In this document: positions 1-45,060 of the stretch, one piece after another
Layout of the letters: each line of letters opens with the position of its first letter
How positions within the stretch are numbered: position 1 is the first letter of the stretch
DNA from: Pseudobdellovibrionaceae bacterium
GTDB taxonomy: Bacteria; Bdellovibrionota; Bdellovibrionia; Bdellovibrionales; UBA1609
DNA: 45,060 nucleotides
Direction of reading: 5' to 3'
Assembly (NCBI GenBank): GCA_030591685.1
Contig: JAUVAX010000017.1
Location: 1 to 45,060, forward strand
The notes under the pieces: model-generated
The model's input: only the letters and a program-made list of their open reading frames with translations
What the model was told of the DNA's origin: nothing
The model's database searches: none
Translations under genes and position numbers: made by a program

Positions 1-214
1 ATTATCTTGATATTTCAGAGCAGGCCTATAGGTTTAATTTTTATGAAATAAAAAAAAGCGATGTAAAGAGGTTTCACGGGTTAAATGAACGGGTTAAAGT
101 CGCAGACTATTTAAGTATGATACAGTTTTATATAAAGTTGTTTTCTATAAAAAAAATATAAAACAATAATCGTGCTGCTGATTTACTCTAAACCTATAAG
201 TAGATTTTGTGCGG

Positions 215-2377
215 TCATTTCAAAATAAAAAGCGGGTTACCGTAATATATTTTTTTTATTTTTGGAGGGATCGTTATTTTTTTAATATAAATGTTGTCGT
301 CGTCATTTAATGGTCTTGGGCTGTGATTATAAACCCATTCGGGTGGGATTATTTTGTAGATGTACTCATCGTTTTTTATTTTTGATCTAATGACTCGATC
401 ACCTGAGGTGCCAACCCATCGAGGTAAGCCCCAGGGTAAATCTACTCTGGGGATAGAGATAAGGGCTTCTGAAAACTCCATCTCTGATCGAGTCCAAGTT
501 TTTGTCTGAAGGACCTTGTTAAAAGCCTGCTGATACTTTGTGGGTAAAAAATCTATGCCATGTGTAATGCTCATATCGACAAAAGAACGTTTATTTAATG
601 AAACCACCGGTATGTTATAGTTATCTAATAGGCCGTCATTTAAAAGTGATTCGGCACAGGGCCCGAGTACAAAAATTAATTTAATATTAAATTTATTGTT
701 TGAGTTTTTGATGAGTTTCTCCCAGACAGCACGCCTCCAGGGTTGAGTCAGGTATATCAGCGAGTCCATTTTGTCCTGGCTTAGCCCTAGAGTGTCAAAG
801 GGGAGTGTTCTAAGGATCGTGTAGTTAGTCCCTGCTTTTATGCTATATAAAAGGCTTTGTAGCCGTTGACCCTCAAAACCAGTGAGGGCTCGACCTGAAA
901 AGGTATCATCGTGGGATTGTTGGTCGGCCAGTATTAACACTTCAGTTTGATGGGGGCGCCCACGATAAAAAGATTTTGACCCATTAGAGCGAGCTGAAGT
1001 ATTAACTAAGAGCAAAGATGTTTCACTGTGGGGTTTAAATACATCCCTATCAGGGGAGGGGACATCATGACGAGCTCCTGTGAACACTTCGGCCCAATAG
1101 GCTCCAGGGCCTCGATCAAACTTTAAGAAGCCAATTTTTGAAGGCTCCCAAGGGACATTTTTAAATATATGATCTGAAGCATCGGCAAAGGGTGTTGGTT
1201 TTTCAAAATAGGATTTGTACATATCTTTAGTTGAAAACTTAAAAGAACCATTTTGTTTTGAACCAAAACTAATAAAAAGTCGACCGCTATTTTTTGAACG
1301 AGGAGTGAAGCTCTCTTGAGTGGTGAGTGTCTCTGGCCCGCTGGCCAGTTGAGTTACCCCAAAACTATAATCTTTGAGAGGTATTGGACTTTTAGTTAAC
1401 CTAAAGGGGTGGCCTAAGACAAAATCAGATTTATTTTTCAGAGTCATGGACCAAGTGCTGTCGTAAGTATGCCACTTTTTTAATAATGAAATTGTGCGCT
1501 TGATTTTTAACTCATAATCTACGACCCCTGGTGAGTGAGCCGGCCATGATAAAAAATGAATAACCTTAAGCTTCTCTGAGAAAGGGTTTATGAAAACACC
1601 CTTGTCGCCTCTAAAACTACAATCGTTAAGGTTCACGCCATATTGATAAGGCGTAATAAGTGATATTTTATTTTTTTTAGCAAACTGTTGAGCAGATAGT
1701 TTTGACACAGCACTTGGGCACTTTAGCCCCTTAGATGTGAGGTATGTTGCAAGGCTATCAGAAGCCGAACGACCAATAGTGATAATGAGTTCAAGCGAAC
1801 CCTTGTTGGACTGAGCAATGTGGTCTACTAGCTTATGTCTCCATTTAACAAGTGGGCTTAGAGGGTTTTGGGCCAGCTGATACATCTTATGATCAACAAA
1901 ATTAACACTGACTGATTTAGCCCCCAGTTGAATGGTTACTGGCTTTGAGTAGGGCTCCGTGAGGGGGTATGAAAATGCGTTAATGAGTAAATAGTTGGAT
2001 TCATACCCCAGGTAATTAATTAAACTTTGCGCATATCCCCCAAGGCTCGAGCTAAAGGCACGGTGAGTGACTTGGGAGCTACGATTAGGGGCTGGCCCTA
2101 TGATTAATACTTTAACCTGATTTTGGCCCAACTGACCACGATAAAAAGTGGGGCCGTACTCCCAACTAAAGGACTCTCGGCCCATAGTAGCCATGGAGAG
2201 GGCTCTGTAGTTCGGCGAGGTCGAGAAAATCCGAGCATACTCAGCGCCTACAGTAGTTCGAGGATCCGGTCCGATGTCATGATCAGATAAAAGGCCCCTT
2301 TGATCACCGTAAACTAAAAGTGAGGTGGCTACTACTGATAGTAAAGTAAAAATAAATTTAGTCGTGCAATTAAGCAT
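215..2377 (-). CDS. Secreted protein with two tandem uracil-DNA glycosylase (UDG superfamily)-like domains
   Basis: Internal duplication: FYRGQLGQNQVKVLIIGPAP..HRAFSSSLGGYAQSLINYLG..NYLLINAF versus FYRGRPHQTEVLILADQQ..GRALTGFEGQRLQSLLYSI..NYTILRTL, resembling the UDG family-4-like motif A region. Start moved from GTG 2395 to ATG 2377 (GGAGAG upstream); hydrophobic N-terminus. Confidence 0.65.
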   Translation of the reverse strand: MLNCTTKFIFTLLSVVATSLLVYGDQRGLLSDHDIGPDPRTTVGAEYARIFSTSPNYRALSMATMGRESFSWEYGPTFYRGQLGQNQVKVLIIGPAPNRSSQVTHRAFSSSLGGYAQSLINYLGYESNYLLINAFSYPLTEPYSKPVTIQLGAKSVSVNFVDHKMYQLAQNPLSPLVKWRHKLVDHIAQSNKGSLELIITIGRSASDSLATYLTSKGLKCPSAVSKLSAQQFAKKNKISLITPYQYGVNLNDCSFRGDKGVFINPFSEKLKVIHFLSWPAHSPGVVDYELKIKRTISLLKKWHTYDSTWSMTLKNKSDFVLGHPFRLTKSPIPLKDYSFGVTQLASGPETLTTQESFTPRSKNSGRLFISFGSKQNGSFKFSTKDMYKSYFEKPTPFADASDHIFKNVPWEPSKIGFLKFDRGPGAYWAEVFTGARHDVPSPDRDVFKPHSETSLLLVNTSARSNGSKSFYRGRPHQTEVLILADQQSHDDTFSGRALTGFEGQRLQSLLYSIKAGTNYTILRTLPFDTLGLSQDKMDSLIYLTQPWRRAVWEKLIKNSNNKFNIKLIFVLGPCAESLLNDGLLDNYNIPVVSLNKRSFVDMSITHGIDFLPTKYQQAFNKVLQTKTWTRSEMEFSEALISIPRVDLPWGLPRWVGTSGDRVIRSKIKNDEYIYKIIPPEWVYNHSPRPLNDDDNIYIKKITIPPKIKKIYYGNPLFILK

Positions 2378-2663
2378 AAACTCTCCGTAAATCACTCTAC
2401 TGAACTTAAAATAGAGGAGTGCCCTTTTGCAACTCTTCTCGTCATAATTGCAAAATTTTCGGACAGGTTTATGCTTTTGCTGGGTTAAGAGATGGTTAGG
2501 CTTAATGCCAGGTATGAGTGATTATTAGTTTTTGCCTCTTAAAAAGTGTTAAAAACCAACAATCATAGGCCCATCTGCACCATAAGGGTCATAGTTTGAT
2601 TCTATTGGTGGTGGAGCCAAAATCACCCAAGTATTTGAGTCATTACAGGGTAATAAAGAAACA

Positions 2664-3368
2664 CTATTTATCGTAATCAGAGTTGAGATTAAGACCTTTT
2701 TCGTAGTGTTTATTCATTTTAACGTGCGAGCGAGAGAAGTAAAAAAGCCACTTTAAGTACTGATTTTTAAGAGCTTGTTTAAAAAAACCATTTTTCTCAA
2801 AGCGTATGGCTGATGTGGTCGAATAAGCGGGGAGTATTAGGGGGGGGGAGAGCTTTCGTAACTTTAAACTCAACTCGGTGTCCTCAAAAATATCTACTTC
2901 AGGCATAAGTGGGCCATAAGTGATCAATTTCTTATTTAAAAATATACAGTGATCCAGGTAAACAATGCCCCTAAGTTTAGCTCGAATCTCATTTGAGTAC
3001 CAGGATGTAAATTTATATAAAAAATGGGCGTGATCAAATTTATGTGTAAACCCGCCCCACACCATCTGATCTTTAAGCATTAAAAGCTGACTAATAGCAT
3101 GAGTATCAAGAAGGCTTCTTGGGTGGTGAAGCAGTACTAGGTTATGAGAGGCCTCTAAAAACCCGGCATTGAGGCTGGCCGCTCGGGCGTGGGATTTAAT
3201 ATTTAAAATTTTACAATTAAAAGACTCCGCAATTTTAAGTGTGGCATCAGTACTGCCCCTGTCGGCCACAATAAGCTCTATATCAGTAGAAGGGCTCAAG
3301 CGCTCTAGTGTGATTTTAAGAGTCCCTGAAGACTCTTCATTAAAGGTGGGTATAACTACAGAAATCAT
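2664..3368 (-). CDS. Glycosyltransferase family 2 (TIGR04283-like)
   Basis: ISVVIPTFNEE, IVADRGSTDAT, RAASLNAG, FEDTELS, TSAIRF motifs. Confidence 0.85.
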   Translation of the reverse strand: MISVVIPTFNEESSGTLKITLERLSPSTDIELIVADRGSTDATLKIAESFNCKILNIKSHARAASLNAGFLEASHNLVLLHHPRSLLDTHAISQLLMLKDQMVWGGFTHKFDHAHFLYKFTSWYSNEIRAKLRGIVYLDHCIFLNKKLITYGPLMPEVDIFEDTELSLKLRKLSPPLILPAYSTTSAIRFEKNGFFKQALKNQYLKWLFYFSRSHVKMNKHYEKGLNLNSDYDK

Positions 3369-3551
3369 AAAGCGATTCTATGTGAAACGCTCTGGAACAT
3401 CAACATTTTTAGCCCAGTGATCTCAAGAATTAACTAAGTATCTAAGAATACATATGAATCGGTAATTAAGCTTAAATTGCTAGAAATATTTTAATTTGCA
3501 ACTCCTTTAGTCGATTAGACTTTAATCAAAGCTTAATTAAGGTGAAATAAT

Positions 3552-5300
3552 ATGAGAAATAAGTGGTTTCAATTTATGGGTGTATTGCTCGTTGGTGTAA
3601 TCGTCGTTGCTTACTCGGTTATTATAGGTGTTGGTGATTCGGATACAGCTATACAAAGTAAAGTGCTCACCAGTACTGAGAACAATCAAATAGCTGAAAA
3701 CCAAGCCGAAATGAAGCAGCTTAAAAGCCTTATAGAGGAGGCCTTAGTTTGGAGAGTCATGGCACGCTCCTCTTATGAAGAAATCAAACCCTTTCTTAAT
3801 GGAAACACCAGTATCCCTCAGGAGGTACAAAATGCCATTGTTAAGGAGTCTTTGGGGTATTTGAAATTACGTAAAAAAATTATGTCATTAGCAGTAAAAT
3901 ACAAAAAATACTTAACAGGCTATAGACTTAAGCTGTCTTTAAATAAGAAATCAGGAATTGTCTCAGAGTCTGTTAAAGAACTTGACCATGGTAATTACAA
4001 TGGGAAAGGGCGAAACAGAAAACATAAAGACACTCTAGTTATTAACCCGCTCGATGAGAAGGGCCAACAGTACATAAGAAGTTTAAAAATTTCATTGTCA
4101 GCAGCATTGGTCTTATATGATAACTTTTTAGTGGGAGTGTTTCCCTATGCTGATAATAAAATTGTACGAAAAAAAATTAACCAAGACAATCTGGAGCTTA
4201 AGGGGGCGCTTGGTGATATTGAGGACAGCTACTATGCTTGGGGACCAAGACTTCTTGTGGAGGACGCCATTGGACTCTTTGAAGAAGAACAAAAATTCTT
4301 AAAAACAAAGCTAGGCCAAACTCTTGTGATGAGTGAGGATGCCAGGTATTTAAATACTCTTATTAGTTCGAGTTTATCTTATGAGGAGCTGAGAGATATA
4401 AGTATTATTAAGGTCTGGTGGAGTCGATTTGTAAAACGACACGATCAAAGAATGGACGTCTATAGAGGGGTAAAAATAGAGTCTACAAACGCTATTAGTA
4501 AGCTTTTTGGTAACTCTATGGGTATTTTTGAGTCCAGAAAAGGGTTTCTCTATAGCAATGAGGAACTTTCTGCAAATATACAAGCCCAACTCAAACCTCT
4601 TGATATACTTTTAGAGAAGACACCTTTTAGGCTTACAGATTCATTTATACCAGGTCACTGGGGCCATGTCGCCATATGGGTGGGGAGTGAAGAGGAGCTT
4701 AAGGCCATTAAGAAAAATGGAGTTTCGGCTTGGGACGCTTTAGGTGCCAACTTTGGCAATAAAGGCCCTGAGATGCAAGAGAGCATAGCCACCAATCACC
4801 GTATTGTAGAGGCCCTCAGACCAGGAGTTATGATTAATACATTAAATCATTTTTTAAACATTGATGACTTAGGTGTTATGAGAAGAAGTGCCAGCAATAA
4901 CCTGACTGATGCGCAAAAATTTGACTACCTTATGCTTGCTTTTAAGCAAGTCGGTAAAGAGTACGATTTTAATTTTGATGTAAACACAGATGACAAAATA
5001 GTTTGCTCTGAACTTATTTATAAAGTTTACCCTCATGATGCTTGGCCAACAACAGAGTCCATAAACCGCTGGACGATTTCTCCGGACAACGTTGTTGAAC
5101 TTGCTGTGGAGCGCGAGGGAGAGGGTTATCAGTACGACATACCTCTGCTCTACTCAGCAGGGTTAGAAATATCCGGTGATTCAGAGCATAAAAGAGAGAA
5201 AATGAAGCGGTTGCTACTGTATAGCTATGAAGATCAGGTCGCAATATTAACAAAAAAAACCAAACCTATAAAAACAGCGGTGATCAATGAACATAAGTAA
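3552..5300 (+). CDS. Membrane-anchored or secreted permuted papain-like NlpC/P60 enzyme (YiiX/YebB family)
   Basis: LKPLDILLEKTPFRLTD, GHWGHVAIW (His), IVEAL, GKEYDFNF, IVCSEL (Cys after His, permuted order); N-terminal hydrophobic segment. Confidence 0.8.
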   Translation: MRNKWFQFMGVLLVGVIVVAYSVIIGVGDSDTAIQSKVLTSTENNQIAENQAEMKQLKSLIEEALVWRVMARSSYEEIKPFLNGNTSIPQEVQNAIVKESLGYLKLRKKIMSLAVKYKKYLTGYRLKLSLNKKSGIVSESVKELDHGNYNGKGRNRKHKDTLVINPLDEKGQQYIRSLKISLSAALVLYDNFLVGVFPYADNKIVRKKINQDNLELKGALGDIEDSYYAWGPRLLVEDAIGLFEEEQKFLKTKLGQTLVMSEDARYLNTLISSSLSYEELRDISIIKVWWSRFVKRHDQRMDVYRGVKIESTNAISKLFGNSMGIFESRKGFLYSNEELSANIQAQLKPLDILLEKTPFRLTDSFIPGHWGHVAIWVGSEEELKAIKKNGVSAWDALGANFGNKGPEMQESIATNHRIVEALRPGVMINTLNHFLNIDDLGVMRRSASNNLTDAQKFDYLMLAFKQVGKEYDFNFDVNTDDKIVCSELIYKVYPHDAWPTTESINRWTISPDNVVELAVEREGEGYQYDIPLLYSAGLEISGDSEHKREKMKRLLLYSYEDQVAILTKKTKPIKTAVINEHK

Positions 5301-6456
5301 ATATTTAGCTGCGGCGAGTTTTATATTATTAATAGTTTCTTGTCAGTCATCTGAAAAGCCTTACCAAACGACAAGGGGACCTAGCTCTGAGGGTGAACTG
5401 CCTATTAAGTTTTCTCAAGCTCAAATAAGTATGATGAAGGATATGTTTTTAGCAGATCAAGTGCCAGGCACCCAAAAATTAAAAGTCACTACTGAGTTTC
5501 GCTCGGACTATAAAAATAAGGATTTTATTAAAAGAGCTAAAAACGCTATAAAACGCTCTATGATGAAGACCTTTCAAGCGGAAAACCCAAGTCGTGATGA
5601 GGATAATGATAAAAATAAAGACGATTTTTCAAGCCGCTTAAAGGAAAACCTAATAAAGGCACTAATGTCAGAATTTGTATTTAATTTAAAATTTTACAAG
5701 CTCATAAATGGTAATATATCGTTTAGCGTATTTTTGCTCCCAGAGCCAGTGGACAGTGATAATTTATTTAACGAGTACAATAATAATAACTTTGTAGATT
5801 TAAATCACTTTTCTGATTTCTCTGACATTGGTAAAGAGGCAGGGGGAATTATAAATGCCCTAAATTTAAAGTACTCTGAGCCGGGTGAGTATGTTGATGG
5901 TTATAAATATTTAGGGGGTGCTATTTTTTTGAATGTTAATTTTGTAGACCTTGGCGTTCTTAAAAAAGAAATTTTAAATGGTGAAATTGTTTACAGAAAG
6001 TACTACCGAGCCAGTGACGAGAGGTACCCTGTTAATTATGTGGCTTTGAAAACTAAACTCAAAGACGCTGCCTTTACGGGGGTGAAAACGGTAACAGTAG
6101 ACATCACTAAAGAGTTTAACCTTGCAGAGACCACGCCTAAATTAAAAGACATGCAGATCCATTTTGGTGGGCTTATGTATCATGGCAAAAGAGATTATAG
6201 CTCTAAGCTGCAAATATATGACTCTAATAATCGCGCGGTTATTGATATAAACGCACTTAATTATAACTTTGAAAGCAAGGTGTTTGATTTGGCCCGGTCA
6301 AGAACAAGGGAGACCGTAAAGTCTACAGGGGGAGGTCGAGGCTCTGGAAAGCCAATTCGGAGAAATCGTACGCCAAAATTATCAGATTTATTAAAAAATA
6401 ATAAAGACAAATTTATAGAGGCTTTACATTTAAAGAGGTTTTGGAATGAAATATAG
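5287..6456 (+). CDS. Lipoprotein of unknown function
   Basis: Lipobox IVSC at Cys19; overlaps both neighbours, consistent with an operon. Confidence 0.75.
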   Translation: MNISKYLAAASFILLIVSCQSSEKPYQTTRGPSSEGELPIKFSQAQISMMKDMFLADQVPGTQKLKVTTEFRSDYKNKDFIKRAKNAIKRSMMKTFQAENPSRDEDNDKNKDDFSSRLKENLIKALMSEFVFNLKFYKLINGNISFSVFLLPEPVDSDNLFNEYNNNNFVDLNHFSDFSDIGKEAGGIINALNLKYSEPGEYVDGYKYLGGAIFLNVNFVDLGVLKKEILNGEIVYRKYYRASDERYPVNYVALKTKLKDAAFTGVKTVTVDITKEFNLAETTPKLKDMQIHFGGLMYHGKRDYSSKLQIYDSNNRAVIDINALNYNFESKVFDLARSRTRETVKSTGGGRGSGKPIRRNRTPKLSDLLKNNKDKFIEALHLKRFWNEI

Positions 6457-8572
6457 CGCACTGTTAGTTATTTTTGTGACTCTGCCACTTTTTGCAAAAT
6501 TTGATGTTCAAGATCGAATTTTAGCTCAAGAAGTGTTGTATGATAATTATGAGGCTGTATTTGGTGACTCTAAGTATGCGCGGATCGACGAGTTTAAGAA
6601 ACATGTGAGGTCTTTAAAGCGCTCCAAAAAAAAATCAGTGAGTAAGTACTTAATGGCATTACAAGATAAGGTGCCCGTTAAATTTTTAATGCCTATGGTT
6701 TACTGGAAGGTTATAGATCCGAACAATGAAAAGCTAAGGCAGGTTTTTAAACTTTTTATGAGTTACCGGTTGAATGTATTAAGAGATGTCATCGATGACC
6801 CTCTTGAAACCAAAGACAAAAAAGTGAGGGCGTTGGCACTGCTTAGAACAATTTTAAACTCTCAAGTAGTAACAAGTAATAATATTTCGACTCAATCAAA
6901 GGGCCCTATAAAACGAGCCTCCTCAAGGCTTGCAAACGCTCAAGGCCGCTCATCTTTTATTAATGGGGTCTTGTCTGAACCATTGATAAGCACCCCCATT
7001 TCACATGTTGAAACTAAATCATTAAGCTGGTTAGGGTATATACCTGGTAACAAGGTAGAGCATATTAGCAAAAATGACGTGAGTGTGATGCGTATAGAGT
7101 GGATAAATGAAAACGTCATATTTAATAATTTAAATAGGGGTATTGAATGGGATAAGCCCCATTTTAAAATGCCCGAGAGTGTGAGCGCAATAGGCAACCC
7201 TGTGTTTAAAGACCCTGTGTTTGCTCGTATTAGGGATATGGTCCGCGACGCTAAAGAGTCAATTTTTATAGATATATTTTTGTTCGGCGGCACAATGGGT
7301 GCCACCCTATCAAAGTACATTGTTGAGAAAACAATTAGTGAAAATAAGAAAAACAATAAATTTAAAACACTAATACTTCACGATTTTGCCACTAATTATA
7401 ATATGAAGCCCGAGATGATGCCTATATTTAATTATTTGCGAGATGAAATTAAGGGAAATGAGTACTTAAAGTCATGCCAGTGCTTGATACTTTTACAGGC
7501 AAATATTCAGAGGCACACTCCGGGAGTACCTTTTGGACTATCAAACCTTGTACCTAAAACTAAAGAAGCTTTTGAAATGATTGAGCAAAAAAATACTTAT
7601 TATGAGTCTAAAATTGACCACTCAAAAGTTATTGTTGTGGATGCAAAATCAGACAGGCCGAAGGCTTACTTTGGCTCAAAAAATTGGTCTGACCATAGTG
7701 GGGCCTATTATTATGATGATGTTATGTATGTAGAGGGGCCTGGGGCTGCTCTTGTACAGTCCTCTTACTACTACGATGTAGAGGCGGCTTTAACAACAGA
7801 TGCTTTTGAAAAAAGCAGGTTTTTCTTTAGAAGTCAGGGGTTCTCAAATGACCACTACTTGGCAAGAAGTTCAGAAATTTTAGACTTCATGAAGATTAAG
7901 AGGAAATACTACCCTGCTGTTGGCAATCAAGTGGTGAGATTTGCAGAATCAAATGTGGATGGCACGGTAAAGAATGTACGTAATATGATAATAAATATGA
8001 TTGAAAAAGCAGAGAGTTATATTTATATGGAGCAGTTATTTATTTACGATAAGTATATAAATGACGCCCTTATAAAGAAAAGGAAAACTCACCCTAAAGT
8101 AGAGATACGTATTCTCGCCGACCATAATGGAAATTTTGAAATGAATGGGTTTCCGAACACCATGTTTATAGCTGAGTTGCAAGCTGTAGAGGTTAACGTT
8201 CGTGCATGGAGAACAGAGCACAGCGAGGCAACCTTTCCTGACGGCACCAAAAGAATGTATCACCAGGAGAACCATAGAAAGATCTCATCAGTGGATGGAA
8301 AGATAATGATGGTGGGGTCCTCAAACATGAACCCCGACACCTTTCAGGGAAGCTTTAGAGAGTTTGGTGCCCAGGTTTATGACACTGTTGAAATTGAAAA
8401 ATTTGAATCACGATTTAAATCAGCCTGGAGTGACAGTGATAAGACTGAGAAGTTTGTAGTGAAAAATATGAAGGTCAAAGGCCATGAGTTTTCTAAAGAG
8501 TTAACAGAGCTGTTTAATAGCTTTATTCGCCAGCTTGTTAGAATTAAAGATGATCTGGAAAAACGCCATTAG
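6446..8572 (+). CDS. Secreted phospholipase D superfamily protein
   Basis: Two HKD motifs: HSKVIVVD..GSKN and HRKISSVD..GSSN; signal peptide MKYSALLVIFVTLPLFA. Confidence 0.9.
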   Translation: MKYSALLVIFVTLPLFAKFDVQDRILAQEVLYDNYEAVFGDSKYARIDEFKKHVRSLKRSKKKSVSKYLMALQDKVPVKFLMPMVYWKVIDPNNEKLRQVFKLFMSYRLNVLRDVIDDPLETKDKKVRALALLRTILNSQVVTSNNISTQSKGPIKRASSRLANAQGRSSFINGVLSEPLISTPISHVETKSLSWLGYIPGNKVEHISKNDVSVMRIEWINENVIFNNLNRGIEWDKPHFKMPESVSAIGNPVFKDPVFARIRDMVRDAKESIFIDIFLFGGTMGATLSKYIVEKTISENKKNNKFKTLILHDFATNYNMKPEMMPIFNYLRDEIKGNEYLKSCQCLILLQANIQRHTPGVPFGLSNLVPKTKEAFEMIEQKNTYYESKIDHSKVIVVDAKSDRPKAYFGSKNWSDHSGAYYYDDVMYVEGPGAALVQSSYYYDVEAALTTDAFEKSRFFFRSQGFSNDHYLARSSEILDFMKIKRKYYPAVGNQVVRFAESNVDGTVKNVRNMIINMIEKAESYIYMEQLFIYDKYINDALIKKRKTHPKVEIRILADHNGNFEMNGFPNTMFIAELQAVEVNVRAWRTEHSEATFPDGTKRMYHQENHRKISSVDGKIMMVGSSNMNPDTFQGSFREFGAQVYDTVEIEKFESRFKSAWSDSDKTEKFVVKNMKVKGHEFSKELTELFNSFIRQLVRIKDDLEKRH

Positions 8573-8827
8573 TCGGTTGCCGCACACCAAATGCCGGCAA
8601 AGTACAGAGTACTTATTGAAAAACCTAAGGTACTATCTGAGGCCAAATCAGCACCAACTGGTCTCATTTAGAGACATAAAAATAATTATTTCACTTCATG
8701 AGTTATCGGTGAATAAGAGCAGAGTAAATGATTACACTTTTTTAAAGTAAACTGTCTATTTTTAAACTGACAGGTGTCAATGAGGTGATCACTTTAAGGG
8801 CTCAGCTCGAACAGACAAAGGCCTCAC

Positions 8828-8844
8828 TTGGCACCCCTTTCGCA
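8828..8844 (+). promoter_or_regulatory. sigma54 (-24/-12) promoter for the 8875 gene
   Basis: TTGGCACCCCTTTCGCA versus consensus TGGCAC-N5-TTGCW, exact GG-N10-GC spacing; about 30 nt before the GTG with an AGGGGG RBS between. Confidence 0.65.
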
Positions 8845-8874
8845 ACATAAGTAGGTATAACAGGGGGTTATGTT

Positions 8875-9513
8875 GTGGACCATAAAGATGATGATAATGT
8901 GATTCAGTTTCCGAAAATAAAAAAGCGTAAAAATCAGACTTCTGGAAAGGTTGTTTACGCCTTGGAGCAAAATAAAGTGATGATTTCGGGCTCGTTAATA
9001 TCAATTTTGATAGTCATGTCATTTTTTAGCAATAGTTTTTATAAACAGAACCCTGAGAAACAACATAGAAGCTTAGCCTCAACGAGTGAAACAAACAGGG
9101 ATACTCAGTGGGAGCACAAGTTAGCAAAAAAACTATCTTTAGTTAAAATGAGAGAACTTGCGAGTATGGGCAAACCGCCGAGTCACCTAGATGTATTAAA
9201 GTACGAGGAACTTCAAGGTAAATATATTGTTCGTATAGGCAGAGAGGACAATAAAATTAAAGAAATTATATTTGCCAACTCAATTTCAATTAGTGAAAGG
9301 CCAAAGATGCTTAAAGACCGAGTGGGATTTATTCAAAACCACAAGGTGCTCTTCCCTGAATATGATGAGGTTGTTCCTGTTAAAATTCATGATGACCGAT
9401 CTGGAGAGACATACCAGCTACAAAGGAACAGTAAGAACATCGCCACTGTGGACTTTAGGCTAGATAAGTATGGACATCTATTGCAAATGAACGTCCAGAA
9501 GAGCACTTACTAG
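8875..9513 (+). CDS. Single-pass membrane protein of unknown function
   Basis: 212 aa; GTG start with AGGGGG RBS; N-terminal DNVIQFPK, one TM segment, then a soluble domain. Confidence 0.75.
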   Translation: MDHKDDDNVIQFPKIKKRKNQTSGKVVYALEQNKVMISGSLISILIVMSFFSNSFYKQNPEKQHRSLASTSETNRDTQWEHKLAKKLSLVKMRELASMGKPPSHLDVLKYEELQGKYIVRIGREDNKIKEIIFANSISISERPKMLKDRVGFIQNHKVLFPEYDEVVPVKIHDDRSGETYQLQRNSKNIATVDFRLDKYGHLLQMNVQKSTY

Positions 9514-9558
9514 TGCGAAGAGTTTTATAAATGACCGGCTTTTATCCGATATATACTC

Positions 9559-11445
9559 ATGGTATTAGACGATTATTTATTAGCACAGAAATCTAATAAA
9601 TCTAAAATTAATGAGCGCCCCACCAATGGCAATTATATCTTTGCAGATGTGCTTGATAGAATGGCGGCCTTTATAGTGGATTTGTTTTTAATATTTATCC
9701 CTATCATGAAGCTCATCTCTGCGCCATTTAATACAAGTATTTATGATTTAAAATATTTAGGGCAATTGGACCAATTAGATATCCATCGGCTTTGGATTGT
9801 TGGACTCTATGTTTTATGCTATCTGCTTTATCAATCATTTTTCTTGTCAAAGTATGGTGCCACACCAGGAAAGAAAATTTTCAAAATAAAAGTTATTGTT
9901 CTTTTTACCCGCGAAACGCCAGGGGTGTTTAGCTCTATCATTCGCACAGTCTTTATTTTATTTGAGGTGATGATGTTTCCGGTCACTTTATTTATGTTTT
10001 TAACCCATAAAGACCGAAGGATGCTGCATGACCGGGTTGTGGACACAATCACGGTTTCTACAAAGGCTAATTTAGTAAAATCCCACCCTGTTGAGATTTC
10101 ATATGTGAAGGCCATGTACACTTCCTTTTTATTGATGTATTTTATGTTAGCTATTGCACCTGTTTTTATGGGTGGTAGTTTTGAGAGTGTAGCTAAAAAT
10201 AAAACCCCTGATAAGTGTTATAAGCTAGAAAGTTATAATACGCAGGAGTTTTCAAAATATGTGTCAACATTTTTAGCCGGTAAACAAAGTCTTGATTGCT
10301 TTGATGCTAATGCGAGCTTGGCACTAGATATAAAGGAAACAAGGGAGCAAGGCTACGTAGCTAAATTTTTATCAATAAAAAAAGCTAATGGAAGTTTTAA
10401 GCTCCTAAAGAGCTATAAAGACAGGATTTGTAATACAAGCAGCATTGCGTGTAAGGTTGCAGATCATATGCTGTACGGTAAAAGATCAAAAGTAAAGGTA
10501 GAGAAACTATACACTCAAATTCATAGGGCTAGTAAGTCGCCGTTTAATGTTTGGTTACTAGGTAAAATGTTAAAAGAGAACAATTATAAAATGGTGAGTA
10601 GATTCTCTAAAAGAGCTGCCATAGATAGCTCAATTAAGGATTTTTATGGTGCCGCTAAAGTGAAGCTGCTTTGGGCGTTTAAGGACCGGTCAAAATCAAC
10701 TCGATTGGCCAATAAACTTTTTAAAGGAACGTCGTCAGTGGTAACAACAGAGTTAGCTCAGTGGATGTGCTATAAAAAATTAAATGTGTCATGCGCATTA
10801 GCGGAGGCCCCCTCTTGTGAGAAATTTTTGAAAGGGTTTTTGTCTAACCCTTCGACACCCATGAGTGAGCTTACATATATAAAGACGGCTGAGTGTAATG
10901 CACAAGGGGAAGAGCTAGGGCAGGTGTATAGCGACACCTCTAAATTAGTTGAGAACGTTAACTCGAAAATACTATTATATGCATTAAATGCCTTTGATAA
11001 TGGGGAGTTTGAAAAGAGCTTTGGACATTTAAAGACGCTCTTAACATCAGAGACATCTGATGATAATTATAAGAAAGAGGCGGCGTTAAGAATGATTAAC
11101 ATGAGCCTTAACCAAGAGCAGTGGTCAGAGGTTTATGCTTGGTGGCTTTCGGCCCATCATAGCCTTGAGTGGGAGCAGGTGGGCGTGGCACTGCTAGCGA
11201 AGAATAACAAGTTTGGCACCTTTGATGTGGCCGCTAAGATTTCTGTAAGTCTTGAGGGGTACCTCAATCAAACGCCAGGCGTGTTACAACAAATGATCAT
11301 TGCCCACTATTATGCCGGCAATAAACTAAAGGCTGGGCAAATCTATAAAGGTTTTAAAAAGAGTGCCCCGCTCAGGGGTACAGCTAGTGTTGAGAAGCTA
11401 TTTAAAGAGGCCGAAGATCAATTAAAAAAAGGTGGACATAAATGA
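9559..11445 (+). CDS. RDD family membrane protein with a large Cys-rich, helical C-terminal domain
   Basis: RMAAFIVD, GATPGKKIFKIKV, RRMLHDRVVDT are RDD-family motifs. Confidence 0.85.
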   Translation: MVLDDYLLAQKSNKSKINERPTNGNYIFADVLDRMAAFIVDLFLIFIPIMKLISAPFNTSIYDLKYLGQLDQLDIHRLWIVGLYVLCYLLYQSFFLSKYGATPGKKIFKIKVIVLFTRETPGVFSSIIRTVFILFEVMMFPVTLFMFLTHKDRRMLHDRVVDTITVSTKANLVKSHPVEISYVKAMYTSFLLMYFMLAIAPVFMGGSFESVAKNKTPDKCYKLESYNTQEFSKYVSTFLAGKQSLDCFDANASLALDIKETREQGYVAKFLSIKKANGSFKLLKSYKDRICNTSSIACKVADHMLYGKRSKVKVEKLYTQIHRASKSPFNVWLLGKMLKENNYKMVSRFSKRAAIDSSIKDFYGAAKVKLLWAFKDRSKSTRLANKLFKGTSSVVTTELAQWMCYKKLNVSCALAEAPSCEKFLKGFLSNPSTPMSELTYIKTAECNAQGEELGQVYSDTSKLVENVNSKILLYALNAFDNGEFEKSFGHLKTLLTSETSDDNYKKEAALRMINMSLNQEQWSEVYAWWLSAHHSLEWEQVGVALLAKNNKFGTFDVAAKISVSLEGYLNQTPGVLQQMIIAHYYAGNKLKAGQIYKGFKKSAPLRGTASVEKLFKEAEDQLKKGGHK

Positions 11446-12425
11446 ACGTTCCTTTTTTAATCCCTTTTTTGAAAGGTTTTATGCGGTTTTCAAAGGCTCC
11501 GATCACTTGGTGTATTGTTTATTTGAATATTGTTGTCTATATCATGACGGGAACAAATACATCTACGGTAACAGAAGGCTGGAGTGACCTTGTTAAAGAT
11601 AAGCAAGTACTCAAAGTACAAGGTCGCCTTTATATGGATTTTATAAATAACCACCCGGAACAGTACGAGGGTGTCGTAAAACAATTTGCTCAAAGGGCTA
11701 GAGACGGCGAGGTGCATTTAATTAAACAGCTCGCTTCATTTTCGTTTACAGATAAACTATTTATATCAGTAGCTACAAAGGGGCTTGTGGCCAGCGATGC
11801 AGTGGCTTACGGGTGGTGGCAGAAGCAATTTTTAGAGCAAAAAAATAAGTTCTCTGAGCTCCCTCGTAATGTTTTGTCGGTAAAAGGTGTTGGACCCAAT
11901 TTAATATCTTGGGTGACGTATCAGTTTGTACATGCCGACATTATCCACTTACTGATTAATATGATTTTTGTATTAATTTTTGGAGCTTACTTGGAGCGCT
12001 TTCTTGGGAGCTTTAGGTTTTTAATGGTGTACTTGTTCTCTGGATTTATTGCAGCAGGGGTGTTTTTAACGTTTAATGACATAACATTAGCCCCTTTAAT
12101 GGGAGCCAGTGGGTCGTTAAGTGGTGTTATGGCCTTTTTATGTATTATACTTTGGAAGAGGCCAATAAAGTTTTTTTACATTTTAATGATCCCTATAAGG
12201 CGGTACATGGGGGTTGTAAAGTTACCAGCGTGGGTGGCTTTTGCATTGTTAATCATTAATGACTTGTCCGGTTTTTTATCTAAACCTCAGATGTTTGTTG
12301 AGGTGGCCTATAGTGCTCACTTAGGGGGAGCGTTTATAGGGACAGTTTTAGCTGTATTATATATTGCGGTTAAAAGAGCTGAGCGTTCTAGAGTATTGGT
12401 GGCTCAAAAAATTCACAAGCTCTGA
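11442..12425 (+). CDS. Rhomboid family intramembrane serine protease
   Basis: TYQFVHADIIHLLINM, GASG (catalytic Ser), AHLGG (catalytic His); overlaps the upstream stop. Confidence 0.92.
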   Translation: MNVPFLIPFLKGFMRFSKAPITWCIVYLNIVVYIMTGTNTSTVTEGWSDLVKDKQVLKVQGRLYMDFINNHPEQYEGVVKQFAQRARDGEVHLIKQLASFSFTDKLFISVATKGLVASDAVAYGWWQKQFLEQKNKFSELPRNVLSVKGVGPNLISWVTYQFVHADIIHLLINMIFVLIFGAYLERFLGSFRFLMVYLFSGFIAAGVFLTFNDITLAPLMGASGSLSGVMAFLCIILWKRPIKFFYILMIPIRRYMGVVKLPAWVAFALLIINDLSGFLSKPQMFVEVAYSAHLGGAFIGTVLAVLYIAVKRAERSRVLVAQKIHKL

Positions 12426-12445
12426 GAGTCGTAAAAAAATAAAAA

Positions 12446-15427
12446 TTAACTTTCGTCTAATGGAGCGAATCCACGTCTCATAGTGTTTTCGGTAATTACT
12501 TTTGGATTTACAAACTGTAAAAGGTAGTCAGGCCCTCCGGCCTTAGAGCCAACCCCTGACATTTTATACCCCCCAAAGGGGTGTCTATCGACAACAGCTC
12601 CTGTAATGGACCTATTTATGTATAGGTTGCCGACTTCGAGCTGCTGCTTGACGAGCTCAATGTTACCTGGGCTTCTAGAGAATATGCCGCCAGTTAAGGC
12701 GTACTCGGTAGAGTTTGAGACTTTGATGGCCTCATTAATATCTGTGACCTTGATAATAGCCAGTACGGGGCCAAAAATTTCACTTTGTGCGAGCTCACTA
12801 TATGGGTCTACATCTGTAAATATAGTGGGGGGGATAAAGTAGCCTTGCTCTGGTGCTGATCCCTGAAAGGCAAGGGTGGATAATTGCTTTGATTTTTCGA
12901 TGATAGCTTGTATTCGTGTAAAAGAGACTTCATCCACTACAGCGCCGACAAAAGAGTGGGGGTGCTCTGAGGGGAGTACCTTTAGGCTTTTAGCGGCTTC
13001 AATAATTCGTTCAACAAAATTATCATAAGCCTCTTTAAGTACAATCACTCGGCTGCAGGCAGAGCACTTTTGCCCCTGAAAGGCAAAGGCTGAGTAAAGT
13101 ACTTGAGAGACGGCTTCGTCTAAGTCAGCATCGTTATCAATAATTGTGGCGTTTTTACCGCCCATTTCAATAATGCATTTTTTTATATTTTGTTGCCCCG
13201 GTAATATTGTACCGGCTTTTTTGATGATCTCTAGACCAACATTTTTAGAGCCTGTAAAGGCGATAATATCAATTTCTTTTTTACTGGTTAAGTAAGCACC
13301 GATTTCGTTGCCAATTCCGGGTAAAAAGTTGACGACACCATTTGGTACTCCAGCCTGAATTAAACGTTTCATAAGTTCATAGGCGATAAGAGTGCTTTGC
13401 TCGGCGGGCTTCATGATGACAGTGTTTCCGGTGACGAGGCTAGCGACAGTCATTCCCGTAAGAATAGCGAGTGGAAAGTTCCATGGGGCAACGACTAAAC
13501 TGACCCCCTTGGCTTGATATTGGTAAAAGCTATTTTCGCCCATGACATGGCCCGTTTTTTGGGGGGCCGCAAGCTTGTGCATTTGAAAGGCATAGTAGCG
13601 GCAAAAGTCGATGGCCTCTGTCACATCACCATCAGCTTCGCTCCATGCCTTGCCTGACTCTAAGGTCATTAGAGCCGCTAATTCAAAACGATCTTTTTTT
13701 AATATATCAGCGAGTTTATTTATTACTTCGCAGCGTTTTTCAGGGGGCGTTTGGGACCAAGAAGTTTTGTTATCTATGGCTGATGCTAAGGCCTCATCGG
13801 CCTCTTTTGTGCTCCCAATATAAAATTCACCCAGTGATTTTTTATCACAGGGGTTGATGCTTTTAAGTGTGCGATCTGTTTTGACGGCCTGTCCATTTAT
13901 GATAAGGGGGCAGGGGTCTGAAGTTTTTGTTTTTACTTGAGCCAGAGCTTTGGCGTACTGGTGGCGATGGGCCGGAAGTGTAAAGTCTAATAGGGGCTCA
14001 TTTTCAAAACCAGGGTGGGGCACGTAATCACCTTGAGATGTAATGAGGTTCGTATTTGGGTTTTTTAAAAGTAGATCTACATTTACATTGTCGGCAAATT
14101 TAGATTTTAAAAAAGATTGGTTTGACGTGTTTTCGAGTAATCGTCGAACCAGGTAGGCCATGCCGGGGATGAGTTGACCAACAGTGGCGTATTCGCGGAC
14201 TCGGTAGCCCATGTTGAGGAGAGCTAGTTTTATGGGTTCAGCCATCCCGTAGAGCATTTGTATTTCAAGTGCATTTTTAGGTAAGCCGAGCTTTTCAGCC
14301 ATACAAATACTGGCGGCAATGCTTCGTACATTGTGCGAGCCTACGGCCAGCTTTATTTTGGGGTAGTTTTTTAAAATCAGCTCTGCGCATCGCTCATAAT
14401 TGGCGTCGGACTCTTGTTTTATGGTGTATACAGGGTTAGGCCAGCCGTGTTGGTTTGATAAAATACTCTCATAGTCCCAGTAAGCCCCTTTTACAAGCCT
14501 TACAGTGATAGGGAGGGCCCGGTCTTTAGTGAAACTTAAGAGATCATTTATGTCTGAATAACTGTCGCGCAGATAGGCCTGTATGACAATGCCCCAGTGG
14601 GGGTAGTCTTTGTACCTGTCATCACTGAGTATTTTTTTAAACACATCAAGAGTTAGGTTTTTGTGATGAAAGCTCTCCATATCAATGTTGATAAAAGTAT
14701 TTGTTTTTATAGCTAAATCTAAAATGGGGCTGAGCCGTTTTATGAGCTCTTGGATGGACGTATCCCAAGCTGTTTCTTTAATTTGAGAGTAGAGAGAGGT
14801 TAGTTTTATCGACACGTTAACAGCAGGTAAGTCACCCATGCTGTCGGTGTCTATTAGTGGGTTTTGGGACCAAGATTTTGACTGAGTGTGCAGGGCTTGA
14901 ATGAGTTCAAGGTATCTTTTTTGATAATCAAGAGCCTCTTTTTGGGATAAAGTGGCTTCACCTAGTAAGTCTACGGTGAACCCAAGAGAGTTTTTACGGT
15001 TTTGAGAGAGAGTTTTTATGGCCTCTTCAGGGGTGGAGCCTGTGATAAACATTTTGGCCATTTGCTCGATATTTTTTTTAATAGCTTTTGCTAACAATCC
15101 TGGGGCCAGTGAGCCTATGCCAAGCCCGGCAGAGAAGAAAGAGGTGAAGTCTGTGTTTTTTTCGCCCTTAAGGTCGCTGAAGTACTCCTTAAGGTGCTTG
15201 GAGACCTCTTGGCTTGTGTTTAGCGTTGGCAGTACATCAACAAACCGAAACATCTGGACTTTGAAGGCTTCGTTTTTCATGCTCCAGTCCATAATGCGTG
15301 AGTACCAGTAGTCTTTGCTAAAAAAAGTTTTTGCCTTAACTGACTCAGACTTAGTGAAAATCTCTTTGCCGAGATCTAAAATAACTTGGTCGAGCTCATG
15401 GTCGATAATAGAGGTTGAATGGCTCAT
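12446..15427 (-). CDS. putA: Bifunctional proline dehydrogenase / P5C dehydrogenase
   Basis: FRFVDVLP, DLLGE, RLVKGAYWD, YLVRRLLENTSN, PWNFP, EMGGKN, GQKCSA, EIFGP. ORF is open to 15496; ATG 15427 has GGGGGG just upstream. Confidence 0.95.
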   Translation of the reverse strand: MSHSTSIIDHELDQVILDLGKEIFTKSESVKAKTFFSKDYWYSRIMDWSMKNEAFKVQMFRFVDVLPTLNTSQEVSKHLKEYFSDLKGEKNTDFTSFFSAGLGIGSLAPGLLAKAIKKNIEQMAKMFITGSTPEEAIKTLSQNRKNSLGFTVDLLGEATLSQKEALDYQKRYLELIQALHTQSKSWSQNPLIDTDSMGDLPAVNVSIKLTSLYSQIKETAWDTSIQELIKRLSPILDLAIKTNTFINIDMESFHHKNLTLDVFKKILSDDRYKDYPHWGIVIQAYLRDSYSDINDLLSFTKDRALPITVRLVKGAYWDYESILSNQHGWPNPVYTIKQESDANYERCAELILKNYPKIKLAVGSHNVRSIAASICMAEKLGLPKNALEIQMLYGMAEPIKLALLNMGYRVREYATVGQLIPGMAYLVRRLLENTSNQSFLKSKFADNVNVDLLLKNPNTNLITSQGDYVPHPGFENEPLLDFTLPAHRHQYAKALAQVKTKTSDPCPLIINGQAVKTDRTLKSINPCDKKSLGEFYIGSTKEADEALASAIDNKTSWSQTPPEKRCEVINKLADILKKDRFELAALMTLESGKAWSEADGDVTEAIDFCRYYAFQMHKLAAPQKTGHVMGENSFYQYQAKGVSLVVAPWNFPLAILTGMTVASLVTGNTVIMKPAEQSTLIAYELMKRLIQAGVPNGVVNFLPGIGNEIGAYLTSKKEIDIIAFTGSKNVGLEIIKKAGTILPGQQNIKKCIIEMGGKNATIIDNDADLDEAVSQVLYSAFAFQGQKCSACSRVIVLKEAYDNFVERIIEAAKSLKVLPSEHPHSFVGAVVDEVSFTRIQAIIEKSKQLSTLAFQGSAPEQGYFIPPTIFTDVDPYSELAQSEIFGPVLAIIKVTDINEAIKVSNSTEYALTGGIFSRSPGNIELVKQQLEVGNLYINRSITGAVVDRHPFGGYKMSGVGSKAGGPDYLLQFVNPKVITENTMRRGFAPLDES

Positions 15428-15901
15428 TGGCCCCCCATGGATATTTGGTTGAACAGCTGTTGAGTTTTGAAAATTAGAGGTATCAATTTTTTGCATGAAG
15501 TCTCCAAAGTAGGGAGTGTAAGCCTTGTATTATCTAATGGTGCTAATGGGCCTAAAAATCAAGAACATTTCATGAAAAAAAGACTAAATTATGGTGCTTA
15601 CATAGGTTTTTGTGGGGCCGTTAGTTAAAATTTGGGCTTAAAAAAAAAGCACTTTTTAATAACCATTTCGAGCAAAAAGTCCCATGAGCTGAGAGTGGAG
15701 GGGCTAAAACACATTACTTGCTATGGCTTAAAGGTGTTGATGTTTAAAGTATATAGGATTAGCGTATACAGATAGGGTCATTTTTTTAAAAAACTTAAGC
15801 TTTTAGTTAAGGGTTTATTAAGTTTTTGCGAATTAAAAATGAAGCGTTGCGTTTTTTAAGAGGTTATATAATGTGCCTTTTTTTACACTTGGAGGAGCCC
15901 C

Positions 15902-16579
15902 ATGCCTAAGGTTTTAGTTGTTGATGATGAGTTAGAGGTTCGAGACTTTTTGGTATCAACTCTCACTAGTGAAAGCTTTGAAGTTTTGGGCATTGAAAAT
16001 GGAAGTACTCTTCTTGATGTTTTAAAGAATTTTAATCCTGACATTATTTTAATGGACTACAAAATGCCTGGGCCTAATGGTGTTGAGCTTGTTAAGCAAG
16101 TCAGGGGTTATTCAGAGTATAAGGCGCTGCCGATTATAATGGTCACAGGTGTTGATGGCGAAGATGAGAAAGTTCAAGCCCTCGAGGTGGGTGCTGATGA
16201 TTATGTTGTAAAGCCATTTTTACCTAAAGTGTTAGGAGCTCGTATCAGAGCCGTATTGAGGAGATCAGTAGATTCTCAAGGAGCTCCGGATAAGCTTGAG
16301 GTGGCCGGCTTGGTGATTGATTTAAAGTCTCACAAGGTGTTTTTAGATAGCGCAGAAATTCATTTAACGCTAACTGAGTTTAAAATACTAACAGAGCTTT
16401 TGAAGCAAAAAAGCGAGGTGCTCTCAAGGGACAAGTTAAGACAATCCGCCTTGGGTAATTTAAATGTCACAGACCGAACCATTGATGTGCACATGGCCTC
16501 GTTGAGAAAAAAACTAGCTCACCTCGGAGACTCCATTGAAACGGTCAGGGGTGTTGGTTATAGGTTCGAAGCCAAGTAG
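15902..16579 (+). CDS. OmpR/PhoB family DNA-binding response regulator
   Basis: VVDD, LMDYKMPG, GADDYVVKPF, LTLTEF, DRTIDVH, IETVRGVGYRF; GGAGGAG RBS. Confidence 0.95.
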   Translation: MPKVLVVDDELEVRDFLVSTLTSESFEVLGIENGSTLLDVLKNFNPDIILMDYKMPGPNGVELVKQVRGYSEYKALPIIMVTGVDGEDEKVQALEVGADDYVVKPFLPKVLGARIRAVLRRSVDSQGAPDKLEVAGLVIDLKSHKVFLDSAEIHLTLTEFKILTELLKQKSEVLSRDKLRQSALGNLNVTDRTIDVHMASLRKKLAHLGDSIETVRGVGYRFEAK

Positions 16580-16744
16580 TGCAAAAATAACCACACCTAT
16601 AATAAATACTTATATTTGGTAGTTAAAGCATCACTGTGTTGGTTTTGAGGTGTCATATTGCACCGGCGTGAAAACAATTTCTTATGACTTAAAGCTCTTA
16701 AAATGTATTTAAAGTCACTTGGCTGTCAATATGGCTCCAAAAAG

Positions 16745-16761
16745 TTGGCCTTCTTTTTGCT
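16745..16761 (+). promoter_or_regulatory. sigma54 (-24/-12) promoter
   Basis: TTGGCCTTCTTTTTGCT, GG-N10-GC spacing with TTGCT; predicted start about 16772. Confidence 0.6.
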
Positions 16762-16770
16762 CTATACTAG

Positions 16771-16945
16771 GTTTAAGAGGCGCACAAAAAGCCGCCCTTT
16801 AAACTCAGGCTCCCCACCACAGTCGTGGTACTCTTAGAGCCTACAAGCCCCGCCCCACCGCCCCACCTGACCACTGGGGGAGCTAAAAAGCTCCCACCCA
16901 GCCCCGCCTCCCTTTTTTTTGAGTGACGGAGCCTTTTCTTTCTTT
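16771..16945 (+). ncRNA. Putative structured C-rich small RNA (family not recognised)
   Basis: GC-rich island without an ORF; hairpins 16771-16804, 16807-16842 and 16878-16895; CCCC[A/G]CC repeats; T-rich 3' end. Confidence 0.5.
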
Positions 16946-17175
16946 AGCAATTCCTTTTCTCCTAATATTCTCTCGCGCCATGTTAAACTCATTGGGATAA
17001 GTTGTGATATTAAAAAAGAGCCTAAATGGTTAATTCAATGAAGCTTTTGACAAGGAAATCCAGAGAATTATTCATATTGGAGTACCTCAACTGCGCCCAT
17101 GGTCAACCAAGACCAGTTGAACAAAATACTTTAATGCTGTAGTTCACCAGTAATTAAAGGTTCAAGGGGGGAAAT

Positions 17176-18522
17176 ATGAGTCGTGTGTTTCAGTATATCA
17201 TTGGCGTTGCTTTTTTTGCTCAAACACTTGTTGGAGGTTTAGACTCAGCAAAAGCTGACTATAAACTACTTTGGTTGCCAACAGATAAAGAGTGCCCAAG
17301 TCAAGAAACTCAAACCGAAAAATATATCAACGCACCTCTTTTTCATGACCTCTCAAGTGTAGCTGATATTTCTAGAATCCCAGGGCTTAATACACATGAT
17401 GAGCTGAGAACTTCAGATGTTTATAAGGATAAAGAGCTTCGGGTTTTTTATGAATTGATGGGACCTTTTGATCCTGAAAAAGAAACCATATTTTTTGTCC
17501 CAGGCGGTCCGGGGCAGGACCATACATTTATCCATACTCTCAAGGAAAAACTTTTTAAAAGATTTGATCCAGATTTTTTAAAAACATTCAATGTATTAGC
17601 AATGGATCACAGAGGTGTAGGCTGTTCGAAACCCAAGTTCCCGGGAAATGAGCCTTCCCAGAGCCTATATATACGATATGCGGCGTCTGATATGGACTTA
17701 ATCAGAAAAAAGTTACTGGGACACGAAGGTAAAATTCACGTCTGGGGTGGCTCATACGGTACAATGCTCTCTCAAACTTACGCTCTTCTGTACCCAAACT
17801 CCATAAAGAGCTTAATGTTGTGGGGAGCATTTAGTTCTTACAAGGATTTCTCACGTGCTAAGCAAAAGTATGAACCCTTTGTGGTGAGCAGCATCCCCAA
17901 GGTATATGAACTTTACCCCTCAATAAAAGATCAGCACCCAGAGCTAGCTCGATTATTTATCCAGTGGACAGCAGGACCCTTCTACGGTTACGAAGGACGA
18001 GCAAAAGTGATTCCTGTCATGATTGAAAAAATTAATTCATTGATTGCAGATAGTAAGATTGATGAAGCGAGGGAGCTTTTGTCCTCACCGCAAGGGGTTA
18101 TGCCCTGGATGATGAGGTCCGTAGCCTGTGGTGAAATTTTTGATTATCAAAGTCACTACGATGGTGAGTTTGAGGTTTTTGGAAATGTGTTTTCATACTG
18201 TGACGAGTACAAAGATATTAGAGAGCTTTTTAACTATTCAGACTTAATCAAACAAATCAACGTACCTACATTTCTTTTCAGCAATTTTTTTGATCACGTC
18301 ACACCATATGAGAGTATGATAAAAATGGCTCAACAAATTCCTGATAACTACTTTTACCTTGATAAGGATTCAGGGCATGGTGTAGATAAGCCCGAGTGTT
18401 TTACAGAACTCATCAGTGGTTTTTTTAAAGGTCTCAATAAAAATGCATTAGATGACATTGCCTATTCAAAAGCCTGTTTAGATCCACCAAAGACCCAACC
18501 AGACGCCGAAGATGATAAATAA
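17176..18522 (+). CDS. Secreted alpha/beta hydrolase, peptidase S33 (prolyl aminopeptidase)-like
   Basis: PGGPG, DHRGVGCS, GGSYG nucleophile elbow, FDHVTP (Asp), SGH (His); signal-like N-terminus. Confidence 0.85.
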   Translation: MSRVFQYIIGVAFFAQTLVGGLDSAKADYKLLWLPTDKECPSQETQTEKYINAPLFHDLSSVADISRIPGLNTHDELRTSDVYKDKELRVFYELMGPFDPEKETIFFVPGGPGQDHTFIHTLKEKLFKRFDPDFLKTFNVLAMDHRGVGCSKPKFPGNEPSQSLYIRYAASDMDLIRKKLLGHEGKIHVWGGSYGTMLSQTYALLYPNSIKSLMLWGAFSSYKDFSRAKQKYEPFVVSSIPKVYELYPSIKDQHPELARLFIQWTAGPFYGYEGRAKVIPVMIEKINSLIADSKIDEARELLSSPQGVMPWMMRSVACGEIFDYQSHYDGEFEVFGNVFSYCDEYKDIRELFNYSDLIKQINVPTFLFSNFFDHVTPYESMIKMAQQIPDNYFYLDKDSGHGVDKPECFTELISGFFKGLNKNALDDIAYSKACLDPPKTQPDAEDDK

Positions 18523-18716
18523 AACCCCAAGGTGCCTAAGAAAATCTAGGAATTTTGTAAGGTCGCTCATTAGCGACCCTACCACTACGGCCAAAGATTT
18601 TATTAAAGCTCTGCCCGAACTGGGCATGAGAGACCCTCATAAAGCTTGGTGAGAGCGTTCGGAAAGGGTGGGGATGGGTCCGGGGGGCGGACTCCGTCAC
18701 TTTGTGTCTTGAAATT

Positions 18717-18790
18717 TGGAGGCGACTGCCGGAGTCGAACCGGCCTAAATGGATTTGCAGTCCACTGCCTAACCGCTTGGCTAAGTCGCC
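18717..18790 (-). tRNA. tRNA-Cys (GCA)
   Basis: 74-nt cloverleaf: acceptor GGCGACT/AGTCGCC, anticodon loop CTGCAAA, T-loop TTCGACT, U73 discriminator, encoded CCA. Confidence 0.97.
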
Positions 18791-19408
18791 CCTAGTTAAG
18801 AGGTAAATAACGGACAAACTCAAAGAAAAAATAAGTGAGTTCTTTAAGATGCGCCCAACAATATCGCCAAAAACAGGGCAATGATCAAGGGTAAATGTTG
18901 AGAATTTGATGTGTGAGGGTTGGGCTGGGCTATAAGAGCTTGAGTTTTCGAGCTGCTTTGCACCAGGGAGAGGGCTTGAGGAGAGCCTATACGAGGGCGT
19001 TTAACGAGTGACCAGGGAGTATTTTTTTAGATGCGACGTGCCGTTGCCGTAGAGTGACCTAAGTTAGGACAAATATAAATTTAAAGGGGCTTGTGAGCAG
19101 TGGACCTGAAGCTGAGCTTAAATACACCTAGAAGGCGCACCTGTTTTGACTGAAGTAAGCCGGTAACTATTAATTAATACTGGGTATTTTTAAAATAGAG
19201 AGCTTTCAATGAATAGCTTGTCGTGAGGGCCGGGCCCGCTCAAGGTTGTCTTAAAATGTGTAAGGGTGAGAATAATTTGAAAGAATTTAAGCAGATGTCT
19301 GAAAATATAAGTGATAACACTGATTTAACTAAAAATTTAAAGTGAAAAGGGTTACAATACTTACTGATTGTGGTGTAATTAATGCGGAATAATATACTAG
19401 GAGAACCA

Positions 19409-20083
19409 ATGAGTAGTATTACTGATGCCGGTGAAATTAGAGAGCCTCTTAAAGACCATCTTGTATTTGAAAAAAAGAAGCCCTCAAAAGAAAAAATATT
19501 TGTTGAGTCGGCTAAACTTTTTGCAATCAAGGGGTACTACGGGACGAGTGTTCGAGACATCGCAAAGGCTGCCGGAGTGAATGTGGCGCTCATTAACTAT
19601 CACTTTAAGTCCAAAGAAAATTTATTTATTGAAGTGGCCGGGCATGGCCTTAAAGTTGTTGATGGGGCCATTGCGCAAAGTGCAGGCCTACCAGTGCAAA
19701 AAATTATTGATCGAGTGTATCAGCTCTCTACAGATTTAAATACAACTGGATATTATGTAGCTGTTATATTTAGTATGTTCACAGGTGGCTTTGACCGTAA
19801 AGAGGCTTTTTTAGATTTAATAACTAAAAAAAGAACTCATTTTGAGCAAGTGTTATCGGATGCCATTATAAAAGATTATGACCTACCTGGCTGGACCGAA
19901 GAGGTTTCAAAAGTAGCATGGCAGATTGTTGTGTTTACGACAGCTAACTCCTGTATGCGTTTTGGTACGGGCACAGCTAAAGACACTGGCTATGTGGGCG
20001 AGTTGTTCCCTGATGCTGAAGAAACAACATTAGCTTTAATACAAGATATGGTGACAAGAGTTTGCAGCTCATTAAAAAAATAA
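19409..20083 (+). CDS. TetR/AcrR family transcriptional regulator
   Basis: LFAIKGYYGTSVRDIAKAAGVNVALINYHFKSKENLF HTH; ATG 19409 preceded by AGGAG (ORF open from 19382). Confidence 0.92.
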   Translation: MSSITDAGEIREPLKDHLVFEKKKPSKEKIFVESAKLFAIKGYYGTSVRDIAKAAGVNVALINYHFKSKENLFIEVAGHGLKVVDGAIAQSAGLPVQKIIDRVYQLSTDLNTTGYYVAVIFSMFTGGFDRKEAFLDLITKKRTHFEQVLSDAIIKDYDLPGWTEEVSKVAWQIVVFTTANSCMRFGTGTAKDTGYVGELFPDAEETTLALIQDMVTRVCSSLKK

Positions 20084-20102
20084 CAACCCAATTATTGCTA
20101 AA

Positions 20103-20684
20103 ATGAATACAAGTGAATATACATTTTCTCCCGTAATCCATTTGCCAAGCACTTACCCTGTGTTTGATTTTTCGAACCCTGAGAGTTTAAATTTAACAAC
20201 AACTCATAAGTACGGAGTAGGGCGCTATTTAGAGCCGCGCCCTGGGGTCTACAGCGCTTTGCAGTTTGAGGGCCGAAGTATTCATATGGGCGTAGATATT
20301 CAGGCTCCTTCAGGGACTCCTGTGCATAGTTTTTATGAGGGTACTGTTTGGGGTACTGCGTACAACGGAGAGCCTCAGGACTATGGTTACACCCTTATTA
20401 TTGAGTACTTAATAGAGGGTCAAAAACTATGGGCTCTTTATGGTCACCTAAATAAGGCGAGCATTGAGGACAAAAAAAAGAACCAACAAATAAAAAGCGG
20501 GCAAGTGGTAGCATGGCTAGGTGAAGAGTCTGAAAACGGAGGTTGGCCCCCACACTTACATTTTCAGTTAAGTCTCGTAGAGCCTAAAAAAGTAGATATG
20601 CCCGGAGTGGTAAGTGAAAGTGAACTTGAAAAATCAAAACTCACTTACCCTGACCCTCGGTTGGTGTTAGGTCCTATATATTAA
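20103..20684 (+). CDS. M23 family metallopeptidase domain protein
   Basis: HMGVD, LYGHL, PHLHFQ zinc motifs. Confidence 0.88.
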   Translation: MNTSEYTFSPVIHLPSTYPVFDFSNPESLNLTTTHKYGVGRYLEPRPGVYSALQFEGRSIHMGVDIQAPSGTPVHSFYEGTVWGTAYNGEPQDYGYTLIIEYLIEGQKLWALYGHLNKASIEDKKKNQQIKSGQVVAWLGEESENGGWPPHLHFQLSLVEPKKVDMPGVVSESELEKSKLTYPDPRLVLGPIY

Positions 20685-21154
20685 GGCTGCTTGTAGGGCA
20701 GTACTTGTTCAGCAATAATTTTAAACTGACTTTCGCCCAAACGATGCCGAGAACTTTGAATAAAAAATTGACCTATGACCCAGCTGGGGTTTGAGAGAGT
20801 TGTAAAATCAACCCCCTTTTTAAGTTGAACATAGATGCTTAAGTTGGCCGAGGGCGGCGGTGAATGAATAAACGCTTGAGAGTTAGGGGTGAGTAAAAAC
20901 CCCGCAATAACCTTTTCATTGTTATTTAGTGGCACAATAAACCCAGGGACTTTGACTAACTTTTTATTAAATACTTTTAAGCTCTTAAGGGTTTTTTTGT
21001 TAGTTTTGTCAAAGGGCGCGAGTAACTCCCAACTGAGCTCTAATGGAGTATTTTTTGTTTGGACCTGGTCTTGCCACAAACCAAAATATCGAGCACTGAT
21101 GGCGAGAGTTAAAATACAGGTGAGCCCGATAAAAAAAGCAATTTTATTTTTCAT
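20681..21154 (-). CDS. DUF3299-like protein
   Basis: VKVPGFIVPL, FLLTP, IHSPPP..N..IYV, WVIG; N-terminal TM. Confidence 0.75.
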   Translation of the reverse strand: MKNKIAFFIGLTCILTLAISARYFGLWQDQVQTKNTPLELSWELLAPFDKTNKKTLKSLKVFNKKLVKVPGFIVPLNNNEKVIAGFLLTPNSQAFIHSPPPSANLSIYVQLKKGVDFTTLSNPSWVIGQFFIQSSRHRLGESQFKIIAEQVLPYKQP

Positions 21155-21216
21155 ACACCTTGTTGTACCAGAAACTCTTTAAAGAGGGTATTTTTTATTT
21201 CAAGAGAATTTAATTA

Positions 21217-21630
21217 TTAAATACTCATATTAGGGCAGAGGGCTTTTAAGGTCTCTAGGGCGTGCCTGACAGGCCGAGATGTTTTTTTATAACTTGTTTT
21301 TGGGGGGAAGCCGAATACAAATAAAATCCCATCTCTATGTGCGCTACATATGCGAGTACTCACTTTTACTGTCTTAATGCTCGCAAAGGCCTCTTTAAGT
21401 GAGAGGTAGTATTTGTACTTTTCTCGTGTAGATTTAGTTTTTAATTTAAAGATATATTCTTTTAATTTCTCGACTTCTTTTACTTTTAGAGCCACTGTTT
21501 TTTTATTTTTTATACGGGTTTTGTATTTTTGTAAGGTCGCCTCCACAGTTTTAAGGCTAGTTTCTTTTGCAAAACTAATTAGGCTAAAAGAAAGTATTAT
21601 TAATAAGGTTAGTTTTCGAACCCGTGACAT
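21217..21630 (-). CDS. Small basic secreted hypothetical protein
   Basis: Signal peptide ending ISFA; two Cys; overlaps the end of the upstream gene. Confidence 0.65.
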   Translation of the reverse strand: MSRVRKLTLLIILSFSLISFAKETSLKTVEATLQKYKTRIKNKKTVALKVKEVEKLKEYIFKLKTKSTREKYKYYLSLKEAFASIKTVKVSTRICSAHRDGILFVFGFPPKTSYKKTSRPVRHALETLKALCPNMSI

Positions 21631-23339
21631 CTAAGTCCTCCCTCTCCATTTTTAGCTTTGCCATAGCCCTCCATGTCAAAGCCACCACCTTCAATTAAAA
21701 GTAATTTATCATGTGCCATCATGGAGTAACTCTTCTCACTCGAAGTTACTATTGTCCCCCTCCAAAAACGACCGGCGGCTTTTGACGAGTATTCAAAATC
21801 TTTTTTTGAGACCTTTCCAGGAATGTACTTACCGTTTTTTAAAGCGCCCTCCGACTTTAAGAAACTACAGAGTTCATTTATCGTTTTCCCTGGTCCTCTG
21901 TGGTAAGCAAGCATGGTGAGTTTAGCTTTTAAACCTCGTTTTATTTCTTCAGGTAGGGCTTTTAAATTACACTTCTTATATCCGCCAGTCACCGTTCCCC
22001 TAAGGTGGTTATCCATATAGTATTCAAAAGTTTTATAACCCATAAATCCTAAAAACAAAGACCTTTCAGGGTTGTGTTTTGGGTCAATGAGCGCGCACTT
22101 GTTTTTAACGTTGGCATATTTCTTTAAATCCTCTTTATTTTTAATATGTTTATTGTACTTTTGCCCACATTTTTTTCCTTTAGTGAGCACTTGGGCTACA
22201 TTATTATAAATATCACCCAACTCGCCCGCAGGATTTTTATTTTTATCAAGGTATGTTGCCAGCTGAGCAATTCCAGCACTGGCTCCAAACTTACCCTCTC
22301 TGTTGTACCTGTTAATATGAAACTGTGATTCATAGTTTAAATTAACAAAAATGTTTTCAGCGACGACTTCTAAACATTGAGAGAGCTCGTTAAAAGTATT
22401 TACAATTCTATTATGATAATCATTGTTAACACATGGTGGTTGGTCGTTGGGGACTCCTTTGCAAGTACTATAATTGCCACCAGCAGGGTTAAACTGAGAT
22501 CGTTTAATACATTCAGATATCTGTTGAGGTGAAAGATTGCCAGGCCCTTTAGCATCATTGTTAAAGGGAGTGTTTTCATATTCTTTTATTACAAATTTGT
22601 TTTTGCACGTATTATCGGTCAGTACAGGGGTAAGGGGGGGAGGTTTTGGATCCTCTTCGCAGACGCCATCACAAATTTCTCCCTCAGTAACATCAACACC
22701 AACAATTACAGCATGAGGGGGCACTTTGCCAGTTGTGACGGGGGAAGGGTATTGGCTCTGATCCCCGCCACCGCCCGGAGGAGGATTGACTATTATAGGG
22801 TCTGGTGGAGGATTGACTATTATAGGGTCTGGAGGAGGATTGACTATTATAGGGTCTGGTGGAGGATTGACTATTATAGGGTCTGGATCAGAACCCCCTC
22901 CGCCTCCGGGACGCTTTTTTCTTGGTCTAAAAAGATTAAAGGTACTTCTTAAAAAAGATGAGGATATGTTGGATATTTGCATGCTTTTGTAGGGGTTTGT
23001 AAATGGCGTAAACCCACACGAATTTTGATAAGTTAAGCTCAGATTAACATTCACAAGTGTGGGGCTTGGAACATTATTTACCCGAGGGTTTATGGGGTAA
23101 GGGCAGTACGCCCCATTTGGTGTGTTCGTGCCCGGAAAGTTCATATAACGTGGCTGATTCATCTGAGGGTAAAAGTACGAGGCGGGCTGTCTATCGGTCT
23201 TGGCAACTTGTAAAACATACGATACGTCATTAGCGTTGTTGCTTGAATTTTCGCCGCTATGTTGAACACTTGCGTGATCACTACACGCCATAAAGCTAAA
23301 AGCTATTAAACTACATAAAAGTACCAGAGGCTTTCTCAT
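21609..23339 (-). CDS. Lipoprotein with a Pro-rich linker and C-terminal lytic transglycosylase (SLT)-like domain
   Basis: Lipobox FMAC; NYESQF (catalytic Glu-Ser), AGIAQL, LAYHRGPG match the lysozyme-fold SLT motifs. Confidence 0.7.
   Translation of the reverse strand: MRKPLVLLCSLIAFSFMACSDHASVQHSGENSSNNANDVSYVLQVAKTDRQPASYFYPQMNQPRYMNFPGTNTPNGAYCPYPINPRVNNVPSPTLVNVNLSLTYQNSCGFTPFTNPYKSMQISNISSSFLRSTFNLFRPRKKRPGGGGGSDPDPIIVNPPPDPIIVNPPPDPIIVNPPPDPIIVNPPPGGGGDQSQYPSPVTTGKVPPHAVIVGVDVTEGEICDGVCEEDPKPPPLTPVLTDNTCKNKFVIKEYENTPFNNDAKGPGNLSPQQISECIKRSQFNPAGGNYSTCKGVPNDQPPCVNNDYHNRIVNTFNELSQCLEVVAENIFVNLNYESQFHINRYNREGKFGASAGIAQLATYLDKNKNPAGELGDIYNNVAQVLTKGKKCGQKYNKHIKNKEDLKKYANVKNKCALIDPKHNPERSLFLGFMGYKTFEYYMDNHLRGTVTGGYKKCNLKALPEEIKRGLKAKLTMLAYHRGPGKTINELCSFLKSEGALKNGKYIPGKVSKKDFEYSSKAAGRFWRGTIVTSSEKSYSMMAHDKLLLIEGGGFDMEGYGKAKNGEGGLRCHGFEN
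22777..22884. repeat. 4 x 27-bp coding tandem repeat (DPIIVNPPP)
   Basis: Unit GG[A/T]GGAGGATTGACTATTATAGGGTCT; third base alternates A,T,A,T. Confidence 0.97.
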
Positions 23340-23586
23340 GGAGACTTTATCGGTACAACAGAGTGGTGAAATTATTTTATTTTAATGGGCAGGTCCTTTT
23401 TTAGAGAGATTTTAAACCTTTAATGCCTCATTTTGAGATACTTTGATTAAGAAAGGCCAAAGGCTTTCGTTTTTACCAGTAAAAGTAGTTTTAACTTTTA
23501 TAGGTCGGTTCATATTGGCCGCTGTTTGGTGCTAAAGCCCTGAGAGTTAAAAAACAGCCCTTAGACTAACGTGGACTCGTGGCTCA

Positions 23587-24087
23587 CTAAATATCCGGAA
23601 AGCAACTCTCCACCTGAGCGCTTGAGGCCTGAAAGGCAATGGCTCCAAGCTCCTTTAAGTACAGCTCAAACACTTGCTCTTTAGAGTACTTAGGGTAAAG
23701 CTCCTCAAGGTGTGCGAGTAGCTCAGATTCAGCCTTTTTTATAATTTTACCAAAATAGGAGTCTTTGTTTTTTTCTAAGTAATAGAGCACAAAAATATAA
23801 GGCATATGTACAAGGTCTGATAAAATCTTTTTTAACCTTTCATGCAGGCCCATTTTACTATTGGGGTCTGAGTTAAAAAAAATACCCACCATGTACCGGT
23901 AGGAGTGCTCCAAAATATCATCTTTATCTTTACCAAAATAATAGTAAATTAATGAGCGTGTGATACCTGAAAACCGTGAAAGGTCACTGACTGTCCATTT
24001 AAGGTGCCCACGGTTGACCTCAAGTCGCAACACAGCATTACATACTGAAAAGTAAACTTCGTCTTTGTTTTTGGTTCGTTTGCTCAT
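23587..24087 (-). CDS. TetR-like transcriptional regulator
   Basis: WTVSDLSRFSGITRSLIYYYFGKDKDDIL HTH; divergent from the GH3 operon. Confidence 0.85.
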   Translation of the reverse strand: MSKRTKNKDEVYFSVCNAVLRLEVNRGHLKWTVSDLSRFSGITRSLIYYYFGKDKDDILEHSYRYMVGIFFNSDPNSKMGLHERLKKILSDLVHMPYIFVLYYLEKNKDSYFGKIIKKAESELLAHLEELYPKYSKEQVFELYLKELGAIAFQASSAQVESCFPDI

Positions 24088-24131
24088 TTAATCCCTTTTA
24101 AACACATATTTGAACAGTAACCCTTACATTC

Positions 24132-24178
24132 TGTCAAAAACAAATATACTTTTGACAAGTTCTCAACGAGGGTGTCAA
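24132..24178. promoter_or_regulatory. Candidate operator inverted repeats in the tetR/GH3 divergent region
   Basis: TGTCAAAA-N10-TTTTGACA (24132-24157) and TTGACA-N15-TGTCAA (24152-24178). Confidence 0.5.
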
Positions 24179-24249
24179 CGATCTGCAATGACTTGGCCAT
24201 TAGGCTCACGTACAACAAAGTATATCAATTTTTAAATGGGGGGGAACAC

Positions 24250-25776
24250 ATGTTAGAACAAGTCACTCGACATATCGGAGAGAGGTATTTAGCCAAAGTT
24301 TTTTCAGATGGTCAACTTGACCAATCAGCCACTCAACGGGCTCAAGAAAAAAACTTTCAATATTTAAAAAGAAAACTTAAAGGTACTAAAATCTATGAGG
24401 ATTTAAAGTTAAACTTAATTTTTTCGTACAATGAGTTTGTAAAACATGTGCCAGTAAAAGATTACACTTTTTATAAGCCCTACGTTGACGAAGTTTTAGA
24501 GGGCAAACCAAATATTCTATTTAAAGATAAAATCGAGTACATCGGACTTACATCAGGTACAAGCGGTCAAAACAGTAAAAAAATACCCTATAACGAAAAA
24601 ATGATCTCGTGCTTTTTAAGTGCCCAAAGGCGAGTGGCCAGTGTTATTAACGTCAACGAAGTAGATGTGGACATAATTTCAGCTGACAGGTTAGCCTTTG
24701 GCTCTTCGCCTGTATGTTATGAAGAGAACAGCTTAAAGCATGGCTACATTTCAGGGATTTTAAGCAGTCGCGCCCCAAGGTTATTAAAAAAGCATTGCTA
24801 CCCCTCTGAAGAGACACTCAATATACCTGATTGGGACTCTAAAATTAACGAGGTCATGAAGGAAACTCTAGATAAGGACATTCAGGTTGTCAGCGGCATA
24901 CCGACTTATATTATTAGTGTGTTCGAGGCTATCCTAGAAAAAACAGGTGCCCGTCAAATTTGTGAGATCTGGCCTAACATGAAGGTGTTTATTTATGCAG
25001 CAACACCTATTAAGCAATATGAATCTAGAATTAATGAGCTCGTTGGTCGTCAATTAAGTTACTATGGGTTGTACGCGTCGACAGAGGCCCCAATTGGTAT
25101 TCCATCATCAAAGTTTAAAAATGGGGCTCAATCTTATACCCTTAATCCTGATTTATTATACACCTTTGCCCCTGTAGATGACGACAAAGAAAACCTGGGT
25201 GTTCAAGACCTTAAAACTGACAACACTTATTATGTGAACATTGGTTGCCATAATGGTTTTGTACACTATGCGATGAAGGACATAATAAAAATTCAACAGA
25301 CCGAAGGGCAAATTTTATTTGATATTATTGGACGAAAAAATACAGGCATTAATGTGGCTGCTGAAAAGGTGTCTGATGAAAACCTGTTAAACACAGTATT
25401 TCAAACAAAAAAAGATACAAATACAGATATAAGGCATTTCTTTGTAGCTCCAAATACTTCGGGTACAAAAGCTAATTATCAATGGAGCTTATTTGTGCCA
25501 AATCCCAGTGACAAATTGGCCGAGCAGCTATCAAAGGCCTTAGACTTAGCCCTTTGCAATATTAACTTAGATTATAAAGACTGCCGTGATGACGGAGTGA
25601 TAGACGCAGCCACTGTTGTTTTGCACAAGCCTGAGGTGTTGAACCCTTACTTTGAGGCCAACAGGTCTAAAGGGCAATTTAAACCCAAGACTTCTTTTTT
25701 GTCAGAAGAGGAGTTCAATAGTTTTTGGGCTTTAAATTTTGAGGCCAAAAGGCCTCATGGGGAGCTGCTACAATGA
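24250..25776 (+). CDS. GH3 family acyl-acid amido synthetase
   Basis: VPVKDY, GLTSGTSGQNSKKIP, GYISGI, SGIPTY, EIWPNM, YASTE, YAMKDII..IIGR, DYKDCR..GQFK; ATG 24250 after a G7 RBS. Confidence 0.88.
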   Translation: MLEQVTRHIGERYLAKVFSDGQLDQSATQRAQEKNFQYLKRKLKGTKIYEDLKLNLIFSYNEFVKHVPVKDYTFYKPYVDEVLEGKPNILFKDKIEYIGLTSGTSGQNSKKIPYNEKMISCFLSAQRRVASVINVNEVDVDIISADRLAFGSSPVCYEENSLKHGYISGILSSRAPRLLKKHCYPSEETLNIPDWDSKINEVMKETLDKDIQVVSGIPTYIISVFEAILEKTGARQICEIWPNMKVFIYAATPIKQYESRINELVGRQLSYYGLYASTEAPIGIPSSKFKNGAQSYTLNPDLLYTFAPVDDDKENLGVQDLKTDNTYYVNIGCHNGFVHYAMKDIIKIQQTEGQILFDIIGRKNTGINVAAEKVSDENLLNTVFQTKKDTNTDIRHFFVAPNTSGTKANYQWSLFVPNPSDKLAEQLSKALDLALCNINLDYKDCRDDGVIDAATVVLHKPEVLNPYFEANRSKGQFKPKTSFLSEEEFNSFWALNFEAKRPHGELLQ

Positions 25777-26372
25777 ACCCTATAAACTTATTTTTTCTGG
25801 GTGTATTGGCCACTTTACCCATGGGACCTGCGGGTTTTAATGTGGCTTCAAGTTGTGTCAAAAAGCAGGAGTTCCCTAAAAGAGCGTTCACAGGATTTTT
25901 AGTTGCCGAAATGGTTTATTTAATGCTGGCCTTTATGCTTAAAGACCTGTTTTTAGCTGAGATTGTTTTTTGGAAACTTGTGACTTCAATAATTGCAGGA
26001 TTATTCATTACTCTGTTTGGGGTTTACATAATTCAAAAAAAGAAAAGAAAAGACTCAGAGCTGCCTACGCCGGCATCCGGGTTTAAAAAAAGCTTTTTAA
26101 TCACTCTTAGTAACCCAAGTATTTTAATTTTGCATTTAACAATTATTTTACAGGTGCAACATCTTCAGGCTATGAGCCAGGTCACATTAGTGGGTAGTTT
26201 TTTATTAGGTGGCGTTTGTGCATTGCTGTTTATCATTGCCGTGCTGTTGTATCAAAAAAAGTTTTTTTTCGAATACGGGGCACGTATTGAAAAAATATGT
26301 GGGTGGCTCTTGTTTTTTATGGGGTCAGGTTTGTTAATTATTCAAATACAAAAAGTCATTGCAGGGGTATAA
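25773..26372 (+). CDS. LysE/RhtB family exporter
   Basis: PMGPAG in TM1, FKKSFLITLSNP, several hydrophobic segments; ATGA overlap with GH3. Confidence 0.85.
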   Translation: MNPINLFFLGVLATLPMGPAGFNVASSCVKKQEFPKRAFTGFLVAEMVYLMLAFMLKDLFLAEIVFWKLVTSIIAGLFITLFGVYIIQKKKRKDSELPTPASGFKKSFLITLSNPSILILHLTIILQVQHLQAMSQVTLVGSFLLGGVCALLFIIAVLLYQKKFFFEYGARIEKICGWLLFFMGSGLLIIQIQKVIAGV

Positions 26373-26374
26373 AA

Positions 26375-28423
26375 ATGAAAAAGTTAGTTTTAATTATGGT
26401 TTGTTTAAGTGCGCAGTTTAGTTTTGCAAACATTGAAAATAATAACTGTCAATTGACCCGATCAAAAGATGGCCAAAAGCTTTATAAGTGTTCAATGCTT
26501 GGTGGGGCTAAGGATATAAATATACTTCACGTTAAAGGAGATATTGTTAAGACCGCCTATTACCACGGGTTATTTTTGTCTAGTGAAATTGACAGAGCTT
26601 TATTTAAGGGCGTTTTTGATAAAAAATCACGAGCGGTAAAATCCCTTAACAAAAAACAGCGCAAGCAGTTTGAAAGTCTTAATAGTTGTTTATTAGCTCA
26701 TTATAAAAAAAACACTTCTAGCCAGTTTATTAAAATGAATAAAAACCTAGTTCGAGGCATGAGAGATGCCGGCAACACAACCATTAGTGAAAAGAACTTT
26801 ATAGAGGCTAATTATTTAGTTGAAACTTCAATTTACTTTGATGCTTTAGAAAAAAAAATGACAAAAAGCCCCGCCAAAGCTAAGGCCGAGTTATTGGCTC
26901 GCTGTGGGCCTCGGTTTGTTGTTAAAGGTATATTTGGGATATTGAAAAAGATTTCAAAGCCCTTTAAAGAGTTAAAAATGGGCTGCACAGGTGTTGCCGC
27001 TTCGGCCCCAATGACAAGTGATGGGGGGTTAGTTTTAGGCCGTAATTTTGACACTGGCCTTTTAGGTTACTTTGAAAAAGAGCACCTTATACTCATCCAT
27101 GATTTACCTAATAAAACAAGAGTGGTTGGCTTTGCAAGTGCCGGGCTTCATTACGCCGCAGGAGTGAGTGGTTTTAACTCTCATGGTTTAGTCGCCTCAC
27201 TGCATGAGCTACAAACAGAAGCGGTAACAACGGGCGCTCGAACGGTCTGCAAACGTGGTGGGTGTAGGAATGGATCAAAAAGGATTAAAACAGAGGTGAC
27301 CCCCTATTTACTACACCGGGTACTTATGGAGGCTAAAACTTTAGACCAAGCCATTAGCCTTATTAAAAGCACAAGGGGCCTGGGTGCATGGACTATTTTA
27401 ATAGCAGATAGTAAGACCAATGAAATTGCCTCTATTGAAATTTCAGGTAAAAAAGTAGCTGTAGCCAGACGGGTTAGAAACTCTCATATGGCTCAAAGTA
27501 ATCATTTTTTTAGTAAAGTAGGTAAAAAGCATGGTTATGAATATAGTTTAAATAAAACCCTTGAGACCCGTGGGCGGTTAAATCATGTAAAAAGTAATTT
27601 GCAAGCTTCAGAGGGGCGAGTGGATTACCAATGGGTGATTGATATGCTTTCAGGGCACACTGATGATTATGTAGGCCCAAGGTCGTTTGGTCGCACAACG
27701 ACAAAGGTATATACAGCGGTGACGCATGTTATGGTCCCTCAGCGTAATGAGGCCTGGATGAGTTTAGGGGAGTCCTACCCCACCACCTCATCTACATTTT
27801 TTGGAATAAGGTTTAACACCGACAAAGAAGTACCCTTTGAGTTGATTGGCACAACAAAAGCTGCAAAATTTGAGGGGCGAGACAACTGGTACCGATCCCT
27901 AAAGTACTACGTGAGAGCTTATATTAACCAACAGTCGGCGAATATAAATCCCTCTTTAAATATGTCTGTAATTGAAAATCTAAACTTAGCTATTCAGTGG
28001 TCTTTAAAAGATAATATTGTCGAAATGCCTTATTACTTTATGCGAGCGCGCATGCGGGCTCAAATGTCGGCTTTAAGCCATTTTGAGAAAAACGATACAT
28101 TAGCTCGGCAGCAGTTATTAAGTGCTCAAAGTGACTGGTTATTTTTGTTAAAAAGCCTACAGCAGGGTCGTGTACAGCTGCACCCTTATCAAGAGTCTTT
28201 AGTGCACCTTTGGCTTTACCGTACAAGTGAACTGTTAACACAATTAGGAGCTACAGGGGTGAGCCCAGGGCCCCATTATAAAGCGGCTACAGAGGGTTTT
28301 AAAGCTTTAAAAATGGATCATAAAAAGCATTTTTACTTTAATGAACTTATAAGGACCCTGCGTCGCCCTTATACTTTTAACCAAGCTAAGAATGATGAGA
28401 TTCATTTTGGTACTGTCGAATAA
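26375..28423 (+). CDS. Secreted C45-family / NAAA-like Ntn hydrolase (autoproteolytic amidase or acyltransferase)
   Basis: Signal peptide MKKLVLIMVCLSAQFSFA; G|CTG autocleavage site (Cys at 26984), GRNFD, GVSGFNSHGL, QSNHF; ATG 26375 two nt after the LysE stop. Confidence 0.85.
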   Translation: MKKLVLIMVCLSAQFSFANIENNNCQLTRSKDGQKLYKCSMLGGAKDINILHVKGDIVKTAYYHGLFLSSEIDRALFKGVFDKKSRAVKSLNKKQRKQFESLNSCLLAHYKKNTSSQFIKMNKNLVRGMRDAGNTTISEKNFIEANYLVETSIYFDALEKKMTKSPAKAKAELLARCGPRFVVKGIFGILKKISKPFKELKMGCTGVAASAPMTSDGGLVLGRNFDTGLLGYFEKEHLILIHDLPNKTRVVGFASAGLHYAAGVSGFNSHGLVASLHELQTEAVTTGARTVCKRGGCRNGSKRIKTEVTPYLLHRVLMEAKTLDQAISLIKSTRGLGAWTILIADSKTNEIASIEISGKKVAVARRVRNSHMAQSNHFFSKVGKKHGYEYSLNKTLETRGRLNHVKSNLQASEGRVDYQWVIDMLSGHTDDYVGPRSFGRTTTKVYTAVTHVMVPQRNEAWMSLGESYPTTSSTFFGIRFNTDKEVPFELIGTTKAAKFEGRDNWYRSLKYYVRAYINQQSANINPSLNMSVIENLNLAIQWSLKDNIVEMPYYFMRARMRAQMSALSHFEKNDTLARQQLLSAQSDWLFLLKSLQQGRVQLHPYQESLVHLWLYRTSELLTQLGATGVSPGPHYKAATEGFKALKMDHKKHFYFNELIRTLRRPYTFNQAKNDEIHFGTVE

Positions 28424-28456
28424 CTTGCAAAATTGATAAGAGTTGATTAACAATGA

Positions 28457-28486
28457 GCCCCTGATTTTACTTTTAGGGGTTTTTTT
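28457..28486 (+). terminator. Intrinsic terminator-like hairpin after the C45 gene
   Basis: CCCCTGA-loop-TTAGGGG followed by T7. Confidence 0.5.
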
Positions 28487-29486
28487 GTTTGTCCAGTTAG
28501 AGCATGAGGTTTTAAAGGCTTTAAAAGCGCATCGCGCTATGGGGCCGAACATTTACCTGGCCGTGTCTGGAGGGGTAGACTCTATGGCCCTACTCGAGGT
28601 GTTGAGTCGCATAAAAAAAGCCTTGAAGTTAAACATCATAGTTTTACATGTTCATCATGGTCCGACGAGGTCAGAGGCTCTAAAGGTGTTTCGTAATAGA
28701 TGCTTTCGCTTGGTAAGGGCCGCTTGTAAGGAGCGAAATTTAGAGTTTTTATCCAATGTCAGTGAGGTGAGTACTATTAAAAGTACAGCCAAATTTACGA
28801 TTAAACCCTCTACGGGACTTAAAAGTGAGGCTGATTGGCGCGGGTTTCGACGGCAGCTTTTTTCAACCTGGGTGCCAAAGGGTGGGGTTATTGCCACTGC
28901 CCATCATGCCGATGATCTACTGGAAACAAGGCTGATTCATATGATCAGAGGGGCTGGGGAGCTCGGGGTTTCATCATTAAAATTTAAGAGTAATAATTAT
29001 ATTCGTCCGCTTTTAGTTTATAGCAAGTCAGATCTTAAAAACTATTGTAAGAAAAGAGGGGTGGGTTTTTTAAACGACCCCACAAATAGCAGCACTGACC
29101 CTTTGCGAAACTGGATTCGAAATAGCTGGCTTAAGGACTTAGAAAAAAAGCGTAAAGGTGGTGTGAAAACCCTTTCTGGCTCAATAGAGAGGCTCTTGCA
29201 GCAAGCCAGAGGTGGGGGGCTAGACCCTTCTGAGCTCATTAACGAGGAGGGTATTGATTTGAGAGCACTTCGAACCTTAAGCCTAGCCGAAAAAAAGCAA
29301 GTCCTAGCAAAGTACATGAACGACCTTAAGCTTAATAACTACACAACCTCACACATTACAGAGGTCTTAAAGCGCCTTGACAGTCCAGAGAAAAAACACA
29401 ACTTTAGACTGCTTAAGTGTACATGGACAGCAGATGCGCGGCGTATAAAAGCTATTCTAAACTCCGGGACTAAGGGTACAAAGTGA
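28485..29486 (+). CDS. tilS: tRNA(Ile)-lysidine synthetase
   Basis: AVSGGVDS PP-loop, HVHHG, TAHHADDLLET, IRPLL, DPTN, RNWIR; start uncertain (TTG 28485 with AGGGG; ORF open from 28443). Confidence 0.93.
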   Translation: MFVQLEHEVLKALKAHRAMGPNIYLAVSGGVDSMALLEVLSRIKKALKLNIIVLHVHHGPTRSEALKVFRNRCFRLVRAACKERNLEFLSNVSEVSTIKSTAKFTIKPSTGLKSEADWRGFRRQLFSTWVPKGGVIATAHHADDLLETRLIHMIRGAGELGVSSLKFKSNNYIRPLLVYSKSDLKNYCKKRGVGFLNDPTNSSTDPLRNWIRNSWLKDLEKKRKGGVKTLSGSIERLLQQARGGGLDPSELINEEGIDLRALRTLSLAEKKQVLAKYMNDLKLNNYTTSHITEVLKRLDSPEKKHNFRLLKCTWTADARRIKAILNSGTKGTK

Positions 29487-29570
29487 CTACATGTTGGAAG
29501 TGTATGTGCTTAGCTGTTATTCTATAACCAGTACATTTTAAAATACTTTGTCGCTAAGGAGACATAAAAT

Positions 29571-31538
29571 ATGCGTCAATCTCAAAAAACACTCGCCTTG
29601 TGGGCACTGCTCATCGTTGTAGTTCTTGTGTTATTTCAATTAAATGATGAGCGTGGTAAAAAAGTTATTAAGGATATGAATTATCCCACTTTTGTAACGG
29701 CAGTTGAAAAGGGCCATATTAACACCGTCACCTTTAACCGTGAAAACGGTAGAATTAAAGGAGAGGTTAAACCTGAGTTTGAAACCCAGTACAACGGTTC
29801 ATCATTTGATATTGTTGGCAACACTGATGCTGAGGGTTTTAAAATTGTGCGCGAAAAGGGTTTGATCCCAAAGTACGAGTCCTCTGAAGGGTCCATGTTA
29901 ACGAACTTTTTAATCAGTTGGTTGCCCATGATTTTAATCTTTGGGATGTTTATATTTTTTATGAAGCAACTGCAAGCTGGCGGTGGTAAAGCCATGAGCT
30001 TTGGTAAAAGCCGAGCTAAAATGCTAACAGAAAACAAACTTAAAGTGACCTTTAAAGATGTCGCCGGGGTAGAAGAGGCAAAAGAAGAGCTCGAAGAAAT
30101 AGTGCAGTTTTTGAAGGATCCTAAAAAGTTCACCCGCCTTGGGGGTCGTATACCTAAAGGGGTTTTGCTTGTGGGTTCTCCAGGGACGGGTAAGACACTT
30201 CTAGCAAGAGCTATTGCAGGAGAGGCCGGAGTCCCATTTTTTACAATAGCAGGGTCTGATTTTGTTGAGATGTTTGTAGGTGTGGGTGCGAGTCGAGTTC
30301 GAGATTTATTTGAACAAGGCAAAAAAAATGCACCTTGTATAATTTTTATCGATGAAATAGACGCTGTGGGTAGGCATCGTGGTGCCGGCATGGGCGGCGG
30401 TCATGATGAGAGAGAGCAAACGCTAAACCAACTCCTTGTTGAAATGGACGGATTTGAAGGGTCTGATGGGGTGATTTTAATTGCCGCCACAAACAGGCCT
30501 GACGTTTTGGACCCAGCCCTTTTAAGGCCGGGTCGTTTTGATCGAAGAGTAGTTGTGCCCAAACCTGACATACTTGGCCGTGAGCTTATTTTAAAGGTCC
30601 ATTCAAAAAAAGTCCCCCTATCAGATGGGGTTGATTTAAATATTATTGCTAAGGGAACCCCTGGTTTTTCAGGTGCTGATCTTGAAAACTTAGTGAATGA
30701 GTCGGCTCTTTATGCCGCTCGAAAAAATAAACATCAAGTAGACATGAATGATTTTGAGATAGCTAAGGATAAAATACTAATGGGTGGAGAGCGACGCTCT
30801 ATGGTCATTAGTGAAGAGGACCGCCGTGTAACGGCTTTTCATGAGGCCGGTCACACCATCGTCGGTCAGTCGTTAAAGGGGCTCGACCCCATACATAAGG
30901 TGACCATTGTCCCCAGGGGTATGGCTTTAGGTGTAACTCAAACACTCCCTGAAAAAGAAATGTTAAATATGTCAAAAACAAAAGCGACAAGTATGATTGC
31001 TTTTTTATTTGGTGGCCGCGCGGCCGAGGAAGTGGCCTTAAATGATGTAACTACAGGGGCTAGTAACGATATAGAGCGGGCGACAGAGCTGGCTCGCTCC
31101 ATGGTGTGCGAATGGGGCATGAGTGATAAAATAGGACCCATATCATTAGAAAAAAAGGAAGGCCCCGTGTTTTTAGGGATGCAGTCTAATGAGCGTCGTG
31201 ATTACTCTGATGAAAAGGCCAAAGAAATTGATTTAGAAGTAGATCGCCTTATAGGGGATGCTTATAAGAGTGCTAAAAAGATCCTTAAAGATAAACGCCC
31301 CATACTTGATGAAATGGCTAAAGCATTATTAGAGCTTGAAACCATCACAGGCAAAGATGTTCAAATGTTGATGGATGGCGACAAGGTAGAGGCTCTCATA
31401 GAAAAGCGAGCCACGGCAAAAGCTAAACTCGAAGAAGAAAACGAACGCGCCCGTGTTGAATCTGAAAAAAAGGAAGCTCAAGAAGAAAAAAAGAAGGGTA
31501 GTGACCCTGTAGGCAACACAGACCCTGTAACAGCATAA
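29571..31538 (+). CDS. ftsH: ATP-dependent zinc metalloprotease FtsH
   Basis: Two TMs, GSPGTGKT Walker [21 protein letters not shown]. Confidence 0.98.
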
Positions 31539-31559
31539 AAAGCAACCAAGGATGGCATC

Positions 31560-32363
31560 ATAGACCACTTTATTGAGAGCATAAAAATAACTGTAGGGCA
31601 GTTTCAAGTTCAAGATGTTGCAGATATTTTTTTGGTGTGGTTTGTTGTTTATAGAGTCCTTATTTTATCTAAAAGGTCTGGAGCTGTTCAAATACTTTCA
31701 GGGATTGGTTTTCTCGCCATTGCCTATTTACTCAGTATATGGCTTGAGTTGGTCACGTTTAACTGGCTTTTAGAAAAGTTTTTTTCAAATCTATTTTTAA
31801 TCACAGTTATTTTGTTTCAAGGAGAGATCAGAAGAGCGTTGGCACAAATTGGCAGTAACCCCTTTTTGTCAGGGGTCACCTTGGGCGAAGAAGCTCATAT
31901 TATTGATGAGCTCGCAAAGGGGGTTATGCAACTGGCTCAAAAGGGTTGTGGGGCACTTATTGTTATAGAGCGTGAAATTGATTTAGAGTATTTTATTGAA
32001 ATGGGTACAGAGATGGATGCCACTTTAAAATCAGAAACTCTTTACTCTATATTTCAACCTCATAGCCCCATACACGACGGGGCTGTCATCATCCGTGGGG
32101 GCCGTATATATGCTGCTGGGTGCTTTTTGCCTCTGAGCAAAAACCCGTTATTAGATAAAAACTTAGGGACTCGCCACCGAGCGGCCGTTGGTTTAACAGA
32201 AGAAACGGATGCCTATGTTTTTGTAGTCAGTGAAGAGAGCAACAATGTAGGCATAGTACACAGTGGTCAGTTAGAGCCTGATTTGGACCATGCACAAATT
32301 AGACAGGCAATAAGTGATATTTTTAAAATTAAAATTAGAAGCTCAGATCGGAGCTTTGCATGA
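31560..32363 (+). CDS. cdaA: Diadenylate cyclase CdaA/DacA
   Basis: Three N-terminal TMs, FQGEIRRAL, HDGA, GTRHRAA, VVSEE. Start uncertain: first standard codon is TTG 31632 but the frame is open from 31539 and ATA 31560 has an AAGGA RBS. Confidence 0.9.
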   Translation: MDHFIESIKITVGQFQVQDVADIFLVWFVVYRVLILSKRSGAVQILSGIGFLAIAYLLSIWLELVTFNWLLEKFFSNLFLITVILFQGEIRRALAQIGSNPFLSGVTLGEEAHIIDELAKGVMQLAQKGCGALIVIEREIDLEYFIEMGTEMDATLKSETLYSIFQPHSPIHDGAVIIRGGRIYAAGCFLPLSKNPLLDKNLGTRHRAAVGLTEETDAYVFVVSEESNNVGIVHSGQLEPDLDHAQIRQAISDIFKIKIRSSDRSFA

Positions 32364-32767
32364 CTTTAAAACAGCGATTTAATAAATACGTACTGCATAA
32401 TGGGAGCTATAAACTCGTAGCTCTTTTTGTGAGCTTAGTGCTCTGGGTAACGCTGCTTGGTCGTGCTGATTTGGTATTAAGTCATAAAATGGAACTAAAA
32501 TTTTCAATGATCCCATCAAGAGCCATCACCAATAGAGTTTATAAAAATGTTCAGGTTAAAATTTCAGGCCCAAGATCAGGCCTAAAGAGGTTCACAGAAA
32601 ATGAAAGATTAATTTTTCTTAATTTAGAAAAACTACCATTAGGTAAAAGTAGAGTCCTTATTAACAAAGAGTCTTTAAATTTACCAGTCGGTGTTAAAGT
32701 GATTTCTATTAAGCCTCCAAGCATTAAAATTATTATTGAGGAAATAAAAAATAAGCGTAAAAATTAA
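32360..32767 (+). CDS. cdaR: CdaR/YbbR-like protein (single domain)
   Basis: YKLVALFVSLVLW TM, VQVKISGP, LPVGVKVISIKP; lies between cdaA and glmM. Confidence 0.8.
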   Translation: MTLKQRFNKYVLHNGSYKLVALFVSLVLWVTLLGRADLVLSHKMELKFSMIPSRAITNRVYKNVQVKISGPRSGLKRFTENERLIFLNLEKLPLGKSRVLINKESLNLPVGVKVISIKPPSIKIIIEEIKNKRKN

Positions 32768-32769
32768 GG

Positions 32770-34194
32770 ATGGTTAAAAAAGTGACAAAGAAAAAAACTA
32801 TGAATTCAAGCAATAGAGAAACAAGCAATATACCAAAGCTTTTTGGTACAGATGGCATACGGTGCACTTCAAATACATACCCTATGACACCTGATTTGGT
32901 CTTAAAAGTGGGACAAGCCATGGGACATTTGTTGCAAAAGCAACCCAGTCGTAGGGGGAGTGATAAAAGAACTGTTTTAATTGGCAAAGACACACGTATT
33001 TCAGGTTATATGTTAGAGCAAGCTCTCTCGGCAGGTTTAAACTCTATGGGTGTTCGGGTGATTTTGGTGGGCCCCTTGCCCACACCAGGCATTGGTTACC
33101 TGGCACGAAATATGCGCGCGGATGCTGGGGTTGTTATCTCGGCCTCGCACAATGCTTTTTATGATAATGGGATAAAAATATTTGGTTCTGATGGTTTTAA
33201 GGCCCCCGCTGAGTGGGAGAGGGAGATTGAGCGACTTGTTGCTATTGAGGATCTATCAAAACTACTAGCCCCATCAGAAAAAATAGGCCGCACACGTCGT
33301 ATTGAAGACGCCGCTGGCAGGTACATTGTGTATGCTAAAAGCTCATTGCCTTACAATTTATCTCTTGATGGTTTGCGCATAGTTTTAGATTGCGCCAATG
33401 GAGCTTCATATAAAGTGGCCCCGGCTATTTTTGAAGAGCTGGGTGCAGAGGTGATTGTTTTAGGTGATACCCCAAATGGTTACAATATTAATGACAAGGT
33501 GGGGGCACTGTACCCTCAACAAACCTGTGATGCTGTTATAAAATTTAGAGCGGACCTTGGCATTAGTTTAGATGGCGATGCCGACAGAGTTATAATGATT
33601 GATGAAAAAGGGGATGTTGTAAACGGAGATCATATACTGGCAATATGTGCTCTTCACTTGGCCAGTCAAAATAGACTGCCTAAAAAAACAATTGTCGCTA
33701 CTGAGATGAGTAATTTTGGCTTAGATAAAATTATGAAACAAAACGGTATAAAGGTTGTGCGTACAGATGTTGGTGATAAGTACGTTGTTGAAGAAATGCG
33801 AAAATCTGGTTTTGTGCTTGGTGGGGAGCAGTCGGGGCATATTATATTTTTAGATCACTCCACAACAGGTGACGGTTGCGTGGCCGCATTGAACGTTCTT
33901 GGTGTTATGGTGGGAGAGGGTAAAAAACTCTCAGAATTAAGAAGTGTCTTTGAGGACTCACCACAGGTGTTAATTAATACCCATATCACTCATAAGTTAC
34001 CACTTGAAGAAATTGAGGGTTATACTGAATTAATCGAAAAAGTACGTAAGCAGCTTCAGTCCAATGGGCGAATATTTGTTCGGTACTCCGGTACAGAGCC
34101 TTTAGTCAGAGTTCTTGTTGAGGGGCCTGACAAGCGGTTAATTACAGGCATGGCTGAGGACGTGTCTAATTTTTTACAACGAGCACTGTCTTAA
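32770..34194 (+). CDS. glmM: Phosphoglucosamine mutase
   Basis: FGTDGIR, GKDTRISG, ISASHN, DGDADR, GGEQSGH, RYSGTEP. Confidence 0.97.
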   Translation: MVKKVTKKKTMNSSNRETSNIPKLFGTDGIRCTSNTYPMTPDLVLKVGQAMGHLLQKQPSRRGSDKRTVLIGKDTRISGYMLEQALSAGLNSMGVRVILVGPLPTPGIGYLARNMRADAGVVISASHNAFYDNGIKIFGSDGFKAPAEWEREIERLVAIEDLSKLLAPSEKIGRTRRIEDAAGRYIVYAKSSLPYNLSLDGLRIVLDCANGASYKVAPAIFEELGAEVIVLGDTPNGYNINDKVGALYPQQTCDAVIKFRADLGISLDGDADRVIMIDEKGDVVNGDHILAICALHLASQNRLPKKTIVATEMSNFGLDKIMKQNGIKVVRTDVGDKYVVEEMRKSGFVLGGEQSGHIIFLDHSTTGDGCVAALNVLGVMVGEGKKLSELRSVFEDSPQVLINTHITHKLPLEEIEGYTELIEKVRKQLQSNGRIFVRYSGTEPLVRVLVEGPDKRLITGMAEDVSNFLQRALS

Positions 34195-34209
34195 CACATT
34201 TGAGGACCT

Positions 34210-35718
34210 ATGAGATTAGCAACTATTGAGCAATGTAAAAAAATAGAGCATCTGTCTACTCTTGAATACGATTTAAGCGACGAAATATTAATGGAGTCTG
34301 CAGGGGCCATTGCGGCTCGTGAAATTGAGCAATCATTCTTCCCAGAAATAAAAAGAGGTCAGGTGGCTATTGTCTGTGGCCCTGGTAATAATGGTGGTGA
34401 TGGGCTTGTTTTAGCCAGGCATTTACATTCAGCAGGGCATAGAAATTTAATTTTATTTATTCTAACTCAAGAAGGCTCTTCCTCTGAACTATTTAAAAAA
34501 CAACTCAATCGTGTTCGTTTGCAGGGCTTAAAAGTAATTAATATTATTGAAGAGCCAGAAAAGAAAAATAAGATTTTAGATTGTTCTTTAGTTGTAGACG
34601 CCATCTTTGGAATTGGCTTAGCTCGTGAAATAACGGGTGAGCATTTAAAGACAATAGATATTATTAACTCAGTTAAAGTGCCTGTGTTGAGCTTAGATAC
34701 GCCATCAGGCTTAAATTGTGATAGTGGCACTGTTTCGGGTGCTATTATAAATGCACATATGACGTTGTCTTTTGGACTAGCTAAGCCAGGTTTTTTTGTG
34801 GCTGAGGGGCCACAATATGTTGGAAAACTGAGGATTTTACCTATTGGGTTTCCTTATGAAATCCTAAGGAGTGCGGCGACGACTCATTTTGTGTTCACAG
34901 AAAAACTAGCAAGGCGTTATTTACCCAAAAGGCCCCAGACGAGCAATAAATCTGATCACGGCCATGTGCTTGTTATGGCGGGCAGTGAGGGGATGTGGGG
35001 GGCAGGGGTGCTTTGTGCCTCTAGCGCATACCGCGTTGGGGCTGGGTATGTGACTTGGGCGAGTTTTAAAAAACCTGAAGTATTAGAGGAGGCACCTGAA
35101 ATTTTAACAACCGACTTGTCATCTGAGAAAATATGGAGTTTAAAAAAAGTTTCAGCCGTAGCTATTGGGCCAGGCCTTGGGGTCACAAAGCAAACCGCTG
35201 AGGTGATTGAGCGACTTAAAAAAACGGACTGGCCGGTGGTGCTAGATGCGGATGCCATTACTGCCTGTGTAGAGTTTGATTTACTCCCCCTTCCAAGTCA
35301 TTGGGTTATTACTCCTCATACAGGTGAACTCTCTAAAATAATAAAAAAAGAAGTTCGATTTATTGAGAAAAACCGCTTTGAGTCAGCTTTAGAGGCCTCA
35401 ACGTATACAGGTTGCCACGTGCTACTTAAGGGATTTAGAAGTGTTTTAGCTTACGGCCATAGAACTATGGTTATTAATTCAGGAAACAGTGCTTTATCAA
35501 AAGCAGGTACTGGGGATGTCCTAACTGGCATGATCAGTGGGTTTTTAGCACAAGGTGTAGACCCAGTGCAGGCAACAGGTACAGCGGCTTATATTCATGG
35601 TCGCATGGCTGATGAGTGGGTTAGGTCTGGGCACGACCGCAGAAGCCTCATGGCTTCTGATTTACGAAACCATTTGCCACAGCTTATGAATCGTTTAGAA
35701 ACAGGGGCTCTTGTTTAG
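34210..35718 (+). CDS. nnr: Bifunctional NAD(P)H-hydrate epimerase/dehydratase
   Basis: LMESAG, GPGNNGGDG, VDAIFGIG, DTPSG, GPGLG, LDADA, TPHTGE, AGTGDVL. Confidence 0.95.
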   Translation: MRLATIEQCKKIEHLSTLEYDLSDEILMESAGAIAAREIEQSFFPEIKRGQVAIVCGPGNNGGDGLVLARHLHSAGHRNLILFILTQEGSSSELFKKQLNRVRLQGLKVINIIEEPEKKNKILDCSLVVDAIFGIGLAREITGEHLKTIDIINSVKVPVLSLDTPSGLNCDSGTVSGAIINAHMTLSFGLAKPGFFVAEGPQYVGKLRILPIGFPYEILRSAATTHFVFTEKLARRYLPKRPQTSNKSDHGHVLVMAGSEGMWGAGVLCASSAYRVGAGYVTWASFKKPEVLEEAPEILTTDLSSEKIWSLKKVSAVAIGPGLGVTKQTAEVIERLKKTDWPVVLDADAITACVEFDLLPLPSHWVITPHTGELSKIIKKEVRFIEKNRFESALEASTYTGCHVLLKGFRSVLAYGHRTMVINSGNSALSKAGTGDVLTGMISGFLAQGVDPVQATGTAAYIHGRMADEWVRSGHDRRSLMASDLRNHLPQLMNRLETGALV

Positions 35719-35730
35719 TCAGGTTTAAAA

Positions 35731-36153
35731 ATGAAATCAATTACGGTAAATAATCTAGATGAGTTTAAATCATTTGTTTTAAACCTTAAAAAGAACTTAT
35801 CAAGTAAACAACTTATTTTACTAAACGGACCTTTGGGATCTGGTAAGACACAGTTTGTAAAGTGTTTAGTTGATGGTGCTGATGATGTTACATCGCCGAC
35901 TTTTTCTATACATAATAAATATCAATTAAAAAATATAACTATTGATCATTTTGATTTATATCGACTAGAGGGCGATGAAGATTTAGATTCAACAGGTTTT
36001 TGGGATATTTTTAATCAAAGCTCAGGGCTTGTAATTGTTGAGTGGGCTGATCGTTTGCCTCAAGAGGTTTACCCTTTAAATTGGCCTCAAATGTTAATAA
36101 CCATAGGTCTTGTTGAGGGAGAGGCCGATCAAAGAATTATTACTGTTGAGTAG
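35731..36153 (+). CDS. tsaE: t6A biosynthesis ATPase TsaE
   Basis: GPLGSGKT, VTSPTF, HFDLYRL, VEWAD. Confidence 0.96.
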   Translation: MKSITVNNLDEFKSFVLNLKKNLSSKQLILLNGPLGSGKTQFVKCLVDGADDVTSPTFSIHNKYQLKNITIDHFDLYRLEGDEDLDSTGFWDIFNQSSGLVIVEWADRLPQEVYPLNWPQMLITIGLVEGEADQRIITVE

Positions 36154-36198
36154 TTTTTTAAAAGTTTGAGGACTTTTTTTACTAGAGTCAGTTTTTAG

Positions 36199-38163
36199 TT
36201 AGGCGGATTTAACGTATTCGTCAGTTAAAGATTCGACAAACATTTTAACTGTGCTGGTCGCAAAATTTAGAGTTTCAGAGGTGTTTTTATCCGAACTACT
36301 TGTGCATAAAAGGCAGCCCCAAAGATTACCGTTACGAACTATAGGTACGGCAGTGACTTGTACTGGTGGTCCGGCCATAGGGAGGAAGTTGCCAAAAAAC
36401 TGGTTATGTGTATCGCATTCATTAATGGGGCCATGGTAGGGCATGCTAGACCTGGCAACGACTCTAAATAAACTAGGGCTATTTAAAGGTACGGAGAGTG
36501 AGGTAGGGTCTTTAACCGTCCAAGTATTATCTCTTTTCCAAATATTAAATTTATTTTGATCATAAGTTAAAAACATAACACTTTGAAAGTGATGTTGTAG
36601 CTCTTTGAAGTACCAAGCTAAGGTTTCATCAAGTGTTGTGGCATCGCTTAGCTTTGCAGGGGGTATGACTGCAACCTCTTGGGTGGGTGCGGAGCTGGTT
36701 TGGTTTGGCGATAAGAGCTTAGACACCTCAACAGATGGAATCGTTATAGGCGCTTCACTGGTAGCCTGTTCAGCTACGGGTTCACTAACTCCAGAAACAG
36801 GCTCTTGAGTCTCTTGTGAACTAAGGGGGGCGTTACTTGGCGTCGAGCTTTGAGGTTTTAGTGAGACTTTCTCTGGATGATTATGTTTAACATTAGTATC
36901 CACTAGATCAACACTGAGTCCGGCGGGCGCTACATCTACTGGGTCTGCAACTTTAATCTCATCTTCTGTCGACTCAGGGGCCTCACCACTAATTAACTTA
37001 TCGATAAGGGCTTGTTGGATTTCCTCTGGGGTGGGTGGTTTTTCGATTTTCATATCGAGCCCTTTGGGGACCTCTCCGCTTGTTTCGGCGCGTCCTTCGG
37101 CATATTTTTGGGACTCATCGGTCTTAATTTCCTCTTTCATAATGGCAAAAGGGTCATTTGTGTTAACCCCTTTTTTAAGGCCATCAAAATTTAACCCATC
37201 AGGAGTTTGAACATAGTCATCAGAGGTTGTCGCATTAAAATCAATGGGCTCAAAAATGAGGGTTTTAGTTGAGGGTGTTCCTGGAGTGTTCTCTTCTGTG
37301 GTGCTCGATTCTTGAATGGGCTTGTCGGAGTGGTTTTCTGCTTGAGTGGCCTTACTCTCTAAGGGCGCTGATGAATCAGAGGTAGTATTTAAGTTTTTAA
37401 GACCATTGAGTGACGAGGAGTCAATGGCTTGAGTCACCGTAATCGACATAGAGTCATCGGTCACTTCAGTGGCTTGCTCTGTAGTGCTAATAGTGCTTTC
37501 GAGCACCTCTGTTGCTTGTTCTATATCGGGTACTAAATTATTAAGTACTTGAGTGGCTTGCTCTGTATCGGGTACTAAATTATTAAGTACTTGAGTGGCC
37601 TGCTCTGTATCGGGAATTAAATTATTAAGGACCTGAGTGGCCTGCTCCGTAACGGGTACTGGGTCAGAAATATTTAACGAGTCATTTTGTAAATCATTTT
37701 GAGAGCTAAGAACTGGAGGTTGATTTACAATGGGCTCACTTATTGGCCCTGAGGCCTCAGGTGTATGAGACCTTAGTGCTTCCCAAGTGGATTTTATAAG
37801 TTCCGGTTTGGCAAAAACATACTTTACTTCAAAGGGGTAATTGTGGGTTTGTATGGGCTCAGTACAGGCTATAAAAACAACGTTCTCCCAAATAGATAGT
37901 GGGAGTACGGAGTCGTTGAACTCAACCTTTTGAGCGAGCTGTTTATAAGTATTTTGAATTTGAGGGGTATGAAAAAATGAGTCATTTACTTCAGCAATGC
38001 CATAGTACTCTTTAGCCCATTTAAAATAACCCTCTGAAGGTACATAGCCTTGCAGTAAACACCAGTAAATCAGAGGGGTTTCAGAGGGAGTCTCATTTTT
38101 CCACTGCTGTACTTGTTGATCTGAAATATTAAGGGCTTGAGCCCAGGGTATGCTGTTACTCAT
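36199..38163 (-). CDS. Hypothetical protein: globular N-terminus, acidic low-complexity repeat linker, GAF-like C-terminus
   Basis: 654 aa; C-terminal PSLFRVVARSSMPYHG..VTAVPIVRNGNLWGCLL resembles a GAF fold. Confidence 0.75.
   Translation of the reverse strand: MSNSIPWAQALNISDQQVQQWKNETPSETPLIYWCLLQGYVPSEGYFKWAKEYYGIAEVNDSFFHTPQIQNTYKQLAQKVEFNDSVLPLSIWENVVFIACTEPIQTHNYPFEVKYVFAKPELIKSTWEALRSHTPEASGPISEPIVNQPPVLSSQNDLQNDSLNISDPVPVTEQATQVLNNLIPDTEQATQVLNNLVPDTEQATQVLNNLVPDIEQATEVLESTISTTEQATEVTDDSMSITVTQAIDSSSLNGLKNLNTTSDSSAPLESKATQAENHSDKPIQESSTTEENTPGTPSTKTLIFEPIDFNATTSDDYVQTPDGLNFDGLKKGVNTNDPFAIMKEEIKTDESQKYAEGRAETSGEVPKGLDMKIEKPPTPEEIQQALIDKLISGEAPESTEDEIKVADPVDVAPAGLSVDLVDTNVKHNHPEKVSLKPQSSTPSNAPLSSQETQEPVSGVSEPVAEQATSEAPITIPSVEVSKLLSPNQTSSAPTQEVAVIPPAKLSDATTLDETLAWYFKELQHHFQSVMFLTYDQNKFNIWKRDNTWTVKDPTSLSVPLNSPSLFRVVARSSMPYHGPINECDTHNQFFGNFLPMAGPPVQVTAVPIVRNGNLWGCLLCTSSSDKNTSETLNFATSTVKMFVESLTDEYVKSA
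37525..37650. repeat. 3 x 42-bp coding tandem repeat (TEQATQVLNNLVPD), with two decayed copies at 37441-37524
   Basis: Unit ATCGGGTACTAAATTATTAAGTACTTGAGTGGCTTGCTCTGT. Confidence 0.95.
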
Positions 38164-38517
38164 ATTGATAATTTCGGTTATTTTTATATTGATCTTTAAT
38201 AATCCCCCTATGTAAGGGATAGCTTAATAAATAAAATTAAGAGTGTCATAATTTGAGACGAACAAAAAGGGGCGCAGGAGTAATGACCTAAATGTGTGAG
38301 GGCTGGTGTTCTGGTTTTTTTTAGTCGGGCTAGTGAGAGCTCCACCGTTGAGCTAGTAGCTAGCTTGTAAAAAGGTGTCACTCGTTGGATTACGGGGCTT
38401 ATACATGGCTTTGAGAACATTCCGTAACTGGCTGTAATTACTGATGTTATTTTCAATCTAAAGCGGGCCTGAATGAGGTAAGTTTTTTGAGTATTCAAGG
38501 GCCCATTTTGGTGTTAT

Positions 38518-39726
38518 GTGTCAGTACTTATGTCCAAAGAGAGTTTTTGTTTAAAATCAGCCGGTCTTGTTTACCTCGATCATAATGCGACCACACCTCT
38601 TGCTACGAGTGTTTATACTCAGATCAGTGACTGGTCACGTGAGTGGGGCAACTCAAGCTCTATACATCAATTAGGCCGTGGCCCTAAGGCTTTAATTCGT
38701 AATGCGCGTACTAATCTTGCTAGCTTTATTGGCGCAAGCCCCCTGGAGATCGTTTTTACAAGCAGCGGGAGTGAAGCCAATAACTTAGCCATTAAAGGAG
38801 TGTATGAGAATTTATTAAAAAATAAATCTTTAAGCTCACGGAACCAATTTATTTTAAGCTCTGTTGAGCACCCGAGTGTTCAAAAGGCAATGGAGTTTTT
38901 AAAATCAAAAGGGGCGCAAGTTGATATAGTCAATGTGCTGCCTACAGGTGAGTTAGACATAGAGCACTTTGAAAGCCTATTGAGTGATAACACAGCTCTT
39001 GTTTCAATTATGTTTGCCAATAACGAGACGGGTGTTGTCTTTCCGGTAAAAAAACTCTGTAAAAAAACCCATGAGGTGGGTGCTTTGTTTCACTGCGATG
39101 CTGTGCAGGGTTTAGGTAAGTTGCCGTTAAACGTTAAACACTTGGGTGTAGATTATGCGAGCTTTTCTGGGCATAAGTTTTACGCCTTAAAGGGCTGTGG
39201 GGTTTTATATATTAAAACAGGGTGTGAAGTTCAAAGTCTAATTAGTGGTGGGGGTCAAGAACGCTCTCGTCGTGCCGGGACTGAAAACACTCTGGCCATA
39301 GCGGCCCTTGGGCACATGGCTTTAAAGTACAACTGTGTTTTAGAGCAAGCGGAGCGTTTAACTGTATTAAGGGACCATTTACAAACTGAAATTAGTAAAG
39401 AGATAGGGTCTATTGAAATTATATCTTTTAGAACAAAGCGCATCCCTAACACAATAAGCATGATGATTTTAGGTGTGAATGCTCAAAGTGTAATTATGAA
39501 TTTAGACATGCAAGGGTTTTTAGTGAGCACCGGCTCTGCGTGTAGCTCTGGTAGCTCAGAGCCTAGTCCTGTGCTACTAGCCATGGGGTTCACAACAGAA
39601 CAAGCCCTCTCTACAATACGTGTAAGTATTGGCTGGGGGACAACTAAAGAAGAGTTAGAGATGTTTGTAATGACTTTAAAGAACGTGGTGACTCGCCTTA
39701 GAGCCCTCAATACGGAGTCAAAATGA
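38518..39726 (+). CDS. iscS: Cysteine desulfurase (IscS/NifS family)
   Basis: [46 protein letters not shown]. Confidence 0.92.
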
Positions 39727-40811
39727 AGCCCAGTAAAAAAAGAGTACTAATGGCCATGAGTGGGGGCGTTGATAGTTCTGCCGCCGCCGCATTATTAGTT
39801 GAGCAAGGCTATGATGTGATTGGTGTAATTATGCAGGTTTGGGATTACACAAAAAATACTTGTGAAATAGACGCTGGCAATGGCAGTTGTTGTTCAAGTA
39901 TTGATGTAGATGATGCAAGGGCTGTTGCCGATGTCCTAGGGATCCCTTTTTATGTAATTAATTGTGAAGCCGAATTTAAAGCCGCTGTAATTGATGACTT
40001 TGTAGACTCTTATCTTGAGGGGCGAACGCCCATACCTTGTGTAAACTGTAATACGTTTTTAAAGTTTGACCATTTATATAAAAAAATGAAAGAGCTCAAT
40101 TGTGACTACTTAGCTACAGGCCATTATGCACGCATTGAAACCAGCGCCACAGGTAAGCCAGCAATTGTTACAAGTACAGATGATTGGAAAGATCAAACCT
40201 ATTTTTTATTTACCCTAAAGCCAGAGATTATCCCAAAGCTAATGTTCCCTGTTGGAACCTGGAAAAAGCCACAGCTACGTGAATATGCTAAAGCTAAAAA
40301 TTTACCCGTGTTTAATAAAAAAGACTCTACAGGTATTTGTTTTGTCGGTAAAAATGATTACGCAGATTTTGTAGAGCAGCAAGTGAGTGAACATAAATTA
40401 AAGCCAGGTCTTTTAAAATTATATCCCGAGGGAGAGGTCTTAGGGGAGCACGCAGGTATTCATAAATTCACAAGGGGCCAACGAAAGGGCCTAGGGGTGT
40501 CTTATAAAACCCCACTATATGTAATAAAAGTAGAAGCCGAATCAGGGGATGTTTGGCTCGGTGATGAAAAATATCTTTATAGTAATAAGGCTTGGATTAA
40601 TAATATGAGCCTACTTGATGAGCTTATTGATGGAGAGACTTTAAGAGTAAAGGTACGGTTTGCACATTACGGAGCCGAGGCTCAAGTAAAAGAAACAAAA
40701 AATGACAGCATATTGATTGAATTTTCAGAGCCTCAAAGAGCTATAACTCCAGGTCAAGCCGCCGTCATGTATAGAGGGCAGCAATTATTAGGTGGCGGAT
40801 GGATCATTTAA
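39723..40811 (+). CDS. mnmA: tRNA-specific 2-thiouridylase
   Basis: [48 protein letters not shown]. Confidence 0.97.
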
Positions 40812-42151
40812 ACTCTAAGTTCAAAGTCTCTACTTTTGGATGTAAAGTAAACTCTTACGATGCCGGGTTAATACAAAAGCAAATGCAAAGTGGTGGTTTA
40901 AAGTATGATGCCAATAGCCCAGACATACACATTGTAAATACCTGTGCTGTCACAGCCGAAGCCACAAAAGAGGCTATAAGAGCGATACGTAGAATAAAAA
41001 AAAATAATCCTCACTCAACAGTGGTGGTCACGGGTTGTTCGGCCCAGGTGGATACAGATAAATTTAGTGACCTAAAGGACGCTGATTTAGTCATTGCGAA
41101 CTCTCATAAAGGAGAGATCTCGGAGCTCATTCATCGACACCTCAAAGGTGAGCTCAAAGAAAGAATTTTTAAGTCCAATATTTTTAAAAAAGAAGATCTC
41201 GGTGCTGGCGGGGGGATAGAGGTCTCACACACAAGAAGCTTTTTAAAAATTCAAGATGGTTGTAATAGTTTTTGTACCTACTGTGTAATACCCTTTGCGC
41301 GCGGTAAAAGCCGTAGTATCCCCATTGATGAACTTGTTAAAAAAATAAATGATCTTTATTGTGATGGGGTAAGAGAGGTTGTTCTGACGGGTGTTCATAT
41401 AGGGGACTACCGTGATGAAACGTTTAAATTAAATAAGCAGGGTGTTATTGAGGACCTTATTGAGCAAGTCTTAATTCACAGTAAAATGCCTCGAATAAGG
41501 CTAACAAGTTTTGAGCCTGTAGAGATAACCCATCGACTTTTAGAGCTTTATAAGGACCCCCGTTTGTGCCCACACTTTCATATGAGTATTCAGTCAGCCC
41601 ATACAAGGGTATTACAAGACATGAAACGTAATTATACGGCAAAAGATGTGGAGTGGAGCCTTAATATTATTCAGAAGCAGGTTCCAAATGCTTTTGTAGG
41701 TATGGATGTTATTGTGGGTTTCCCTGGAGAGACTGAAGATGATTTTTTAGAAACTTACAAGCGCCTAGAGTCTTTACCATGGGCCCGTATACATGTCTTT
41801 CCCTACAGTGAGCGCCCCAATACATTTGCCGCACGTTTAAGTAACAAGTGGCCACGGTCTTTAATTATGGACAGAGCAAAAACCTTGAGAGGCCTAAGCT
41901 CAGTACGATTCGCTCAAGAGGCTCTCAAACAAGTGGGTTTAGTAAAAGAGGCTTTGGTGATAGGGTCTAAAAATTCTGAGTACACACAGTGCCTCTCTAC
42001 AGATTACTGGAATATCAGCATCCCATTGAATAGTGAACCACTCACCCCTGGGCAACTTATTCAGGTTAAAATTGAAGGGTATGAGCATTTGAGTGACTCT
42101 CGTATGGACGGCTTATTAACGGGCCGTTTACAGCAATTTATTTCGTATTAA
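40799..42151 (+). CDS. mtaB: tRNA t6A37 methylthiotransferase (radical SAM)
   Basis: [51 protein letters not shown]. Confidence 0.93.
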
Positions 42152-42515
42152 TAATGATATAGCTTGATTGAATAACTTGTCGATGGGCGACCCTGGCTGT
42201 TACGGTGTAGGCCCCTTGGCTTTTTATCGTGACATTAGTTAATTTCAAACAATGTCCGTTGCCGGGGTAGTACTGACCATTTTTAGTCCAACTATATATG
42301 ACGTTGTCACCAGAAACTTCAGTGCAATGCTGTTTAGGTAAAAGGCTCTCGCCAGTATTTATTGTTAGAGAGTTAGAAAGTGGGCTCACCACCGACAGGC
42401 TGATTTTTTGAGAATTAATGTGAGCGGTATCACTAGCAAAAGCACTTGATGCCATTATATTAACAAGCACAAGCCTGTTTAGAATAGAAAAATTGACCTT
42501 TAGTAAAGTACCCAT
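42138..42515 (-). CDS. Small exported immunoglobulin-like domain protein
   Basis: C..YSWTKNG..LKLTNV...QGAYTV Ig pattern; ATG 42515 after GGAGG (ORF open from 42593); signal ending SAFA. Confidence 0.65.
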   Translation of the reverse strand: MGTLLKVNFSILNRLVLVNIMASSAFASDTAHINSQKISLSVVSPLSNSLTINTGESLLPKQHCTEVSGDNVIYSWTKNGQYYPGNGHCLKLTNVTIKSQGAYTVTARVAHRQVIQSSYIIINTK

Positions 42516-43000
42516 ATAATCCTCCGCCCCGTGATTACTGTCATTCGACCTTTTAATGCTATTTAGTATTGCAAAAAAAGGGCCGAATTTCACAGGACAG
42601 TGGGGCGTATAAGTCTATGAAATTACAGGAAAAATTAAAATTTATTTATTCAATCGATTGATTCATCTGACTAAATAGTTCTGATGTGACTAGAATACTG
42701 TACTTTAGATCAGAACTTCGCCAGATGTGATTTTTATGACAGGCACTTACTGATGCAGAGCAATTTTTGAGAAAATGGAGCATCTATAGTGAGCATGGGG
42801 TCTCACTCAGTATCTGCGCTGAAATGGTTTTAACTTTTTTGTTATAAATCCAGTGACCTTTACTATACAACTTTTTATCGATTAAGGACTTGCGTAGCTT
42901 CTCTTGAACGGCAAGTGGTCTCTTTACAATTAATATAAAATGAACGACGCTTTGATTAAGTGGAGCCTTTTGTTAGATAAAAAAGATGCAAAGTGATCGG

Positions 43001-43036
43001 AAGTCGTGAGGCTTAGCCCCGCGACTTGTTTTTTTT
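43001..43036 (+). terminator. Intrinsic terminator
   Basis: AAGTCGTGAGGC-TTA-GCCCCGCGACTT followed by G and T8. Confidence 0.7.
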
Positions 43037-43143
43037 ACATTGAAGATTTTATTTATGGTTATATAAGTGCCCCTTGGGTACATTACGGCTCACAATAAAT
43101 GACATTAATGTCTTCACGTGCAAAGCTAAAGGGGAAACATAAG

Positions 43144-43770
43144 ATGAAATATTTTTTGACAGTGTTAAGTTTAAATTTGTTTTTTTTAAACCTTGTTGGT
43201 GCCGAGGCCGCTCCTATGGTTACCGTTTCCTATGATAATGAGTATACCTACAAGCTAGAGGGTAAGGATATCTTTAGGTTTTCAAAAGTTATTATCACTG
43301 GGCATATTGAGGGTGTTTTAGCTGAGGGAGAGAGTGAGAATCAATCAACCATAAAGCAATTAGACTCGTTAACCCTTAAGGTCGATAGTGTTAACAGGAT
43401 TATACAGTTACATACTAACCCTCATGTCGTCAGACTTGTTGATAAAGAGTGGCTTATAGATACACTTGTCCCAGCAACTATTGTAAAAAAAGATGGTGAG
43501 TTAAAGAGTATCCAAATTGCAAGTCAGGATTATAGTTTTGCTTATGCAGAGTCTTTAATTATCAGAGAAATTAATATAGCTAAAGGTTTAGGAGCCACAG
43601 GCCCAGGTCAAATTTTTGTGAGCCTTACGCCAGGAAGCCTAAATTGCAAGGGGGCAAATAAATTACTAACTTGCACTCAGTCGTTTTTTACGATCATTAA
43701 AAGCTTAAGTTCAATGGACACTACTGGTGGTAATGGTGAGCCTTTAAGTAGTAAAAGAGGCCCTTTCTAA
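43144..43770 (+). CDS. Secreted hypothetical protein
   Basis: MKYFLTVLSLNLFFLNLVGAEA signal peptide; AAGGGG RBS (ORF open from 43099). Confidence 0.7.
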   Translation: MKYFLTVLSLNLFFLNLVGAEAAPMVTVSYDNEYTYKLEGKDIFRFSKVIITGHIEGVLAEGESENQSTIKQLDSLTLKVDSVNRIIQLHTNPHVVRLVDKEWLIDTLVPATIVKKDGELKSIQIASQDYSFAYAESLIIREINIAKGLGATGPGQIFVSLTPGSLNCKGANKLLTCTQSFFTIIKSLSSMDTTGGNGEPLSSKRGPF

Positions 43771-44309
43771 ATTTTATCATCAATGTGTTTCAGGTAAAAT
43801 TTAAGCTCTTCGATACTTTCAAATATATCATCCACGGCGCGGTGAGTGTCTTTTTTCTGGTGTTTAACGCCGTGGAGGTTTTCAAAGATGATCTTCCATG
43901 AGGTCACGTCCAGCATACGGTAGTTGAGCTTTTCATCTAATTTAGGCCAATATTTATGAATAAACTTACGGTCCTGGCCAATGGAGTTGCCAGAGAGTAC
44001 GACGCACTTATCTACAAAATGTTCGCTGACAAAGCTACATAATTGAGTTTCAACAAGCTGGGGGGTTTTACCTGACGGTATACTGGCTGTGAGGCCTGAG
44101 TTGCCGTGGTGTTCGGTATTCCAGGTATCCATGTTGTCTATAAACTCTTGGGGCTGTTTGACTACCGAGTGGTAGGTGGGGCTGATAATATTTAGCTTTA
44201 TATCAGTAGCGAGTGCTGCCACTTCAATGATGACTTCTTTTTCAACATCTAAGCCGGTCATTTCTAAGTCGATCCATAGGAGCTTAACTTCTTGTTTCTC
44301 ATTACTCAC
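43767..44309 (-). CDS. orn: Oligoribonuclease
   Basis: WIDLEMTGLD, HGNSGL, GNSIGQDR, YRMLDVTS, HRAVDDI. Confidence 0.96.
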   Translation of the reverse strand: MSNEKQEVKLLWIDLEMTGLDVEKEVIIEVAALATDIKLNIISPTYHSVVKQPQEFIDNMDTWNTEHHGNSGLTASIPSGKTPQLVETQLCSFVSEHFVDKCVVLSGNSIGQDRKFIHKYWPKLDEKLNYRMLDVTSWKIIFENLHGVKHQKKDTHRAVDDIFESIEELKFYLKHIDDKI

Positions 44310-44327
44310 TCTAAGAGTCCTTTCATT

Positions 44328-44606
44328 TTAGAGGGGTACGACAATGACGCCCTCATTATTTTTGCCGTTTTTTTGTTTTTCGTAGTGCCAGCTGTAGCCA
44401 GCTTGCTTGAGGTATTCTAAGACTTTGGCTTTAACAACTCCTGTGCCTTTGCCAGGCATAATCCTTAAAGTGGGGGTGTTTTGCTGGACATGTTTGTAGA
44501 TGAACTTTTCTACAGCATTGTAGGAGTCATCAGCTTGCATTCCGTGTAGATCCAGAGTGGGAAGGGGTGTGTTTTTTTTGAGACCCTTGTTTTTACGAGA
44601 TTTCAT
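44328..44606 (-). CDS. Stand-alone Smr domain protein
   Basis: TLDLHG, RIMPGKGTGVV, NEGV. Confidence 0.88.
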   Translation of the reverse strand: MKSRKNKGLKKNTPLPTLDLHGMQADDSYNAVEKFIYKHVQQNTPTLRIMPGKGTGVVKAKVLEYLKQAGYSWHYEKQKNGKNNEGVIVVPL

Positions 44607-44680
44607 GTTTATTTAAGCCCTTGTCTGAATTAAGTATATTTAGTATTTTTGTAGTCATACTTTAACTTTAGGGGTCACGA

Positions 44681-45060
44681 GTGTCAAATTCTGTGAAGGT
44701 CTCAAGTGTTGAGGGTAACTCACAACGGCTTGATGGGGGGGCTATGTTTGGTAATGCCCCCAGGGTTGTGTGGGAGAGGTGGACTCCGCCTGATAGTATG
44801 GGGCGCATCCCACTAGCTTGCAGGTCTATGTTAGTGCAAATAGGAGATGTAAATATATTGTGTGAGGCCGGGGTGGGTGCTTTTTTTGAGCCCAAGCTAG
44901 CGGCTCGATTTGGAGTTCAGGACTCTAATAAACACTGTTTACTTGAAAATTTAAGTCAACGGGGGCTCAAAGCGAGTGATATCGATTTTGTTATACTTTC
45001 TCATCTTCATTTTGATCATGTGGGGGGGATACTGCCCACATACAAACAGATTCAAAACGG
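44681..45060 (+). CDS. MBL-fold metallo-hydrolase (YtnP-like), truncated by the window end and absent from the ORF track
   Basis: Manual translation from GTG 44681 (AGGGG RBS): ..GNSQRLDGGAMFGNAPRVVWE..VILSHLHFDHVGG; no stop before 45060. Confidence 0.9.
   Translation, partial: MSNSVKVSSVEGNSQRLDGGAMFGNAPRVVWERWTPPDSMGRIPLACRSMLVQIGDVNILCEAGVGAFFEPKLAARFGVQDSNKHCLLENLSQRGLKASDIDFVILSHLHFDHVGGILPTYKQIQN

Follow-up and report, generated by a model that had tools for sequence, protein, structure and literature searches.

A putative sigma-54-dependent small RNA family of the Bdellovibrionia with two unpaired C-rich boxes and an unlinked candidate activator

The window analysed here (the whole stretch of 45,060 nucleotides from a Pseudobdellovibrionaceae bacterium) was found, by sequence comparison, to carry at positions 16772-16920 a member of a new small RNA (sRNA) family of the Bdellovibrionia, nearly always present in a single copy. 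Both the gene and its candidate activator are well supported by the comparative data: conservation and covariation of the RNA, its promoter and enhancer motifs, and its co-occurrence with the activator were all observed in the genomes. The explanation that we favour, tentative when taken as a whole, is that of a stand-alone, trans-acting sRNA of about 120-150 nt. Its 17-bp enhancers would be bound by an unlinked pair of CHASE2 sensor kinase and NtrC-type activator, with the activator regulating its own operon and activating sigma-54 transcription of the RNA; this operon encodes, in many relatives, a one-cysteine peptide and a radical-SAM/SPASM maturase as well. The RNA would display two unpaired CCYRYC boxes at a fixed spacing between two stable hairpins, and the boxes would most likely bind a dimeric RNA-binding protein, as decoy or scaffold, that would be neither CsrA, nor Hfq, nor an RRM protein. 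The features on which this proposal is built are as follows (G000 is the source genome; C numbers are its contigs).

15902-16579, plus strand: orphan OmpR/PhoB-type response regulator with Receiver and Trans_reg_C domains and no AAA+ domain
16649-16665, plus strand: predicted distal enhancer (UAS), a 17-bp pseudo-palindrome with the consensus GGTGTCA-N3-TGACACC
16722-16738, minus strand: predicted proximal, inverted enhancer copy (12.7-12.9 bits), just 5' of the -24 element
16746-16761, plus strand: sigma-54 -24/-12 promoter, TGGC-N7-TTGCT, with a predicted +1 near 16772
16771-16804, plus strand: 5' hairpin, a lineage-variable leader outside the conserved core
16807-16842, plus strand: nested hairpin, P1 (16807-16812/16837-16842) around P2 (16816-16820/16825-16829), with an NNUC loop
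16849-16867, plus strand: single-stranded linker with CCYRYC boxes at 16849-16854 and 16862-16867 and an extra copy at 16854-16859 in the source genome
16874-16901, plus strand: 3' stem P3, including a 7-bp stem (16878-16895)
16902-16920, plus strand: C-rich tail and U8 run, the probable 3' end
G000:C47:125556-128909: CHASE2 sensor kinase and NtrC-type activator, a two-component pair unlinked to the RNA

The element lies in the gap between the OmpR-type response regulator gene (15902-16579) and an alpha/beta hydrolase gene (17176-18522). A preliminary description of this gap had proposed a new structured RNA under sigma-54 control, listing a palindrome (16649-16664), a -24/-12 promoter (16745-16761), a hairpin (16771-16804), a nested hairpin (16807-16842), a 7-bp stem (16878-16895), T runs (16913-16920 and 16934-16945) and the motif CCCCACC at 16812, 16853 and 16861; a string check located all of its strings at these positions, and promoter, enhancer, stems and C-rich boxes proved to be conserved class-wide. 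Three copies of CCCCACC within 120 nt occur at a single place in the 2.66-Mb source genome, as do five copies of CCCC[AG]CC, and this C-rich cluster exceeds chance. The folding of the single sequence is modest (z -2.06; reverse strand -2.40), and therefore the proof rests on homologues. Elsewhere in the window, a tRNA gene with a GCA anticodon (18720-18790, minus strand) is the sole Rfam match, and the gene at 21609-23339 (minus strand) encodes a protein of 576 aa in which the segment PPPDPIIVN is repeated and which has no Pfam match.

A BLASTN search with the element against 60 relatives returned no homologue. The same element was found by synteny behind orthologues of the OmpR-type regulator gene, mostly on the opposite strand, and iterated nhmmer searches located it at 76 of 110 loci, duplicates counted. 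A covariance model built from 47 sequences identified one copy in the source genome and matches in 60 of 109 family genomes. Across the class, matches were obtained in 103 of 151 genomes with a completeness of at least 90%, nearly always as single copies; six of these matches, with E above 1e-4, are weak, and one of the six was inspected. A phylum sample gave 25 matches in the same order, and two weak matches were obtained among about 120 genomes of other classes. Laxer searches added eight divergent members, checked by promoter and enhancer (G023, G048, G100, G001, G205, G213, G215 and G136), and confirmed G137. They covered 24 of the 26 class genomes that lack the activator (G061 and one more fall outside), and the weak model matches in 13 activator-negative genomes (G004, G031, G037, G043, G049, G059, G103, G166, G167, G006, G070, G120 and G054) were rejected, as they had no RNA fold or no promoter-enhancer pair. 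Within the large genus g56, there are RNA carriers as well as a clade that lost the RNA; strain HD100 itself is not claimed as a carrier. The homologue and covariation search suggested by the preliminary description has thus yielded a family with the same promoter and boxes and strong covariation.

The statement that no known RNA family is involved also held: the Rfam comparison gave nothing at gathering level in the gap, with chance matches by E-value only, and the same result on 12 homologous loci. Housekeeping 6S and SRP RNAs were discarded as identities, as both genes are located elsewhere in the source genome. In the Bdellovibrio literature surveyed (a survey in which subscription journals are barely represented and which stops short of the supplementary transcript lists of PMC3818213), we came across neither an account of this RNA nor any class-wide regulatory RNA of Bdellovibrionales, nor an RNA linked to the activator operon.

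According to the alignments, the conserved core consists of the nested hairpin and the 3' stem, with two unpaired CCYRYC boxes, separated by 6-7 nt, between them. In an alignment of 85 sequences, 89.5% of cells pair versus 75.1% in shuffles, with double-sided changes in 19 of 19 pairs and a covariation score of 0.422 (0.161 when shuffled, 0.066-0.114 when slid); a separate earlier count was similar, both counts being made on model-fitted alignments. The nested hairpin of the preliminary description is accordingly conserved and covarying, with P2 paired in 100% and P1 in 96.9% of cases and double-sided changes in nine of nine pairs, and the covariation of P2 is also seen when the sequences are simply aligned with MAFFT (AU28/GC16/CG2). 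Its 7-bp stem falls within P3, where the upper helix is 91.8% paired with double changes in five of five pairs, and the lower helix just 70.7%. The hairpin at +1 is not a core element and belongs to a variable leader that measures less than 20 nt in 71 of 100 members, folds at -4 kcal/mol or below in 29 of 100 and extends to 90-150 nt in a few. Structured 5' extensions of 90-150 nt occur in L104, L108, L111, L116, L124, L100, L115, L182, L181 and L309, and several of these members share a conserved motif of their own between promoter and core. Two further variants were noted (L211:1501-1583 in G141 and L313:1094-1218 in G213), one with boxes, stem and GC tail and with neither a nested hairpin nor a nearby promoter, the other with an insertion ahead of the boxes.

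The linker with the CCYRYC boxes is likely to be the functional site. Of 111 members, 104 contain at least one box and 64 contain two or more. The unpaired fraction exceeds 70% in 122 of 175 boxes, and the spacer between the two boxes is 6-7 nt in 48 of 55 pairs. The repeated C motif described earlier needs to be narrowed: the strings are there, free boxes exist only at 16849-16867, the copies at 16812 and 16893 lie inside stems and that at 16902 lies in the 3' tail. Instead of a many-copy repeat, the family has two boxes. The T-rich ends, although present here, are not general, since among the 3' ends of 111 members a U run of four or more is found in 45, a GCGC/CGCG tail in 48 and neither in 29; the tail and U8 run are therefore no uniform intrinsic terminator across the family. 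The expected transcript of 150-175 nt is now predicted at 149 nt, up to the first U run. A proposed G-quadruplex role was abandoned, the pattern being restricted to one of 111 members, the source genome's copy. No conserved reading frame was detected (ATG in 46 of 111 members, with lengths even across frames).

Transcription of the RNA from the predicted sigma-54 promoter is very probable, judging from the following. A strict sigma-54 pattern recurs within 170 nt at 100 of 109 loci (in 88 cases at a distance of 25-60 nt), compared with 0-5 in 20 shuffles, which bears out the -24/-12 assignment, and the source genome encodes rpoN and 12 activators. The palindrome noted earlier is present and was corrected to a 17-bp site (16649-16665), whose second, inverted copy at 16722-16738 had been missed. 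With the final matrix, from which the RNA locus was excluded, the site at 16649 is the best of 90 intergenic matches (19.7 bits). The motif reaches at least 10 bits in 92 of 97 upstream regions versus 1-6 shuffled ones, the matrix having been trained on the same regions. Two copies recur, an inverted one 20-29 nt and another about 95-115 nt before the -24 element; the former position, 20-29 nt ahead of the -24 TGG, is the commonest class (67 of 158 sites). In 7 loci, the orientation of the enhancer-promoter-RNA cassette towards the matrixin gene is reversed, as opposed to 93 loci with the divergent arrangement. In five of five closed genomes examined, all from one clade, proximal enhancer, promoter and RNA were cleanly lost together; in these loci (L328-L332; G175, G209, G177, G163 and G193) the cassette is gone between the matrixin and dehydrogenase genes and the activator is kept. 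This inversion and deletion as a unit is the best indirect support for a gene of defined polarity. Further sigma-54 consensus sites followed by GC-rich, hairpin-like sequence occur at G000:C10:18095, C41:4022 and C80:12585, and possibly mark additional sRNAs or leaders.

The commonest neighbour of the RNA is a divergent sigma-54 matrixin lipoprotein gene (100 of 112 loci). In the source genome this gene moved to C73, and the enhancers remained beside the RNA. The C73 locus (L202:5631-6664; G000:C73:19630-20663) comprises the sigma-54 matrixin lipoprotein gene and then a gene of 75-85 aa of no known family, and an upstream motif, ATTTAAGTT..CCTAGACT, is common to its homologues. The OmpR-type regulator, whose named relatives are almost all Bdellovibrionales records, is encoded within 1.5 kb at 19 of 60 model-found loci, and the RNA-positive genome G033 (99% complete) returned merely paralogue-level matches to it, with no orthologue found. 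On gene content, we regard this regulator as a frequent neighbour that is neither the activator nor required. An activator or kinase-like protein adjoins the RNA in just 3 of 112 loci.

The activator is instead likely to be the unlinked NtrC-type protein C47:127425, as suggested by phylogenetic profiles and binding sites. Of 12 activators, it was the one whose distribution followed that of the RNA when 12 genomes were first compared, with some copies absent from the sample. Over the 151 class genomes, an orthologue is present in all 103 RNA-positive ones, and once the verified additions are included, the RNA occurs in 110 of 125 genomes with a C47-type orthologue and in 0 of 26 without (the activator of G100 was counted as an orthologue by synteny). 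Since 15 of the 125 activator-positive genomes gave no RNA, the RNA is dispensable. Joint absence extends over at least nine genera; these counts come from genomes that are kin, and some of the 26 without the orthologue are reduced. The 17-bp enhancer also heads the C47 operon in the source genome (C47:125417, 14.6 bits), and it does so in 19 of 23 other genomes versus 16 of 383 random upstream regions, 7 of the 19 sites lying directly before the kinase gene and 12 before a longer operon. G044, where the region is short of the operon head, and G056, where the match lies inside the peptide gene, were counted as misses among the 23.

The kinase of the C47 operon has a CHASE2 domain. In many relatives (L375-L390), the sigma-54 operon consists of a radical-SAM/SPASM maturase of the PapB/nif11 type (scoring below all curated cut-offs), a peptide of 33-45 aa with one cysteine near its end, the CHASE2 kinase and the activator. 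The source genome's copy (G000:C47:125417-128909) retains kinase and activator and has lost the maturase and peptide genes; therefore, the peptide is unnecessary for keeping the RNA. Several genomes, the source genome among them, share this state, with kinase and activator present and maturase and peptide absent at the operon site. In B. bacteriovorus HD100, the genes Bd3357-Bd3360, which resemble the activator operon in gene order and length, a match not based on sequence comparison, rise 10- to 58-fold from 0.7-4.4 RPKM in attack phase to 26-88 in growth phase, as given in the accessible part of PMC3627812. Such a growth-phase reading would explain why the attack-phase survey, as far as that part of it reports, missed the RNA. 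Two high-scoring enhancer copies and a sigma-54 site also precede a gene for a 127-aa secreted-looking protein (G000:C78:5962-6075), a second candidate target of the C47 activator.

That the sRNA is real and answers to another activator, or is modulated by the OmpR-type protein, is improbable in our view. The nearest contender is the close paralogue C64:38604, whose helix-turn-helix is nearly identical to that of the C47 activator; however, 10 RNA-positive genomes lack it, and 16 genomes with neither the RNA nor the C47-type orthologue possess it. This paralogue and a second CHASE2 kinase are encoded inside a lipopolysaccharide gene cluster (L297:5605-8911, G000:C64). The frequent adjacency of the OmpR gene, and a profiling that took in 12 activators, first in 12 genomes and with part of their copies, leave this alternative some room, against which stand the enhancer at the head of the C47 operon, the missing AAA+ domain of OmpR-type proteins and the RNA-positive G033. 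More improbable still is that there is no independent RNA at all and that the conserved sequence is a cis element, either a terminator, 3' UTR or antisense of the regulator gene or the enhancer region of the matrixin gene. The usual arrangement, convergent with the regulator gene and divergent from the matrixin gene, would be compatible with it, as would the non-uniform 3' end; yet an inverted cassette retains a polarity of its own, the cassette is also found where the regulator gene is missing and, in the source genome, it held its enhancers when the matrixin gene left; its stems covary, and there is no conserved reading frame.

With regard to the mode of action, the sponge of CsrB/RsmZ or CrcZ type offered by the preliminary description now seems scarcely credible. 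CsrA is encoded in the source genome and CrcZ is sigma-54 driven, which would speak for it; against it, of the 278 GGA triplets in 111 members a single one is unpaired, the sole GGA of the source copy (16879) sits in a stem, Hfq was not found in six of six genomes and Rfam gave no match. The GGA placement rules out a CsrA sponge, and the failure to find Hfq a Crc/Hfq sponge; an RRM-protein sponge was set aside, no RRM protein having been found in the source genome or in the RNA-positive G039. Pairing of a box with the 3' strand of P2, as a molecular switch, was likewise rejected, because members with GCGG or GGGG in that strand retain, by eye, the A in the box.

A more serious alternative, rather unlikely as a complete account, retains the same gene and activator and has the RNA pair through its C-rich boxes with GGUGGG/GGUAGG in mRNAs without Hfq. 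Taken simply as a mode, and granted a real RNA, mRNA pairing is quite possible; protein binding, granted the RNA and the rest, comes just short of probable. The boxes lie unpaired between hairpins, their variation is almost wholly G-U wobble-compatible with a fixed GGUGGG (fitting RNA pairing equally), and C-rich pairing without Hfq has a precedent in RsaE/RoxS and RNAIII (PMC2790875, in part). In addition, GGTAGG is enriched 6.3-fold and GGTGGG 2.8-fold before start codons. Against pairing, true Shine-Dalgarno words are enriched far more (27-fold), and the start regions of three neighbouring genes gave duplex energies equal to those of shuffled controls (92, 61 and 44 cases). Gene starts of the activator operon carry pairing sites in 1 of 10 and 2 of 29 cases, which is no signal, and in a scan limited to the source genome 321 of 2326 start regions versus 354 of 2339 coding windows fell below -20 kcal/mol; its best match, the activator gene C81:1553, lacks orthologues among the 12 genomes of the comparison. 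The anti-RBS idea of the preliminary description therefore keeps its conserved, unpaired boxes and gained no pairing signal in the target tests.

The boxes themselves have an invariant CC..C around a degenerate middle, and conservation does not extend to a longer seed; in box 1 of 85 sequences, position 5 is C49/U36 and position 4 A69/G8. For mRNA pairing, a seed of 6 nt that includes two wobbles would be weak. In 36 of 55 members the two boxes have the same base at position 3, versus 26.6 expected (kinship ignored), which fits protein or pairing. A dimeric protein is slightly favoured, since the repeat at fixed spacing, the invariant ends around a degenerate middle and the sequence kept in P2 would fit it somewhat better. 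Two boxes are few for a titrating sponge, and this counts against the protein mode. The 12-13 nt box period resembles, as an analogy, Rho primary-site spacing.

Compared with known systems, the family would represent a new RNA of a known regulatory kind, the two-component-controlled sigma-54 sRNA, with an unlinked activator that appears also to control a modified-peptide operon as its unusual feature. CrcZ/CrcY likewise combine a sigma-54 promoter with an NtrC-type activator, a likeness that rests here on motifs and co-occurrence; for these RNAs, Hfq in the host and A-rich CA motifs are expected, whereas the conserved motif here is CCYRYC and Hfq was not found in the genomes searched. CsrB/RsmZ differ in that all but one of the GGA motifs here lie outside loops and single strands, even if the required CsrA is present in the host. 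The Qrr sRNAs under LuxO in Vibrio share the signalling circuit from kinase through NtrC-type activator to an unlinked sigma-54 sRNA (parts of PMC12101431), whereas the present family has no sequence or Rfam match, a single copy, three helical elements with two CCYRYC boxes and, as sensor, a CHASE2 kinase tied to a peptide operon; the Hfq-dependent mRNA pairing of Qrr finds no counterpart, with neither Hfq nor a target found. RNAIII and RsaE/RoxS resemble it in their unpaired C-rich motifs and Hfq-independent host (PMC2790875 and PMC12101431, both in part), and differ in having UCCC instead of CCYRYC; here there are sigma-54 and an AAA+ activator, and a source genome without the peptide genes.

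Closer in lineage, Pxr of Myxococcus, beside nla19, is a multi-hairpin sigma-54 sRNA of about 110 nt from a deltaproteobacteria-like lineage, and the Desulfovibrio ncRNAs DVU0653 and DVU0679 are similar in the same respects (sections of PMC5568312 and PMC4641369). In those sections they adjoin the activator gene, Pxr lying downstream of a sigma-54 activator gene, whereas the RNA described here adjoins matrixin and OmpR genes and its activator lies elsewhere; no Rfam match was obtained up to E 5-10, Pxr included. Within the same order, intergenic sRNAs are known from HD100 (APsRNA1-7 and merRNA, from the attack-phase survey in the accessible part of PMC3627812), and none of the eight sequences in its Fig. 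S1 has, by eye, the nested hairpin or the boxes. The 261-nt hit-locus RNA has other neighbours in the portion of PMC3818213 available to us, and is set apart by position, not sequence.

The staphylococcal agr system, in which an operon for peptide, kinase and regulator controls both its own expression and an effector RNA (PMC2790875 and PMC12101431, in part), provides the most far-reaching parallel; here, operon layout and a shared enhancer alone are known, and peptide sensing is putative. It is conceivable, and on balance unlikely in this full form, that these Gram-negative predators have assembled an agr/RNAIII-like circuit from different components, with the RNA as its effector. In it, the CHASE2 kinase would sense the one-cysteine peptide modified by the radical-SAM enzyme, the activator would drive the RNA and its own operon while the cells grow inside prey, and the RNA would capture a hitherto undescribed CCYRYC-binding protein without Hfq. 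Predators of this type switch sharply between attack and growth programmes, and Hfq was not found in the genomes searched. Most Bdellovibrio-type predators carry the RNA, which is probably activated through a sensor kinase whose circuit is linked to the operon for a modified peptide, and the family gives them a candidate signal-controlled RNA regulator. In a tractable genus, this single-copy RNA can be studied together with its predicted activator, the binding motif and lineages that have deleted it naturally.

Follow-up and report, generated by a model that had tools for sequence, protein, structure and literature searches.

The window, the whole 45,060-nucleotide stretch analysed (contig JAUVAX010000017.1 of a Pseudobdellovibrionaceae bacterium), contains a compact unit of four genes. 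A TetR-like regulator (166 amino acids; 23587–24087, minus strand) diverges from three genes on the plus strand, which encode a GH3-family acyl-acid amido synthetase (508 amino acids; 24250–25776), a LysE-family inner-membrane protein (199 amino acids; 25773–26372) and a secreted cysteine Ntn hydrolase/acyltransferase of the C45 family (682 amino acids; 26375–28423). All four frames lie where the first-pass annotation had put them, with an ATGA overlap between the GH3 and LysE-like genes and a gap of 2 nt before the C45 gene. The ORF caller placed the GH3 start at GTG 24172; we favoured ATG 24250, because most homologues have 500–510 residues and a G-run is present at 24238–24244. A terminator-like hairpin with a T-run (28455–28488, plus strand) follows the C45 gene and overlaps the region in which the downstream tilS frame starts. 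Folding of the hairpin (28455–28482) with its T-run gave z = −4.0 and none of 200 shuffles was as stable, indicating that this structure, also noted earlier, is real.

The GH3 protein matched PF03321 (84.9, cut-off 23.6) and PF23572 (36.6, cut-off 23.6), and PF23571 scored just under its threshold (23.0 against 23.6). Its structural model (pLDDT 90.6) retrieved plant GH3 proteins in all top Foldseek rows. The plant enzymes 4epl, 4epm and 5kod share with it the fold, the three nucleotide-binding motifs and a C-terminal GQ(F/Y)K motif, but at 14–19% identity the substrate pocket is not assignable from them. The three motifs, as given in PMC12493201, correspond to T101SGTSGQNSK110, Y275ASTE279 and G336FVHYAMKD344, and residues S102, T104, G106, K110, Y275, T278, E279, G336, Y340 and D344 were found in 55 of 55 homologue rows. 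No signal peptide is visible. By its domains, ANL-type fold and motifs this protein is an acyl-acid amido synthetase, with ATP-dependent amide formation as the predicted activity.

The earlier view that bacterial GH3 roles are largely unclear is dated, since OlsH (2025) produces N-acyl ornithine, using free fatty acid and ATP, and sets a precedent for bacterial GH3 chemistry; OlsH-like bacterial matches exceed 7,500, of which a single one has been given a product in the literature surveyed (PMC12493201). The OlsH model NF052613 gave 149 bits with the window GH3, below the equivalog cut-off of 620, and its best E value among 55 GH3 homologues was 2.7e-54. That the unit is an OlsH pathway was rejected on this score and on the lack of an OlsI alpha/beta-hydrolase or OlsG among the conserved neighbours. 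The OlsH/OlsI system of Singulisphaera acidiphila is alike in using a bacterial GH3 to turn free acid and ATP into an N-acyl amino acid, together with a second hydrolase-fold enzyme (PMC12493201); however, that partner is an alpha/beta-hydrolase, whereas here it is a secreted Cys-Ntn enzyme, and LysE-like and TetR-like genes belong to the unit.

The LysE-like protein scored 28.4 with PF01810 (cut-off 25.6), was assigned to LysE clusters in the Atlas at 0.95, shows six hydrophobic segments by eye and has G18, P19 and N114 invariant in 33 rows. It belongs to the LysE/RhtB family, most members of which are exporters; export and its cargo are predicted, and the C-terminus is presumably periplasmic. 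In four divergent proteins (L063, P0353, P0354 and P0358) a LysE-like part is fused to C45, and the two fusions scored against P0353 are 39–42% identical to it. An Ala-x-Ala-like motif, read by eye, is kept at the junction of two fusions, so the C45 part may be cut free. Because of this fusion, a hand-over step fits better than the removal of a signal.

The C45 protein exceeded the thresholds of NF040521 (100.8 over 85) and PF03417 (51.9 over 23.2). Its nucleophile, Cys204 (codon 26984–26986), was found in 55 of 55 homologue rows. The model (pLDDT 91.8) superposed on isopenicillin N acyltransferase 2x1c with Z 35.4 and rmsd 2.7 over 335 aligned residues, and on NAAA and acid ceramidase with Z 28.6. 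Cys204 aligned with residue 126 in NAAA, residue 143 in ceramidase and residue 2 in bile salt hydrolase, in each case the first of the catalytic chain. Fold and nucleophile position are shared with 2x1c, 6dxw (NAAA) and 5u81 (acid ceramidase) at 14–16% identity; the window protein adds an all-helical C-terminal extension (about 190 residues) that ends in an invariant T-x-E, conserved cysteine pairs and a signal peptide, which, in agreement with the first-pass annotation, was judged present on visual inspection of the window protein and the 22 of 87 homologues displayed. The catalytic motifs described earlier (TSGTSG and YASTE in GH3; G|CT and GRNFD in C45) are present, and their key residues show little or no variation among 55 homologues of each protein. 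The C45 protein is an Ntn-fold enzyme with a cysteine first in its catalytic chain, for which self-cleavage and amide hydrolysis or transfer are predicted from sequence and model.

PF00440 scored 21.5 bits on the TetR-like protein, against a cut-off of 24; its top Atlas clusters are TetR at 0.97–0.98, with PF00440 in 35–65% of their members, and it belongs to a Bdellovibrionota subfamily with the helix ...TRSLIYYYFG. Two unstranded, operator-like dyads precede the GH3 gene. The distal one, TGAACA-N15-TGTCAA (24111–24137), lies over the TetR promoter side and has one mismatch in the GACA core and two against TTGACA, and the proximal one (24152–24178) is the only exact 12-base copy of TTGACA-N15-TGTCAA in the genome (2.66 Mb). 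The palindrome TGTCAAAA-N10-TTTTGACA (24132–24157) proposed earlier was mis-drawn, being the junction of these dyads. The core GACA-N15-TGTC was found upstream of 30 of 31 GH3 genes, versus 0.0009 expected per region, and also precedes C45 genes split off from the cluster (L061, L062/L070 and L074); no copy occurred in the 12 more distant GH3 loci, nor near the gene in the eight more distant C45 loci. The 15-nt spacing within each dyad is fixed across homologues, whereas that between dyads varies. Genome-wide matches numbered 39 versus 17 for the control in 15 TetR-bearing genomes, and 43 versus 50 in 45 other genomes.

A promoter-like pair for GH3 (24188–24216, plus strand), with ATGACT (24188–24193) as the −35-like element, 17 nt, and TACAAC (24211–24216) as the −10-like element, is conserved with its geometry in homologues; TA occupies the −10 offset in 23 of 29 rows, versus 11 of 29 at the next-best offset. 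The proximal dyad lies 9 nt upstream of this conserved pair, in an activator-like position. TTGACA-N15-TGTCAA is likely to be the operator, to which the TetR-like protein would bind; from about −59 it would probably switch on the GH3 promoter and restrain its own gene, during growth inside prey. A distance of about two helical turns between half-sites is uncommon for a TetR dimer. Against this pairing we counted that spacing, the one of 18 cluster genomes without a TetR match, and the lack of the exact dyad in 12 of 19 TetR loci with no GH3 gene in the stretch; the other seven have it adjacent.

A neighbourhood survey, proposed by the first-pass annotation, was carried out on 301 Bdellovibrionota genomes and showed that the cluster is conserved. 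In 27 genomes, and in no others, both this GH3 clade (its gene whole in 26 and cut by a contig end in one) and this secreted C45 clade are represented, with the two genes at most 700 bp apart in 23 of the 27. In a quick tree the cluster GH3s form one clade (36 rows, support 99). Of 32 loci with GH3, 27 have the LysE-like and C45 genes side by side (counting L062, with two genes between) and 25 have the TetR-like gene, and across these loci and 16 further stretches only these three genes recur between lineages. Together with the dyad, this distribution establishes the four genes as a real, conserved and co-regulated unit in Bdellovibrionota. There are exceptions: in L064 the C45 gene directly follows GH3, with no LysE-like gene between, and in G156 the two are far apart and neither stretch has a LysE-like gene. 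Among 20 genus-g56 genomes, 7 gave no C45-clade match. Our literature search found no description of the GH3, LysE, C45 and TetR combination.

The orthologues in Bdellovibrio bacteriovorus HD100, Bd1991 (TetR), Bd1990 (GH3), Bd1989 (LysE-like) and Bd1988 (C45), are expressed while growing in prey. Bd1990 and Bd1988 proteins peak at 2–3 h (log2 +0.56 and +0.81 at 2 h), and Bd1991 RNA rises strongly in the growth phase while its protein stays flat. In host-independent growth, Bd1988 and Bd1989 RNA fell to 0.34–0.50x, whereas Bd1990 did not (0.77–1.02x). In a pooled predation screen, insertions in the GH3, LysE-like and C45 genes had no fitness cost (W 1.1–3.0; local median about 1.4), but insertion in the TetR gene had some (0.57–0.87), which an activator role for dispensable genes does not explain.

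Our leading interpretation, held tentatively and at somewhat under an even chance, is a relay across the inner membrane. GH3 would adenylate a free carboxylic acid with ATP and join it to an amino acid, a chemistry drawn from family knowledge and the intact motifs; the acid is most likely a prey-derived fatty acid. The LysE-like protein would carry the resulting N-acyl amino acid into the periplasm, where the self-cleaved Cys-Ntn enzyme would load the acyl group on Cys204 and pass it to an acceptor, or mature the conjugate. From the strict co-inheritance and the LysE–C45 fusions we infer that GH3 makes an intermediate or an acyl carrier rather than an end product. The earlier make-inside, export and act-outside scheme stands to the extent that the layout fits the predicted locations. 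We counted in favour of the relay the lipid-type neighbours (an MMPL-LolA-like gene after TetR in eight Bdellovibrio loci, an AMP-binding ligase 3′ of C45 in L075, the DedA–GH3 fusion P0212 and a TetR paralogue facing a fatty-acid-hydroxylase/C92 fusion), the use of free fatty acids by OlsH (PMC12493201), the rise of both proteins in prey and the fall of Bd1988/Bd1989 RNA outside it. Counted against it were the suitability of the same anatomy for plain hydrolysis, the L064 and G156 exceptions, the junction motif of the fusions, the finding that the neighbours Bd1986 and Bd1987 are likewise induced in the growth phase, the steady Bd1990 level in host-independent growth and the insertion phenotypes.

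In a more speculative form of the relay, which we consider improbable, the amino acid is an exportable acyl carrier that GH3 loads with prey fatty acid without CoA or ACP, LysE ships, and a secreted C45 transacylase uses, in the periplasm or prey envelope, to build an acylated product with an amide linkage. If true, this would be a new extracytoplasmic acylation route under a TetR-type activator whose half-sites are separated by two turns.

The anatomy, the fusions and mid-growth expression in prey would also suit disposal, in which GH3 traps excess prey-derived free fatty or aromatic acids as amides, LysE exports them and C45 hydrolyses them outside, with recovery of the amino acid. The unit is dispensable in standard assays, plant GH3s inactivate acids through conjugation (PMC12493201), and an amino-acid-binding ABC subunit gene is convergent after C45 in most of the nine loci having it. 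However, that gene is on the strand opposite to C45 and missing from the window, the cycle could be futile because the freed fatty acid could re-enter, and the unit is not known to have a stress phenotype; we regard disposal as unlikely. Somewhat less probable still is salvage in the reverse direction, with C45 cutting amide-linked acyls from prey envelope lipids or lipoproteins, LysE importing a product and GH3 re-ligating the acid to an amino acid to give a predator amino lipid. C45 is similar to NAAA, acid ceramidase and phospholipase-B-like amidases, protein timing matches digestion, the window's genome has no OlsB-like PF13444 gene and OlsH starts an amino lipid from free fatty acids (PMC12493201). 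This direction runs against the mostly exporting habit of the LysE family; the conserved neighbours include no OlsI-like second acyltransferase, and an amidase for general digestion would have no need of such strict pairing with a single synthetase.

The first-pass annotation also offered a signal circuit, with an N-acyl amino acid as autoinducer, TetR as receptor and C45 as eraser. An activator-like dyad before the synthase is as expected of autoinducing loops, and the TetR RNA and protein behaviour would suit ligand control. This branch is weakened because C45 sits in the synthase gene run, can be fused to the exporter and, in an exact-match scan, the 10-base dyad has only 2–3 copies per genome in five of five genus-g56 genomes (two in the window's genome), leaving little output to control; we rate it as rather improbable, and its counterpart, a conjugate-and-export or prodrug route, gains from the LysE–C45 fusions. 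The coupling of long-chain fatty acids with prey peptidoglycan was reported by Thomashow and Rittenberg (1978), as cited in PMC10482364, and a secreted acyltransferase-family enzyme with an exported acyl donor would suit a reaction taking place where ATP is absent; the predatosome sheet lists Bd1990 (1.4x at entry, p 0.06), which is also one of 15 predator-shared genes with raised expression at 30 min (PMC3526173). That the relay is this activity is very improbable, since the proteins peak at 2–3 h rather than at entry and the seven g56 genomes mentioned above gave no C45-clade match. The 1978 linkage is reportedly an ester formed early, in which case amide-to-ester transfer would be uphill.

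The unit represents a second type of GH3 pathway, one that includes its own transporter, a downstream enzyme and a predicted operator. Its study could lead to a new amino lipid or acyl-amide of predators, could show how they handle prey fatty acids, and could give a first function to a secreted bacterial C45 clade and to the Bdellovibrionota TetR subfamily; its orthologues are in a model predator in which deletion, lipidomics and timed assays of predation are standard practice. In Drosophila, Ebony, the carcinine transporter and Tan are an adenylating amide synthetase, a transporter and a C45-family hydrolase acting on one conjugate in different compartments; unlike the present unit, that system is eukaryotic, operates between cells, uses an NRPS-like synthetase with beta-alanine and has no shared operon or regulator. 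ClbP, XcnG and ZmaM are exporter-linked prodrug peptidases, the last two joining exporter and peptidase in one chain, a design comparable to the LysE–C45 fusions. The periplasmic Ntn maturases PvdQ and PdnM, counted as a precedent for the relay, act on acylated precursors that are produced inside and exported, then deacylated or rearranged once outside, according to PMC13592322. Maturation of the PvdQ, ClbP and XcnG type shares with our unit a periplasmic amidase genetically tied to an exporter; here, however, NRPS/PKS genes do not recur in loci with the unit, siderophore genes are likewise lacking, a lone GH3 is the sole synthetase, and the enzyme is a Cys-type C45 instead of a Ser-type acylase or a D-amino-peptidase.

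The four open reading frames described in the first-pass annotation were all present in the window sequence: a TetR-like gene (23587-24087, minus strand) divergent from genes for GH3 (24250-25776), a LysE-like protein (25773-26372) and a C45 hydrolase (26375-28423). The ATGA overlap and the 2-nt gap at the gene junctions were likewise confirmed, as were the quoted motifs and the hairpin. The GH3 (PF03321, PF23572), LysE (PF01810) and C45 (PF03417, NF040521) families scored over their cut-offs, and the HTH of the TetR-like protein just below that of its profile. According to tblastn, all these genes are single-copy in the window's genome. The unit is flanked by a secreted protein without an assigned function, and then by the housekeeping run tilS-ftsH-diadenylate cyclase-unknown-glmM (28443-34194, plus strand); there is overlap between the terminator-like hairpin and the region where the tilS frame starts. 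The 576-aa protein encoded at 21609-23339 (minus strand) has a signal-like N-terminus and four PDPIIVNPPP repeats, and gave no Pfam or NCBIfam match in the profile search; we take the ES...AGIAQL stretch in its later part to be reminiscent of lytic transglycosylases.

The view that these genes form a unit was borne out by its conservation. A scan of genome contigs with the single GH3 protein gave no match, but the scan with a GH3 alignment did. Using the GH3 or C45 alignment, we fetched 32 loci, many from one genus and one (L059) repeating another (L052); GH3, LysE-like and C45 genes occurred together in 27/32 and all four genes in 24/32, the query gene being present by construction, and the flanks varied by lineage. 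Named homologues belonged to Bdellovibrio, Halobacteriovorax and Bacteriovorax, a set indicative of Bdellovibrionota. The incomplete loci were short or cut contigs (L048, L053, L060, L061) and one with a GH3 remnant (L054); L042 was the one truly split unit, and L058 and L063 had no TetR in the flank. Gene order varied. TetR may be divergent, lie in line upstream or come after C45, and in L065 a TetR-C45 pair is divergent from GH3-LysE. In L064, GH3 and C45 occur without LysE between them. The GH3 gene of L048 (228-1737) falls into two overlapping frames, with the remaining unit intact.

Co-inheritance was assessed in 301 genomes drawn evenly across the phylum, with clade thresholds set post hoc at score gaps (C45 >500 bits, next best 400; GH3 >470 bits, next best 270). 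The C45 clade was detected in 27/301 genomes and the GH3 clade in 26, every one among those 27; in the remaining genome, GH3 is cut by the contig end. Both genes lay no more than 700 bp apart in 23 of the 27. The spread is patchy, as the unit was found in 0/19 other genomes of the window's family and in 13/20 of genus g56, and among 60 nearer relatives one genome alone (G051) carries it. A quickly built tree with 49 rows, from which four repeated or near-repeated loci were excluded, placed the cluster GH3s in a single clade of 36 rows (support 99).

The regions upstream of GH3 share a dyad, TTGACA-N15-TGTCAA, which is a candidate operator. Its core, GACA-N15-TGTC, precedes 30/31 GH3 genes, the sole miss being the remnant in L054 (880-1185, 101 aa); spacings from 8 to 23 other than 15 yielded one occurrence in total in these 31 regions, and by chance, at the rate calculated from the window's genome, 0.0009 copies of the core are expected per region. 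Most loci contain two copies 39-42 nt apart; of those in the window, the copy at 24152-24178 is exact and the other (24111-24137) weaker. The N10/N14 palindrome (24132-24157) that the first-pass annotation had offered as a regulatory site is the junction of these two dyads, and was rejected as the operator because TGTC-N14-GACA occurred in 0/31 upstream regions. The dyad was also observed before C45 genes separated from GH3 (L061, L062/L070, L065, L074); the C45 contigs L068, which is cut at the gene start, and L071 have no exact copy. In L062 (2671-6874), L069 (7739-10566) and L070 (5049-6446), two genes (845 and 554 aa) without a Pfam match lie between LysE and C45, and there C45 carries its own dyad. 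None of the 12 more distant GH3 loci carried the dyad, and in none of the 8 more distant C45 loci did it lie close to the gene.

TetR is the putative binder of this dyad. The TetR family was detected in 17/18 cluster genomes and 7/14 others, and the dyad adjoins 7/19 TetR homologue loci without GH3. A relaxed pattern was enriched in 15 TetR-bearing genomes (39 matches vs 17 in the control) and not in 45 other genomes (43 vs 50). A broad regulon search in 10 genomes returned extra sites preceding mixed genes, some of them inside ORFs.

On the 3' side of the proximal dyad, a -35-like hexamer lies 9 nt away and is separated by 17 nt from a -10-like hexamer. Over 29 rows (L054 and L059 dropped), TA occupied the -10-like offset in 23, the next-best offset reaching 11/29; among rows outside named Bdellovibrio species plus L045, the count was 7/13. 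A consensus promoter scan of the region remained at chance level (14 vs 12.1). The position of the hexamer pair places the dyad near -59, where a bound protein may act as an activator, and TetR would accordingly be a candidate activator. That the dyad is merely two facing -35 boxes is disfavoured, since C45 genes standing alone also have it upstream, and a -35/-10-like pair distinct from it lies downstream. We aligned contigs from 4 of 23 listed RNA runs to the G168 copy of the unit (L139; GH3 start at 4899). Contigs of three studies break at the dyad region, ending at 4867, 4874 and 4909 and restarting at 5109, 5043 and 5059. A single 4.3-kb contig includes C45 and LysE along with the greater part of GH3, and in one run the whole stretch is spanned; being assembled contigs, which cannot show a transcript, they are no proof of co-transcription.

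The GH3 model (pLDDT 90.6) matched plant GH3 best. Neither the three nucleotide-binding motifs nor the GQFK lysine varied in the homologue rows. An identity with OlsH was ruled out (149 vs 620 bits). Against the C45 model (pLDDT 91.8), isopenicillin N acyltransferase scored Z 35.4, and both NAAA and acid ceramidase scored Z 28.6; Cys204 of the model aligned structurally with the first position of the catalytic chains of these enzymes. R223, D226, N376 and R401 are invariant in the homologue rows, and presumably resemble the NAAA catalytic set. Residues ~500-682 are modelled as a helical part. A PDB sequence search with the C45 alignment returned only a DnaK helix (E 0.009), which was discarded. 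The clade ends in T-x-E in 55/55 rows (window 28412-28420) and in two LysE-C45 fusions read over their full length, suggesting a role for a free C-terminus.

In four such fusions, a LysE-like hydrophobic N-terminus is followed by C45: L063 (877-aa frame, LysE profile 23 bits), P0354 (829 aa, 35 bits), P0353 (811 aa, seen on 8 contigs) and P0358 (807 aa), the last two being called by mutual full-length match and by visual identification of PGP/PPGP and NP motifs. Modelling mature C45 in complex with the LysE-like protein scored 0.00 with controls that did not fold, and carries no weight in either direction. Tethering a hydrolase to the outer face of the transporter is easier to reconcile with substrate hand-over than with signal erasure. 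The leading reading, which we hold tentatively, is a relay in which GH3 would conjugate an acyl acid, probably a fatty acid, to an amino acid inside the cell, the LysE-like protein would export the product, and C45 would trans-acylate or mature it in the periplasm. Disposal is unlikely, salvage somewhat more so, and the signal circuit proposed in the first pass comes behind both. That the unit accounts for the acylation of the prey wall reported in 1978 (cited in PMC10482364) is very improbable.

The available part of PMC12493201 describes OlsH as using ATP and free fatty acid to form N-acyl ornithine, with no mention there of Bdellovibrio or LysE; the unit differs from this pathway. Periplasmic Ntn deacylases mature lipopeptides (PMC13592322, available part). 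The unit would work like such acyl-tag/export/periplasmic-processing systems, yet it is no member of that group because it has no NRPS/PKS. No description of the combination was found in the openly searchable literature, where the locus tags occurred in one paper. We regard the unit as real, and as a so far undescribed variant whose parts are each of a known kind.

The Bdellovibrio bacteriovorus orthologues are Bd1990 (GH3, CAE79840), Bd1989 (LysE-like), Bd1988 (C45, CAE79838) and Bd1991 (TetR-like), and the published data on them, taken from the accessible parts of each source, reveal expression during growth in prey. In PMC3627812, whose columns were taken from the sheet name as attack then growth phase, RPKM rose from 3.0 to 59 (Bd1990), 0 to 46 (Bd1989), 4.1 to 24.5 (Bd1988) and 2.0 to 258 (Bd1991); the neighbours Bd1986 and Bd1987 likewise increased. 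In PMC12546842, Bd1990 peaked at 2 h and then fell from 4.6 to 2.1 by 7 h, Bd1988 peaked at 2-3 h and Bd1991 was flat to -0.36, the upward changes of all three being under that study's two-fold mark. PMC3526173 names Bd1990, without a function, as one of 15 predator-shared genes that are up at 30 min; in PMC2797640 it changed 1.4x at entry (p 0.06). During host-independent growth, Bd1988 and Bd1989 were at 0.34-0.50x and Bd1990 was not down (PMC2797640). Insertion fitness W in strain 109J, with genes matched by order, was 1.2-1.7 for C45, 1.8-3.0 (noisy) for LysE, 1.1-1.3 for GH3 and 0.57-0.87 for TetR, against a median of 1.4 over 47 scored genes of the part in one condition (PMC6561027).

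Several other loci bear related genes or dyads. In L035 (3291-6347) and 7 other Bdellovibrio loci, an MMPL and LolA-like fusion (~1015 aa) lies after TetR in the same orientation and in most of them overlaps the TetR stop; this gene had no tblastn match in the window's genome, which gave 4 weak MMPL-family matches. P0212 (702 aa, one contig) fuses DedA (VTT domain) to a wider-clade GH3. Distant Bdellovibrionota GH3 genes (L080-L089), without the dyad, lie near MMPL, fatty-acid desaturase/hydroxylase, KAS-III-like or PAP2 genes and probably represent other amino-lipid routes. A dyad-bearing TetR paralogue faces a fatty-acid-hydroxylase/C92 fusion (L138:4635-6665), and in L131 (3090-5937) another dyad lies before genes for a different TetR, an alpha/beta-hydrolase and a thiolase. 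The second good dyad in the window's genome (L128:2934; G000:C47:30433) precedes a gene of 221 aa that weakly matches DUF1664 and converges on a FadL-like gene. Three identical dyad matches 3130 bp apart in G030 (C2:160803-167087) point to a tandem repeat. Finally, three overlapping genes of the window (3552-8572, plus strand), encoding a C92 permuted papain-like amidase (582 aa), an unknown protein and a phospholipase-D-like protein, are a second lipid/amide-processing run.
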